DNA from: Geosiphon pyriformis uo1
Lineage: Eukaryota; Fungi; Glomeromycota
Reading direction: 5' to 3'
NCBI GenBank assembly: GCA_016748015.1
Contig: JAAOMT010000664.1
Location: 690,715 to 754,714, forward strand
DNA length: 64,000 nt
In this document: piece after piece, positions 1-64,000 of the stretch
Position numbering within the stretch: the stretch's first letter is position 1
Layout: every line of letters starts with the position of its first letter
Position numbers and translations under genes: made by a program
The notes under the pieces: model-generated
Seen by the model: only the letters and a program-made list of their open reading frames with translations
What the model was told of the DNA's origin: nothing
Databases searched by the model: none

Positions 1-3000
1 TCTACTTTATCTTCATAGTTGTATCCAGCGATTTCAAAGGTATATGCAATGTATTCTGATTCTTTCATTTGACGAACATTTTCTTGAGTGGCTCTGTTGA
101 TTAAAGCTATTGCTAAATCGAAAATCATTTCAGCATCATAAGGGTAATAGTACAGTTTGTTGAAAGTGCTATTGTAAGCAGTATTAAAAGGTGTTCCTTT
201 TTTGACTTTTTCTGAAATTGATAAAACATATTGACAGGTTTGATCGCAGACTCCTCCTTTCATTGCAACATCAATCCAATTGTATTCTTCTGGTAGCATA
301 TCTCCACAAGTCAAACAAGGAGTGTTGTCCTATTTTCTACTTCTTTTTATTAGGTGGTCCCATTATTCTCTGTGGCAAGCCTTGCAGTAATAACAAGTAT
401 GATTTTCATATTCTTCTTCAGGTAAAATGCAGGCTCTCATTGATGAAAGTTTCTTGTGGCAATCTTTGCATTTGAGTGGAATGTAAGGGCATTGTTTTCG
501 TGGTTCTGGTTTTGAATAGGGGACATTCCATCCAGGTGTTACTGGTTCTTTTGTTTCAAGAGAATCGTATGTTGAAAAATACTGTTGTTCAGTTTCATCA
601 GCCCAATTGGAGGTTGATCCAAGTGCCATAAATGTTTCAATGATGGGTTTTTCTTCTTCCAGTTTGAATTCAAAAGCCGGGGCTTTTTCGGAGTGTTTGT
701 TGAATGTACTACAAGTGGCAAGTACTCGGGCATGTTGTCCTTGGTAGGAGATTGTTAACTCTTGTGTCTTCCAATTTAGATTAGCATTGGCTTTTTGGAG
801 CCAATTGTTTCTGATGAGAGCTTGGTATTGGGGAGCATCCATGACCAGAACTTTGACTAGAATAGTAATTTCGTCAATTGTGAATGGGAAGTTGTCAATC
901 TTTCCTACTGGAGTTTTTTTCATGCCATTAGCAGTGACAATAATTGTCTGAGCTGGTTGGTTAATGTTTCTTTTTAGCTGTTGCATCAATTGATATGTGA
1001 TGATGCTTCCAGTGGATCTACTGTCTAGGATCAAGTGAATTGGCTTTCTTTCTACTTCAGCTTCTGTGTACATTGCAGTGATGGCTTTTTGCTTATTAGT
1101 CGTTGCATTGCTAAGCAAGAATGGTGATTCATTTGCTTCAAATTCAAAAGGAAATATATCTGAAAGGTTGGTATTTTCAACAATTCTGGCTGGTGAGATT
1201 ATGGTAGGAGTATAAAAAGAGTTTTGTTATTGTGCTGCAGCTCTACCTTCTGAAAGTGCAATATGGTGAAAATCCTGTTCTTCTGGCATCGTAAGATAAC
1301 TAGATTGAGTATGATAGTGGTTGGGTCTTGGTTGAACTGAATTTTGGGAAACCAATTGGTTGTTCGAATTGATTCTATTGTTGTTTACTTGGTATTGGTT
1401 TTGTGGTGTGAATTGATTTTGCGGAATCAATTTTCGAGCAGGTACTTAATAATGTTGTGTGAATGGTTGTTGGTATTGCTGTTGGATTGGCTGTGGAGCA
1501 GGCTGATAATAGTTACTTTGGTATTGGGGTCTTGGTGGATAGTAAGCTGGTAGTGATAGTTGATAATAAGATTGTTGTGGTAAAGGGTAACGTTGATTAC
1601 TCCTATTTTGTTGGTTTCATTGTAGCTTTCTGCAATCTCTTTTCCAGTGGCCAGGGATTCTACAGTAATAGCAATTCTGAGGCTGGTTATTAGAAAGTGG
1701 TGCAAAGTTATTTTGATTTCATCTTTGTGGGGATTGGTATCTTTGTGTTTGTTGTGATTGCTGTGGCTGCTGTTGTTGCTGTTGGTTGGTGAAGTAGTGT
1801 TTAACTTTCTTGGTTAATTGGTCAATCTTTTCTTCAGCTGCTGAGCTGGTTTCTCCAATAACCAAGTTAACAAGTTTGGTACGGTTGGCTTCTTCCATGG
1901 CCATTTCATAGTTTTTTGCCTGTTGAATAGCAGTGGCTAAATCTTCTGGTGCATGTGGGCAAACTTTCTTAATCAGTTTATCCTTTAAACCAGCAATAAA
2001 TTGATCCAAGATTTGAGTATTAGAATAATAATCATTAGTTTCAAGTTGGCGAATTTGTCTAAGAAGTTTGTTGAATTTCCCAATATAAGTCATGACAGAT
2101 TCGGAGGGTTCTTGTTTGATATTATGAAAATGATTTTGAAGTGTGATTGAGGTGTTGTTATCGGTGAATTGTTCTAAGAAGACAGTTTTGAAAGCTGTCC
2201 AGTCATTAAAAGGGGTGGTCAAGTTTTCAAACTATTTGCCTGCTGTTCTTTTGAGAAAGTAGAGAATTGTTCTTAACATTCTGGCAACATTCCATCCATT
2301 TGTATCTCCAGCTTTAGTAACTTGGTCAAGCCATTCTTGGGGACTGGTTTCAATATCTTCTCCATTAAATTTGGGAATTTTTGCAATATAAGCTGTCATT
2401 TTGTCTTCTTTCTCATTATCTGTTAATTCACTTTCTTCTTCAGATTCTACTTCTTCTTCAATGGATTCAGAAACGTTTTCTTTGTTGGCTAATGTTTCAG
2501 AGTGTTTGCTTGTGTTTTCTGCTAAATAGTCAAAAAGATTGGTACTAGTCTAAAGGGTTTCTTGTTGTCTGGTGAGACTTCTGGGTGATGTATAATCTTT
2601 TAGTCTTGAAAATTGATTTAAAGGTGAATTAGGAGTTTCTGCTTGTGCAAGTGAAGCTGAAAAAGGTGTAATAGTGAGTGAGAGTTTTAAACTGGTTCCT
2701 TGTTCAGGTGTTTGTAAGTGTTTGGCAGTTGTTTTTGGTAATATTGGAGTATTTAGGGTGGTTTTTGAGTATTGCTTCAATTTTTGTTTGCCTTTGTTGC
2801 TTGTTTCTGTTTCTGATTCAAAGTCAAAAGAGTATTTAGACTGTACTGAGTATTTTTCTTCACAATACTCAATAATGTTAAAATTAAGTTCTTGGAAGTA
2901 GGTAGCAAGTGTTTCACTGTTCAGATCTTCTGTTCCCAATTGTGAATAGTGCACTACATTATTGTAGAGGTTGCTTCTAACTTCTGAAATATTGTAGTTT

Positions 3001-3642
3001 CCAAAAAGATAATTGTTAATGCAGTTTTCAATGTATTGATATACTGATTTTTTGACAACTTCAATTCCGTCTGGAATGTTGAATCTTTGCTTGTAGTGTG
3101 TATAAATTGACTAGTAATACTCTAGAGTTGCTGTGTCTGGTGTGGTCGTCACTTTGAATTTGTTGTTGCTGTGTTATTTCCGTGGGAGAGCACCAAATGT
3201 TACCAGAGGTTTTTGGTTTCTTTTTTGTAATGTTGTTGATGCCTGTTTGCTGTGAATTCACGTTTTCTGGATGTGGTTGAACCTCCAGTAACTGAATTTA
3301 TCTTCAAATTATCTTCTATAATTTGAACTGCTGGGCTTATAAGTGGAATGACTAATTTTATGCCAGTTGCTTTATGTAGTTACGTTATAGTAAATGTCAA
3401 CTCTTTCCCAGGAATTGCTTGTCTGGAAGCTCACTAAAATGTGTAGTTACTTTGCTGTGAAAATCAACTCTTCTACAGAAATCTCGTCTGTAGACTACCC
3501 TAATAAATATGATAAGAAAATAAAAGAAAGAAAATAAAAATAAAAATGTAAAAGAAATAGAATTCTGTCAAGGAAAACGTTTTCTATCCAGGCCTGGAAT
3601 CACTAACAGTTTACTGAAATTGGTAGCTAATCAATTTCAAAA

Positions 3643-4183
3643 TGTTAGTTGGGTTTTGAGAATTTTCCAAGTGCAATAATTAAAGAATTTGGTTTTTCGA
3701 ATTATTTGATATTTATTTCTTTTTGTGTATATAGGAATGGTTCTAAGTGATAAATCTAAAGTAAGATACATTTTCTCAAAGAAAGAAGCTTTTCTTTTAT
3801 ACAACTTGTCATAATACTATTCTATGAACTTGAACTTTGCTATTTTCTATAATTTCGCTGAACTAAAGATACATTTCGGCGAACTACAAGTTATTTCTGC
3901 AAACTATTAGATATTTTGGTGAACTATCAATTATTTCAGCAAATTTCTTACAAATTTTGGCAAACTTTTTGAATGTTACATAGTTCGGGGTATTGCATAA
4001 TTGATCATTGCAATTAGGTTACATTTGTGTTATGTACAAATTGGGTTATTAATTAAATAATAATTTTGGATATTTTGCTAATATAATAAGTAATAATTTG
4101 AAACAATAATATATGCTAATTAATGATAAGATTTATAAGGGTAATTTTATGCTAAACAATATCTCTAATTTTGTCTGATAACA
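3643..4183 (-). repeat. Probable 5' LTR of Gypsy element A
   Basis: TGTTA at 3643 and TAACA ending at 4183, the same termini as element B. The right end coincides with the LINE breakpoint. The left end is tentative: the partner LTR is outside the window and there is no clean TGG PBS. Confidence 0.55.
3850..3970. repeat. Degenerate ~20-bp tandem array (about 6 units, core ATTTCGGCGAACTA) inside LTR A
   Basis: Units atttcgctgaacta, atttcggcgaacta, atttctgcaaacta, attttggtgaacta, atttcagcaaattt, attttggcaaactt at ~20-bp spacing. Confidence 0.75.
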
Positions 4184-7100
4184 ATGTGCCCCTCAAGACT
4201 GAAAAGTTGTCACCCTGGAAAACATTAAACTTGCTACATGCTAAAGAGATTCTATCTAAGAGCAGCTTAGAAAGCACTTTGGAAACAGTTTTAATCAGAG
4301 CAATAGGCCTTGTGTTGGTCAAAATACCTTCTCATTCATACAGTTTAGGTATTATGGAAACTCAGATCCTCTTCCATAGTGTAGGAATCATTGTCAGAGT
4401 TAGATACATGTTGCAAATATTCAATAAACCACTCAAAACTCTCTTGTCACAATGTTTCCATAGTTCATTGATAATACCAGAAAGCCCAGCTGTTTTGCCA
4501 TCTGGCAGGTTACTGACCACCACTCACAACTCATCCAAATTGAAATTGCTCATGACATTTGCAAAGGCACTAAAGTCAACATGAGCCAAGGGAGCATATT
4601 AAGCTGACCAGCAATCTGGCAGAACTTCGGGCATTATATGTTTCCTCGTCCATCCTTCCATAATTGTATCAATGTTTGACTTGATGTCACAAGAATCCAG
4701 AATCAAATTATCATCCACTATCAGATAGTCGAGCACTACTTTTTGAACTGGTTGGTTCAACACATTCTGAATCATGTGCTCTTTATCAGAGCTAAAGTTC
4801 TCCATATGTTTGTCAATTGTTTTTCTGATGGAGTTGTCTTTTGCCATCCTGAATTTATAATACTTAGATTTGTGGTATTTTTTCTTCACACCTGCCAGAT
4901 GCCGGAAAGCTATTTTGGTTCCAACATTGTTATTAATTAGGGCTTCAAACTCAAAAGCTTTTGTCTCATCAAGATCATACCAAGTGTGTAAAAAGTGAGC
5001 AAAATCAACAGTGCAACCCAAACTCAGACTCTTCACAATTTTTGCCACCAAAAGCTCTAACCTAAAAAACTTGGAAAAATATTTGTTCCTCATACACTCA
5101 AAATTACTGAATCAACATTTGAAGAAAATTTTATCAGTTAACATTACCACTGCCTCTCTCAGAATGTCCCACATTGTATCCAAATCCCCAAGGTTTTTTG
5201 CCATATTGAATTTAGGCAAACCTATAGCAAACCTATCAGACAAGCATTCTCTAAAACATAGCCATTTACCAGCATCAGCATCTTTAATCTTGAATTTCCA
5301 CTTGTTCCTATTGGCTTGCTTATGTAAACTATTTAGATCAGAATTCACAAGACCTCCCAATCCAATTGAAACTAAAACTGCCTGATGATTAGTGTTGAAA
5401 AATTCTACAACAAAGCCGACTTTGTGGTCAACAACAGCAAAAGACAAATTGCAACTAACAAAAATAAAATCAATAGTTTTCTCAATCTTTCGCGAGTTGG
5501 ACCATGTAGGAGCTTCGACCAGCATATGGCCAACAAATGAATTTATCAAACCCAAATCAGAACAAAACTTAACACTCACACTCTTCCCTTTTCCGTTTTC
5601 ATTGAAATCTCCACCCAAAACCACAAATGTACTAGAATTGACTGCTTTGGCAATGAGAGAATTGATGGCAAAAGCTTGACTAAATCTTGATTCAATAGAA
5701 GCACTAGTGTACAACCTCACAATGGATATTAAGATCTTGCTCTTAAAAAGAAGTCTAATCAAAATGACCTACCCAAGAATCTTTTTTACCTTAGAAATGT
5801 GCTGAACCAAACATTTATTCATGATAACTGCCACACCAGCTCCTAGAAAACCCTCTTCCAATCCAGAAGTAAATATCTGCATACTATCAAATTTCTTTAT
5901 AATTCATGGCCTTATGCTAGACCTTAATTTAGTTTCAGTGATAAAGGAAACCATGTTACCCGAACTCATGTGCCACCATATGACATCATTCTGCTTAGCT
6001 GGAACATTAAGGCCTTTAACATTGCATGTAGCAAATTTCCAAATCAAGTTACTTATTAAGAAGTGAAAGATACCTAAGAACCCAAGCTAGCACACAACTG
6101 ATCTAACTTCACCAAAACTGAACCAATAGAGGCCTCAAAAGCCACCAACTTGGACTCTAAACAGCCCACCTTAGTCGTCAAAATTTTTGAACTACTGAGT
6201 CCCAAAGCTGAAACAACAAAGAAATGTGCAGATACCACTACAGAACTTTTCAGAACTATATCTGAATTTGAATTCAATTCGACATTCATCAATGTAACTG
6301 GACTGTTAGAAGAAGACAGAGAAACTAAAGGCACCAAATCCATGCTGTCGAGTTTGTGCAAAATGCCAGACACTTGATCACCCAAGAGCTCCAAGGAGTG
6401 TTTCAAAAACAACAAACAAGCGTTTAAAGACAAATTGTTGATCAGAGTGAGAAGAAAACCACCACTCATATCTGAGACACCAGAAAAAAAAGAACCAGAA
6501 CCAGAACCAGACTCGAATAGAAGACCACCAGAAGAAGAGGCAAAAGAAACTATTTGAGCCCAGGATTTGCTGTCAAACACAGTGAGATAAGAAATAAGAA
6601 CATTTTTCTTGGCATACAATCTAGCCAACTGAACACAAACCTCTTCAGAAGCAGTTTTTTTATAGGTTTTTTTAGATAAAGCAGACACCAGAGTGTCAAA
6701 AGCATCACACTCCAAAGCTAAATGTCTGAAATTCCCATACTTCTTACATTGAACCAAGTCCAATCTAACCCAAGAAAGTTTCATGCCACCAAAAATTGGC
6801 TCTGTGTAAAACGCACATTCAAGCTCATTTTCAGACTTAAAACCAACAATAGCGCAGCAGGTCCAGTTGCCAGTCTCCAGAGAACAATTAATTACACAAG
6901 TTTTCCTACCAGCTCTTTCTAAAAGAACACCAAAATCATAAGCTGTTGTTCCTACTGGCAAAGTAAACAAAAGTGCCCTAAAGTGATCCCTAGACATCCA
7001 AGTATCATGATCTCCTACAGCCATAGCCATATGTACTGAATTTTTCTCAATGAGGAATGACCATTTTAACACCAATTGTTTAGCCTGTTTCAATTTGGTG

Positions 7101-8050
7101 AATTCCACCACAGCCTTTTGCCACATACCAATCAGTTAAATCTTGATTGACTTAATATTACCAAACTCAGATACTGCGGTGACAATCATTTTTTTTGGCA
7201 TATCCATGAGAATTTCTTTAATTACTATGGCCCAATCTGAATGAATTCTTTGTTTTTTAAGATCGCTGTTTATAATAATCCTCTTCTCTCTGGCCAATGA
7301 TATAGCCTTAATCAAGCTTTCTTCAGAAATAAACATTGATCAGATGATTCCTTCAAATTTTGAGGAGGTGGTGGCCCCTCCAAAACCATTGACTGTTGAA
7401 AAAATTTTTCTAATTAATTAAGTCTTTGCCATTGCTGATTTACCTTCCACAGCTGAGAAATTAATATCCAAAGCAAATGACTTTCTAATTGACACTTCCA
7501 CAGGAGTTTTGACAATTTTAGAGTCAATCCACTTTTTTTTTAAAGAGATAAGCAATTGAGGAGGGAGTACAACTTCATCATCATCCATATGAAAATTAAG
7601 AAAGCCGAGCAGAGAACCAAAACCAGTACCAGTATTGACTCATTTTGCCTTGAGTGTAGTAGCAGCTGAATCCAAAAGAGACCTACCATTTGTCCCAGAC
7701 ATACTAACATCCTTATCTTTACCAGATAAACTCTCTACATCAGAATAAACACTGTCATTAGATCCAAATTTGCTTAAGGATATATTTTTTTCATCACCAG
7801 AATGTTTTACATTATCAAGAACAACTTTTTTTTCTAAAAAAAGGAGTCATCAGCAGGACCATGAAAGACACTCTTAGGAGTCTTCTTTTTAAGTATGGTG
7901 TTACTAGCAATAGCCTCCATATCCACAAAAAATGGGTTACTATTAGGTAAAGAAATATTGATATAGACTAAAAAAAACAAAAAAACTTCTTTTTCAGAAA
8001 ATGCGCTTTTTTGGGGATTTGTAAAGGTAAGAGAAAAAGAAGTTTTTATA
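4184..8050 (-). mobile_element. Degenerate non-LTR retrotransposon (LINE) 1: 5' UTR, ORF1, APE endonuclease and N-terminal RT; cut at 4184 by Gypsy A
   Basis: ORF1 remnants from ATG 7920 to ~6053 (WQKAVVEF, C-x2-Y-x4-H-x4-C knuckle remnant). APE motifs WKFATCNVKGLN, GGDFNE, TIDFIF, TNHQAV. RT start RPIAL..GDNFSVLRGT. Collinear with LINE 2. Confidence 0.9.
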
Positions 8051-8054
8051 TTTA

Positions 8055-8056
<2 letters not shown>

Positions 8057-8130
<74 letters not shown>
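8057..8130. repeat. (AAT)n microsatellite, about 24 units, at the edge of a ~1-kb extremely AT-rich spacer (8050-9020)
   Basis: Directly visible. Confidence 0.97.
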
Positions 8131-9019
8131 GTAATTGTAAAAATAGAAAACAATATTAGTTATATTATATTATTATATAATAATAGTTTTAAGTATTGTT
8201 TTAAATATATTTATTATTATAATATATTTTTATTAAAATTTAAATAAATAATAATTAGTGTATTAATAAATTAATAATTGGTTTATTTATATAATATATT
8301 TTTTGATTAACAAATAATATAATAATTAAAAATTTTTATTAGAATATTAATAATATTTAACAAATTTTATTATTATTATAAATATGTATATATACAAGTA
8401 ATTTTTAATTAAAAAATAACAAAAAAAAAAGCAAAAAACAATATTTTTTAATTAATTTATAAATATAATAATTTAAAATAAATATTTACAATGTAATTTT
8501 TTTAAATTTTAATTATTTTAACTATTTTATATTAAAATAACAATTTTATTTATATTATTAAATCAATTATTAATTAAATTTATAACATAAAATTACAAAA
8601 AAAACTATAAAATTATAAAAATTTCAATTTGTAATAATAATTATCTGTTTATATAATATAATATTATATATTCGAATATATATTTATAAATATAAATTCT
8701 ATTTTGTAAAATTTAATTAAAAAAATTTTTTTTTAAAATTATTATAAAATACATAAAAATTTAATTTTTATTTTATGTTTAGAAAAATATAAAAATATTA
8801 ATATTAATTTTATAATTAATTAATCATTTTATGTAAAATTAATCTTGTTTAAATAATTTTAATAAAAAATTTGCTTATATATCTTTTAAAAAAGATAATA
8901 ATTAGATTAATAATTTAGTTAAAAATCAAATTAATAATTAAGTCAATAATCAAATTAATAATTATATTATTAAAACCAATTATAATTAAATAATTAAATA
9001 CAAAAAAAAAAAAAATTTT

Positions 9020-12000
9020 AAAAACTTTTTTCTTTCTTTTGTCAAAAAGAGTCAAAAAGTTTTTTGAAAAAAGTTTTTTACAATTCAGTATGATAAATTT
9101 AAACCCTTTATTTTTGACTATGAGGCCACCATTGGCTATAGTATTGCTATTATAAAGAAAGCTGCTAAAGCTTCTGTTTCTGGTGGCGGCTTCAGATCTA
9201 TTCTTCTGGGTAAAAAGAGAAGAGATAAGGTTTTGGAAGGTGGTTCTGGTGGTAATAATATCAGTCCTAAAGTTCAGAAAAGTAGCTCATGGAGTTCTGA
9301 GACTGGTGAAATCACTGAGTCTGAGAGTGTTGACATGGAAGAGGAATGTTTAGTAGCAAAAACCAGTTTCGATTATAGCAAAGGCAGTGCTCTTGCAGAA
9401 GGGAATCATGATCAAATGCCTACAAGTATAAGAGTCAAAACAAAGAAGGCACTGGGCAAACCATTGGAGAAAATTGATTTTTCGCTCAACAATGATGATG
9501 ATAATGTTTTCCTTGATACTCTGCTGGCATTTCTCACATCTATCAAAAAATTGGTTGCTGTTTCCATCCGTAAATCTTTTGCTTTAGATATTGGCTTGGA
9601 CAAGATTACTGAAAAATCATCTCAAGAGAAATTAGTGGTGGTTAGAAAATTGTTTTCAAGAATCAATGGTTTTGGGGGGGCCTCTACTCTCTTAAAATTT
9701 GCTGGGATCATCTGGGCAACATTCACTTCCGAATTAAGTTTGGTGAAGACTACCAAAATGACTACTGATGCAAAAATCCTGGGGAATACCGATCTCAGAA
9801 AATCATCTGAACGTTCAGATCAAGCAGTGGTATTGAAAAAAATTTCAGTTGGAACATCAATTGAGGCTGTGCATGCTGTTTTTTCTGATTTTGGTATAAT
9901 TAAGTTGATCAAGATGCAGCTGGTGGGGCTGTGGCAAAAAGCTGTGGTGGAATTTGAGCAATCGGATCAAGCTGATTTGGTCACAACTGAATGATCTATC
10001 CTTATTGGAAAGGATGCGGTGCATGTTGCGAAATCAGACAAGGACAAAGAAGCATGGGACAAAAGAGATGTTCATAAGACTTTGTTATATACTCTATTTG
10101 TGGGAACAAATGCACACAATATATGGGATTACATCAAATCTGTTGGTGGGAAGACTTGTGTAATTGACTGTTATCCAGTTTCATATGCTCGGGCCAGGTG
10201 CACCACTGTCTGTTTTAACTCTGCCGATTCATTAAATGCAGTTCTGGGAACAACACCTATGCTTAAAAGTGCAAACTTGCACTGGTTTCATCTCATAATG
10301 ACTAAGTGTGCTAAGTGTAGAAACTCAGGTCATACATCTCTAGATCGTGCTACTGGTGGGAAAATTTCTTCTAGTGGTCCACAGTGCAAGATACTTTCAG
10401 ATTCTGATAAAGACAGACTTGCTACCATTTATGCCAAATGCTCAGCTCTGGTTGCTTGTCCTGTGTCTTTTGGTGGTGCCTCCTGAATGCAAATTGTTGT
10501 AGGATCCTCTCTCTCTCCTCTTCCAGTTTGAAATGGTTTGTTGAGTATTGGCTCTTTTTTAGAGGTAAAGCCTACTCTGCAGGTGTTTTTGGCATTGAAT
10601 GATAGGTTTGCTGCTCTTGAGTGCAGTCTCACCAGTCTCGCAGAGCATGTTGATAAGCTGGCTAAGAGATTGGACACACCTGAACTGACAGTTTTCCAGC
10701 TTAGCCCTGGATGTCAGCCGTTGGTGACCTTTTCATCACAGAATCAAAAAGCGGATATAATAATGAGTGAGGGTTTGGGTGTGGCCACTAGTGGTGGAAC
10801 TGTTGCAGAAGCAGTGTTATTTGATAATTCTGTTATCACAAAAATGGAGAAAACATTAAGGAACCTTTTAGTAATGGTTATGAGCCTTTCAGCTAAAATG
10901 AAAAATGGTGGTTCAGTTCCTAATATTCATTCCTCCCAATGACTAAATTGATTTGGAAGATTGTCACGTGTAATGTCAGAGGTATGAACAATAGTGCAAA
11001 GCAGTTGGACATTGTATGTTGGCATAAAGACATAAACAATTTGGTTTCCGTTGTTATTGAAACAAAGTTGAAGAGAAAAGTTTGTCCTTAGATTGCTAAT
11101 AAGTTTGATGGAGTTCACGTTTTCACTTCTGGTTCGGATTCTAGTCACATGGGATCTGGTGTTGCAATTATTATGGACTTATCTCTGGTGAAACATGTGT
11201 GCAAGGTTCTAGAGGTGCTCAGTTGGCTCCTGTTGGTAAAATTGCTTTTCAGGAACAGATTCTCTGTTTTCATTTTGGGACTATATGCTGGTGTCTCTTT
11301 GACAGTTTGTTTTTCTTAGGCTGATAAAATTAATTCTCTTATCACTAAAGCTGTGAATGAATCCTTCTTTATTATTCTTGGTGGTGACTTCAATGAAGAC
11401 AGATCTCACAAGTGTGCCAGTTTCAAGAAGTGCTTTAATTTGGGTTTAGTTAACTCTCTGGGTGGGAGCTCTTTTGCTAAGTTGCCAACTTGGTGCAATT
11501 CTTGTGGTGTTGCTAAGACTATTGATTATATGTTTCTTTCTTTTAACTTGATTAATGCAATCATGAATCATGGCATGTTGAATGTTGATGATTTTTTTAA
11601 CACTGATTATAGGGCCGTTTATGTTTCTATGGATCTGGATGGTTTGTTGGATACAAGGCTTTCTTCAATATGTAAGCAGGCCAACAAAGATTGCTGGAAG
11701 TTTAATGTCAAGGATGTAAATAAGTTGAGGTGGGCTGAGTTCAGAGATGGTATGGCTGCCAATGCCTCTATGTTCTCAGATGTGTTTGTTGTGGCTGAGA
11801 AATTTTCAGATTTGGATGTAATGTGAGACGTTATTCGCAAAATTATGATTCTTTTGGCAGGTAGAACTTTCAAGAAAAAGTGGTTTAAAGGTTTTGACAG
11901 TGTTTTTAATAAGGTATCTTCTAGGTTTCATAAGCTGGAGTTGCTGGTTTCTAAGCTGGTAAAGGCTTCCTGTTTGACGTCTGGAGGTAATTTTGCTCTA

Positions 12001-13370
12001 TTGTTGGATACATGGGACAAGCTTAACTCTGCTGGCGCTTCGTTAGTGAAGTCTCTTTTTCTTTTAGTGTCTGGTTTTGATGGTATTCACTCTGAGCTGG
12101 CTAAGACAAGGAAGTCTTACCATTCTTCCAAGATGTTGGAATCTAAGCGTGCTGAGAAATCTCATATAAGACAGATTATTGAGTATAGGATGGAGAGCTT
12201 TGAGCTGAACAAGGGTCATACTATCAGAAGTGTTTTGGAGTGTCTATTTTGCAAGATAGTGTTGAATCATTTGGTAATGGATGATGAGTTGGTTTTGGAA
12301 TCTGAGCTGGTTAAATCTAAAGTGGATGAGATTATGGAGGGATGAACTAGGAGGCAGTTGGTGGTTTCAAACTTCTCTGATAATTGGAGATGCCAATTTC
12401 GGCCTTTGGACTACGTTTTTAATGATGCTTTCTCTGGTGTTATGGAATTGATTAGTTTTGGTGAGATGTTCAGTGTCATTTCGAGTTTGCTTAATGAAAA
12501 AGCAGCTGGTCTTTCTGGCATCTCTAATGAATTATAGAAGCATTGCGACAGAGTGGTTCTAGATATGCTTTTGGTGCTTCTGAATCTCTGCCTGGTTTGT
12601 GAGTTGGTGCCTGATCTTTGGAGGGAAGCCTGAGTTTCGATAATTCTTAAATTCTATGAATGGGAGGGTGTTCTCATGAACACCCATTCTATTGCTTTGA
12701 TTGAAACAACCTGCAAAATCCTTTCCAAAATCTTGTTGGACAGGATATCTTTGGCTTGCAGTGAATTTGACATTTTGTGAGGAGACAATTTTTCTGTTTT
12801 AAAAGGTACAACAACACAGTCACCCATTTTTGTCATTGGTTCTGTGGTTCAGGATTCCTTGAAAAAAAACAGGAAGCTGTAACTGGTTTTACAGAACATG
12901 CACAAAGTGTATGATTTGGTTGGTTGGAAACATCTCGAGAGGAGTTTGATCAGGATTAAAATGTGTAACAGGTTCATTAGATTTTTTGGTAACATCCACA
13001 ATAATTGCAGGAATAGGGTGATGACAAATTTTGGCTTGACTAATGGGTATGTGGTTCATAATAATTTGGATCAGAATGAAGTTTTTTCGCTGCTTCTCTG
13101 GCGCATATTTTATGATTTGCTTATATATAAGATCAAGAGACAAGGAGAGGTGTGTGGTTACAGGTTGAATTCACATTTTGTTTTCAATACTGGCCATGTG
13201 GAATCTCAGGCTGGTTTAACATCGTTTTTTGCGGCTGGTGCTTTTGTTGATAATACCATCTGGATTGGTAGCAGCCAGACCACTACACAATACATTCTGA
13301 ACATTGCTAGTGAGTTCTTCAGGATTAATGACATTTCGATTAACAATAACAAAACCGTGGCTATTCCTGT
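9020..13370 (+). mobile_element. Degenerate LINE 2, 5' half: ORF1 (~9120-10942), ORF2 APE and RT (from 10939)
   Basis: ORF1 with RRM-like segments and CAKCRNSGHTSLDR knuckle remnant. ORF2 MTKLIWKIVTCNVRGMN, GGDFNE, TIDYMF, TDYRAV. RT motifs MHKVYDLV, LDQNEVFSLLLW, AFVDNTIW. Numerous stops. Confidence 0.93.
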
Positions 13371-13885
13371 TGTTACGGGATGGTTTTCTTGTTATATTTA
13401 ATTGCTGATATCCCGCTTTAATTACAATCAGTCTTTCGTGAGTTCCTCAGTTCTATTTGTGTGATAATGTCACTGTTATACTGAAGGCTTTCTTTTTACT
13501 GTTGTGATGTAAGTTATTCTTTAATTCTTGATTGTTGTGTGTGTTTATGTACTCCTTTTCAGAGGCTGAACTGAAATCTACCCACTGTCTGGGGTCTTCT
13601 CTGAGGCTATCCTTGCAATTGCCTGATGTGTTTCTCTAATCTAGAAACACAGAATGTTAATAGTCTTTAGCGCTTTTNNNNNNNNNNNNNNNNNNNNACC
13701 TGGTGTTTGCTGCTATCACCAGTTGGTGTTGGCTGCTATTGTGAACTGGTGCTTGCCACTATCGCGAGATGGTGTTTGCTACTATGTTAATCATTACCTT
13801 TCTAAGATTATTACTGTGCTATATTATGATTGAATAGTTTGTATTATTTTTATGATTCTTTTTTCTAAATTCTTAAACTGTAACA
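13371..13885 (-). repeat. 3' LTR of element B (contains an N-gap)
   Basis: TGTTA...TAACA termini; matches 23095-23593. Confidence 0.95.
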
Positions 13886-13900
13886 TTATCCCCTCCTTTC
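13886..13900 (-). promoter_or_regulatory. Polypurine tract GAAAGGAGGGGATAA
   Basis: Purine run on the minus strand immediately before the 3' LTR. Confidence 0.9.
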
Positions 13901-16900
13901 AAGATTGAGCTCCGTCGAAATCAAAGTTAATTTCTTCATTAAATTCTAAGTTACTATAGTGGTTCAATACTGTGTTATTAATTTGTTGTTGTAATTCTTG
14001 AAATTGCGAGTTGGTAAGTCGTCCAATACTGTTGGTTGTTATTATGTTCATGGTTGGGTCCAACAATAATTTGTGACAGTTTTCAAATGCTTTGAAAATT
14101 CTATAAACTGTTTTTGAATGGAATGTAGTGTTGGTTTTTCCAATGAAAGGTTCTAATAGTTGGATAGTTGTTTTGTCAAANNNNNNNNNNNNNNNNNNNN
14201 TAATCCATTTGTTTGAGGGTGGTATGGTGATGACAGTGGTCACTTGATTCCAAATTTTTGGCTAAGTTCTTTTAAGATGCTGTTTACGAAGTGTGTGCCT
14301 TGATCTGATAGCAATTCTTGTGGACATCCATGTCGGCAAATTAAGTCTTCATGTATGAATTAAGCTACGGAAATAGCATCAGCTGTTTTAATAGCTCTAG
14401 CTTCTGGCCATTTGGTGAGATAGTCCATGGCTACTGCAATATAACAGTTGTTTCTTGTTGTTATTGGTAAAGGTCCAATTAAATCAATTCCGATTCTGTC
14501 AAATGGCTGTCCAACTTTTATTGGTCTTAATAATTCCATTGTTTTTGCTCCTCCTCTTCGTTGGCATGGGTCACAATTTCTTATGTATTGGATTATGTCT
14601 AAGCTCATTTTTGGCCAATAGTAACGGCTAGTTGCACGTTGGATGGTTGCTGTTTTTCCAAAGTGGCCTGAATGAATATCTGAGTGCATGTTAAATAAGA
14701 TAGTTTCTTTTTCATCTGTGGTTATAACTCTTAATGGATTATCTGGATTTTGTCGATTCTGGTAATAAAATATGTGATTTTGGATGAAATAGTGTTTTGC
14801 TAATTTTTGGAGCTTAATTAGCTCTTTTACTGGCATTTTTTTGTCTATTTGTAGTGTNNNNNNNNNNNNNNNNNNNNCATTTTTAGATAGTGGGTAATTA
14901 AGGGGTTTGGCGATGTTTGAAAAGTTTTCTACAAAGTGGCGGTAGTAAGATGCGAGTCCTAAAAAGCTTCTAACTTCTGAAACGTTTCAAGGTACTGGAA
15001 AATTTTTCACTTTGTCTATTTTTGATGGATCTGGTTTTATTCCATCTTTTCCAACTACGTGTCCTAAAAATGCTAGCTCATTTTTCCCAAAGAAACATTT
15101 TTCTAGATTTAGTTTAAGTCCAGCGTGTCTCAATCTCTCAAAAACTTGTTGTAAATATTGGAGATGATCCGTGAATTTTGACGAGAAAACATTTGTATTA
15201 TCCAAGTAGACAACAACGGATTGCCACAGGATTCCGGAGTAAATTACGTCCATTAGTCTTTGGAATGTCGCGGGAGCGTTTGTTAATCCAAATGGCATTA
15301 CATTGAACTCATAATTGCCATTTTGTGTTGTGAATGCTGTTTTATGCCTGTCCTTTGGGTCCATTTCCACTTGCCAGTACCCACTGGTCAAGTCCAGTAT
15401 AGAAAACCATTTTGCTCCTCCAAAAATGTCGAAGATTTTGTCAATTAACGGTATTGGGTATGAGTCTTTGGTTGTTTTGCTGTTTAGTTTGCGATAGTTG
15501 ATGCAAAATCTAATTTTTCCGTTCTTTTTCCTTACNNNNNNNNNNNNNNNNNNNNATCACGAGTTTCTTGGTTTCTGGACTGGCTGCTTGTTCCAGTGAC
15601 TGGTCTTGTGATTGTTTTTTCGCTGGTCTCTTTTTCGGATTCTGATTCAGACTCCTCTTCACGGTTTTCAAATCTCATTCTAAATTTTGGCTGAAAAAGA
15701 GGGTTTTGGAATAGTGATGAATATCCTCCTGTAATTGGTATGTCTCCCCAGTTACGTTGTTTAATTTTATCAATATAACTAGAAGTTCTTGGCGTTTGTG
15801 GAGTTGATGTTGATGATGATGCAGCTCCTAATGGAATTTGTATCTTATTTTCTGGTGAAAAATGGTATGATTTATCTTCTGGTGAATAAATACGTTGTTT
15901 CTTTATTGATTGAGTGACAGTTTTCTTTGGTGTTTGAGCTGGTGTTTCTAGTTTTTGCTGGTTACTTTNNNNNNNNNNNNNNNNNNNNTTATCATGTCTC
16001 ACTTTTTGTTGTTTTTGTGATTGTTCAATATTTTGTGCTGCTTTTCTTCTTTTGTTTTCTAAAGTTCCCATTAATTCGTATGTTTTTCTAAGTAGTGTTT
16101 CCTGGAATGTTGCTTCCGTGATAGTGTCACTCGGATAAGTTGGGATAGTAAGTTCAATGGGTAATGTGGCTTTTCTTCCATAAACTAGTTCAAACAGTGT
16201 GAATTGTGTAGTATCTTGTTTTACTGTTCTATATGCTAATAATACTGCTGGTATGAACAAATCCCATTCTTTTTCATGTTCGTTACTAATTTTCGCCAGT
16301 GATTTGCATAATGTGCGATTAAATCTTTCAACTAATCCATTTGTTTGAGGGTGGTATGGTGATGACAGTGGTCACTTGATTCCAAATTTTTGGCTAAGTT
16401 CTTTTAAGATGCTGTTTACGAAGTGTGTGCCTTGATCTGATAGCAATTCTTGTGGACATCCATGTCGGCAAATTAAGTCTTCATGTATGAATTAAGCTAC
16501 GGAAATAGCATCAGCTGTTTTAATAGCTCTAGCTTNNNNNNNNNNNNNNNNNNNNGAATATCTGAGTGCATGTTAAATAAGATAGTTTCTTTTTCATCTG
16601 TGGTTATAACTCTTAATGGATTATCTGGATTTTGTCGATTCTGGTAATAAAATATGTGATTTTGGATGAAATAGTGTTTTGCTAATTTTTGGAGCTTAAT
16701 TAGCTCTTTTACTGGCATTTTTTTGTCTATTTGTAGTGTTTCCAAGTATTGGCTGAGGTTTTTGTAAAGGTGGTTGTTCATTGTTGTTGTGGCGGGTGGG
16801 TTGGTGATTTTTATGTATGTCTCATTCTTGACAAACAGTCGGCATTAGCATTTTTGGTACCTTCTTTGTATTTGATAATATAATCGTATGGTGCTAATGT

Positions 16901-17225
16901 TTGTAACCATCTGGCGTATTTTCCTTTTAGCGCTTTCTTGTTATTTAACCAGACCAGACCTCTATAATCTGTCGTAATCTCAAAGGGTTGGTACCGTAAA
17001 TATGTGTCAAAGTGAACACAACTCCAGACTACTGCTAAGCATTCAAGTTCATGTGCTGCGTAGTTTTGTTCTGCCGTACTGAGACTTCTGCTGGTATAAG
17101 CGATTACATGTTCTCTTCCATTATCATCTTTTTGTGACAGAATGGCTCCAAGTTCAGTTCCAGAGGCATCTGTGGCCAAAATGAATTTCTTGTTGAAATT
17201 CGGATNNNNNNNNNNNNNNNNNNNN

Positions 17226-17687
17226 TTCAGCGAAATTCGCTTCAATTCCTTTTCCTGTCGATCCAAAACCAAAAGTTCCTCTCGTTGTTTGTGACAATTC
17301 CTCACGATTTTCCACTGGCACGAATTTCCCAATTTTTACCAATGGTAGGAAAATTGCTTGTGCAATCTTTTCCTTAGATTCAATGGTATAAGGCTTTTCT
17401 GAATTGTTCTGTAGCAAAACCATCAAATTTCCAGTGTATCTGGAGTCAATTACTCCTCCTTGAACGCTTATTCCTTTTTTTGCGAGGCTTGATCGCGACG
17501 CCATTTGAACCATTATTTCTGGCGGAATTTCAACCGCTATTTTTAGGTCAATTTTGGTGATGCTCCTGGGTGGTAATGTTGTGGATTGGTCTTCTGGATA
17601 ACGTAGATCGAATCCGGCGTTGGTTGGATGGGCTCTTTCGGGTATTATTCCTAAGTGCCCGTTGTCGAAGTATTGGATGTCGGTCAC
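17226..17687 (-). CDS. Retroelement-encoded trimeric dUTPase domain within pol
   Basis: All five motifs in order: AGFDL, SRSS, GVIDSRYTG, IAQ, RGTFGFGSTG. Segment 18535-19493 joins motif 5 in frame to the RT N-terminus. Confidence 0.93.
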
Positions 17688-20600
17688 CTGTTCTAGGTCA
17701 GTATAGGCTACAAATTTTTCTGACTTGGGACCGTCAGGTGAGTTTTGTTGATTTATTGATTGATTTTGAGACTACTGATTCTCAATTTCCATTTTTCTTT
17801 CCAAGTCCCTTTTGTCTTGACACTCTTCACAACACTGACTTTGGCACGGGATGAGACAGTTTTCGCAGAGGTAAGTGTTGATTTGGGCGAGGTATTGTTC
17901 TTGCTCTTGTCGAGTGGGGCATAGTTGTTGGTAGTAGTCCTGGAATTCGTCCACTGGGTCGAACATGTTGTAGCTGGTGACTTCGTTGGCTACTTCGGCT
18001 GACTCTTTTCAACGTCATATTTCTTCGGCGGTTCCTCCTCTTACTTTGGCTTGTGCAGTGTTGTACAACTCGTCCTCGTCGTGTGGGTAGTGCTATAGTC
18101 TTTTTAACGCTCTGTTGAACNNNNNNNNNNNNNNNNNNNNTTCCGGAATGTAGACGGGTTCTTCTGTGGTGTTTGCGATAGGAATTTTTATCCATTGAGC
18201 TTTATCAGCTGGAATAAAAAAGTTAGTAAGTCCTATAAGAAACTGTTGGCAAGTTTCTGGGTAGGGCTTAAATATTAGGTCTTTTTCTTTAATTGTTCTT
18301 TTTATTCTTATTTCTGATTTTCCATATGGTAGGAGCGTGATGGACCGCTCATTTTTAATTACTTCACCTTTTTCCTCTATTGTTTCAGCGAAATTCGCTT
18401 CAATTCCTTTTCCTGTCGATCCAAAACCAAAAGTTCCTCTCGTTGTTTGTGACAATTCCTCACGATTTTCCACTGGCACGAATTTCCCAATTTTTACCAA
18501 TGGTAGGAAAATTGNNNNNNNNNNNNNNNNNNNNTGTTTTATGCCTGTCCTTTGGGTCCATTTCCACTTGCCAGTACCCACTGGTCAAGTCCAGTATAGA
18601 AAACCATTTTGCTCCTCCAAAAATGTCGAAGATTTTGTCAATTAACGGTATTGGGTATGAGTCTTTGGTTGTTTTGCTGTTTAGTTTGCGATAGTTGATG
18701 CAAAATCTAATTTTTCCGTTCTTTTTCCTTACTAAAACAACTGGTGAGGACCATGGGCTTATTGATGGTTGTATTATTCCTTTTTCCAACATGCTTTGGA
18801 CTTCTTCTCTGATAAAATTATGCTCTATTGGTGGGGCATGGTAAGCGCGTTGTTTTTCAGGTCTGGCGTCTCCAGTGGGAATTTGGTGTTGAACCAAGTT
18901 GGTTCTTCCAAATTTGCCATTTCTTGAAAATATATCAGAGTATTTTAAAATTAATGCTTTTAATTGTTGCTGTTGGTCGGGATCCATTGTTCCAATATTT
19001 AATTTGGCCAATTCTTCTGGTGTAAATTGATAGCATTCTACTGGTTGTTGCCAATTTATTGAAGTAAGTTCACAGTAGAGGGTGATTTCTGGGAAATTTA
19101 GAATTTCTTGTGGTGTTGACGCGTTTTCTAGCTCTGTTCTGAGGTATCCAATGATAGTATCTTCCGGAATGTAGACGGGTTCTTCTGTGGTGTTTGCGAT
19201 AGGAATTTTTATCCATTGAGCTTTATCAGCTGGAATAAAAAAGTTAGTAAGTCCTATAAGAAACTGTTGGCAAGTTTCTGGGTAGGGCTTAAATATTAGG
19301 TCTTTTTCTTTAATTGTTCTTTTTATTCTTATTTCTGATTTTCCATATGGTAGGAGCGTGATGGACCGCTCATTTTTAATTACTTCACCTTTTTCCTCTA
19401 TTGTTTCAGCGAAATTTGCTTCAATTCCTTTTCCTGTCGATCCGAAACCAAAAGTTCCTCTCGTTGTTTGTGACAATTTCTCACGATTTTCCANNNNNNN
19501 NNNNNNNNNNNNNCTTCTTGCAAACCGAGCATTCTAGCTTTGGTCTGCGTCGCTGGTGGTTTCTTCGTGAACTTACCTGGTTCCATTTGGATCTTTCTTC
19601 GCTGGTCCACATTGGTACGGTTGGTAGTCCTGTTCTTTGGTCATCAGCCCAAGAGAGCTGATAGGTTTCAATGGCTGGTAGTGCTGGATTTTCCTCAAAT
19701 TCGAAGGTAGATCTTTGGTTGGCGCTGGGTTTTTGGAAGTGGCCACAGGTGGCTGGAATTTTGGCCTGGTGGCCATTATAATTGATCAGAAGCTCTTGGG
19801 TGATCCAGTCTAGGGTGGCGTTGGCTTTTGTTAGCCAGTCATTCCCTACTAATGCTTGATATTGTGTAGCGTCCATTACTAATACTTTTGTAGGTATTAC
19901 TATGCCGTTAATTTCGAAAGGGAATGAGTCGATTTTGCCATAAGGCAGCTTTGTACTTCCATCGGCTGTTATGATTTGGGACGTCACAGCACGATCAACT
20001 TTGAAACCCAGTTGGTTTACTAGTTAAAGCGTTATGATGCTTCCAGTAGATCCGCTGTCTAAGATAAGTTTGATTGGGGTATTGTTTACAGTGGCTTCCG
20101 TATACATAGTAGTGATTGGACGTTTTTTGTCCAATGCTGCTTCACTGAACATAGCCTCGTTTTCCTCTAATTCAAAAAGAAAAATAGCTGCGAGGCTGCT
20201 ATCTTCGGTGGCAACTGCTGGTGGTATTGTCTGACTCAATTTGGAGGAATTCTTGGTTCTGTTTATGTTTCTACCGTCATTGTTTCTGATGATCAGGTTT
20301 TCCAGTATATTAAGGTAAGTTTGTTGATAATTTTGGTAGTTTGGATTGGTTTGCTGATTGGTTCCGGCGCGGTTTGGATTCCTCTGGACCAACGTGTTCT
20401 GGTTCCACATGGGCTGATTTCGGGCCTCGGGACGCCAATTCGGGTTGGCTATCATGGGCTGTTGCTGGTAAGCTCCTTGATTTTAATACGTGGTGGGATA
20501 TTGGCGTGGTATTGGCGTGTACTGGTTTCTGGGCATTTGGGGTGGCGCATAGTAATTATTTTCGCGTGCTTCCTGCATCATTCGCATTCAACATTGACTA

Positions 20601-23075
20601 ATCAAATGTCCTATGCGTTTGCAAAAATGGCAGGCGCGTGTTTCTGTTCTGAATTCCTGGTGCGACGAGCGATTATTTCGACTGTCGCTGACTTCCTGGC
20701 TGCATTTTTGGGGTGGTTGGTATGTATTTTTTCTTGGATCCGGGATGAGGTAACTTTCTATTTTCTTAGAGAGTTCCTCCCCTAATCGCGTTACTCTTTT
20801 CTCTAATGTTTCTGTCTTATTTTCCTCCATTACCATGTTAACCATTTGACTATGGTTAGCTTCTTTCTCAGCCGATTCAAGGGCTCTGGTAAGCGTAACG
20901 GCTTCTGGTAAGGAATTAGAGTGGGCAGGGCATACTCTTTCTAAAATGCTGCTTTTTAATCCTCTAATAAACTGATTTAAAACCTGAGGATCAGTATAGT
21001 ATCCTTGTTCAATCGCTTCAATCTGACGGCAAATTCGATTGAATCGAGCAAGGTATTGGGTGACAGTTTCACCAGTATTTTGCTTGATAGTATTGAATTT
21101 GTTCTGTAGTTGGATTATGGCGTTTGGGTCGCTAAAATACTCCAGGAGTGCATTTTTAAATTCGGCGAAGCTCGTGGGTTTTGTTTCCAGGCTTTGATAC
21201 CACGAGTCGGCTGTGCCTTTCAGGAAGAAAGGTAATGTTTGAATTGCTCTTTGGTCATTTCAGTTATTTGCCTGGATGGCTTTTTGTGCTTCTCTGAGCC
21301 ATGTGTGCATGTCCGTTTCTTCTTCCTCTCCTGAGAAATCTGTTAGTCTTGCAATGTATGGTGTGGTCATTTCGTTGCCGTTTTCTGCTGGTGGGTTTAT
21401 TGGTCTAAGAGAAGGTGGGATGATATTTCCTTAAGCATTTTTAAAGATGGCTTCCCTTATATCTGGTTCTTCCTCTTGATCACGAGTTTCTTGGTTTCTG
21501 GACTGGCTGCTTGTTCCAGTGACTGGTCTTGTGATTGTTTTTTCGCTGGTCTCTTTTTCGGATTCCGATTCAGACTCCTCTTCACGGTTTTCAAATCCTG
21601 TTCTAAATTTTGGCTGAAAAAGAGGGTTTTGGAATAGTGATGAATATCCTCCTGTAATTGGTATGTCTCCCCAGTTACGTTGTTTAATTTTATTAATATA
21701 ACTAGGAGTTCTTGGCGTTTGTGGAGTTGATGTTGATGATGATGCAGCTCCTAATGGAATTTGTATCTTATTTTCTGGTGAAAAATGGTATGATTTATCT
21801 TCTGGTGAATAAATACGTTGTTTCTTTATTGATTGAGTGACAGTTTTCTTTGGTGTTTGAGCNNNNNNNNNNNNNNNNNNNNGCACGGGATGAGACAGTT
21901 TTCGCAGAGGTAAGTGTTGATTTGGGCGAGGTATTGTTCTTGCTCTTGTCGAGTGGGGCATAGTTGTTGGTAGTAGTCCTGGAATTCGTCCACTGGGTCG
22001 AACATGTTGTAGCTGGTGACTTCGTTGGCTACTTCGGCTGACTCTTTTCAACGTCATATTTCTTCGGCGGTTCCTCCTCTTACTTTGGCTTGTGCAGTGT
22101 TGTACAACTCGTCCTCGTCGTGTGGGTAGTGCTATAGTCTTTTTAACGCTCTGTTGAACGCTGCTTCGAACGGCATTCCTCCTCTTACCCAGTCACAGAT
22201 GAGGATCGTGTATTGGCAAGTTGCATCACACGTTCCTTCTCTGCCTGATAAGTTGTTCCAGTCGCACCCTCTTGGTAACAGTTCTCTACAAGCGAGGCAT
22301 GGTTCCTCGTCCCATTTTCCGTGTCTTTCTGGATAACCGTATTTTTCTTTGTTACAACAGTTACAATAGTAGTGGGTGGGGTTTTTTGGGTCTTTGTCCG
22401 GTGTGCTGCACGCAGTCATAGACGAGAGTTTCTTCTTGCAAACCGAGCATTCTAGCTTTGGTCTGCGTCGCTGGTGGTTTCTTCGTGAACTTACCTGGTT
22501 CCATTTGGATCTTTCTTCGCTGGTCCACATTGGTACGGTTGGTAGTCCTGTTCTTTGGTCATCAGCCCAAGAGAGCTGATAGGTTTCAATGGCTGGTAGT
22601 GCTGGATTTTCCTCAAATTCGAAGGTAGATCTTTGGTTGGCGCTGGGTTTTTGGAAGTGGCCANNNNNNNNNNNNNNNNNNNNTTGTTGGCGCATTCCCT
22701 AGTGTTTCCTGTGGATATTGGAAAATTTTCGTTGGCGTATTGCTCAATTTCTTGATGGATTTTGACAATAGTTGTGGCTATTACTGCTACTTCTTTTGTA
22801 GTGTATTGTGATAATTCTCTATACAATCCAAGTTTTGCATCGTGTGGTTCTTCTTCCTTTCCTATATGATAATTTATTCTGGCGTTGATATAATAAGTGA
22901 GAGCAGATTCTGCTGGACAACACCCTTCTGGTAATCCAAGATCACTCTGATTTTGTGTGTAAATAGCACGGCAGAATTCAAGAACAGTAAGATTAGGGGT
23001 TTTTGTCACCACTTTTGTCTTTTCCTTTTTAGCAATAAATTATTGCTAATTATTATTTCCTTTTTGATTTTCTTT

Positions 23076-23092
23076 CCTCGTAGGGTTCACCA
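23076..23092 (-). promoter_or_regulatory. Primer-binding site TGGTGAACCCTACGAGG (primer tRNA not assigned)
   Basis: Starts with TGG two nucleotides inside the 5' LTR end, complementary to a tRNA CCA end. Confidence 0.8.
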
Positions 23093-23094
23093 AA

Positions 23095-23593
23095 TGTTAT
23101 GGGATGGTTTTCTTGTTATATTTAATTGCTGATATCCCGCTTTAATTGCAATCAGTCTTTCGTGAGTTCCTCAGTTCTATTTGTGTGATAATGTCACTGT
23201 TACACTGAAGGCTTTCTTTTTACTGTTGCAATGTAAGTTATTCTTTAATTCTTGATTGTTGTGTGNNNNNNNNNNNNNNNNNNNNGATCTATTGCTTGAT
23301 AAGTTATGATTTTTATTACTTGATTGATTATTTCCCAATATTAAAACTACTGTATATATACATGTTTGTAGTTCTACGAGAAAATACTTTCTTTTTGATA
23401 TTTCAACCTGGTGTTTGCTGCTATCACCAGTTGGTGTTGGCTGCTATTGTAAACTGGTGCTTGCCACTATCGCGAAATGGTATTTGCTACTATGTTAATC
23501 ATTACCTTTCTAAGATTACTACTGTGCTATATTATGATTGAATAGTTTGTATTATTTTTATGATTCTTTTTTCTAAATTCTTAAACTGTAACA
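23095..23593 (-). repeat. 5' LTR of element B (contains an N-gap)
   Basis: TGTTA...TAACA termini; matches 13371-13885. Confidence 0.95.
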
Positions 23594-23597
23594 CTGT

Positions 23598-26000
23598 CAA
23601 CTGCTGGATTGAGACCCCTTATCTGACTGTCAGTGGCTCACCTATTTCCATAGCCAAAAAAGGTGAACCTTATCATTATCTTGGTATTTTTTTGTCCTCT
23701 AATGGTCTTTCAGTGCCCAGTTTAGCCAAGGCCTATTCGGATGTCTGATTTTTTGTCAACCTTGTTCTGAAAAAGACCATCTCGGATAAGCAATTCAGTT
23801 ATTTGGTTTCTGCTGTGCTGTTCCCTATTGTCAGCTACAGAACTCAGTTTAATTTTGTTCCTGTTAGTGTGTGTAATAAATGTGATGCTCTGATTTGTAA
23901 GAGCTTGAAGTCTAAGTTCGGGCTGTCACTTGATTTCCCCAATAATGTATTTCATCATCTTTCCTTATATGGTTTGAAGACTTTTGAACAAATTCAGGCA
24001 GAAAGCAAATTGGTCTCTGTGATTGCTTTTGCAAATTCAGTTGGTATTTTGGGCCGCTTATTTTTTCACAGGTCTCACGACCTCCAGGTTTTCAGCTGGC
24101 ATTCCCATCACTCCTTGCTGTTTCCGGCTCATGTTAGTATTAGTTCTTCAAATAACTTCTTAGCAGGTGTGGTTTGTATTTTTTCCAGATGTGATCTGTC
24201 TCTGGGCAGGTCTCTGGCCTGTGCTTTCTGTCATCAAGGTGGTACTCCTATGTCTTTTATTCTTAGTGAAATCAATTTTCTGAGATGTGTCTCTTTACTT
24301 AAGTGATATGGTATTGCTTTTGTGGAACAATTACGAGATCGAAATAGTGTTGTTTTCAGTTGGCAGATGTTCAAGCGTTGGAAAAGGTTGGACCCCCGTG
24401 GCCTGGTTTCTTTTTGGTTTGATCTTTCTATGTGTTTTCTTGGTGGTGTTGCTTCTTCTTTTATATGCTCCTCTTTTGTGACAAATTCTGCTCTGTCTGA
24501 TGTTCATTAATCTCATGATTTTGGTGTTATCTGTGACAATCTGTCGGCCACTGATGCTGCCTGTCTCTCTGTATACACAGATAGGTCTCTGAGTGGTTTG
24601 GGAACTGTTGCTATGAAAGCTGAGGCTGCAGTATTTTTTAAGGACATTAATTTTGGTTTGGGTGTGGAGGTGTCTGGTTTGGTTTCTTCTACTATATCTG
24701 AATTGTAGGCCATTGCTTTGGTTCTTAAGTGTGTTCCTTCTTTTCATGCAGTTAATTTGTTCTCAGATAGCCAAGTAGTTTTGGATGCATACAAGTCAGA
24801 ATTATTGTTGGCTCGTCTAGATTTTAGGAATTGTTGTTGGATAGAGTGTCACTATATTGCTAATGTAGTTCGTCATAAGAATTTGACTGTGAATTGGATT
24901 AAAGTTAAGGGTCATTCGGGCATTTCAGGCAATGAGCATACAGATAAGCTTGCTAAAGATGCGGCACTCTCTATTTGACATTTGCCACATTTGGTCAGTG
25001 AACGTTTTTTGAGAGCTGGGGGTAATGTGGTTTCTGGTAATTCTAGGTACTTTGTTCATAATGTGTTTCAGTCTATTCTTTGTATACATTGGGAGATTGG
25101 TTCTGATTTTTGGATCTTGGCAGCTGGATTGCATGATGGTGTTAACTGGTCTAAGTCTTCCGTGGGTTGGCACCCTAATTCTCACTTGGCTGCTAGTTTT
25201 ACTAGTGCACGTACTGCTGGTCTTTGGACATACTTTATGAAATCTCTCCATCATCAGCTTTCTGTTGCTATGCATAAGCATTTGTATAATAGGTGTTATT
25301 CCAATGTGGTGTGTTTGTTCTGTAGTGATGTAGAATTCTCAGATCATGTTTTCATTTGTCCTTTTGAGGCTGCTGGTCATGCTCGGTTTTTGGATGCTCA
25401 TATGTCTCTTTGAAAAATGCAATCTGGCCTCTTTCGATCTACTTTATGTGTCTCATAGTTGTTGGTCTTTTGTTCTTCCGATGCTACAATTAGTACTACT
25501 CTGTGTAAGGATTTTGTTTTTAATGATTGGTATTGTGAATCTCTTTTGGTCTTTAAGAATGCTAAGATTGCAGTGTCAAATATTGTGTATTTTGTACATG
25601 AGTTTTGCCTCACATTTTGTGATGAATTTTGGCTAGTCCGTGCCAAACACTAAGCTTTTATGGAAAAGAATAAACTTATTCCTCATGATGAATCCATTTC
25701 TGCCCTGGTTTCTGGTCTATCTGCAGTGCTTTCGGCTGGTGTGGTCAGATTGTTGGGTGTCATTGAGGCTTTTAGTATTGGTTTCAGTTTTCATAAATTT
25801 TGTTTGTTTTTTTTAGATATAGGAGATCTTGTCTCTGTTAAGATAGGTGTATAGTATTGTTCTGATCAGCCTGAGTGGCTGGTCACGTGTAGAAAATGCA
25901 TGATTCACTTCTAGTTTAGATCATTTATGTGATGTATAGTCTTAGATCGCATTTGGACCTCACTCATTAAACATAATAAAAAAATAATAATAATAATTAA
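23598..26000 (+). mobile_element. LINE 2, 3' half: RT C-terminus, RNase H, CCHC-type zinc finger, 3' UTR and A/(TAA)n tail
   Basis: Frame resumes across the insertion (KTVAIPV|NCWIETP..YHYLGIFL). RNase H VYTDRS..EL*AI..FSDSQ..WIKVKGHSGISGNEHTDKLAK. CLFCSDVEFSDHVFIC. ORF2 stop at 25854. Tail ataaaaaaataataataataat at ~25976-26000. Confidence 0.92.
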
Positions 26001-26482
26001 TAAAACTAAAAACTAAAAAATTAAATTATAACATTATTATTTTAAAACTAATATAAATAATCTTAAAAATAAAAAACTACAAAAAAAACAATATTAAGTT
26101 ATACTTTTAACTTGTTTACTTTAATTATTTTATATAATAAATATTAAATTATTAAAAAATTTCAAGCAAAGCAACATTAAAAATAAGTAACCTAATTTTT
26201 AAATAATGATAATATTTTTTTTGTCTGGTTTTATTAAATATAAAAAAACAAAATTTGGCTTAAAATTTGAAAATATTATTTCAAAATTTTTACAGTCTTA
26301 TATTTCTGTTGGAAATTAATTATATGGGGTAAAAGGCATTACTGTAGCTCGAAATCTCGATCCCCTAATCGATGATCTTCATGCTGAATGTCACGTGAAA
26401 CATTGTTACAAAGATAGCATGATAAAAATAATTTTGCTGTTTTGATTTTCTCTTTTGTACATTGAGCTAAAACTATGCTCCA

Positions 26483-29077
26483 ATGAGTGCCGAAAAACCA
26501 TCGCAAGAAATTACCTTTTCCCCAATGGGAGACATCGAAGTGTCCAAAAAGCCATTGGAACAGCAGCAAAAAAAACCAAAATCACTTCAAGTACTACCAC
26601 CACCACCAATTGAAGACAGCAAACAAGAACCAACTTTACTAACCAAATCGCAGCCAACTCAACCCCAGCCACCTCCACCAGGGCACATGGCTCCTCCAAC
26701 AATAGAACAACCACCACCCCCAGGACAAGTCCCACTTCCAGTTCCAACACAGCCACCACCTCCAAGTCAAGTGACTACTTCTGTGCCTTCAACGTCTGTG
26801 ATCGCCCAACCACCACCACCTGGTCAAGTTGCATCTCAAACAGTAACTTCATTAACCCAACCACCTCCATCCGCAAAAATAGCAACCACAATCTCAGTCG
26901 AAGCACAACCACCACCACCAGGACAAACAGCTCCCACTTCACAAGCACCCACTCAGCCTCCACCCCCTGGACTTGAATCGCGAGCAACAGAGTTTTTAGC
27001 CCAACTTCAACTTTTACCGAAAGCTGCTCTCGCATTGCAAAACAGTAAAGCTAATATTCCTCCACAACCTTCGCAAATAGTTGAACAATCAAAAGCTTCA
27101 CAACTTCCGAATCAACCTCCCAAATCCATTCAGCCTGGGCTACTCACTTCTACAATTCCAGGGGTGCCATCAGTCTTGTATTCTGATAAGAAAAAAGGTC
27201 CAATACCAAGGCGACCGACTCAACCTTTATTTCTGCTGCTGCACGAATGTAGTAAAGAGGTAACATATTTTTATCTAATAGAAAAACGATATCTAAAAGA
27301 GGAACTGAAAATTTTCGTTGTTGAATGGCTGTTTAGTATATCACTGGATATCTTACCAAAAAAACAGAGGAGGATACAACAGATTTATTTAGCGATCGAA
27401 AGAAATTACATGCTGATTTAAAGCTCTATTGCACCGAGATTGTTCTTTCATCAGCAAGAGAACGCATATTGCACGAATTAGACGAAGTAAGAAAAACACC
27501 CGATAGGTCAATTTTTGAAATCTAATATTCTTTTTATTTCTTTTCTGAAAGCATTCATACTTTAATCCAGAAAGGGAAAGAGGCTCTTAAAGATATTACT
27601 CCTGAAACTGAAGTATGTCCTTATAAATTGTTCAAAAATTTTGCAAAATTTAATTTAATTCTAATACTTTTCACAACCAAAATACCAGAATTTAAAAGCC
27701 AAATTTTCGGAGTCTTTGATATTACATAAAATTTTTTCTGACACATTGGAAGATGTTAAATACCAGTATACCATAGCCGGAGAAAATTCAGAATCGAATC
27801 AAAGTGCTCTACAACCAGGTAATTTTTCCATTATTTATCGTGTACCGATCGCAAAAATTGCTGATTCTTTACTCATTTTTGAGTTTTCAGAGCTCCTAAA
27901 TATTTTTCGGTTATGGGAGCAATACAATAAAAAAGACATAACTATTGCAAATACTGTTCACACAGAGCAACCTCGTGCTCGTGGTCGGGGAGGATATAGT
28001 CGCGGTGGATATTGGCCTCCACGTGGTGGCGGCCCTCCGAGGCATTCGCCTTATCCTCAACAAGGGCCGCCTCGTCGGCGTGATTGGACAGGAGGTATTC
28101 GAGATGATAGAGAATATAGAGATCGTCGCCCGGATGATTATCATCGAGACCGACGCGAGGAATATCCACGTAGAGATTATGATCGAAGACAAGATTATCG
28201 GGGTCCAGCTGGACCACCACCTTTTGGTCGTGAAAGACCACCTATAGGCCGAAGAGATGATCAATATCATCGAGCAGGTGGATATGAGGACAGAAGACGA
28301 GAAAATAATATGTATGATCGGAGACCAGATGATAATAGGCATCCTAGGGATTATCGTGGTCCCCCCCCACATCCAGGTCCTCTTGTTCCACCACCTAAAC
28401 CCTCTCCAGCCATTTATGAAGCACCACCTATGCCTCCCAATCCACCACCAACACCTCACGTGCAAACTTCCCCACAGGCTGGTTATGATTATCAGCAATA
28501 TTCCACTGAACAACAACAGCAGCAGCAGCAGCAGCAGCAGTATACTGCAGGTAAAAATAAAAAGGGACACCAAATATGCAAATTTAATTCTAAAATGTTT
28601 CTATTTCTGCTTAGGTCCCGCTGCATATCAACAAGACTATAATAATCAAGCATATCCCGGTTATTATCCTCAGTATCCTCAAGAACATCAAATAAACGGA
28701 CAGGCCAATCAGCAATATCAATATCAAGCTGCGGCTACAACAGGATGGGAAACACAAAGCGCACAAATGCAGGCCGCTCAATCTCATTTAACATCATTTG
28801 GTTGGAATCAGCCTGGACGCCATACCGCGATCCCGTTACCTACGTGAGTGCTGGGAAGTCAATTTATGAATATATCAAATCAATCTTCTTATTCTATAAT
28901 AAAATATTTTAACTGATTTATTTTCACTTCTTAAGGGATTTTATGGCCGGACCAAGCAGTGCACCTCGATTATCTATGCCGGAGCCTCATGAAGTCCTCG
29001 GTGTGATTAAAGGTGTGATAATTCGAGATGCTCAAGGTAATATCGGATTGAGTCAATATCACTTCAGCACAATGTAA
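26483..29077 (+). CDS. Spliced gene (about 7 exons), unknown protein with QPPPPGQ repeats, helical middle, RGG/Arg-Asp-rich region, poly-Q and a short ordered C-terminus
   Basis: ORFs 26483, 27716 and 28257 link through short GT-AG introns. The last exon DFMAGPSSAPRLSMPEPHEVLGVIKGVIIRDAQGNIGLSQYHFSTM ends at TAA 29077. Confidence 0.8.
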
Positions 29078-30276
29078 CAGTCGGCAATTTATTGAAACTA
29101 AAAAAAGCAAAGGAAAGTGAACAGATAAAAAATAATGCTTTCGACATAAAAGCAAAATCAAAGAATGAGGACAAATCTTGGATTTTTTGAAAAGAAAGCA
29201 AAGTTTTTTCTATTCGGACTGCTATTTGAATTTCGCAAATGGGTTTTGGATATCAAAAAGTCACGACAAAAAAATTTGTCAATTAAATTCCAAAATCAAG
29301 AACAACACAACTTTTCATCTTCGGAATTGATTGAAATTTTAGTGCACATTACAACAACATCTTTCGCTTATTATTGATTGATACATACAAATAGATACAA
29401 TCGCGTACGGAACAGTCAAGAGTCTGGAATACGAACTTCATTGGTTCAACTTTTTTATAAATTGGCGGTATCTTTCAATAGTCTGGAAAACTATGCTGGT
29501 GCAACTGATTTCGGTTATCTTCAATAATATTTTAACCAAAAGTTTATGGATTCTTTATGAAATATTCAAATTTGAAATAATCGATTATTGAAATCGACTC
29601 CCTTTGAGATCTATTGGGATAAATAGATTGGGTCTTGTAAAGTACGCTGATATATTCCTACATTTTGTAGGATTTTCAGTTTAAAACGTTGGAATATGCT
29701 ACCAAGAAACAAGGACGTAACAGTATTGATCAATCGTTGAACCTGATTTTCTGCACAAGTAGAGACCAGCCTTAAATATCATTTAGGTTTCGTGTCGATA
29801 GCGAGAGATCACGGGACAAAACCTTTTCTATATCTCGTATGGAAGATAGCTTAAGGAGGGGCAGGACCAGAAGGTGATTTATCAATGATTTTGTTAAACA
29901 GATCACTAACCAATCAAAATAGAATTTAATCCGTTTTGATAGGCCCAAAGATGTCGGCATAATTTCTAACAGCTAATCTTAGTCTCATAATGACTGAGGT
30001 AAAAATATTGCCTCGGCTATGAATTCTTATGATCGGTGTGTAAACCTCTAATAGAGGTTCTCATTGTACCACGAGGTTTCTTCAGTCGAAATACAAAAGA
30101 TCTAGAAATTTAATTGAAACACCATTTATCAAGTTCAAAATAGTCACTACGCCTCAGAATTATTTTGTAATTTGCTCGCCGGAATTAATCACTCTGCGCC
30201 ACATTTACTAATATGAAAATCGCCTGAAAGCGCGCCATTGAAATTCACGTAATTTCCCTTTATACTTTTGTGAAGA

Positions 30277-32367
30277 ATGCCTAATGAACTAAATCACCCA
30301 TATCATATTCCTCAAGTAACTGTTCAGCCTGACTGGGTCGAAGTCGTCGCTGATGTACTTTCTGGGGCTATTTTCTCCGAGTCTTTTTGGATCTCTTGCT
30401 ATCGGAAAGGTCAATACATTTTTTATAATTGTTTCTCTTTAGCATTAGTCATCTAAATCTATGCACATCTTCGTTTCTATAGGATCTCCCTCTGTTCACG
30501 GGTCAGTTAAGGTTACCAAAGTCCCTGACGAGCCTAACCTAGAGTTTTCTGGGAACGATGGTGTTGAAGTGACCAAGATTTCAAATGTCTGTTCCTTATT
30601 TTTTATCCTATTCGTTGCCTAATTACACGCGCAAATCTAAAACGCTACAACCCGGGATTCCATCAAAACTTGTTAGCACTCTTTTTATCTCACCTGCGAT
30701 ACTCTAGAAATAAGTGAGATTATTGTTAAAGGTCCCAGATCAACTTTTAAAAGAATTCATTCAAGTGAGGTTGTACTTCAAACTTTAATGATTGCTTGAG
30801 AGTATTTTTGATCTGATTATCTTTCTTTCAGATAAGTTCAATGGACATTTCCCCTGGTGGTGGTCTATTTGTCACAGGTGATACAAGAGGACTACTCAAA
30901 GTCGGTGACACCAAAGATGGGATCGTAAGAGTAAGTTTAGTCAACAAAAAGCATTCCCTCCAGGCTTTTTGGGAAAATTTTAATTTTCCGCTTTTTTTCT
31001 ACCAGAGAGAATTAGAAGGACATGTTGGAGACATTAACACCTGTCGGTTTTTCCCTTCTGGCCAAGGTATCCATTTTTCATCACTAGATTTTACACAAAT
31101 AAGATGGGTCGAAAGGGATCATCAAGATTTCCTCTTTTCCTAGTCATTCTCAGCGGGGCAGGTGACTTCCAGCTCCGTATTTGGTCTGCATTGGATGGTA
31201 GCAACCCAGTTACTCTCAAAGGACATACTAAGGGAGTGACTGATACTGCTATTATTAGTCGAGGCCGAAACATTCTGTGTATATACCCGTTATTGGTTTT
31301 CATATTTTTATATCTAATATAATAATTATACAATATAAGCAATTGTATTTGGTTGATTAGCTTCATCCAGAGATGGAACGATAAGGTTATGGGACTGTGG
31401 TATTTATTTCATTTATCTGTTATAATTAAAACCTTAATTTGCTTATGTTTCTATCATTTTACATTCCACTCAATATTTGAGGTTCTTCCAGTGTTTTGAA
31501 CATTATGGGCCACTATTCCTCGAGCATCCATAAACTGGCGACTGGAAAATTCACAAATGAATTAACTTACGACAGGAATTCCAGTTTCCGCCTTGGTGAG
31601 CTAGTTAAATTTTTCTTTGAGAAATAAATATCAGTTTAATCATTTGTATAAGTAATAGATTCCAGAGAGGTAGAAACCCAAGACAAAATTGTCTTGGCTG
31701 CTTTAGATAATGGTAGTTTAATCGGGTTGGATTTGCGTAGCAAAAGTGAGGTACTTTCAGATCAAATTGATATTTCTCAATCTTTTTTACTCATTTCTAA
31801 TTTCTTGAAATTTATCTAGATTTTTTCAACAAGTTCCTATCGTAATGTTTCTTTATATTCTTGCGCCTACTCGCCAAATCATAATTTGGTGGTTGCCGGA
31901 TCTATACAGGGTGTCATTGAAGTATTTGATGCCCGGAATATAAAGTATGTCCCATTAAATTTCTTCATTGAACTCCATTTTTTGGCTGATTATAAGAGTT
32001 ATTTTTCTTAATTAGTTTCAATTTTTTTAGTCAAACAATATTCGCGATCCAGAGGAATGAAGCTTCAGTTAATGATCTCGTATTTGTGGGATTGGGCCCG
32101 AACCTTTTAGTTGCTCAAGGTTGGTAATATTCTGAAAAAGTCTTGGGAAATAAGAATAAAGAATGAATCACATTGATAAATTCTAACGCATCTAAATTAG
32201 GGGATGGTGCCATCTTTCAGTTTTCAACTGCCTCTGGCCTTGAAATTGCTCAAGCTACATATGAGTATACGGGATTTGATCTCGACCCTGTGCGGTCCAT
32301 TCGAGCACTTGACAATGGGGATCAGATATATGCTGCAGGACGAGATGGATGTCTTAGAAAGTATTAG
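30277..32367 (+). CDS. PAAF1: WD40 proteasome-assembly chaperone, PAAF1/Rpn14 homolog (multi-exon)
   Basis: N-terminal PQVTVQPDW..ESFWISCY. LEGHVGDINTCRFFPSGQVILSGAGDFQLRIWSALDGSNPVTLKGHTKGVTDTAIISRGRNIL. C-terminal GFDLDPV..AAGRDGCLRKY. Confidence 0.9.
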
Positions 32368-33045
32368 TAAATACAGCTGAGGAAGTAATTAAAATCTATT
32401 TGTAATCATGAATTGTGTAACTTTAGAGATTTAAATACTAAAAAATATGTTTTATGTATCTGCAGATCATCAATCATATTTAAATCAAATTGATTATTTT
32501 TCTTTGCCTCCTTCATCAAACGCACTATTTATAGTAATTTGAACAAAGAAATATTATATAAATCAAACTCAGCTACTTTTTTCTATTATTGATCAGTTCA
32601 GTGCGGGCTTAAATGAAATATCCTATTAAGTTAAGTTTTTTTCATTGTCGCTTGCCTTTTTCATAATCAAAGATAAATTCAATTTTCTCATTCCGATCAT
32701 TTAAAAGTTGCAAGTTAGTATATGTTCGCGAGTTACTTGGCGCAATGACATGTAATTCTTTGATGAGAATTGGAATATTTGGTATCACCGTGAAATTTCA
32801 TGCATTTATCTGAGAGGTAGACACATAATAGAACAAAATTTACAGGTAATTCATTTTTTGATAGCTCATTCAATTTTCTAAATAGGCTTACCATTTAGAT
32901 TAGTGGAGTGTCATGTTACGTGGAGTAATAGAGAGTTGACATATTTTGGGCAATACTTAAAAGTGCAACCAATTTAGTTGGGGTTTTCAAAATCTAGAGC
33001 CTCTTCGATCTTTTTTGGCTATTCATTTTAACACATGATTAAATC

Positions 33046-33997
33046 ATGGAATTGGCCAACAAGACCTCACCACCTACAAATTTGAAAACAAGACGTAACC
33101 GGTTTTTCGGCGCGAATTTTCAAGACCATGAATTCGAGTTCGAACCCTTTGTTCGAAAAGAGCTCAAGCTTGGAGGGATGTCTTGTGTTAAAAAAGTCAA
33201 GAAATTAAGTAAGCTTTCGTGTTATAAATCGGTTCAAATTTTGATTTTGTTCCTCAACTCATACTATTATTAAATAATATTTCATAAAGCTGATTATTTT
33301 AACAACGTTCAAAAAGAAAAGAATGTAGTCTGCAAACATTTTATAATTGGCACCTGTTTCCGAGGGCCTGCAAGATGTCCTTATCTGCATGAAATGAACC
33401 TAAGTAAGATGTCACCTTGTCCAACAATGAAACGATATGGAATATGTGATCGTCAGGTTTGCGTATTTCGCCACAATTTTGTCACCAAAGTCTGCAGTCA
33501 GAGAAATAGGAGTGAGAGACCAAAGAAAGAGATTCTTTTTTCTCGTTTGAATGAGCATAACGAGACACAAAAGACAGAGTGCATGGCTTATCAGCGAGGA
33601 TTCTGCCCTGATGGTTTGTTTTATTTAGCCTGAAGAAGGCTAGGAAATATTTTGAGCTTTTCTATTGGATATTTTCACAGTCGACCCCAAGATCACCTGA
33701 ATTTCACAAATTGCTTCATTACAAATGATCTTACCACTGCATCTTTGGACCACAAGGACCCAATTGTACAATGAAGCATGTTCGGCGTATCATGTGCCAA
33801 TTTTATTTGATGGGATTTTGTGCGTTTGGTAAGAATTGTAGTGATGCCCAGTAAGTTATTTTACAAATCGGTTTTCTTTGATGAATTGTCTTGACATTTT
33901 TAAAATACCTAGTTTAACATAATTTTTTTTTAAAACTAGCCCTAAACATCAAATTATTCCTCTTCAACTAAAAAAAGGTGGGCAAGATTTCAACTGA
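33046..33997 (+). CDS. Divergent CPSF30/Yth1-like CCCH zinc-finger protein (4 exons, 4 fingers)
   Basis: FEFEPFV N-terminal motif. VVCKHF..C..C..HEMNLSKM. CMAYQRGFCPDGPNCTMKHVRRIMCQFYLMGFCAFGKNCSDAHPK matches Yth1 ZF4-5. Confidence 0.85.
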
Positions 33998-35554
33998 ATT
34001 CAATTGGAGCCGGATGAATAAAAAGTAAATGAACAGAAGAAAAAGAAAAACCTCACGCAATTTTGCATGAACATGATATGCATCTAATGGCTGCAATAAA
34101 TGGATAATTTCATCTTAAAAAAAAAGGTATGGACAGAGGATATCTTAATGACTCCAAAGACAATGAAATGGTTCTATAGCTTGAAAAAGGGTATTTCTAT
34201 GTAGATAAAAACCGCGACAAGCTTTTTAAGGGTAATTATGACCTCTTTTACGAATCCTTTTGGAAAAAGTTTTATAGTATTTTTTTTCTAGAAAAGAGCA
34301 GAATAAGAATCGAGGCTTGGAAGATATTTAGTTTAGCCGAATTCTGAATATTTCTTTTACCCTTGAGCTATGATTTTATTCAGTTATACGCAGAAATATC
34401 AAGAATTTTTAGAATTTTATTAAAATTATATCTTAACAAAAATGACCGGTATTCAGTATAAATCTTTGAAAACTCGTATTGAAATCAATTAAAATTGTAA
34501 AAATGCAGTTTCATTCGATATTTTTAGAGAAATTCTTTTGATCCATTTTAGCCATGATCTTTAAGATATTTGAATATAATGCAAAATAGATTATTACATA
34601 TCACTTTCTAAATAAAAATCGTAGCAGGGAATGGATCAAATGCTGAAATCAGTACAATTAAAGTCTTGTATTCTTGTTCCTCACCCAAGATGTCGGCATA
34701 CCATCATGCAATGAGGGAATTAACGGAACTGTCATGAGAAAAAGATTTTTATTTTTATTAATGGGGATATGATGGATTGATGTTCAAAATAATCGAATGT
34801 ATTTACTTTGACAAAGCCAATATCTTTGGAGTATTCACGGAAACATTGGCGACACACATTCAGGTTATATTTACGGATAAGACCGGCACGGTGAGCACAC
34901 ACACGACTTGTGTTTAGAAATCAAAATGAGTTTGGCTGCACACTTGAAAGTAAGTTCAGTGAGACGGAATTGAAAATACCATTCCCGGGAGCCTTTCCCG
35001 TATCGACGAGGACGCGAGAACCACACTTGATCGTGAGCCATTTTTCAATTAGTGTATAAATCCCTTATCGTAGTTCTTGAACCAAAGTATGTATGATAGA
35101 GAATGAAAAATATGATCAATTAAGGTTTGAAAATTATTTTATAAAGGAACGCTTACACGTCACACAACAAAATTGATCGAAACGAAGATCAGATCATCAG
35201 AGAAGATTTAAGTTGAACAGGTCATAGTATTCTGTTTACTATCTGTTTTCGCCGATCATTTACACGTAAAAAATTGGGAGGAAGTCATTGGTAGGTAAAG
35301 AGAATTTTTCTCACCGCGAAGCTTCAGATAGAATAGAACCTAAAATAAACTTTGGGCTCTTTATGGTGCCTTCAGAACGATCAAATATTACCCAACTATA
35401 ACATCTTTTTTAATCAGCCAAAGTGGCGCGCTGTGACGATAGAGCTTTCAAGGATTCGCGCGGTTGGCGCTACCTTAGAAATCCCCCGGAAATTGACACT
35501 GGTTTTTCTAACCAAACTTTTGACCTGCTTGGTGGTTGTAATCCCGATTGGTTG

Positions 35555-37010
35555 ATGACCTCAGTGTCGTCTCTATCGAAAATTAGGCGTTCAACGGTAC
35601 CCCTCGCTAGCAGCAGTAATTCCCCAACCAGAGTTTTGACCAATGGGTTTACCTCACCAAAGAAAACGTCAATAGTTTTATCCTCTCCTCGCAAAACGGC
35701 GGCCGCTGTCATCAAAATTGGATCTCCTACTGCATCATCTGCACGCTCAGGTAAAGAGGATTTAATCAGTAAACGTGATCGTCAACAATCAGCGGATAAT
35801 AAAGAATTGAAAAAAGTCAAATCTGATCCCGAAAGAGCCGAGAATGGCCATGACAAAAAGAGATCCTCCAAAATGGAAAGCCCTTCGGTAAAACATAGGA
35901 AGCATATTAACGGTCATACTCAGAAACAAACCGAACAGAAAAAATCAAGCATCTCGCATAAAGATAAACAAAAACAGACAGATGTAAAAACCTCACATCG
36001 GAGAATTGGTAGTCAAGGAGACAAAAAGAGCCTACATTCGAATATTAAAAGTTCACCTCACTCTGCGGAGGAGAAGTCATCCACATCGATTAAGACTCCA
36101 ATCAAAAAGGAGCCAGGTCCAGTTACACGACAACGAAGCAAAGGAAAAGATGTTGTGGCTGATCATTATGTTAATGATGATGGCGAGTTAGAAAATGAGG
36201 AGGATGATGGCGAAAAAAATGCCGATCTTTCTGAGTATGATCAAACAGCAACAAAAAAAAACAAAATCGAGAAGAGTAGTAACAAACACAAATCAAAATC
36301 ACGTAAACGTAAGAAGCTTTTTGACGTTACCGATCCCACTGGGATTTTGACTCCACAGGATAATGATCATTTACGTGATCTTGCTTCAGTGAAGGAAATG
36401 TTGAAAAGGTACAGGAAGGAATTAATTGATATCAAAGAAGGGATACAACAATTTAATGCCGAGAAAACGAAGGATAGACCAGTTTACGATGATAAAAATG
36501 AATGTATCGAGAATAAGGATCAAATATCGGGAAATAATGAGCGTATGCAGGATAATGAAATTGATGAATACTATCAACACGGTAAAATTTATTCTAACTT
36601 TTCAAGTTGGTATTCTTCAATGTTTGGTTTAATTTCCATTTTCATGATTAGGCGAACCAGGACTTCGTAAAATAGGTGTCAATATACGTAATAATCGATA
36701 TCATCCTTATCAAAATCCAAAAAGAGTCCACATGATTGAACAAACTCTCCAAAGAACCACGTTTAAAGTAGCAATGACTGAGTCGCGTGTCAGCCGTTTA
36801 GAAGTAAAATTTATTAGTCTACAAAAAAAATATCAAGCCTGGAACAGATTATTGAAAGAAGAAACAAATACACACGATGGAGTTGGGAATGAGGGTTTTT
36901 TAAATGCAACTGAAAGTCTAAGAGAAAACTTTGTGAGCATGTTTTTTGGTTTTAGCCTTGGAACCATAAGTATATTTGTGGCCAGACAAATCTGGATATC
37001 ACTTTTTTAG
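35555..37010 (+). CDS. Two-exon hypothetical protein: Ser/Lys-rich disordered region, coiled coils, C-terminal hydrophobic anchor
   Basis: First in-frame ATG 35555. Intron ~36582-36651 joins to the 36732-37010 frame. C-terminal FVSMFFGFSLGTISIFVARQIWISLF. Confidence 0.75.
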
Positions 37011-37250
37011 TGGGGAATTTTAAAATGGAAATATTTTTAATCTCATTATCAATCTCCAAAAAAAAAAAAACGAGAACATTCCACCGGATTAAAATAATAG
37101 AAATAATCGTATTATATTAGAATTGTAGATATATCCAAAATTGAAGAATAAAGTCTCATTTTGAAAATATAAATTAATTTATGAAACAAAAGTCCTTTCA
37201 ATAGTTTACAAATCTAATCTAAAGCATCTTGATAATTGAACATTAGGTTA

Positions 37251-38195
37251 TTACTGGGATGAATTAAATATCCCTTTTGGTAATTTGGAATCAAACCAAT
37301 TTGGCGATTCAAGGCCAAGAGCGGTCAAAATAATAGAGGCTGTATCCATATTCGTTACGTCGCCTTCGATGATAGTATTTGGTTCGATCTTAGAGCCACG
37401 CAAAGCTAAAAACACGGTAGATTCTTCTTTAGAATCACCACCATGCCCTTTATTAATCCCCCCGTGATCAGTAGTCATAATAACCAATGAATCATCCTTC
37501 CAATTCGCTTCATCAACCGCATTCAAAATTTCGCTTATATGCCTGTCCATCTTTTCCAGTGCCAGCATATAATTATTTCCACCCCAGCCATGCCCATGAC
37601 CATGTTCATCGACATCGACTAAATGAATCATAACCAGCTTCACATCATCATTTCTCTTATCTTTAATGTACTTGCAAGCCTCGCTAACCACGTAGCTATC
37701 ATACGCAGAATTTCCGAACCAACGATGTTTGATCCAGAGCCACCAACGTACAAACGCATTTTCGTGTGTGTCTGGAGCATATCGATCCATTGGGATCGAA
37801 ATTTCGATGATCCCCGTGTTGACGGGTGCCCAGGCCGCGAATGACGCCAATTTCGCTTGGCTCTCTCTTTTATAGTTTTCTTGGTGCAATAATTTGAAAA
37901 CACTCGGGAGTCCCTTTGTTTCATCATATGCCTTTCCCGAGTTTACAATGTCATTTGTCAAACCATGTTTCTCTGGAACAACACCATGAAGGATCGACCC
38001 CCAGTTTTCGGCACTGTTTGTAGGTCGTTGTGCAGAGACTTGCAAAGTGCTAGCCCCGCTTTCAAAAAACTTGTTAAAATTTGGAACTTTAGTGCTGTTC
38101 TTGAAGTAGGTGCCTAAACCGTCAAGTCCAAGAAGTATGACACGCTTGTAACGAGCTTCTTTATTAGTAAGTAAATCGTTGGTGATATGAATCAT
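37251..38195 (-). CDS. Alkaline-phosphatase superfamily enzyme (type I phosphodiesterase/nucleotide pyrophosphatase-like), intronless
   Basis: VILLGLDGLG, PTNSAENWGSILHG (nucleophile region), DVDEHGH and TTDHGG metal ligands. Confidence 0.92.
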   Translation of the reverse strand: MIHITNDLLTNKEARYKRVILLGLDGLGTYFKNSTKVPNFNKFFESGASTLQVSAQRPTNSAENWGSILHGVVPEKHGLTNDIVNSGKAYDETKGLPSVFKLLHQENYKRESQAKLASFAAWAPVNTGIIEISIPMDRYAPDTHENAFVRWWLWIKHRWFGNSAYDSYVVSEACKYIKDKRNDDVKLVMIHLVDVDEHGHGHGWGGNNYMLALEKMDRHISEILNAVDEANWKDDSLVIMTTDHGGINKGHGGDSKEESTVFLALRGSKIEPNTIIEGDVTNMDTASIILTALGLESPNWFDSKLPKGIFNSSQ

Positions 38196-39118
38196 TTAAA
38201 TTACTTTTGTGGGTTGAATGGGAAATTGTATTCTTGTTAGACCATGTCTTTTTGAGATCATCGAAATTTGAAATTAGGTATTCGTACCATTGCCGAATCT
38301 GAAAATGGAATCCAGTCAACGCAAATATTTATTATTTGGGCACTATTATTATTTCAAGGCATCTCATCTGCCCCTTTAAAATTTAAGGTTGAAACTAGGC
38401 TCAAATGATTGACAAAACAGTGTGATGGACCCTAAACATGAAGATATTTATGCAACTGCCAAATAATCACATTGATCTTAACTTTTTGAAAACAGGATGT
38501 TGACATGTCATATTTTCATTGAAGCGAGGTCGATTCAAAGGAAATCGCCCTCATATTATAGGACAACTTATCATTTTCATATCTTGATTCAGTTGATTCG
38601 CACAAAAGAATCGGAATAATGTTCTCAATGGTTTTTAGGAGCCTAAAATAAAAGTTCACGTAATCAATTAATATTAAAACTTGTAGTAGTCTCAATTACT
38701 GATCCTCCATTGAAACCAATAACAAACCCAAAAAGAAGTATCCCATTAAGATCTCGAGTATCTTCATTGCTTTGATATCGTCTGAAATGGATAACCTCTT
38801 TGACTTTGCGACAATTAGCAGGTGTTGAACTTTACAATTCATATTCTGATAGATTTCACAAAGGTTCCTTTAATTTACCCTGGCGGGAAGAGCCGTAGAT
38901 CAAACGTCTCCCTTTTAGATTATTTCAAGTTTTTTTGCTCGAGATAATTTTCTGTAATTAGTTTATACCACAAATTTAAGGAATTCAAAGTATTTGCAGA
39001 ATTGAAGAATGCATAATGGTAATTTAAGGATATTTCCTTCGCATAATATGGGGTTTCATACTAGTTTCAAGTTGCCCACTATGTTGCACGCTTAATCACT
39101 AGATTCAGTGGGGTTTCT

Positions 39119-40832
39119 TCAATTCCAATCTTCTGTGACATGCTTTTCCGGTTTTCCCTGACTATTATCCTTTTTTCGCTTGAAAATTTTCTGAGATTTA
39201 TTTCTCGTTCCCGAACTCCAGACGCGACCGAAATTCGGAAGCCATTCTTTATCAGTCGCCCCATCAACTATCACGATAAAAACGCCAAAGAGAGAATGAG
39301 AATAAAACAAATTTAAACAACTTAACAAAAAGCAACCACTTCAATAAACCTCTAGAAAAGTTGGCTCCAATACGATTTGGATTTAGTTTCAATTTCTTCT
39401 CAGCCTTCTTGGATTTTAAAAAGGCATCCAATGAGGGGCCAATCTCAAAAGAAGTATTTTTCGATGATGATCCTGGATCATGCTTCAAATCCCGAAACCA
39501 AGGAGGGACTACAAATTAACATTTAACAATTTAAATATCAGATCATAATTATATGTAAAAAGCCGTTTGCTCTTACTGCTTCCTTCCATAAATACATTTC
39601 CTTCGCCGATATCCAAAGTAGGTACAGGAATACGAGTTAAATCTGTTTTCTCATTGAGTCAGTGGACAAGAATTATATTCTGTGCAAATGGAGATTATAA
39701 ATGAATCACTAACTTGCGAAAAAGGGTTCAGTCACTTTGAATCTTTTTGGTCGTGGTTCAATCATATCATCATCATCAGTATTCCCAATAAGATTTTGAA
39801 AGTTTTTATAGGATTTCCCAGTGGAATTCGTTTTTGTTTCAGCATTATTAATTGGGAAAATTAATTTAGATTGAATTGAGGAAATTGGATCCACAATTTT
39901 CGGACTAATCTCAAAATTTTGCCATCCAGTGTGATATGGAAAAAGCTCATTATTAGTTTGGCTCGATTCATTGCCTAATTAAATAGAGCATTTAAAATAA
40001 TCATTTAATAAAAATATTAAAAAGAAATCGATTAACGCTTTTCGTAAATACAATACCATTCTGATTAATCGTATCCGTAATTACACGAGGATTTAGGCTA
40101 TCATCTATCTTTCGCTTTATTGGCGATCTCGGGATTTTTTCTTTTTCCTGCTGCGCGAATTCTCTTTCTTTTTCTACAACTCGTCTTATGAACTGAGGCA
40201 ACAAACGATAAAGGGAAATTTAATAAAGCTTTCATAGCGTTTGAGAATTGAAATATGAATCTTTGAAAACCTCGGCCATATCAGCCTTTTTAACAATAAA
40301 TTCTCCGATTAATTTTCGATCCGCATTATATGTCTTAAACCATTCACCAACTTTTGAATGGTGTTGCTTTGTCACCAAATGATTGAAAATATGTGCACTT
40401 TTTAGAGGCAAGTCCCATACTTAAGTTATTCAAATCAAGAAATTCAAATATTGAAATAAGAGGAGCATAAAAAAAGTTTAGAGGTGCGTACCATACAAAT
40501 TGTCGTTCTTCTATCTCTCCTAACTTGGAAGCGGAGGCAGGAAGTTTGAGTCTCACCTCATAATCACAAAACAAGCAAGTAAAATCGGGTTGTTTATTGA
40601 TATCTTGTACAGTTGTAACATCTTTTAAAAATGTTTTGTATTTTCGATAGTTCTAATTTTTAAAGAGGTTTTTAGTGTAAGAAAAGCCGTGAAGTGAGTG
40701 AGATATCTTTGTGGCTACCTTCTGCTCCAAGCCCAAAACCTTTTTCAACTGTTCCTGGTGAATTTTTGTATACAAATGGCGTTTTCCCTCGTTGTTGTTC
40801 CGTTTACATACTTGGCAGAAAGAGTAAACCAT
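39119..40832 (-). CDS. CENATAC: CENATAC/CCDC84 homolog, minor-spliceosome-associated zinc-finger protein (about 8 exons)
   Basis: ZnF1 FCQVCKRNNNEGKRHLYTKIHQEQL. ZnF2 CLFCDYEV..HLVTKQH. C-terminal motifs GNVFMEG..PPWF, IGPSLDAFLK, LNPNRIGANF, WLPNFGRVWSSGTR, recognised as the CCDC84 signature. Confidence 0.92.
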
Positions 40833-42179
40833 TTTGGTCTATCAACCCAGTTCCTGGATAATGCCTATAATTAAAAATACTACGAGTTCATATCTAAATT
40901 GTAACAATAAATTCACTCTCCTCCTCCTTTTTTGCACACGCTTCCCTTTTTCCCTAACTAACGTCTCAAAATGCAGCCATCACCACCCCCGCTACCAAGA
41001 AAGATTACCTCTATGTCCGTCTCGATTTCCAACCTACAAACTTCTTAGTAATATCGGCTCAGGCGTCAACTTGAAACGATCGACTGGAACGGGCAAGTCT
41101 CAGAAGTTATGATTATCTATCACAACTGTCCCTGCCGCTTTGCCTTCAATCTCCTTCCATTCTGCAAAACTCGTAGTTCTCTTCAACGATGAAACCTCCG
41201 ACGAGCACGAACTTTCCAAAAGATTCTTGCCATTAACACTATCTTCGTCTGCAGAACGCAAGGGAGGCAAGCAGCTAAATATAGAGGACCAGAAGCAAAA
41301 AGCGCAAGACAACCAGGACAACGGTGGCACGCAACAAGCAACGACACTCAGGAAAAACTTTCAACCGCACATTGCTGGTCAAGGTGTATCCTACCCCCGC
41401 CCTCTTGAAGCGATGGAGGGGCTTGGAGAGATTTGCCTTTAATACCGTAGTGGGGTGGAGCAAAAGCGTTGTGTTTTGCTGAAGTAAAGTGGCATTACGG
41501 AAAAGAAATGGCTACAGCCTATGACGGTTCAACAAAAACGTCTTTTTCGGCTATCTGGCGCTAACGAAAGTTTTGTTCGTCTCGGCATGCTCTTATGAGG
41601 TTGCTTAGGTTCGACTCCCGCTAATATCACTGATGAAGCCATTTATCAAGCGCTGACAGCACGAGACGAAATTATTAAACGTAATACACAGTTACAACAA
41701 GGGGCGCCAACACACCATCTTTCTTTCCTGTCACGTAACCCATTGCATCAATTATTACTATTCGCGCTCTCCAAAAAATGTTCTGCTGGGGATATTACCG
41801 TTTCCGTCAATGTCTGCGGAAGAGCTAGGAGTCCGTGTTATCATCTAAAATGAGGATTTTACATCCAAGACTTGTAGCTGGGGTGTTAAGATAAAAAGCA
41901 TCAGAGGGTCTGAAGTATACAACTGCCGGAATTACGTGGCTGTAATGGACAGAGATGAAAATGGCGTTCGGGGATCCTCTTCCAGGCATTGCTTGATTAT
42001 CTTCTGAGGGTCATGCAGGAAGTAGCAATGCTCTGTACTATTTACTATTTGATGTTTTTGGGCAGTCTGAAAAATTATGAATTTAAATCTGAAATGTATA
42101 AAACTAAATAAGTTTCATATTCCAATTTAAATTTATGAAAAATTTAACTGAACTGATAAAATAATTGATTGCATTGGAA

Positions 42180-42900
42180 TTTGTTGTTAAGTCCTAAATA
42201 CATAAAATAAAAATATAGCAAACATCACAAATAGCTGGTTTTTGAAGAAAAAATAATTTAAATTAATTATAATTATATAAAATCAAATTTAACTTTAAAA
42301 AATAACTGAATAATAAAATTTTGATTTTCATATAATTAAATATAATTGATAATATTTATAAATAATTGTAAATTTATTAATTTCAATAATAATACATTAT
42401 TATTGATCTTATTTAATTATATTAGCCATTTTATTAATTACATACATATTTTAATATTTTATATTTAATTAATTAGTTTCTTCAGACTATTTATTACTTA
42501 ATTATTAATTTTTTATAGATGTGGATTATGCGTTTTAAACACGTGACCAGCTACGTTAAGACACCATTATTCTAAGCCAATCATTGTAAAATAATTTATT
42601 TTATTATTAAATATACATTGCTTGTTATTATTTTTATATAACTATTTTTTTATTTCAAATAATATGTAACTTTTCATATTTTAAACTGATTTTTTAATAT
42701 TCTTATCTTAAAATTTTTGTTACAATAATATATTTAATATTTATTAAATAATTGTGTTTTTTAAATTTAAAATGTATTTTTATAAATATTATAATTAAAA
42801 ATATTTATATTTTAAAATATATTATATATTTATATTTGTTGAAATATTATAATTTTTTAATATAATCGTAATAATACAAAATGGTTTCAAAAAGAGAAAT
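42180..42900. repeat. AT-rich island containing a remnant homologous to the LINE 2 3' end (42484-42551, minus)
   Basis: 30/36 identity between the reverse complement of 42516-42551 and 25878-25913, with weaker similarity extending ~30 bp further. Confidence 0.65.
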
Positions 42901-43255
42901 AATAAATTATAAAAGTAATGAATCAATGACCCTATAATGAAAACCTGTTTAAAAATTTTAGTTTGGATAATTCAAAAGAAAATTTGAACTTGTCACTCTC
43001 GGATACTTTCTACAATTTTCTAACTCTTTTCTTTTTATCATTTAATGAGTGGAGAACACCAAATTTGAAACGATATCTGTATTAATTACATGCGTGTGAG
43101 CGATATGGGTAGGTAGTTTTAACAGGATACTTAATAGGAGTAAAATAATGATTATTGAAGAATTTTAACTTACATTTTTTAATGAAAAAACAGCGCAATG
43201 ACGGGCACCTAATTTAAATATTAGGTGAAATATTAGGGGCTCTAAAATCAGTTTC

Positions 43256-44576
43256 CTAGGCAGCATAACGATTGAAAGTTCCTTTGACTAAATAACTTTC
43301 GCTAATAGAGGTATCACTTTGCTTTTTATAAATCGATTGTATGGCCTTCGATCTTTTCAAATTTGTGGTGCTGCTGTCCAAATTTCCATGGATATTTCTA
43401 TTGACCGATGTAATGGAATTTGAGCTTCCGCCTCCCACTTTTAACTCTATGGCTGCTCTTTTCGAAAGCCCTGCACCAGGAACATCATTATTGTTGAGCT
43501 TGCGTTTATTTCCTTTTATATCTTTGTCATTCGTTTGCAAAGTTGAGGCGGTAATTAAAGTAGACTTGGCTTTCTCTTCCTGCTCTCCCATCTTTAACTT
43601 CTTTTTGTCTTTCTTTCCTTTGGCCTTCACCTTTTTCTCTACTAACGCTGTCCTCAACTTTTCTTGTTCCTCAGAAGCTGGATTAATTATGACAACGTTA
43701 TCTGGGCCATAAGGTTTTGCACACTAAAAATTGGTCAGTCAGGTCAATATTTTTGAGATAAAAGTGATAAGCAGTTAGCTACCTGAAGGCATTGGTTACT
43801 GGGAACTTCTTTTAATCCTTGCTCTGAAAAAACGCATCCACAAGTGTCCAAATATATAAATTTTAATTTCCCACTCATTTCCTTCATCGTTATAGGACAA
43901 ATAAATCGAGAAACCATTCCAGGATCAAAATGCGTAATGGTGGAGTTTGAGCTTTCCTTGAAAGCAGGATTAATGGTAAGGTTTAAGGTTTTCACGTCCT
44001 ATGGAATGTACCAAAGATATTAGTACAGTTATCTAATTATGGATGTTTTCAACAACCCGTCTTGCCGAATATATGGGAAATCTAAACAAGGTTCAATGGT
44101 TTGAATAGTTTCCAAAAAAGAAGCAACCATTTTGAATCAGCCTCTTGCTAACAATAGGGTGAGCCAAGACAACTTATAGTCAGCAAGATGACGATGCAAA
44201 CAGTTGACTTATGTTTTCAGCAAAAGGCTTCTTAAAATAATCAAATAAACCTTACCTTTATACCGGAAATGTGAGAGCAAATTATGTCACCATCACCATA
44301 GGCACTTTTATTAAGCAAAAACTCTATTATCGCGTCTTTATTATATAGTCTCCCCAAAGGACACACAACAATCGGTTCCCTTAAAGCGCGCTAAAAAAAT
44401 TTCTGAATCAGCAAGAAAAAAATATAACTGTCATTTTATCCGATTTTTCATACCTTTGACAACGCACAAAAAAACCAAGTAGCTATTTTTAAAGCGTTTT
44501 GATCTGGTCTAACTTCCTTTTTTTTTTCCTTTACAAGTTCAATGCGTTTTGGAATTGAGCCGCCGTCGTTTCCCAT
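43256..44576 (-). CDS. RTF2: Replication termination factor 2 (4 exons)
   Basis: MGNDGGSIPKRIELVK, CALSK, LGRLYNKDAIIEFLL, FICPITMKEMSG, TCGCVFSE. Confidence 0.96.
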
Positions 44577-44813
44577 GACTGACTAGGGTAGTTCTTGATT
44601 TTTATGTAAAAGTTTTGAAGAAAGGAAATTTGACCTCAAGAGATTAAATATATTTCCTAAAATATTAATCACCAAAATTTAAAAGGTCACGAAGTGGGAC
44701 CAAAAATATTTCATCATTTTTATCAATTATCAACCTATTTAGTCATAATATTGGTTTCCCTCTACGACCAAGCTTTTTATTTTTTCATCAACTTCTATGT
44801 TACAGTTGATCAG

Positions 44814-46637
44814 ATGTCGAAATCTATTCTCAGGGGTGCTCTTGAGATTTTAGTCTCTAGCCACCAATTACAACTTGTGGCAACTGCTATCGGTGCCAGC
44901 CTTTTTACTGGACTCGCTCTGTCTTCCTATAATACCTTTCAAAGAAATCAGCGAACTATAGCCGCTAAAAGGGAGGCACCCGATGTCACGCAACCGACCG
45001 TTGTTTTCTCTAGGGATGTAAAAGATAGTACCCCGACTCACGAGGAATATGACGAGACACTTATCAAAGAACAGCTTGCGAGAAACATAGCATTTCTCGG
45101 TGAGGCTGGGGTTGAGAAGTTACGCTCGTCATTTGTGATCATCGTTGGAGCTGGTGGAGTCGGTTCTTGGGCAGCCCTAATGCTTGTACGCTCAGGTGTT
45201 GAACACATAAGGATTATTGATTTCGATCAAGTCACTCTAAGTAGCCTTAATAGACACGCAGTGGCCACTCATGAAGATGTCGGCACGCCAAAGGTGATCG
45301 CATTGAAAAGGAATTTTGAACAAATCGCACCCTGGGCAAAGATTGAACCTTTGACTGAATTGTTTAACAAAAATACTGCGCCTAAACTTTTAGCTGGTAA
45401 TCTGAATCATAGTCATTGGCTAGATTCTTCTAGTGAGTTCATTATTTATATAGCCTCATTTTTACTGTCATTGGGTCTCCTTAATTTCATAGATCAACCT
45501 GACTTCATTGTTGATGCCATTGATAACATCGATACAAAGCTTGCATTAATAAAGTACTGCCATGATAAAAATCTACGCGTAAATAAATTCATCCTTGTCT
45601 ATAACCTTTTAATTCTCTTTGAATAAATGACAACTGAAACATTAATTGAATAGATTATTAGTTCGATGGGGGCCGGGGCAAAAGCTGATCCTTCGCGAGT
45701 ACAATTAAGCGATATCAGTGAAACATTAGGTCTGATATGATCTTCATTTATCAAATTTTAAATTTTGCTATTTTTAAATGGCCAAATTTCAATTTCAATT
45801 ATTATCAGAGGATCCATTAGCAAGGGTGGTGAGAAGGCGTCTCCGTAAAATGAATGTTGAATCTGGCGTACCAGTAGTATACTCAATTGAAAAGCCAAAT
45901 ATCAAACTCTTGCCATTAGGTATTTTCGTGGCGTCGAGTTACATAGAAACTCTTCATCTTTCAGATATTACTAATTAGAATCGCATATGTCTCAGACGAA
46001 AGTCGGCTCGGCAACGCTGATGAGTATGCGACCTTACCAGATTTCCGTGCGAGAATTCTTCCAGTTCTGGGTATATTTGAAAGAACATTTTTTTGATTGC
46101 CTGTTCAAGGCTAATAAGATCAGATTTTAAATTTTTTTGTTACATTTAGGAACTATCCCGGCGATCTTTGGTATGTCGATTGCGGCCTACATAATTACTA
46201 CCTTGGCTGGTTATCCTATTCAACCACTTGCGTATAAAAATCGCGATGCATTATACTCGCGTATACATCGAGAGCTGCAAGTGAGAGAAAAAAAGTAAGT
46301 TAGGGTGGGCTTTTTCATACTGCAAGAATTAAATTTTAATCCAGTATATTATCCCTGCTTTAGCAATATTCCACTGGATAAACGTGACGTTGGATATGCT
46401 GTTGACGAGATTTGGCGAGGGCGAAGTGCAATTTCTGGAGCTTTGGATAAACTAACGCTTTTAAGATGGGATAAAGATCAGCAATTGAGCCTACAAAATT
46501 GTATTCTGATGACTAAAGAAGAAGCAGGGGCACACGAAGCAATAATAGGGAAACCGGAAGATTATTATCCGAAAGAAATTGTGGAATTGGTGCATGCCAG
46601 GTTCAAGGAGGAGAAGGATATATCAGTGTATAGATAA
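44814..46637 (+). CDS. tRNA threonylcarbamoyladenosine dehydratase, TCD1/TCD2-like ThiF/E1 family (multi-exon)
   Basis: N-terminal anchor. EQLARNIAFLGEAG, VGAGGVGSWAA, DFDQVTLSSLNRHAVA, DAIDNIDTK, SSMGAGAKADPSR, EDPLAR, RILPVLGTIPAIFG. Confidence 0.93.
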
Positions 46638-47371
46638 TTTCAATTTAAGAAATAATTGTGGATCAAAAATAACTCTTAGAAAAACGAGAAATTATTCAAT
46701 TATTAAACCAACTATCCCTCTATGAAGCTGCCACGCAAAACGCATAAAACAATCAAGGACGCTGGAATCTGTGAGCGTGATTATTGTGACAATTTAATTG
46801 TATGTTTATAGCAATATTCCATAATATTGATGCCTAACTTTTTTTCCAAAAAATGTGAAATACCAAATTTTTCCTAGTCGCTTGGATTTTTCCGGATTTT
46901 ATATTCAAAAAAGACATTATCATTAATGCCAATACACATTTTAAGACAAACTTTAGGTACTCTAAGAATAATATACTTAAATCTCTATTGTATTTATATA
47001 TGTAACTTGACAAAAAAAAGTTCAAAGTGTTTGTGATGCTAATAGGCTCTCCTGGCGATACATCAATTTAGATATAATTTCACTCGAAAAAAGTTCTATT
47101 GCCTTGAAGCTGGCTTGACAATCATTTTTTTCGCTGATGTTGGAGTATAATCCCGAACTTTTGGCGTTAAAAGCGTATTCAATAGATATCTAATTTAAAC
47201 TGAATGAACAAAAGCTTTAATCCAGCGAACCGAATACGAAAATTGAATCCAATGCCTCCCCCCAAATTCGTGGTTTTCCGTTAATTTTCACCGAGAATAC
47301 CGTACCCAAGAAACCGTTTTCTCTTGTATCAAGGACTCTTGGAATTTATAAATATGCCCTCAAGTACTAGT

Positions 47372-50044
47372 TCAGGAATCAACGATCCAAACCTTTCCGA
47401 AAAAAAGCAAAATATTGTTAATTTATCATTCGAATCAACAAAATCGAGATATGATGGCAACTAACCTCCAACCTGCCAATGTCATCCTTGACGTTCGCCA
47501 TACCCAAGGCCATTTCTAAATCTTCTTGATCAGTCATCATTACCATCTCACCATCTTCATCTTTGTATTTTAGACGAAAAGGTGATGATGATGGTCCAAA
47601 CTTTTCTTGAATTCTTTTGAGAAGTTCAGTAAAATTAATAGTTGATGGTACAAGAATGGCTCGAGTATCTTTGTAATAGCATTTTATTTTTATCTAAAGA
47701 ATGATATGCAGATGATTCAGAAAAAGGTCGAGAATAATAAAATATATATTTATTCGAAAAGATCACATCAAAATACCTTGGCCGGTAGTGTAAATGAAGA
47801 TTCGTTAAATGTTTGTTGGTCATTGAACTTTTGAGCTTGATCAGAAACCATCTCGAATTGTGCTTCAATCTCCTCTCCATACTGATAATCATTTTCTCCA
47901 CCGCTTCCACCACCTCCATGTTCTTCCTCGTAATCCTCCTCTGATTCTTTTCCAAATTTTAAATTAACATAACTAAAGAATTCTTGCTCTGAAGTTGGAG
48001 GTGATGGTGGAGTTAACAAACCAGATTGAGAATTTTCCCGAAGTGGAGATGGTTTGAAACTTGGTCCTTTTACTTGAGGGGGTGAATTTCGTCGCCTCAC
48101 ACTCTGTGATCTTAAGGGACTTTTAGTATTGGAACCGTTTCCATTTCCATTTCCATTTCCATTTCCATCTCCATTTAATGCTGATGAATGAAAATGTCTG
48201 TCTTCTCCGGTGTGGTATTCCTCATTTTTGGACGCATAATGATGGGCTTGATTATAGGCCCCATTAATATTAGAATACATAGATTCTGGTTCTTCATGGT
48301 ATTGAATGTAAATATTGTTGTTAGGTTCATCAGAAAGAGTCATTTTTGCCATGCCTGATTGTATTTGTTGAGCTTGAATCTGTTTTTGCAAGAATTGTGT
48401 ACGAATAAGAGTACCTTGCCGTTGTGGAGATTGAGTTTTTTCTCTGGATGGGCTGCGTTGTGTATTTCTCAAGGAATATTGTCTTTGGGGGATGTTATGG
48501 GTTTCTTTGTTATTGCTCGAGATATTCTTCATGGAACTTTGTCGTTGCGGTCCGGGGGGTAATTTTGGTGAAGGGCGTCCACTATCAATAGTATTTGAGC
48601 GGTGATGTATTCTCAAATCTATGGGTTTTCTCAGTGATCCAAATCTGGATAATAGAGCACTACCATTTGTATTAGAATCCGAAGAAGTGGGCAACCTTTC
48701 GGGATATGTTTGTTGGGAATTAGTTTCATCATTTCCAAAATTCGGATGCGTTGGTTTTGAAGGAGAATTTTTTCGGCTAATATTCCTTCTTAAACTAAGA
48801 TTTCTCCCACGAACTGGGAAAGGAGGTTGTTTGGGATTCGAGGATAATGATCTTGGACGTAATGTAGGTGATGGAGGTCTCAATCCTATTTTATCCACTT
48901 TTCCATCGGTTTTATCTTTTTTAACGGGATTTGTTGTGGTTAATTCTGCATTTTGCTTCTTCTGCGCACCTGTAAAACCGACAAATGCATCCTCCGGATC
49001 AACCGCAGCAACTAATTTAGCCTTTCCTAGATAGTCTTTGGTTTTCGCATTTTTCAATTTCCCTTCGGCAGGTCGGTATATAACACCAACAGGGATCGAA
49101 AAAACAGTAAATCCCTAAATATTCATCATATAAATTATTAGTACTAATGTTTGTTTGCTATTTTGATAAATATTGAAATTATATTTCGATTAGCTTACTT
49201 GACCCTGAATACCAATAGCTTCATTGATGACTTCATGTTCTTCAGTTTGTTTCTCTTTAAGGCTGGCAGCCAAATCATTCATTCCTTTTTCCGTTTGTCC
49301 AAGGTATAAATAGCAAAGGCCACGATTAAATAAAACCTCACAGGAATATAGACGAAATTTGAGCCCAAGCTGTCCATAGTCAATCAACATATTTCCACGC
49401 AAATACTAGGATAAAAAAATGATTAGGGAGCTGTTAGAGAAATAGGCTTAGATTGGAAAAATTAAAAATATCTCTTACCAATAAGGAATTATTAAAACAG
49501 CTAAGAGCAGCGTCAAATTGTAATAATAAAAAATGAGAGACACCCTTTTGAAAATAAGCAGCCGCGAAATAAGTATCGGCATTTGTAGCCTCCTTATAGC
49601 ATATACACTATTGATTAATGAGAATTAGAAGTTATTCGGGGATATCATAGATAACGAAAAAATGAAAAAAATCGATTAAAAAAGTATAATAATTACAGCT
49701 TGCTCGTGTTCACCAAGGGTAGCATAAATCAATCCCATATTAAAATGAAATTTAGCCGAATCCGCAATGGTCTATTGAATAGATGTTTTACATTAATCAA
49801 GTCAATAAGTAAAGAAAACTAATGATTCTTAAACTCAAGAATATTTTGTTGATGAGGTAGCTACCTCAAATATTTTCAAAGCCTTTTCAAAATCTTGTTC
49901 ATCATAAGCCGCCACCGCTTCTCCCCATTGTTCGAGTTCATACTGAGAAATAAAAGAAAGGGAAAGAAAATATATTTTTTTTTAATAAAAATTTAAGAGA
50001 TAAAGGAAGAAAAGAATTGGTTGAACAACAACCTTTAAAGCCAT
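47372..50044 (-). CDS. noxR: NADPH oxidase regulator NoxR (p67phox-like TPR, activation domain, C-terminal PB1; multi-exon)
   Basis: ELEQWGEAVAAYDEQDFEKAL, YLRGNMLIDYGQLGLKFRLYSCEVLFNRGL, FSIPVGVIYRP..KTKDYLGKAKLVA. PB1 IKCYYKDTRAI..LKYKDEDGEMVMMTDQEDLEMA. Confidence 0.94.
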
Positions 50045-51667
50045 TTCTGTACGATGAAAAATAATAATATGTTTATATGTTTTTTGAGAAATATTTACAC
50101 GGAAATTTTGTTGAAGTTTTTTTATTAAAATAGAAAGGAATGTGATTTAGTTGAATAAGTTTACAAAGTATCTTTCAATTGAACCAGCAATCAAAAGGGA
50201 TCGAAATTGAGAAAATTTCTAACTATATATATATATATTCTTTATAATTCATAAATTTTCTTCTCCGTTCTTAAGAACAAGAGCAAAGAACAATTAATAA
50301 TAATAATAGTTTCGAAAGAGAAAATATAATCTTTCTTCTGGAAAGGATAATAGAGTCCCTGGAAACGAGAGGTATAAAAAATTAAACTCATAATAGTTTC
50401 TGAAAAAATTATGCTTAATAAAGAATGGTCAACAAATACACACATACACACACGCACATACACACAGTTGAAAGATCGAATGATACACTCATCTAATTAA
50501 GTTGAGATGTTAATGGAACAGTCTCGTTTTATCAGAAGTAGTGAAACAGTAGAGTATGAGATTAATACTACCCCGAATTGGGGAATAAAAATTTCGAAAC
50601 ATTAAGAGGAACACAAATTTAACTATCAGGGCGGATAACTTGGCGATCAGGCTGATGTCGCGTTCCGAAATACTTTGGCAGTATGCTACTCAAAAGATAA
50701 ACCTTTTTTAATAATAAAAACTTATGAATTTTTTTACAAAAAATGTTATAATTAATTTTATTATAATTAAATAATATAATAATAACAACAATAATAATAA
50801 TAATAAAAATATTTAATTATTTTTAAGTAATGTTTTTTATTAAATTATTAAATTTATTGATTACTAATAAAAAAAACTGGTAAAACGCACATAATTTGAT
50901 TTAGCCACAATAATTTCAAGCAATAATATAATAAATAATATCAACATTATCATATTACTTAAAAAACTTTTTTAGGTCTAATTATAGTAATACCATTTTA
51001 TTAGTTAATTTTAATACAATATTTTGAGTTTCAAAATTTTTTGGTCTCAATTAAAACAAAATCATTAGAATTATAGATTACTGAAAAACTTTTAAATTAT
51101 AATTTGAACAACTTTTCCAGATTCCCGAACCATGACGTTTAAAGGCGCATAAAATGCACATGATAGGAAACCCTTTCACAAAAAAGGATTCTTGGCTCAA
51201 TATTGAGGACTCAGCCCTCAATTTCGGAATTTCTTGATCGCTTGGTTACTACCGACTGCAAATGTAGTCTCCTTCTTCGTCTTGTGATTCGAATAATGAC
51301 CCTTTCGATTATGAATCTTTGTTCTCATTTTCGCTGAGGAAAAGCTGCGTAAGTAGCAGCAATCAAAAAATTCTAATCTCTTAACTTTTAGAAAGGATTT
51401 TCCCGAAAAATTTCAATATATATTATTTTAAACGTCTGATCGAGATTAGGAGGAAAATTTAAGAATAATCTAGTCAAAAAGTTCCTTTGATTACGAGCAC
51501 AGAATCAAAAAGAATGATGAGGTTTTAGAAACAAGAACTCCTCACACCAAGAATCATAGCATGAGAAACACAAGATTTCTTTCCCCACAGTATACGAGAA
51601 TTTACCCCAAAGATTATCCAGAAATTTAGCGAGGGAATCTTTTCGACATGAATGTAGTGTACCACAA

Positions 51668-52301
<634 letters not shown>

Positions 52302-53110
52302 TTTTTAATATAAAATAAAAAATCAAAGAAGAAAAAATATTTTACAGTCGATGTTTGAGCATTTTCAATCTTTTTTCTTAGCCACTAAGAATTGAGGTCA
52401 TCTGATTTCAACATTCAAGGAACCCTGACTTTTTTTAAAGTCTGTACACTATATTTTCTATTATAATCCTCCAAAATCCTTTTTACTTGTTGTGGATGTT
52501 TGTCTAACCATACAAAAAATCAATCGATTGCTTACTCAAAACGTTAACCTTTTGTCCTGAAAAAGTCAATTCCGACAACTTTTCAACTGTTCATACCGCA
52601 CGATTCCTTACCTTACTTCCTCGTAAGTATCAATTTTGCTGAGTTTTTCCAAAACTCAGCTGTTATGATAAACTTCTAAATAAGTGATTAAGGACTTAGA
52701 TTCAAGTCACTTAACCTTAAATGGTTTTTATTCGCGTAATCAGCAAAGGGCGACGCGTCGTGTATAATTAAAATGAGGGGTTTTTATTTCTACCCATATA
52801 AAACTTTCGCTACCAATATTTGGTATGACGTTTCGAAAAAAAACCTTTATTAATATTAAAATTTATTTTCGAATTTCTTCCTTTAGCATTCAATTTTTTC
52901 TGGAAATACTACTTTTTTGGCTTAGATAGCAGGAAATTTGGCAAAATAAGAGGGTACTTAACCCTTTTTTTTTTTGAAGATTAAAATTAATTCTTTTCAA
53001 AAAAATTTCGAAATTTAAAACTATCATTTTTCAACAAATGCTTACCATGATTGTTCCAATGTTTCTCTTTGTTTGCGTCAATCTTACTATGATCTCAAGA
53101 ATTTAAAGAT

Positions 53111-54775
53111 ATGTTCTCAGACGATTCCTCTCTTGTAAGCACACCATCACCAAGCTCCTCATCGTCATCATCAACTTTAGCAACGACCCCGATCCTTGCA
53201 ACAGGCGAATACAAATCATCACCGAGATCTTTATCCTCAATTGATTATCCGCTTCCAACAAGGACAAAAGGAGTTTCTGTTAGCTGCCTCGTAAATGCTT
53301 CCATCACAATCGTTCCAAACAAAAATGATTGGGAACAACCACCCGAATATCTTTATGTCTTTGGAGGTTTTCATCAATATACCGATGAAGTTTATAACGA
53401 CTTATACAGATTAAATCTTAAAGAGATGAAATGGGAAGAGATTATTTACCTTAAAAATTCACCCCCCTCCAAACGCAATGATCATACAGCATCATTGTGG
53501 AAAAGAGAAAAGCTAATCATATTTGGTGGGACAGATTCAGAAGATAAATATTGTAATGATGTGGTGATTTTAGATTTGAAGACCATGACTTGGGAAAGGC
53601 CACAGTTGCGTGGGTATATTCCAAGTGGTCGAGCTAAACATTCAGCGACCATTTATAATGACAAATTGTATATCGTTGGTGGCTCAAAGGAAGACGGGGA
53701 AGTTTCAATGGAAATGAACTGTTTAGATTTGGGATCATGGACGTGGGAAGAACCAATCCCTTTCGTACAAAGACATTCACATTCGTCCTTCGTATTTCAG
53801 GATCGTCTTTTCGTCTACAGTGGATACACTCAAGAAATGGATCGTGAGAAATCGTTAGCCATCTTGGATTTAGAAACTAAATTAATATCAAAAATTGAAA
53901 TCATAAGTGATATTGCTCCTGAGATGAATGGCCAACATTTTGCTCAATTATGTGGTGATGAATTAATTGTTGTCGTCACTCAATCACCAAAATACGGTCA
54001 AGAAGTATCAACCGGTATATGGGCCCTTGATTTAAGATCCTTTCAATGGGATCAGCATAAAGGTGGAGAGAGACTTGTTCAAGGAAATTGGCATTATTTT
54101 GCTATGGCTGAACATTCCCCTAGATTTTTTTTATTCGGTATTGACGAGAAAGATTCAGACGAATACTTTTCAAATGTTTTAAGTGTGGACCTTCAGGAAT
54201 TTGGTCATCTCAAAATTCCACCTTCGTCAATGGGCTTGGATTTTCAACATTTATTTAATGATGTAACTACTTCCGATTTCACTATTCAATCACATGATGA
54301 AGATTCTTCACCAATTTACGCGCACAAGATCATTCTACTTGCTCGATGGCCTCATTTTGGGAATATGATCAGTTCCGGTATGACTGAATCATTTGGCAGT
54401 AATCTCACTGTTCCAGAATCTCATGCTACTGTAGAAGCTTTCATCTTTTATCTTTACACCGATACTGTCAACGAAAATTTACCAATTGATATAATTGGGG
54501 ATCTCATGATCCTTGGCAACATGTACTTCATTCCCAGGTTGACGGCGTTATGTTGTCTTCGCCTAAATCAAAGCATCGATATCGAAAATGTGGCGATTAT
54601 CTATCATTGTGCCTCTGTTGCTGGGGAACATGGCCTAAAAAAACGCGCATTAAAATTTATCAACACAAATTTTGGCCCCGTTTCCAAATCAAATGGGTTT
54701 AGGACATTACCAAAAGTAGTTTTGTTTGATTTCTTGGACAACTTACCAGAAAAAGCCAAAATCAGTGTGGATTAA
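53111..54775 (+). CDS. Kelch-repeat plus C-terminal BTB/POZ protein, intronless (Cul3-adaptor architecture)
   Basis: Repeated YVFGG/IIFGG/YIVGG..W kelch blades. SDFTI..IYAHKIILLARWPHF..FIFYLYTD BTB domain. Confidence 0.93.
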   Translation: MFSDDSSLVSTPSPSSSSSSSTLATTPILATGEYKSSPRSLSSIDYPLPTRTKGVSVSCLVNASITIVPNKNDWEQPPEYLYVFGGFHQYTDEVYNDLYRLNLKEMKWEEIIYLKNSPPSKRNDHTASLWKREKLIIFGGTDSEDKYCNDVVILDLKTMTWERPQLRGYIPSGRAKHSATIYNDKLYIVGGSKEDGEVSMEMNCLDLGSWTWEEPIPFVQRHSHSSFVFQDRLFVYSGYTQEMDREKSLAILDLETKLISKIEIISDIAPEMNGQHFAQLCGDELIVVVTQSPKYGQEVSTGIWALDLRSFQWDQHKGGERLVQGNWHYFAMAEHSPRFFLFGIDEKDSDEYFSNVLSVDLQEFGHLKIPPSSMGLDFQHLFNDVTTSDFTIQSHDEDSSPIYAHKIILLARWPHFGNMISSGMTESFGSNLTVPESHATVEAFIFYLYTDTVNENLPIDIIGDLMILGNMYFIPRLTALCCLRLNQSIDIENVAIIYHCASVAGEHGLKKRALKFINTNFGPVSKSNGFRTLPKVVLFDFLDNLPEKAKISVD

Positions 54776-55427
54776 AAATTGTTCTTTCGTTAGCAATAAC
54801 TTCTTGCTGATTTTTGGTAGAGTAAAATATATTTTCAACCATCCGATTAAAAATTTCGCTCTCTTGATATAGAACGAAAGCTTGCTTTAGAAAACAAAAT
54901 GTTTTCTCATCCCGGCATAAAAGGGTCATAAATTTAATCTTCTCACAAATCATGTTTTCCTCTAATAGGCATTTAATGTACGATCTCAATAAACTCACGT
55001 GCGATAGTTTGTGATAATAATTTTCTGGTGAGACGTTATGAGTAATGTATATTTTAATTTTTATGAAAAATTTTTTGACCATTTTAAATTGCTTGGATCT
55101 CAATTTCCAAGTGGTGGTTTGTTATTTTAAAAAAGTAGAGCCGTCGTCCTAAAGAACGAAATATGTATACAAAGCACAAATCCAAAATAAATGTCCCGAG
55201 GTTACATAAAATATTTTTTATGCAGCGACATTTTAGATGGCGTCCATCCAGTGGTTATTCAAGCTGTAACGTGGTTCCAAAGTTTGATATGTCTCTTCGT
55301 CCCTTGCTAATGAGCGAAGAAGAATACATTCCCTATATTTTTTAACCCACCTCGTCTTTCATTTTTCTTGAAATGAGTCTTCGCCTTTGATAAGTTTCAA
55401 AAATTCCAGATCAAGAAACAAAGCGTA

Positions 55428-58400
55428 ATGGATAGGAAAGATCCGATGATAAACCTTTACATTCTACCTCGAGACCAGGAGTTTACACACCCTACCTACA
55501 TTTTTAAAAGAAACAACGTTGAAAACTATAACTTTGACCAAAAGATGATGCTTATGAAAGAAACGAGATCGAGAACACTAGAAATACCCACTTACCACCC
55601 ACAACAAAATGAAGAGGATCAGAAAAAGGACTTGGATTTCGTCAGCGTCTTTCAATCTCAACAAAGTTTCGAATCTTCTGTCATTGAACAACAGTTCTTT
55701 TCACGACATTATCTTCACAATAATGGGATTCATTTTTTGGATGAACAAATATATCCCTTGCCCAATTCTATATATTCTCGTAGGCCCATGGAGGTCACAG
55801 AGACTGGTGTCAGCGAAACTTCAAAATTCTCGCAATATCCTTTCTCCTTTCGGTCTGACAATGCTTTATCATTAAATCAATATCGGAAATATTCCACATT
55901 ACATAGCCAAACCACAATTGAAACCTCAAATCATTCTATTGACTCTCAAGCTCGAGGAGATCAGGATATCAATTGGATATCCAAAAGCAAAAAATCAAAG
56001 CGATCCCAATCTCTCGCATCTTTTTCGCCACTCAATCGTACTCGAGGCATAACCTTTAGTTCACCTCCATCTTCACCTTCACCACCCTCTCCTTTTATCA
56101 AGGTTTCTAAAAATGAAAAACAAAAAACAAAAGAAAAACAGATTACCAGCAATCAAAATCGAAAGATTACACTAAAACAGACATTCAAGAACGACAATAT
56201 AACAATGGAACCAAACCAAATTCTCAATAATAGAAGTCAAAAAATGGAAAAAATGCAGTCGTTGAACAAAGAGATTAAAACATTAAAGAAACAAACATCC
56301 AACAATGAAAGTCCTGGAAAATTTAAAAAACTGGTTCTTAATGATGAAAATAAAAAAGAAACAAAACTGAAAACCATAAATGAAAGTCAAAAAACTAGAA
56401 AGAAACAGACACCTGACAATCAAAGTCAAGGTTCTGTATCACCTTTGTCTTCCACGGTACCTCTGAACCCAAAAGCCCAAAAGTTACCACCCATTCCAAA
56501 CCAGTTGGCTTTTGGTAATGTTGGTAAAAATCGAAAAATTCCGAAGTCGAAAATTGCCCTAATTGAACAATTAGGTTTCCAGCTCTCCTCAGAAACTAGG
56601 CGAAAGTCTTCCCCAATTCCCTCGAAAAATGTTCCTAATAAACTAACACGACCTTCTATTCTTCCTAAAGTTTCATCTTCACCTCGGAAAAAAAACGCGT
56701 CAGGCATCATTTATACCATGGAATATATCAAAAGAACATATGATACGAAAACTGTCAGCTCTAATAAAGAAAACGCAATTTGGGCTGTAAATCCCAAAAA
56801 CTTTCTCCTTGATACTGTGGAGTATGAACTCAAGTGGGAATTATTGGGACCTGCTAACCAAAGATTTCATCGCGCCACTGTTACAATACAATTAAATGAT
56901 ACAACTATAGCAGTCCAAGGTGACGGTTTAACTAAGAAAGAAGCCGAAAGACTTGCCGTCCTGCATATTTGTTATGAGCTTTATACTAAAGGATTGATAC
57001 CAGAATTAATAAAAAGAAAATCCGAACTAAAAGCGACTGAAAAAATTGAGACGGAAGCAAAAAAACACGTGTTTGAATATTGTGCAAGATTTGATCATGT
57101 TCCAGTTTTTAATACTTCAGAGATCAATAATAAATTTTGGGAAGCCACCGTAGAACTTCCTTCGCAAGAAATTATCGGTTTTGGTCGCGGGAAAGTAAGG
57201 AAAGATGCCGAATTATTAGCTGCTGCAGATTTCAAAAAGAAAGCTGAAGAGTATCAACTTCGACATGGAGGAGAGTCAATCTCTCAAACACAAAATAAAT
57301 ATCTTACGGAGGAAATATCAAGAGATTTTCTTCAATTCTATTCTAAGTACAAGAAATTGAAGAACCCTGAATTAAAAAGCAATTTAATTGATAAAAATTC
57401 GTGGGAAGGATCAATATCGATAGGAAATAAGGTTGTTGGCGTCAGCAGACAAGAGAGCAAAAATGATGCACATATGGCTGCTTATTTCGAAGCTGCGATT
57501 TCGTTGCGGAAAGAACATACTGAAGTCTGGTCAAAGTTTGAATCAAAAGGTGGACTTAAACCCACCGTTCATTTTACGATTGGCGATACAACTTCCCGAT
57601 TACTTCAAAGATTAGTGGACGAAACTAGGCGGGCACCTATGTTCCAAAAAAAGGCGGTTAATTTGACATCAAAAAATGAAAGAATCAAACCGGAAGCTAA
57701 GGATCAACCTCCAGAACCTGAACAATTGAAGGTTCTAGAAGCTGTATCTGAGAAGCTCTATGATAAACATCAAGAATATTTGAATTCGAAAGAAACCCTT
57801 AAGATGCGCTCTATCCGTGACCAACTTCCAATTACTCAATATAGTGGTCCGATTTTAGAGGCCATAGAAAATAATCTAGTGACAATAATCGTTGGTTCGA
57901 CTGGTTGTGGGAAAACTACTCAATTACCCCAGATTCTTTTTGAAGACGCAATACAGAAACGGAAAGGTGCTCAATGTAATATTATTGTTACTCAGCCTCG
58001 TAGAATTGCTGCAATATCGGTTGCTCAAAGAGTAGCCGTTGAACGATCAGAAAAATTGGGACAAACCGTTGGATATCAAGTTCGCTTCGAAAACCAAATG
58101 CCTTCGAAAACAGGGAGCATTTTGTTTTGCACTACGGGACTTTTTCTTCGTCGATTGCATGACGAAATTTCTGCGAAAGATCCGTTCGAAGGAATAACCC
58201 ATATTGTGGTAGATGAAGTTCACGAAAGGGATATTAATGCTGACTTTTTATTAGTCATTTTAAAACGCATTCTTGATGAGCGACGTCGCAATAATCGCTC
58301 CCCCATAAAATTGATTCTTATGAGTGCTACCATTGATTCTGGAGCGTTCGCCGAATACTTCGGAACTTTTTCTTCAAATGGGAGATGTCCAATTATTGAA

Positions 58401-60455
58401 GTGCCCGGAAAAATTTATCCTGTTCGACAATTTTATCTCGACGAGATCATTCCAAAATTGCGATTACTATATCCTAGCGACGCTAAGCGGTTAGATTCAA
58501 AAGATACCCAACGGTATCTTGATCATGAAAACAAATTTCTCCCAGATATGAAACCCTCACCGAATAATGATCTTTGCTTGCTCTCCAGTGAACAACCTAT
58601 AAAGACCATAGTTGCTAAAAACAGTGATGAAGTTAATAGTCAGATTGCTGAAATTGATGATAATGGCAAAGTTTCTCTTTCCTCATCTTCTGGTAGAATT
58701 ATTGACTGGGGTGGATCAAGATTTTTTGATAAAGAAAGGGCCGACGCCCAGGTTCCTTTTGATTTGATTGCCTTAGTTCTTGCTCATATTGTTAAAACTG
58801 GACGAGAAGGAGGCATTTTGATTTTCTTACCAGGATGGGAAGAAATCACAACACTTAACCGACTTCTTGCTGCCTCTCCGCTACCATTGGGTGTAAATTT
58901 TTCAGATCCATCACGCTTTCAAATTCATATGCTGCACTCTTCAGTTACATCAGCAGTACAACGACAAGCCTTTGAGCCTCTGCCTAAACCTGGGATGCGA
59001 AAGATTATTATTGCCACCAATATTGCCGAAACCTCAATTACGATTCCAGATATTGTCTATGTAATTGATTCTGGTAAACTGAAAGAAAAACGTTATGATC
59101 AGTCAAAGAGAATGACTAGTTTGATTACAACCTGGGTTAGTCAATCTAACGCTCGGCAAAGGGCTGGAAGAGCAGGACGTGTACGTGAAGGTGAATATTA
59201 TGCGATGATGTCTCGAACTCGCTACCAGAATTTAGAAGGTTTCTCCACACCAGAGCTTTTACGATCTGATCTGCAGGAGATTTGCCTCCAAATCAAAGCT
59301 CTTGATCTTCCCGCAACTATTAGCGATGTGCTTGCACAAGCCATTGAACCGCCAGAAGAAGCGACAGTTAAAGCTGCTTTGGACAATCTAAAGTCTCTAC
59401 AAGCCTTGGATGCCTCGGAAGAGATGACTCCCCTTGGCAAGGTTTTGTCCACTTTACCCATCGAGCCTGGTCTTGGGAAAATGGTGCTTTTAGGCGCGAT
59501 CTTCCAATGTCTCGATCCAATTCTTACCATTGCGGCATCAATGACTCTCAAATCACCCTTCATGGTACCCCCAGGTGCCAGACAGCGAGCAGACGCAATA
59601 AGAAATCAATGGTCACAAGGACTTTCCAGTGATCATTTTGCTGTTTTGAATGTATATGAAGCCTGGTATAAGCTTTATGTAACCGGAAATGATTTCCAGT
59701 TTTGTAGAAAAAATTTACTCAGTCGAACTGGCATGCAAATGATTGCCAAAACTAAAGGGCAGCTTTTGAACATCTTGGAACGTGGAAGAGTTATCCCTAG
59801 ATCTTTTAATAATACAAAGGAAATGAATTCCAATGATTTGGCACTTGGCCCATCTGAATACAATAGATATTCAAATTGTACTCCCTTACTTCGTGGTATG
59901 ATTTGTGCTGGTGTATATCCCAATATTTCTATTCTATCCTCTAAAAGGATGACTACTACTCAACATGAAAAGAGCGCCCTTTTCCACCCTTCATCGGTGA
60001 ATTTCGCATCAAAAAGCTCTTCAAGACAAAAAACAAAGGCTTCTAATAATGACCAGGGTTTTCTACCTGGTACACTTTTTGCATATACAAGTAAAACGAA
60101 GACAATTGATCAACAAGTTTTCATTCGTGACATCACCCGTATTGATCCGTTATCTGCGGTCTTGTTTGGTGGCGAGATAACATCACAGAAAGATAAACGT
60201 TTGGTTTTGACTGTCGACGAGTGGCTCAGATTTACTGGAAGTAACAATACACTTAATAATGTTACTACTTTGAAAAATTTACTTGATCATTGCTTAACCG
60301 AGGTCTACCAAGGATTTGGGAGATTCAGTAGGCCTTCTAACGTAGATGAAAAAGTGAAAAACCGACTAGTGGAAGGAATCGCCGAAGTTATACACGAATT
60401 AGATCAAGATATCAAGGAATTCCGAGGGAAATCCTTTATATTTTATAATGATTAA
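55428..60455 (+). CDS. DEAH/RHA helicase of the DHX30/DHX36 group with dsRBD-like N-terminal domains, intronless; start codon uncertain
   Basis: GSTGCGKTT, TQPRRIAA, DEVH, SAT, ATNIAETSITI, QRAGRAGR, HA2 and OB region. dsRBD-like helices GDGLTKKEAERLA, GRGKVRKDAELLAA, SKNDAHMAA. Confidence 0.93.
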   Translation: MDRKDPMINLYILPRDQEFTHPTYIFKRNNVENYNFDQKMMLMKETRSRTLEIPTYHPQQNEEDQKKDLDFVSVFQSQQSFESSVIEQQFFSRHYLHNNGIHFLDEQIYPLPNSIYSRRPMEVTETGVSETSKFSQYPFSFRSDNALSLNQYRKYSTLHSQTTIETSNHSIDSQARGDQDINWISKSKKSKRSQSLASFSPLNRTRGITFSSPPSSPSPPSPFIKVSKNEKQKTKEKQITSNQNRKITLKQTFKNDNITMEPNQILNNRSQKMEKMQSLNKEIKTLKKQTSNNESPGKFKKLVLNDENKKETKLKTINESQKTRKKQTPDNQSQGSVSPLSSTVPLNPKAQKLPPIPNQLAFGNVGKNRKIPKSKIALIEQLGFQLSSETRRKSSPIPSKNVPNKLTRPSILPKVSSSPRKKNASGIIYTMEYIKRTYDTKTVSSNKENAIWAVNPKNFLLDTVEYELKWELLGPANQRFHRATVTIQLNDTTIAVQGDGLTKKEAERLAVLHICYELYTKGLIPELIKRKSELKATEKIETEAKKHVFEYCARFDHVPVFNTSEINNKFWEATVELPSQEIIGFGRGKVRKDAELLAAADFKKKAEEYQLRHGGESISQTQNKYLTEEISRDFLQFYSKYKKLKNPELKSNLIDKNSWEGSISIGNKVVGVSRQESKNDAHMAAYFEAAISLRKEHTEVWSKFESKGGLKPTVHFTIGDTTSRLLQRLVDETRRAPMFQKKAVNLTSKNERIKPEAKDQPPEPEQLKVLEAVSEKLYDKHQEYLNSKETLKMRSIRDQLPITQYSGPILEAIENNLVTIIVGSTGCGKTTQLPQILFEDAIQKRKGAQCNIIVTQPRRIAAISVAQRVAVERSEKLGQTVGYQVRFENQMPSKTGSILFCTTGLFLRRLHDEISAKDPFEGITHIVVDEVHERDINADFLLVILKRILDERRRNNRSPIKLILMSATIDSGAFAEYFGTFSSNGRCPIIEVPGKIYPVRQFYLDEIIPKLRLLYPSDAKRLDSKDTQRYLDHENKFLPDMKPSPNNDLCLLSSEQPIKTIVAKNSDEVNSQIAEIDDNGKVSLSSSSGRIIDWGGSRFFDKERADAQVPFDLIALVLAHIVKTGREGGILIFLPGWEEITTLNRLLAASPLPLGVNFSDPSRFQIHMLHSSVTSAVQRQAFEPLPKPGMRKIIIATNIAETSITIPDIVYVIDSGKLKEKRYDQSKRMTSLITTWVSQSNARQRAGRAGRVREGEYYAMMSRTRYQNLEGFSTPELLRSDLQEICLQIKALDLPATISDVLAQAIEPPEEATVKAALDNLKSLQALDASEEMTPLGKVLSTLPIEPGLGKMVLLGAIFQCLDPILTIAASMTLKSPFMVPPGARQRADAIRNQWSQGLSSDHFAVLNVYEAWYKLYVTGNDFQFCRKNLLSRTGMQMIAKTKGQLLNILERGRVIPRSFNNTKEMNSNDLALGPSEYNRYSNCTPLLRGMICAGVYPNISILSSKRMTTTQHEKSALFHPSSVNFASKSSSRQKTKASNNDQGFLPGTLFAYTSKTKTIDQQVFIRDITRIDPLSAVLFGGEITSQKDKRLVLTVDEWLRFTGSNNTLNNVTTLKNLLDHCLTEVYQGFGRFSRPSNVDEKVKNRLVEGIAEVIHELDQDIKEFRGKSFIFYND

Positions 60456-60896
60456 ATTCTTTACACGGTCATGAAACTATCAATTTATTATAATGTTCCC
60501 TTTTTTTCGTCATGGGACTTCCACATAATAGAATCTAAAGTATTTACGTTTGTAGGGACAGCTTATATGAATAGATTTTAGATTTTTAACGATTTGGCTT
60601 TTACTCTACAAATCATTTTCTACTCGTGTTTAATTTAATTTAATTCAATTCAAAGGCAAATTTTAAATCCCTTTAAAGATCGAGATATTCAAACTTATGG
60701 CATATAATCTAAAGAAACTTGGAATCATGCCACGAAGTTGCCTTTTGTGTCACCGAATTCTCCTAACTCCCTATTATCACATCTCAATTTCTAACAAGCC
60801 AAGTCACATGCCCGTTAATGCCTTTCTGATTACCATTTTTAACAGTTATTAAAAATCTGAGTCGAGTAGCTATCCTGCTATTCGTGAATTTGGCAA

Positions 60897-63800
60897 ATGG
60901 AATTTCAGAATATTCCTTTAACGAATTCCAACCTTGTAGACTTACCGTCACCCACACCTCTTTCAGCAAGCAACAATGCCAATACTGGGACGCCAATCAA
61001 ACGTTTTAAGCCAATCGAGACTTGTGACCATTGTAAGGAGCGAAAAGTTAAATGCGATAAAGAGCGGCCAGTATGCGGCACTTGTAAGAGAACTAAAAGA
61101 GAGTGTACCTATGAGTTCTCTGCTTCTTCAAAGCGTGGGAGGCCCAAAAGTGAACTTGAGATTTTGCAGGAACAGATAGACGATGTTGTTACCATTCAGC
61201 ACGGTCAACTAAATCAGCTGGAATCATTATTAGAAATGGCTGTAAAGGGGACCAGAGATCTTTCACAGACTTCAACAATAAATTTGTCTGATTTGATACC
61301 GAGTAACGATAATTCAGATGGAGAAGGTTTCCTTCAAAGTCAAGTTTTTAATGTAAGTTTAAGTTAGCAGGAGTTTTTTCAGCGTTAACTACGTATTTTA
61401 ATCAATTTTGTGATTACCAGGGCTGGGTTGGGATGCATCCAAACGACGTAATGCCTGCCCCAAGTTTGAATCAAAACATATCTGAGGAGACTCTACAAGT
61501 TTCAGCTCAATTAGCTGCAACATTGCCTAAAAACAGCAAAGCGCCAGTGGTGCGAGATGATTTAATTATTTGTTTTTTTTTTTGCCAAGAACCTTTAAAA
61601 TGCTATATTTTTAATCTTTACCTCTACAGGTTCACAGCAGTAACATAAATGATCTCAATCAATATCAAGGAATCAATCTGGCTGCATCAGATCCAATTGA
61701 TCAGCTTACAAATGAATTCGATAGCCTAAATCCATTCGAATCTACTCAATATATCGGAGAAGGATCACTATTAATGCTAAGTGATGTTGGTGAAGAAACG
61801 ATACTTCCTCAAAAGCCTACTGATCTGTCTCAAGTTGAACCAGAACTTAAAATCATACCAGAACCAGTCGCAGCAAAATATATGATAGACTTATATTATC
61901 AGGTATTTGAATTGGACCGGATTGAAATTAACTCGATAAACATATAGATTGATTTTTAGTCTTTCTTCATAACATCAGCGAGTTTATCGACATTATCCAC
62001 ATCTAAGAAGAAAATTTGTTGACGATTGCCTTGCAAATCTTTCAAAGCCACAACATTTCCTTTTGCTTAATAGTGTCTTTTTTGCTGCTTCACCATTTCA
62101 TAAGGATGAGAAAATGCGTGACGGAAAAACTTATCACAAGGTATTTAAGTAAAGATGAATATTCAATTTGTAATTTTTTAAGATTACAATTCGTTTATGA
62201 TTCTCTCAAATTAAATAATAAAAATTAGAGAGCAGTAGGTAATGGAAAATTCATTAATATACTGTTTATAAGCTTTGCTTTGTTATTCTTTGCTTTGAAT
62301 TTACATTTATTACAATGCTGATATGCCTCAATTCCAATAAGCCTTATTACAGAATCATTGCTTGCAAACTCCTCACGTTTTAACAGTGATAAGTCTTTTT
62401 ATACTTGGTTTACATACCCGGACGGTAAGTTGGTTAATTTTAAAACTATAAGAGCAAATTTCATTTAATTTTATTAAAAGAAATTGTTTTTTATTAGATG
62501 GGCTCAGCGTGGATCTTTCATGGAATGGGATCAAAAATGACTTTTGAATTGGGATTACATCGAAAAATTAAGAGATTTCAAATGAATGAAGAAATCAAAG
62601 AAATGAGGGATATGGCATTTTGGGGTTGCTTTGTGGCCGAAACGTGAGCATAAATTTAGATGGATTTACTTCACTGGTTAAGAATTAGTCGGAAAAAAAA
62701 TGCACCGAAAAATGCTTTTATTTATTTTTTATAGATGGGTTTCAGCATGTTATGGCCGTCCAAGCGCGATTGATGAAGCGAGTTGTGATGTAGACCTTCT
62801 TCCTATACCATCAGATCCTGAGCCAGATGAAGAGACAAGACTTCATATTGCATGGATTCTTCAAATAAATTTAATGCGCATTTTCGCTCAAGTAAGTTAT
62901 ATTAAGCTCAATCGGAATAAAAATCATTATTAATTCAAAAAAATTTATTCTCAGGTGCGTAAATATTTGTATGGACGGTCAAAAATAGAAGGTACTCGGC
63001 GAGAAGAGAATCAATTTCGATTCTTGGATGCAGCTCTTGGTCGCTGGTTTTATACTTTACCACAATGGTTAAAATTCGAAGAGATGGCAAAAGATGAACA
63101 GGGTAGTTTGCTAGGATCTATCGGGGGTAAATATCGGTCTATCAATTTTTTTCCATTATTTAAATCTAATATCTTCTTGACCCTATACTTGATATTTCTG
63201 CAGGAGAGATGCACACACTATTTTGGACTGTGCTTATTCTTCTTCATAGCCTTAATCTCACAATGTTCACCTCAAGTCCATCCAAACTCACAATACACAC
63301 TAGCCAAGATTCCACCCGTTTATCTTCTCAAACTATTTGCATTCATGCTGCTACTATCCTTCTGCATTGGCTTGATGTCCTAATGAATTCAGTACCAGAT
63401 TTTTTTGAACAATCATGTACCGCTTTATTTTCTATAGCCCCTGCCATTCGTGTTTTATCTTGGACTGCACAAAGAGGTGATCAAAAAGCTGAAAGTATGG
63501 TAGAACGACTAAAAGAAATTAAGAATGAAGTGAAAGAAATTGCTCGAAGAAGATTTGCAACAGGTAGATTGGATGGCGAGGAAAAACTTAAAGGATGGTT
63601 GGGAAAATTTAAGAAAGAGGAAGAAGCCAAAAGCAGCAAAGCCCAAGATGGAAATAAGATGCTCAATCCGGATCAATACAAAAATGATCGTTCACAGAAT
63701 TCCCACAAAACTCGAAATCCAACCCGTCGGCGAAATAACAAATCAACTAATTGGAATGATGACACCGACAATTTTAAATTTACTTTTGCACCAACTAATT

Positions 63801-64000
63801 TCAATAGTTTTCAAGAATCCTCTCAACAAAATTTACACCCATATAATTATTCCGATACACCCCAACATCAAGAGTTTCATATATCTGGGGAATCCACAAA
63901 TTACAATTCAAATTATTCAGAATTACAGTTCTCTAATCTATCTGCACCGAATCCTTCATCTGCCTCAACATCCCCCAATCCATCTACCATATCTTCTCAA
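60897..64000 (+). CDS. Zn(II)2Cys6 transcription factor with fungal-specific middle homology region; multi-exon, runs off the right edge
   Basis: CDHCKERKVKCDKERPVCGTCKRTKREC. ELGLHRK..AFWGCFVAETWVSACYGRPSAID. Confidence 0.95.

Follow-up and report, generated by a model that had tools for sequence, protein, structure and literature searches.

A multi-cysteine Pol module between protease and dUTPase in decayed Ty3/Gypsy elements of Geosiphon pyriformis

In the betaretroviruses MPMV and MMTV, a zinc-finger unit lies directly N-terminal to a trimeric-type dUTPase, and the resulting NC-dUTPase has been proposed to hold the enzyme where reverse transcriptase (RT) works; the NC part is Gag-derived, comprises 81–95 residues, is joined by frameshift, and lies upstream of protease (excerpts of PMC4531489). 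Within the fungi, Ty3/Gypsy elements with a dUTPase include PosPlaTy3-5 of Postia placenta, elements of Phanerochaete, and Tmt1 of Tuber; in PosPlaTy3-5 the dUTPase sits between protease and RT, and the excerpted text describes no Cys module beside the dUTPase of these fungal elements (PMC2864245). In bdelloid rotifers, Juno LTR retrotransposons carry an extra zinc unit, a single knuckle after the dUTPase, in the interval between protease and RT (excerpts of PMC5408684). The present study concerns Geosiphon pyriformis. In a window of 64,000 nucleotides, the whole stretch of DNA that was analyzed, two decayed Ty3/Gypsy elements, A and B, encode a multi-Cys Pol module between protease and dUTPase. 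The dUTPase has the same place between protease and RT as in PosPlaTy3-5, but in the Geosiphon elements a module of 200 residues precedes the enzyme, what is likely a second, degenerate dUTPase fold comes behind it, and the integrase has a separate ORF. Whereas Juno has one knuckle behind its dUTPase, here three all-Cys clusters precede the enzyme. The module likewise differs from betaretroviral NC in being internal to Pol, all-Cys, and ~200 residues long, with a helical core and a separate Gag knuckle; its spacings are not those of CCHC and it follows the protease, and membership in the NC-dUTPase class was rejected on these grounds. The features are as follows:

23095-23593, minus strand, gapped element B 5′ LTR with TG...CA ends (ACAG before it; from 23092 a primer-binding-like site)
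22450-22663, minus strand, element B protease-to-module linker (22432-22663 duplicates 19514-19745)
22216-22449, minus strand, element B Cys clusters 1 and 2 (first Cys 22449, end of cluster 2 22216)
21883-22215, minus strand, element B helical core and start of cluster 3 (in-frame stops 22134, 22056, 22050)
20588-21430 (approximate), minus strand, element B Gag capsid and CCHC knuckle (PF03732 and PF19259 on 20591-21259; knuckle by reading)
19740-20128 (approximate), minus strand, element B aspartic protease
18535-19380, minus strand, element B post-dUTPase beta domain, likely the degenerate second dUTPase fold, and start of RT (continues on 14878-15535)
17820-17867, minus strand, element B Cys cluster 3 (on piece 17226-18120)
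17649-17819, minus strand, element B module-to-dUTPase linker (one in-frame stop, 17774-17772)
17253-17648, minus strand, element B dUTPase (Pfam PF00692, E 1.9e-27)
16811-17205, minus strand, element B RNase H (ends at stop 16813-16811)
16556-16781, minus strand, start of element B integrase ORF (ATG 16781; continues on 14201-14857 and 15989-16535)
13371-13885, minus strand, gapped element B 3′ LTR, matching the 5′ LTR at 97-98% (ACAG behind it, purine tract immediately before it)
711-1100, minus strand, element A aspartic protease
3-470, minus strand, element A module up to the window edge: cluster 1 and cluster 2 (470-234), then most of the helical core (stops 365, 332)

Element B is bounded by a TG...CA LTR pair (ends 23593 and 13371) with an ACAG target-site duplication, a primer-binding-like site, and a purine tract, and its Pfam matches, ordered via exact overlaps, give a Ty3-type Gag and the series protease, RT, RNase H, and integrase. 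Its locus is scrambled in the assembly, with 13 N gaps. The sequence-only reading had taken 22040-22450 and 17772-18120 as successive parts of one module, and one module they are, but the two blocks belong to overlapping assembly pieces, 17844-18120 being identical to 21883-22159 (277 bp, 100%); similarly, 19514-19745 matches 22432-22663 at 100% identity. The joined order is shown independently by other Geosiphon gene models and by P0292, a metagenome contig. Element A is truncated by the window edge before cluster 3. An integrase in the same frame as the rest of Pol is usual in Ty3/Gypsy elements, although not defining. In element B the integrase is in another frame and has an ATG of its own, 29 nt downstream of the RNase H stop; the module therefore cannot be covalently joined to it, unlike a chromodomain. 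The mark of a chromovirus, a chromodomain behind the integrase, was not found in the integrase pieces scanned, but the integrase C terminus, where one may lie, falls in assembly gaps.

The module spans ~200 residues, 202 from first to last Cys in P0292, and is thus shorter than the roughly 250 residues first proposed. It consists of three Cys clusters, spaced C-x2-C-x24-C-x2-C, C-x2-C-x19-C-x3-C, and C-x2-C-x3-C-x4-C-x2-C. Structure models predict a helical core separating clusters 2 and 3, and disordered linkers on both sides of the module. Judged by the spacing of the cysteines, each module likely binds three zinc ions. Within the window, each spacing pattern occurs solely at the module sites in all six frames, and no internal repeat was detected among the three clusters (hhalign probability <3%). 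Element B has three stops in the module and element A two, at sites that in most relatives are occupied by Gln, Arg, or Trp. P0292, in contrast to these decayed copies, has an intact frame running through protease, module, dUTPase, and RT, with the motifs of all three enzymes intact. Of the 81 proteins long enough for this test, 75 have a dUTPase motif after cluster 3, and the module lies behind a protease just as constantly. Contrary to the first description, module and dUTPase are not contiguous; a poorly conserved linker of 45–60 residues intervenes (~55 in element B, where it contains the stop at 17774-17772).

The Cys motifs picked out by eye are present on the minus strand of both elements and share their spacing, through the two stops in element A; the aligned elements have 76 of 224 positions identical (E 2e-39). 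Thirteen Cys positions, each the majority residue within its group, are common to three Geosiphon family groups (A, B, and C) and to P0292, which upholds the proposed conservation of the cysteines, apart from the middle Cys of YYCNCC and the doubled one in QCC, which are specific to a copy or family. Of the 195 module positions, 60 are identical in all four lineages; the linkers have 6 such positions in 73 (p 6e-5). Differences between elements A and B fall mostly at third codon positions (pN 0.38, pS 0.71, the dN/dS below 1 that had been put forward as a check), indicating that the module was under purifying selection, and its codon-position signature is like that of the protease.

A lack of family matches, also among the checks put forward, was borne out. 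Pfam gave no match at cut-off for the window copies or for 87 aligned members; among the 25 of 67 families listed for those members, the best rows, all sub-threshold, were zf-HC5HC2H (PHD-like; E 0.0019, in 3 of 87), Cytochrome_C7 (5 of 87), LIM (2 of 87), and Yippee (2 of 87). PHROGs and NCBIfam yielded nothing significant for 17 members, and of two PDB sequence searches one returned weak dUTPase rows alone and the other nothing. The same was true of the ESM Atlas, which gave no significant match (best 0.78 and 0.82; the nearest named clusters, at 0.78–0.80, are within the range of chance), and of Foldseek against PDB and viral structures, with nothing at E 0.001. The VIA fold search aligned the helical core with several winged-helix chains at Z 4.4–5.5, tied with unrelated bundles and at values that the tool describes as usual for helical bundles (best example E2F-DP, Z 5.5, rmsd 2.5, 64 aligned); another model of the module gave a best Z of 4.7. 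Because model quality is poor across clusters 1 and 3, these searches do not establish a new fold.

Among the matches listed, the module is found in Geosiphon and one metagenome contig, P0292. An exhaustive search with a 705-position profile, which included protease and dUTPase columns, added 124 proteins from the best 150 of 1019 rows (source checked for 19 of the 124); since the top rows are crowded with decayed copies, distant relatives may sit below rank 150. JGI metagenomes, IMG/VR, GTDB, and phage records gave no match in searches requiring short exact patterns or close similarity, no RNA holders of the module were listed, and no donor gene was found. The papers searched, a set without the Geosiphon genome paper of Malar et al. 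(2021), do not describe the module, and neither dUTPase nor zinc is mentioned in PMC3248453. The domain is real and apparently undescribed, although the elements that carry it are of a familiar kind.

Known zinc fingers offer partial likenesses. Like treble-clef and zinc-ribbon fingers (TRASH/MYM-type, LIM, double zinc ribbon), the module has paired C-x2-C ligands. The TRASH/MYM-type treble clef is spaced C-x2-C-x(about 20)-C-x3-C, and by spacing we liken cluster 2 (2-19-3) to such fingers and cluster 3 to a short zinc ribbon; the TRASH/MYM type is absent from the 25 of 67 Pfam families listed, and the model of cluster 2 is partly of low confidence. PHD and LIM fingers are C4HC3 or C2HC5 with a conserved His ligand. 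No His is common to all four lineages in the module alignment, and a PHD or LIM assignment was rejected on this point and on the sub-threshold Pfam rows.

We tentatively favor a model in which the module is a zinc-stabilized nucleic-acid tether for dUTPase, working like betaretroviral NC-dUTPase without belonging to that class, although we would not put its probability as high as even. The module would fold separately within Pol around three zinc ions, protease processing would leave it attached to the dUTPase, and it would hold the enzyme on the RNA or DNA of the element, so that dUTP would be destroyed at the site of reverse transcription. We infer this tethering role, as well as the binding of zinc and of nucleic acid and the way the polyprotein is processed. 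Consistent with this model, the selected, Cys-sharing module lies in frame with protease and dUTPase and is regularly followed by the dUTPase motif, the region of cluster 1 is basic (K/R versus D/E 10:7, 12:4, and 9:6 in three lineages), and the modeled core gives repeated, middling matches to winged-helix DNA-binding domains; NC-dUTPase and the Juno knuckle would be precedents by analogy. Against it, acidic residues predominate in the helical core and in clusters 2 and 3 (9 K/R versus 19 D/E in the P0292 core), the winged-helix matches tie with unrelated folds, Gag already has a CCHC knuckle of its own, and other fungal dUTPase-bearing elements are described, in the excerpts of PMC2864245, without such a domain. 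Moreover, the co-occurrence of module and dUTPase is one inherited arrangement, not a set of independent events, and the linker between them, unconserved and modeled with low confidence, could be cut.

Much of the module being acidic, protein binding would suit it better than nucleic-acid binding, and it might instead be an adaptor inside the particle that recruits the separate integrase or a host factor to Gag-Pol. An integrase encoded behind the RNase H stop would have to reach the particle noncovalently, as this proposal envisages; the restriction of the module, among the matches listed, to Geosiphon and one metagenome contig weighs against it, and we regard it as unlikely. Less probable still is that the module is a passenger captured in one cassette with dUTPase and kept for polyprotein folding or spacing, with no specific binding role. 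Such an origin would fit its narrow known range and its conservation below that of the enzymes (positions shared by four lineages are 17/82 to 18/41 in module parts versus 63/115 in protease). However, all three clusters persist across deep branches, Trp, Gly, Pro, Tyr, and Lys are also among the 60 fixed positions, and no donor gene was found; a module that served only for spacing would probably have become shorter. We give the same low standing to a composite proposal, in which a three-zinc family, trimerized by dUTPase, would grip the genome and recruit the separate integrase, and would have helped a split-integrase Gypsy lineage expand across the Geosiphon genome.

The sequence-only reading had suggested roles in chromatin or target recognition and in countering silencing; no result supports either. 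A chromatin or target-site reader guiding integration would accord with the multi-zinc-finger and helical architecture, with the scattered PHD-like and LIM rows, and with the failure to see a chromodomain in the integrase pieces scanned, but those rows are far below cut-off, the His that PHD and LIM need is not conserved, and the module is not joined to the integrase, which makes this role improbable. An anti-silencing factor released from Pol, countering methylation or RNA silencing, is the more doubtful of the two. The host does attack these elements (transitions make up 395 of the 397 variant sites in one DNA run), and spliced antisense contigs cover element B, but likeness to known suppressors was not found, a position in Pol would imply low dosage, and the Geosiphon copies are heavily mutated despite carrying the module. 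Finally, an assembly chimera or chance Cys richness, which the gap-scrambled locus of element B might suggest, is refuted by the independent intact ORF of P0292 and codon-level selection, along with the exact overlaps and many other gene models, and has a negligible probability.

A selected module of 200 residues without a family match widens the small, well-known set of Ty3/Gypsy Pol domains. The role of dUTPase in retrotransposons has been called unclear (excerpts of PMC2864245), and the module bears on why some of them keep this enzyme and how it reaches the site of reverse transcription. A narrow known range and a mechanism that is still a proposal restrict its importance, and the intact P0292 frame makes its function directly testable. 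LTR elements account for 41.2% of the G. pyriformis genome (excerpts of PMC11952901). Hundreds of annotated G. pyriformis “hypothetical proteins” are decayed copies of the module, and gene counts for this fungus are thereby inflated.

Between protease and dUTPase, the two decayed Ty3/Gypsy copies in the window, elements A and B, both on the minus strand, carry a multi-Cys module of about 200 residues, with three Cys clusters and a helical core between clusters 2 and 3. This module is a real, selected domain within a known kind of element, and apparently one not previously described. The Cys motifs quoted in the sequence-only reading are present in the window sequence, and the modules of elements A and B are 34% identical across a 224-residue alignment (E 2e-39). 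That reading had spread the element B module over two stretches, 22040-22450 and 17772-18120; its motifs stand, but the 277 identical bases common to both blocks make them one module. Element B is a single insertion at 13371-23593, its pieces ordered by the overlaps between them (97-100%), with 13 N gaps within 13678-23285. The order is LTR, Gag, protease, module, dUTPase, a further beta domain, RT, RNase H, stop, integrase and LTR. The features of the window that bear on this layout are as follows.

1-3200, minus strand: element A, from a different family than element B and truncated by the window edge
13367-13370 and 23594-23597: target duplication ACAG, 4 bp, flanking both ends of element B
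about 19060-19380 and 18141-18380, minus strand: post-dUTPase domain, corresponding to residues 748-832 of P0292, the intact open frame described below
4215-7920 and 9374-12774, in opposite orientation: two decayed copies of another element

The ACAG duplication is compatible with a decayed N-CG-N site. A 93-codon open frame at 13899-14180 (minus strand), with no recognised motif, ends just upstream of the purine tract and is possibly an integrase tail or an additional ORF.

In three word-based protein searches, the matches listed were Geosiphon pyriformis gene models in 43 of 43 cases, in all 120 listed of 246, and in 119 of the 120 listed of 324, the remaining one being window-encoded. Gene model P0154 maps to 7920-366 of the window, which is thereby placed on a G. 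pyriformis scaffold. The order protease-module-dUTPase is seen again in other Geosiphon gene models, and 372 of 402 collected proteins match a module profile. Exhaustive profile search, with the source checked for 19 of its 124 new proteins, gave 18 from Geosiphon and P0292, a single open frame of 1064 residues on a 19 kb ENA metagenome contig, arranged as follows.

Gag tail, then protease, 182-271
module, 347-548
dUTPase, 610-737
RT, 973 to end

A module tree of 30 hand-picked rows of the 372 splits families A and B and about four C subgroups, and sets P0292 on a separate branch (0.68) next to family A, a placement that the tree tool flags as unsure.

In an 87-row alignment, 13 columns have Cys as the majority residue in each of groups A, B and C, and P0292 has Cys at all of them; the conservation in a wider alignment that the sequence-only reading asked for is thus there. 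Spacings are 2-24-2 in cluster 1, 2-19-3 in cluster 2 and 2-3-4-2 in cluster 3, with 106 residues from cluster 2 to cluster 3. Cys fills 818 of the 884 cells of these columns; of the other 66, 49 hold Tyr, which a single G-to-A change would produce, as expected from post-insertion decay. The weakest is the fifth Cys of cluster 3 (position 540; 8 of 15 in group C), and P0292 has Thr in place of an additional Cys that A, B and C have in common. All four lineages share 60 of 195 module positions, 63 of 115 protease positions and 36 of 85 dUTPase positions, and 6 of 73 positions of the two linkers together. Several spaced Trp are kept in the protease-to-module linker (22450-22663 and 471-720, minus strand) of families A, B and C and are largely missing in P0292.

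Over 158 module codons, A and B share 93, 108 and 59 nucleotides at codon positions 1, 2 and 3 and differ by 27, 26 and 56 transversions (p 9e-6). With pN 0.376 and pS 0.709, dN/dS is below one, at about 0.24, a rough value because pS is near saturation. The protease shows the codon-position pattern too (19, 15, 51 over 128 codons); the upstream linker shows none (24, 19, 24; p 0.63). In-module stops of the window copies coincide with Gln, Arg or Trp in most relatives, and in DNA run X1 the majority of depth disagrees with the window at two element B stop codons (22048, 22056). Across 17226-22662 the same run has transitions at 395 of 397 variant places, a sign of strong C-to-T type decay of the family.

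No significant match to the module was found in profile libraries, PDB sequences or the ESM Atlas, in keeping with the earlier failure to recognise it, and Foldseek on the module models gave nothing significant. AlphaFold mean pLDDT is 59 for the family A protein P0218 and 51 for whole P0292; in both models confidence is high (about 77-92) at the end of cluster 2 and over the first helices, and clusters 1 and 3 are resolved partly or poorly. In the P0292 model the flanks, 298-343 and 550-621, fall below 50, which fits a unit of its own between flexible linkers, although part of the known dUTPase is also low there. The best fold-search (VIA) Z for one module model is 4.7, and P0292 415-498 reaches 4.4-5.7 with winged-helix domains as well as with unrelated bundles; we therefore assign no fold and claim no new one.

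dUTPase-bearing elements are themselves known: PosPlaTy3-5 has the domain between protease and RT, and Phanerochaete and Tuber elements carry it as well (PMC2864245). The rotifer Juno elements have an additional zinc knuckle downstream of the dUTPase (PMC5408684), whereas the Geosiphon module precedes it. LTR elements make up 41.2% of the G. pyriformis genome (PMC11952901), in the consulted parts of which neither "dUTPase" nor "zinc" occurs. The module was not found described in the portions covered of PMC9453076, PMC3248453 and bioRxiv 10.1101/2021.03.30.436303, and literature searches returned no description of such a module.

The paired C-x2-C ligands, in a protein working in the cytoplasm, suggest three zinc sites. 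Our favoured reading, held tentatively and by analogy, is that the module may tether the dUTPase. The module sits on the N-terminal side of the enzyme, the place that NC takes in betaretroviruses, and would couple nucleic-acid binding to dUTP hydrolysis where reverse transcription occurs, as has been proposed for betaretroviral NC-dUTPase (PMC4531489, section 9). Cluster 1 is basic, and a dUTPase motif follows the module in 75 of 81 testable proteins; however, the module is mostly acidic, the linker to the dUTPase could be cleaved, Gag already carries a knuckle, and the joint occurrence of module and dUTPase amounts to a single inherited arrangement. Integrase is its own ORF, starting 29 nt past the RNase H stop (16781-16813, minus strand), which makes recruitment of integrase by the module conceivable, if unlikely. 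That the module is a passenger seems somewhat less likely again. The same separate ORF rules out a chromodomain-like covalent link to integrase and lowers the chromatin- or target-reading role raised in the sequence-only reading, which is now improbable; an anti-silencing factor is the least probable of these readings.

Contigs from runs X2 and X3, whose kind is only guessed, skip 68-220 nt over 17343-22622; of 9 joints checked among 11 listed, 7 are GT..AG on the plus strand, one is AT..AG and one is ambiguous. In DNA run X1, GT..AG is seen at none of the 13 joints over element A. A spliced plus-strand transcript antisense to element B, from one family-B copy and crossing gag, protease, module and dUTPase, is likely. 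ORFs of 316-448 codons at 35414-36670 (plus), 47768-49114 (minus), 26471-27421 (plus) and 27665-28642 (plus) have no Pfam match. The post-dUTPase domain matches dUTPase folds (EBV, Z 5.9; EIAV, 5.2; Plasmodium, 5.0) and shows a weak likeness to the dUTPase of the element itself (hhalign E 0.014, probability 3%); it is likely a degenerate second dUTPase copy. P0154 fuses decayed element copies with element A; judging by its sequence, the copies at 4215-7920 and 9374-12774 look like non-LTR retrotransposons.
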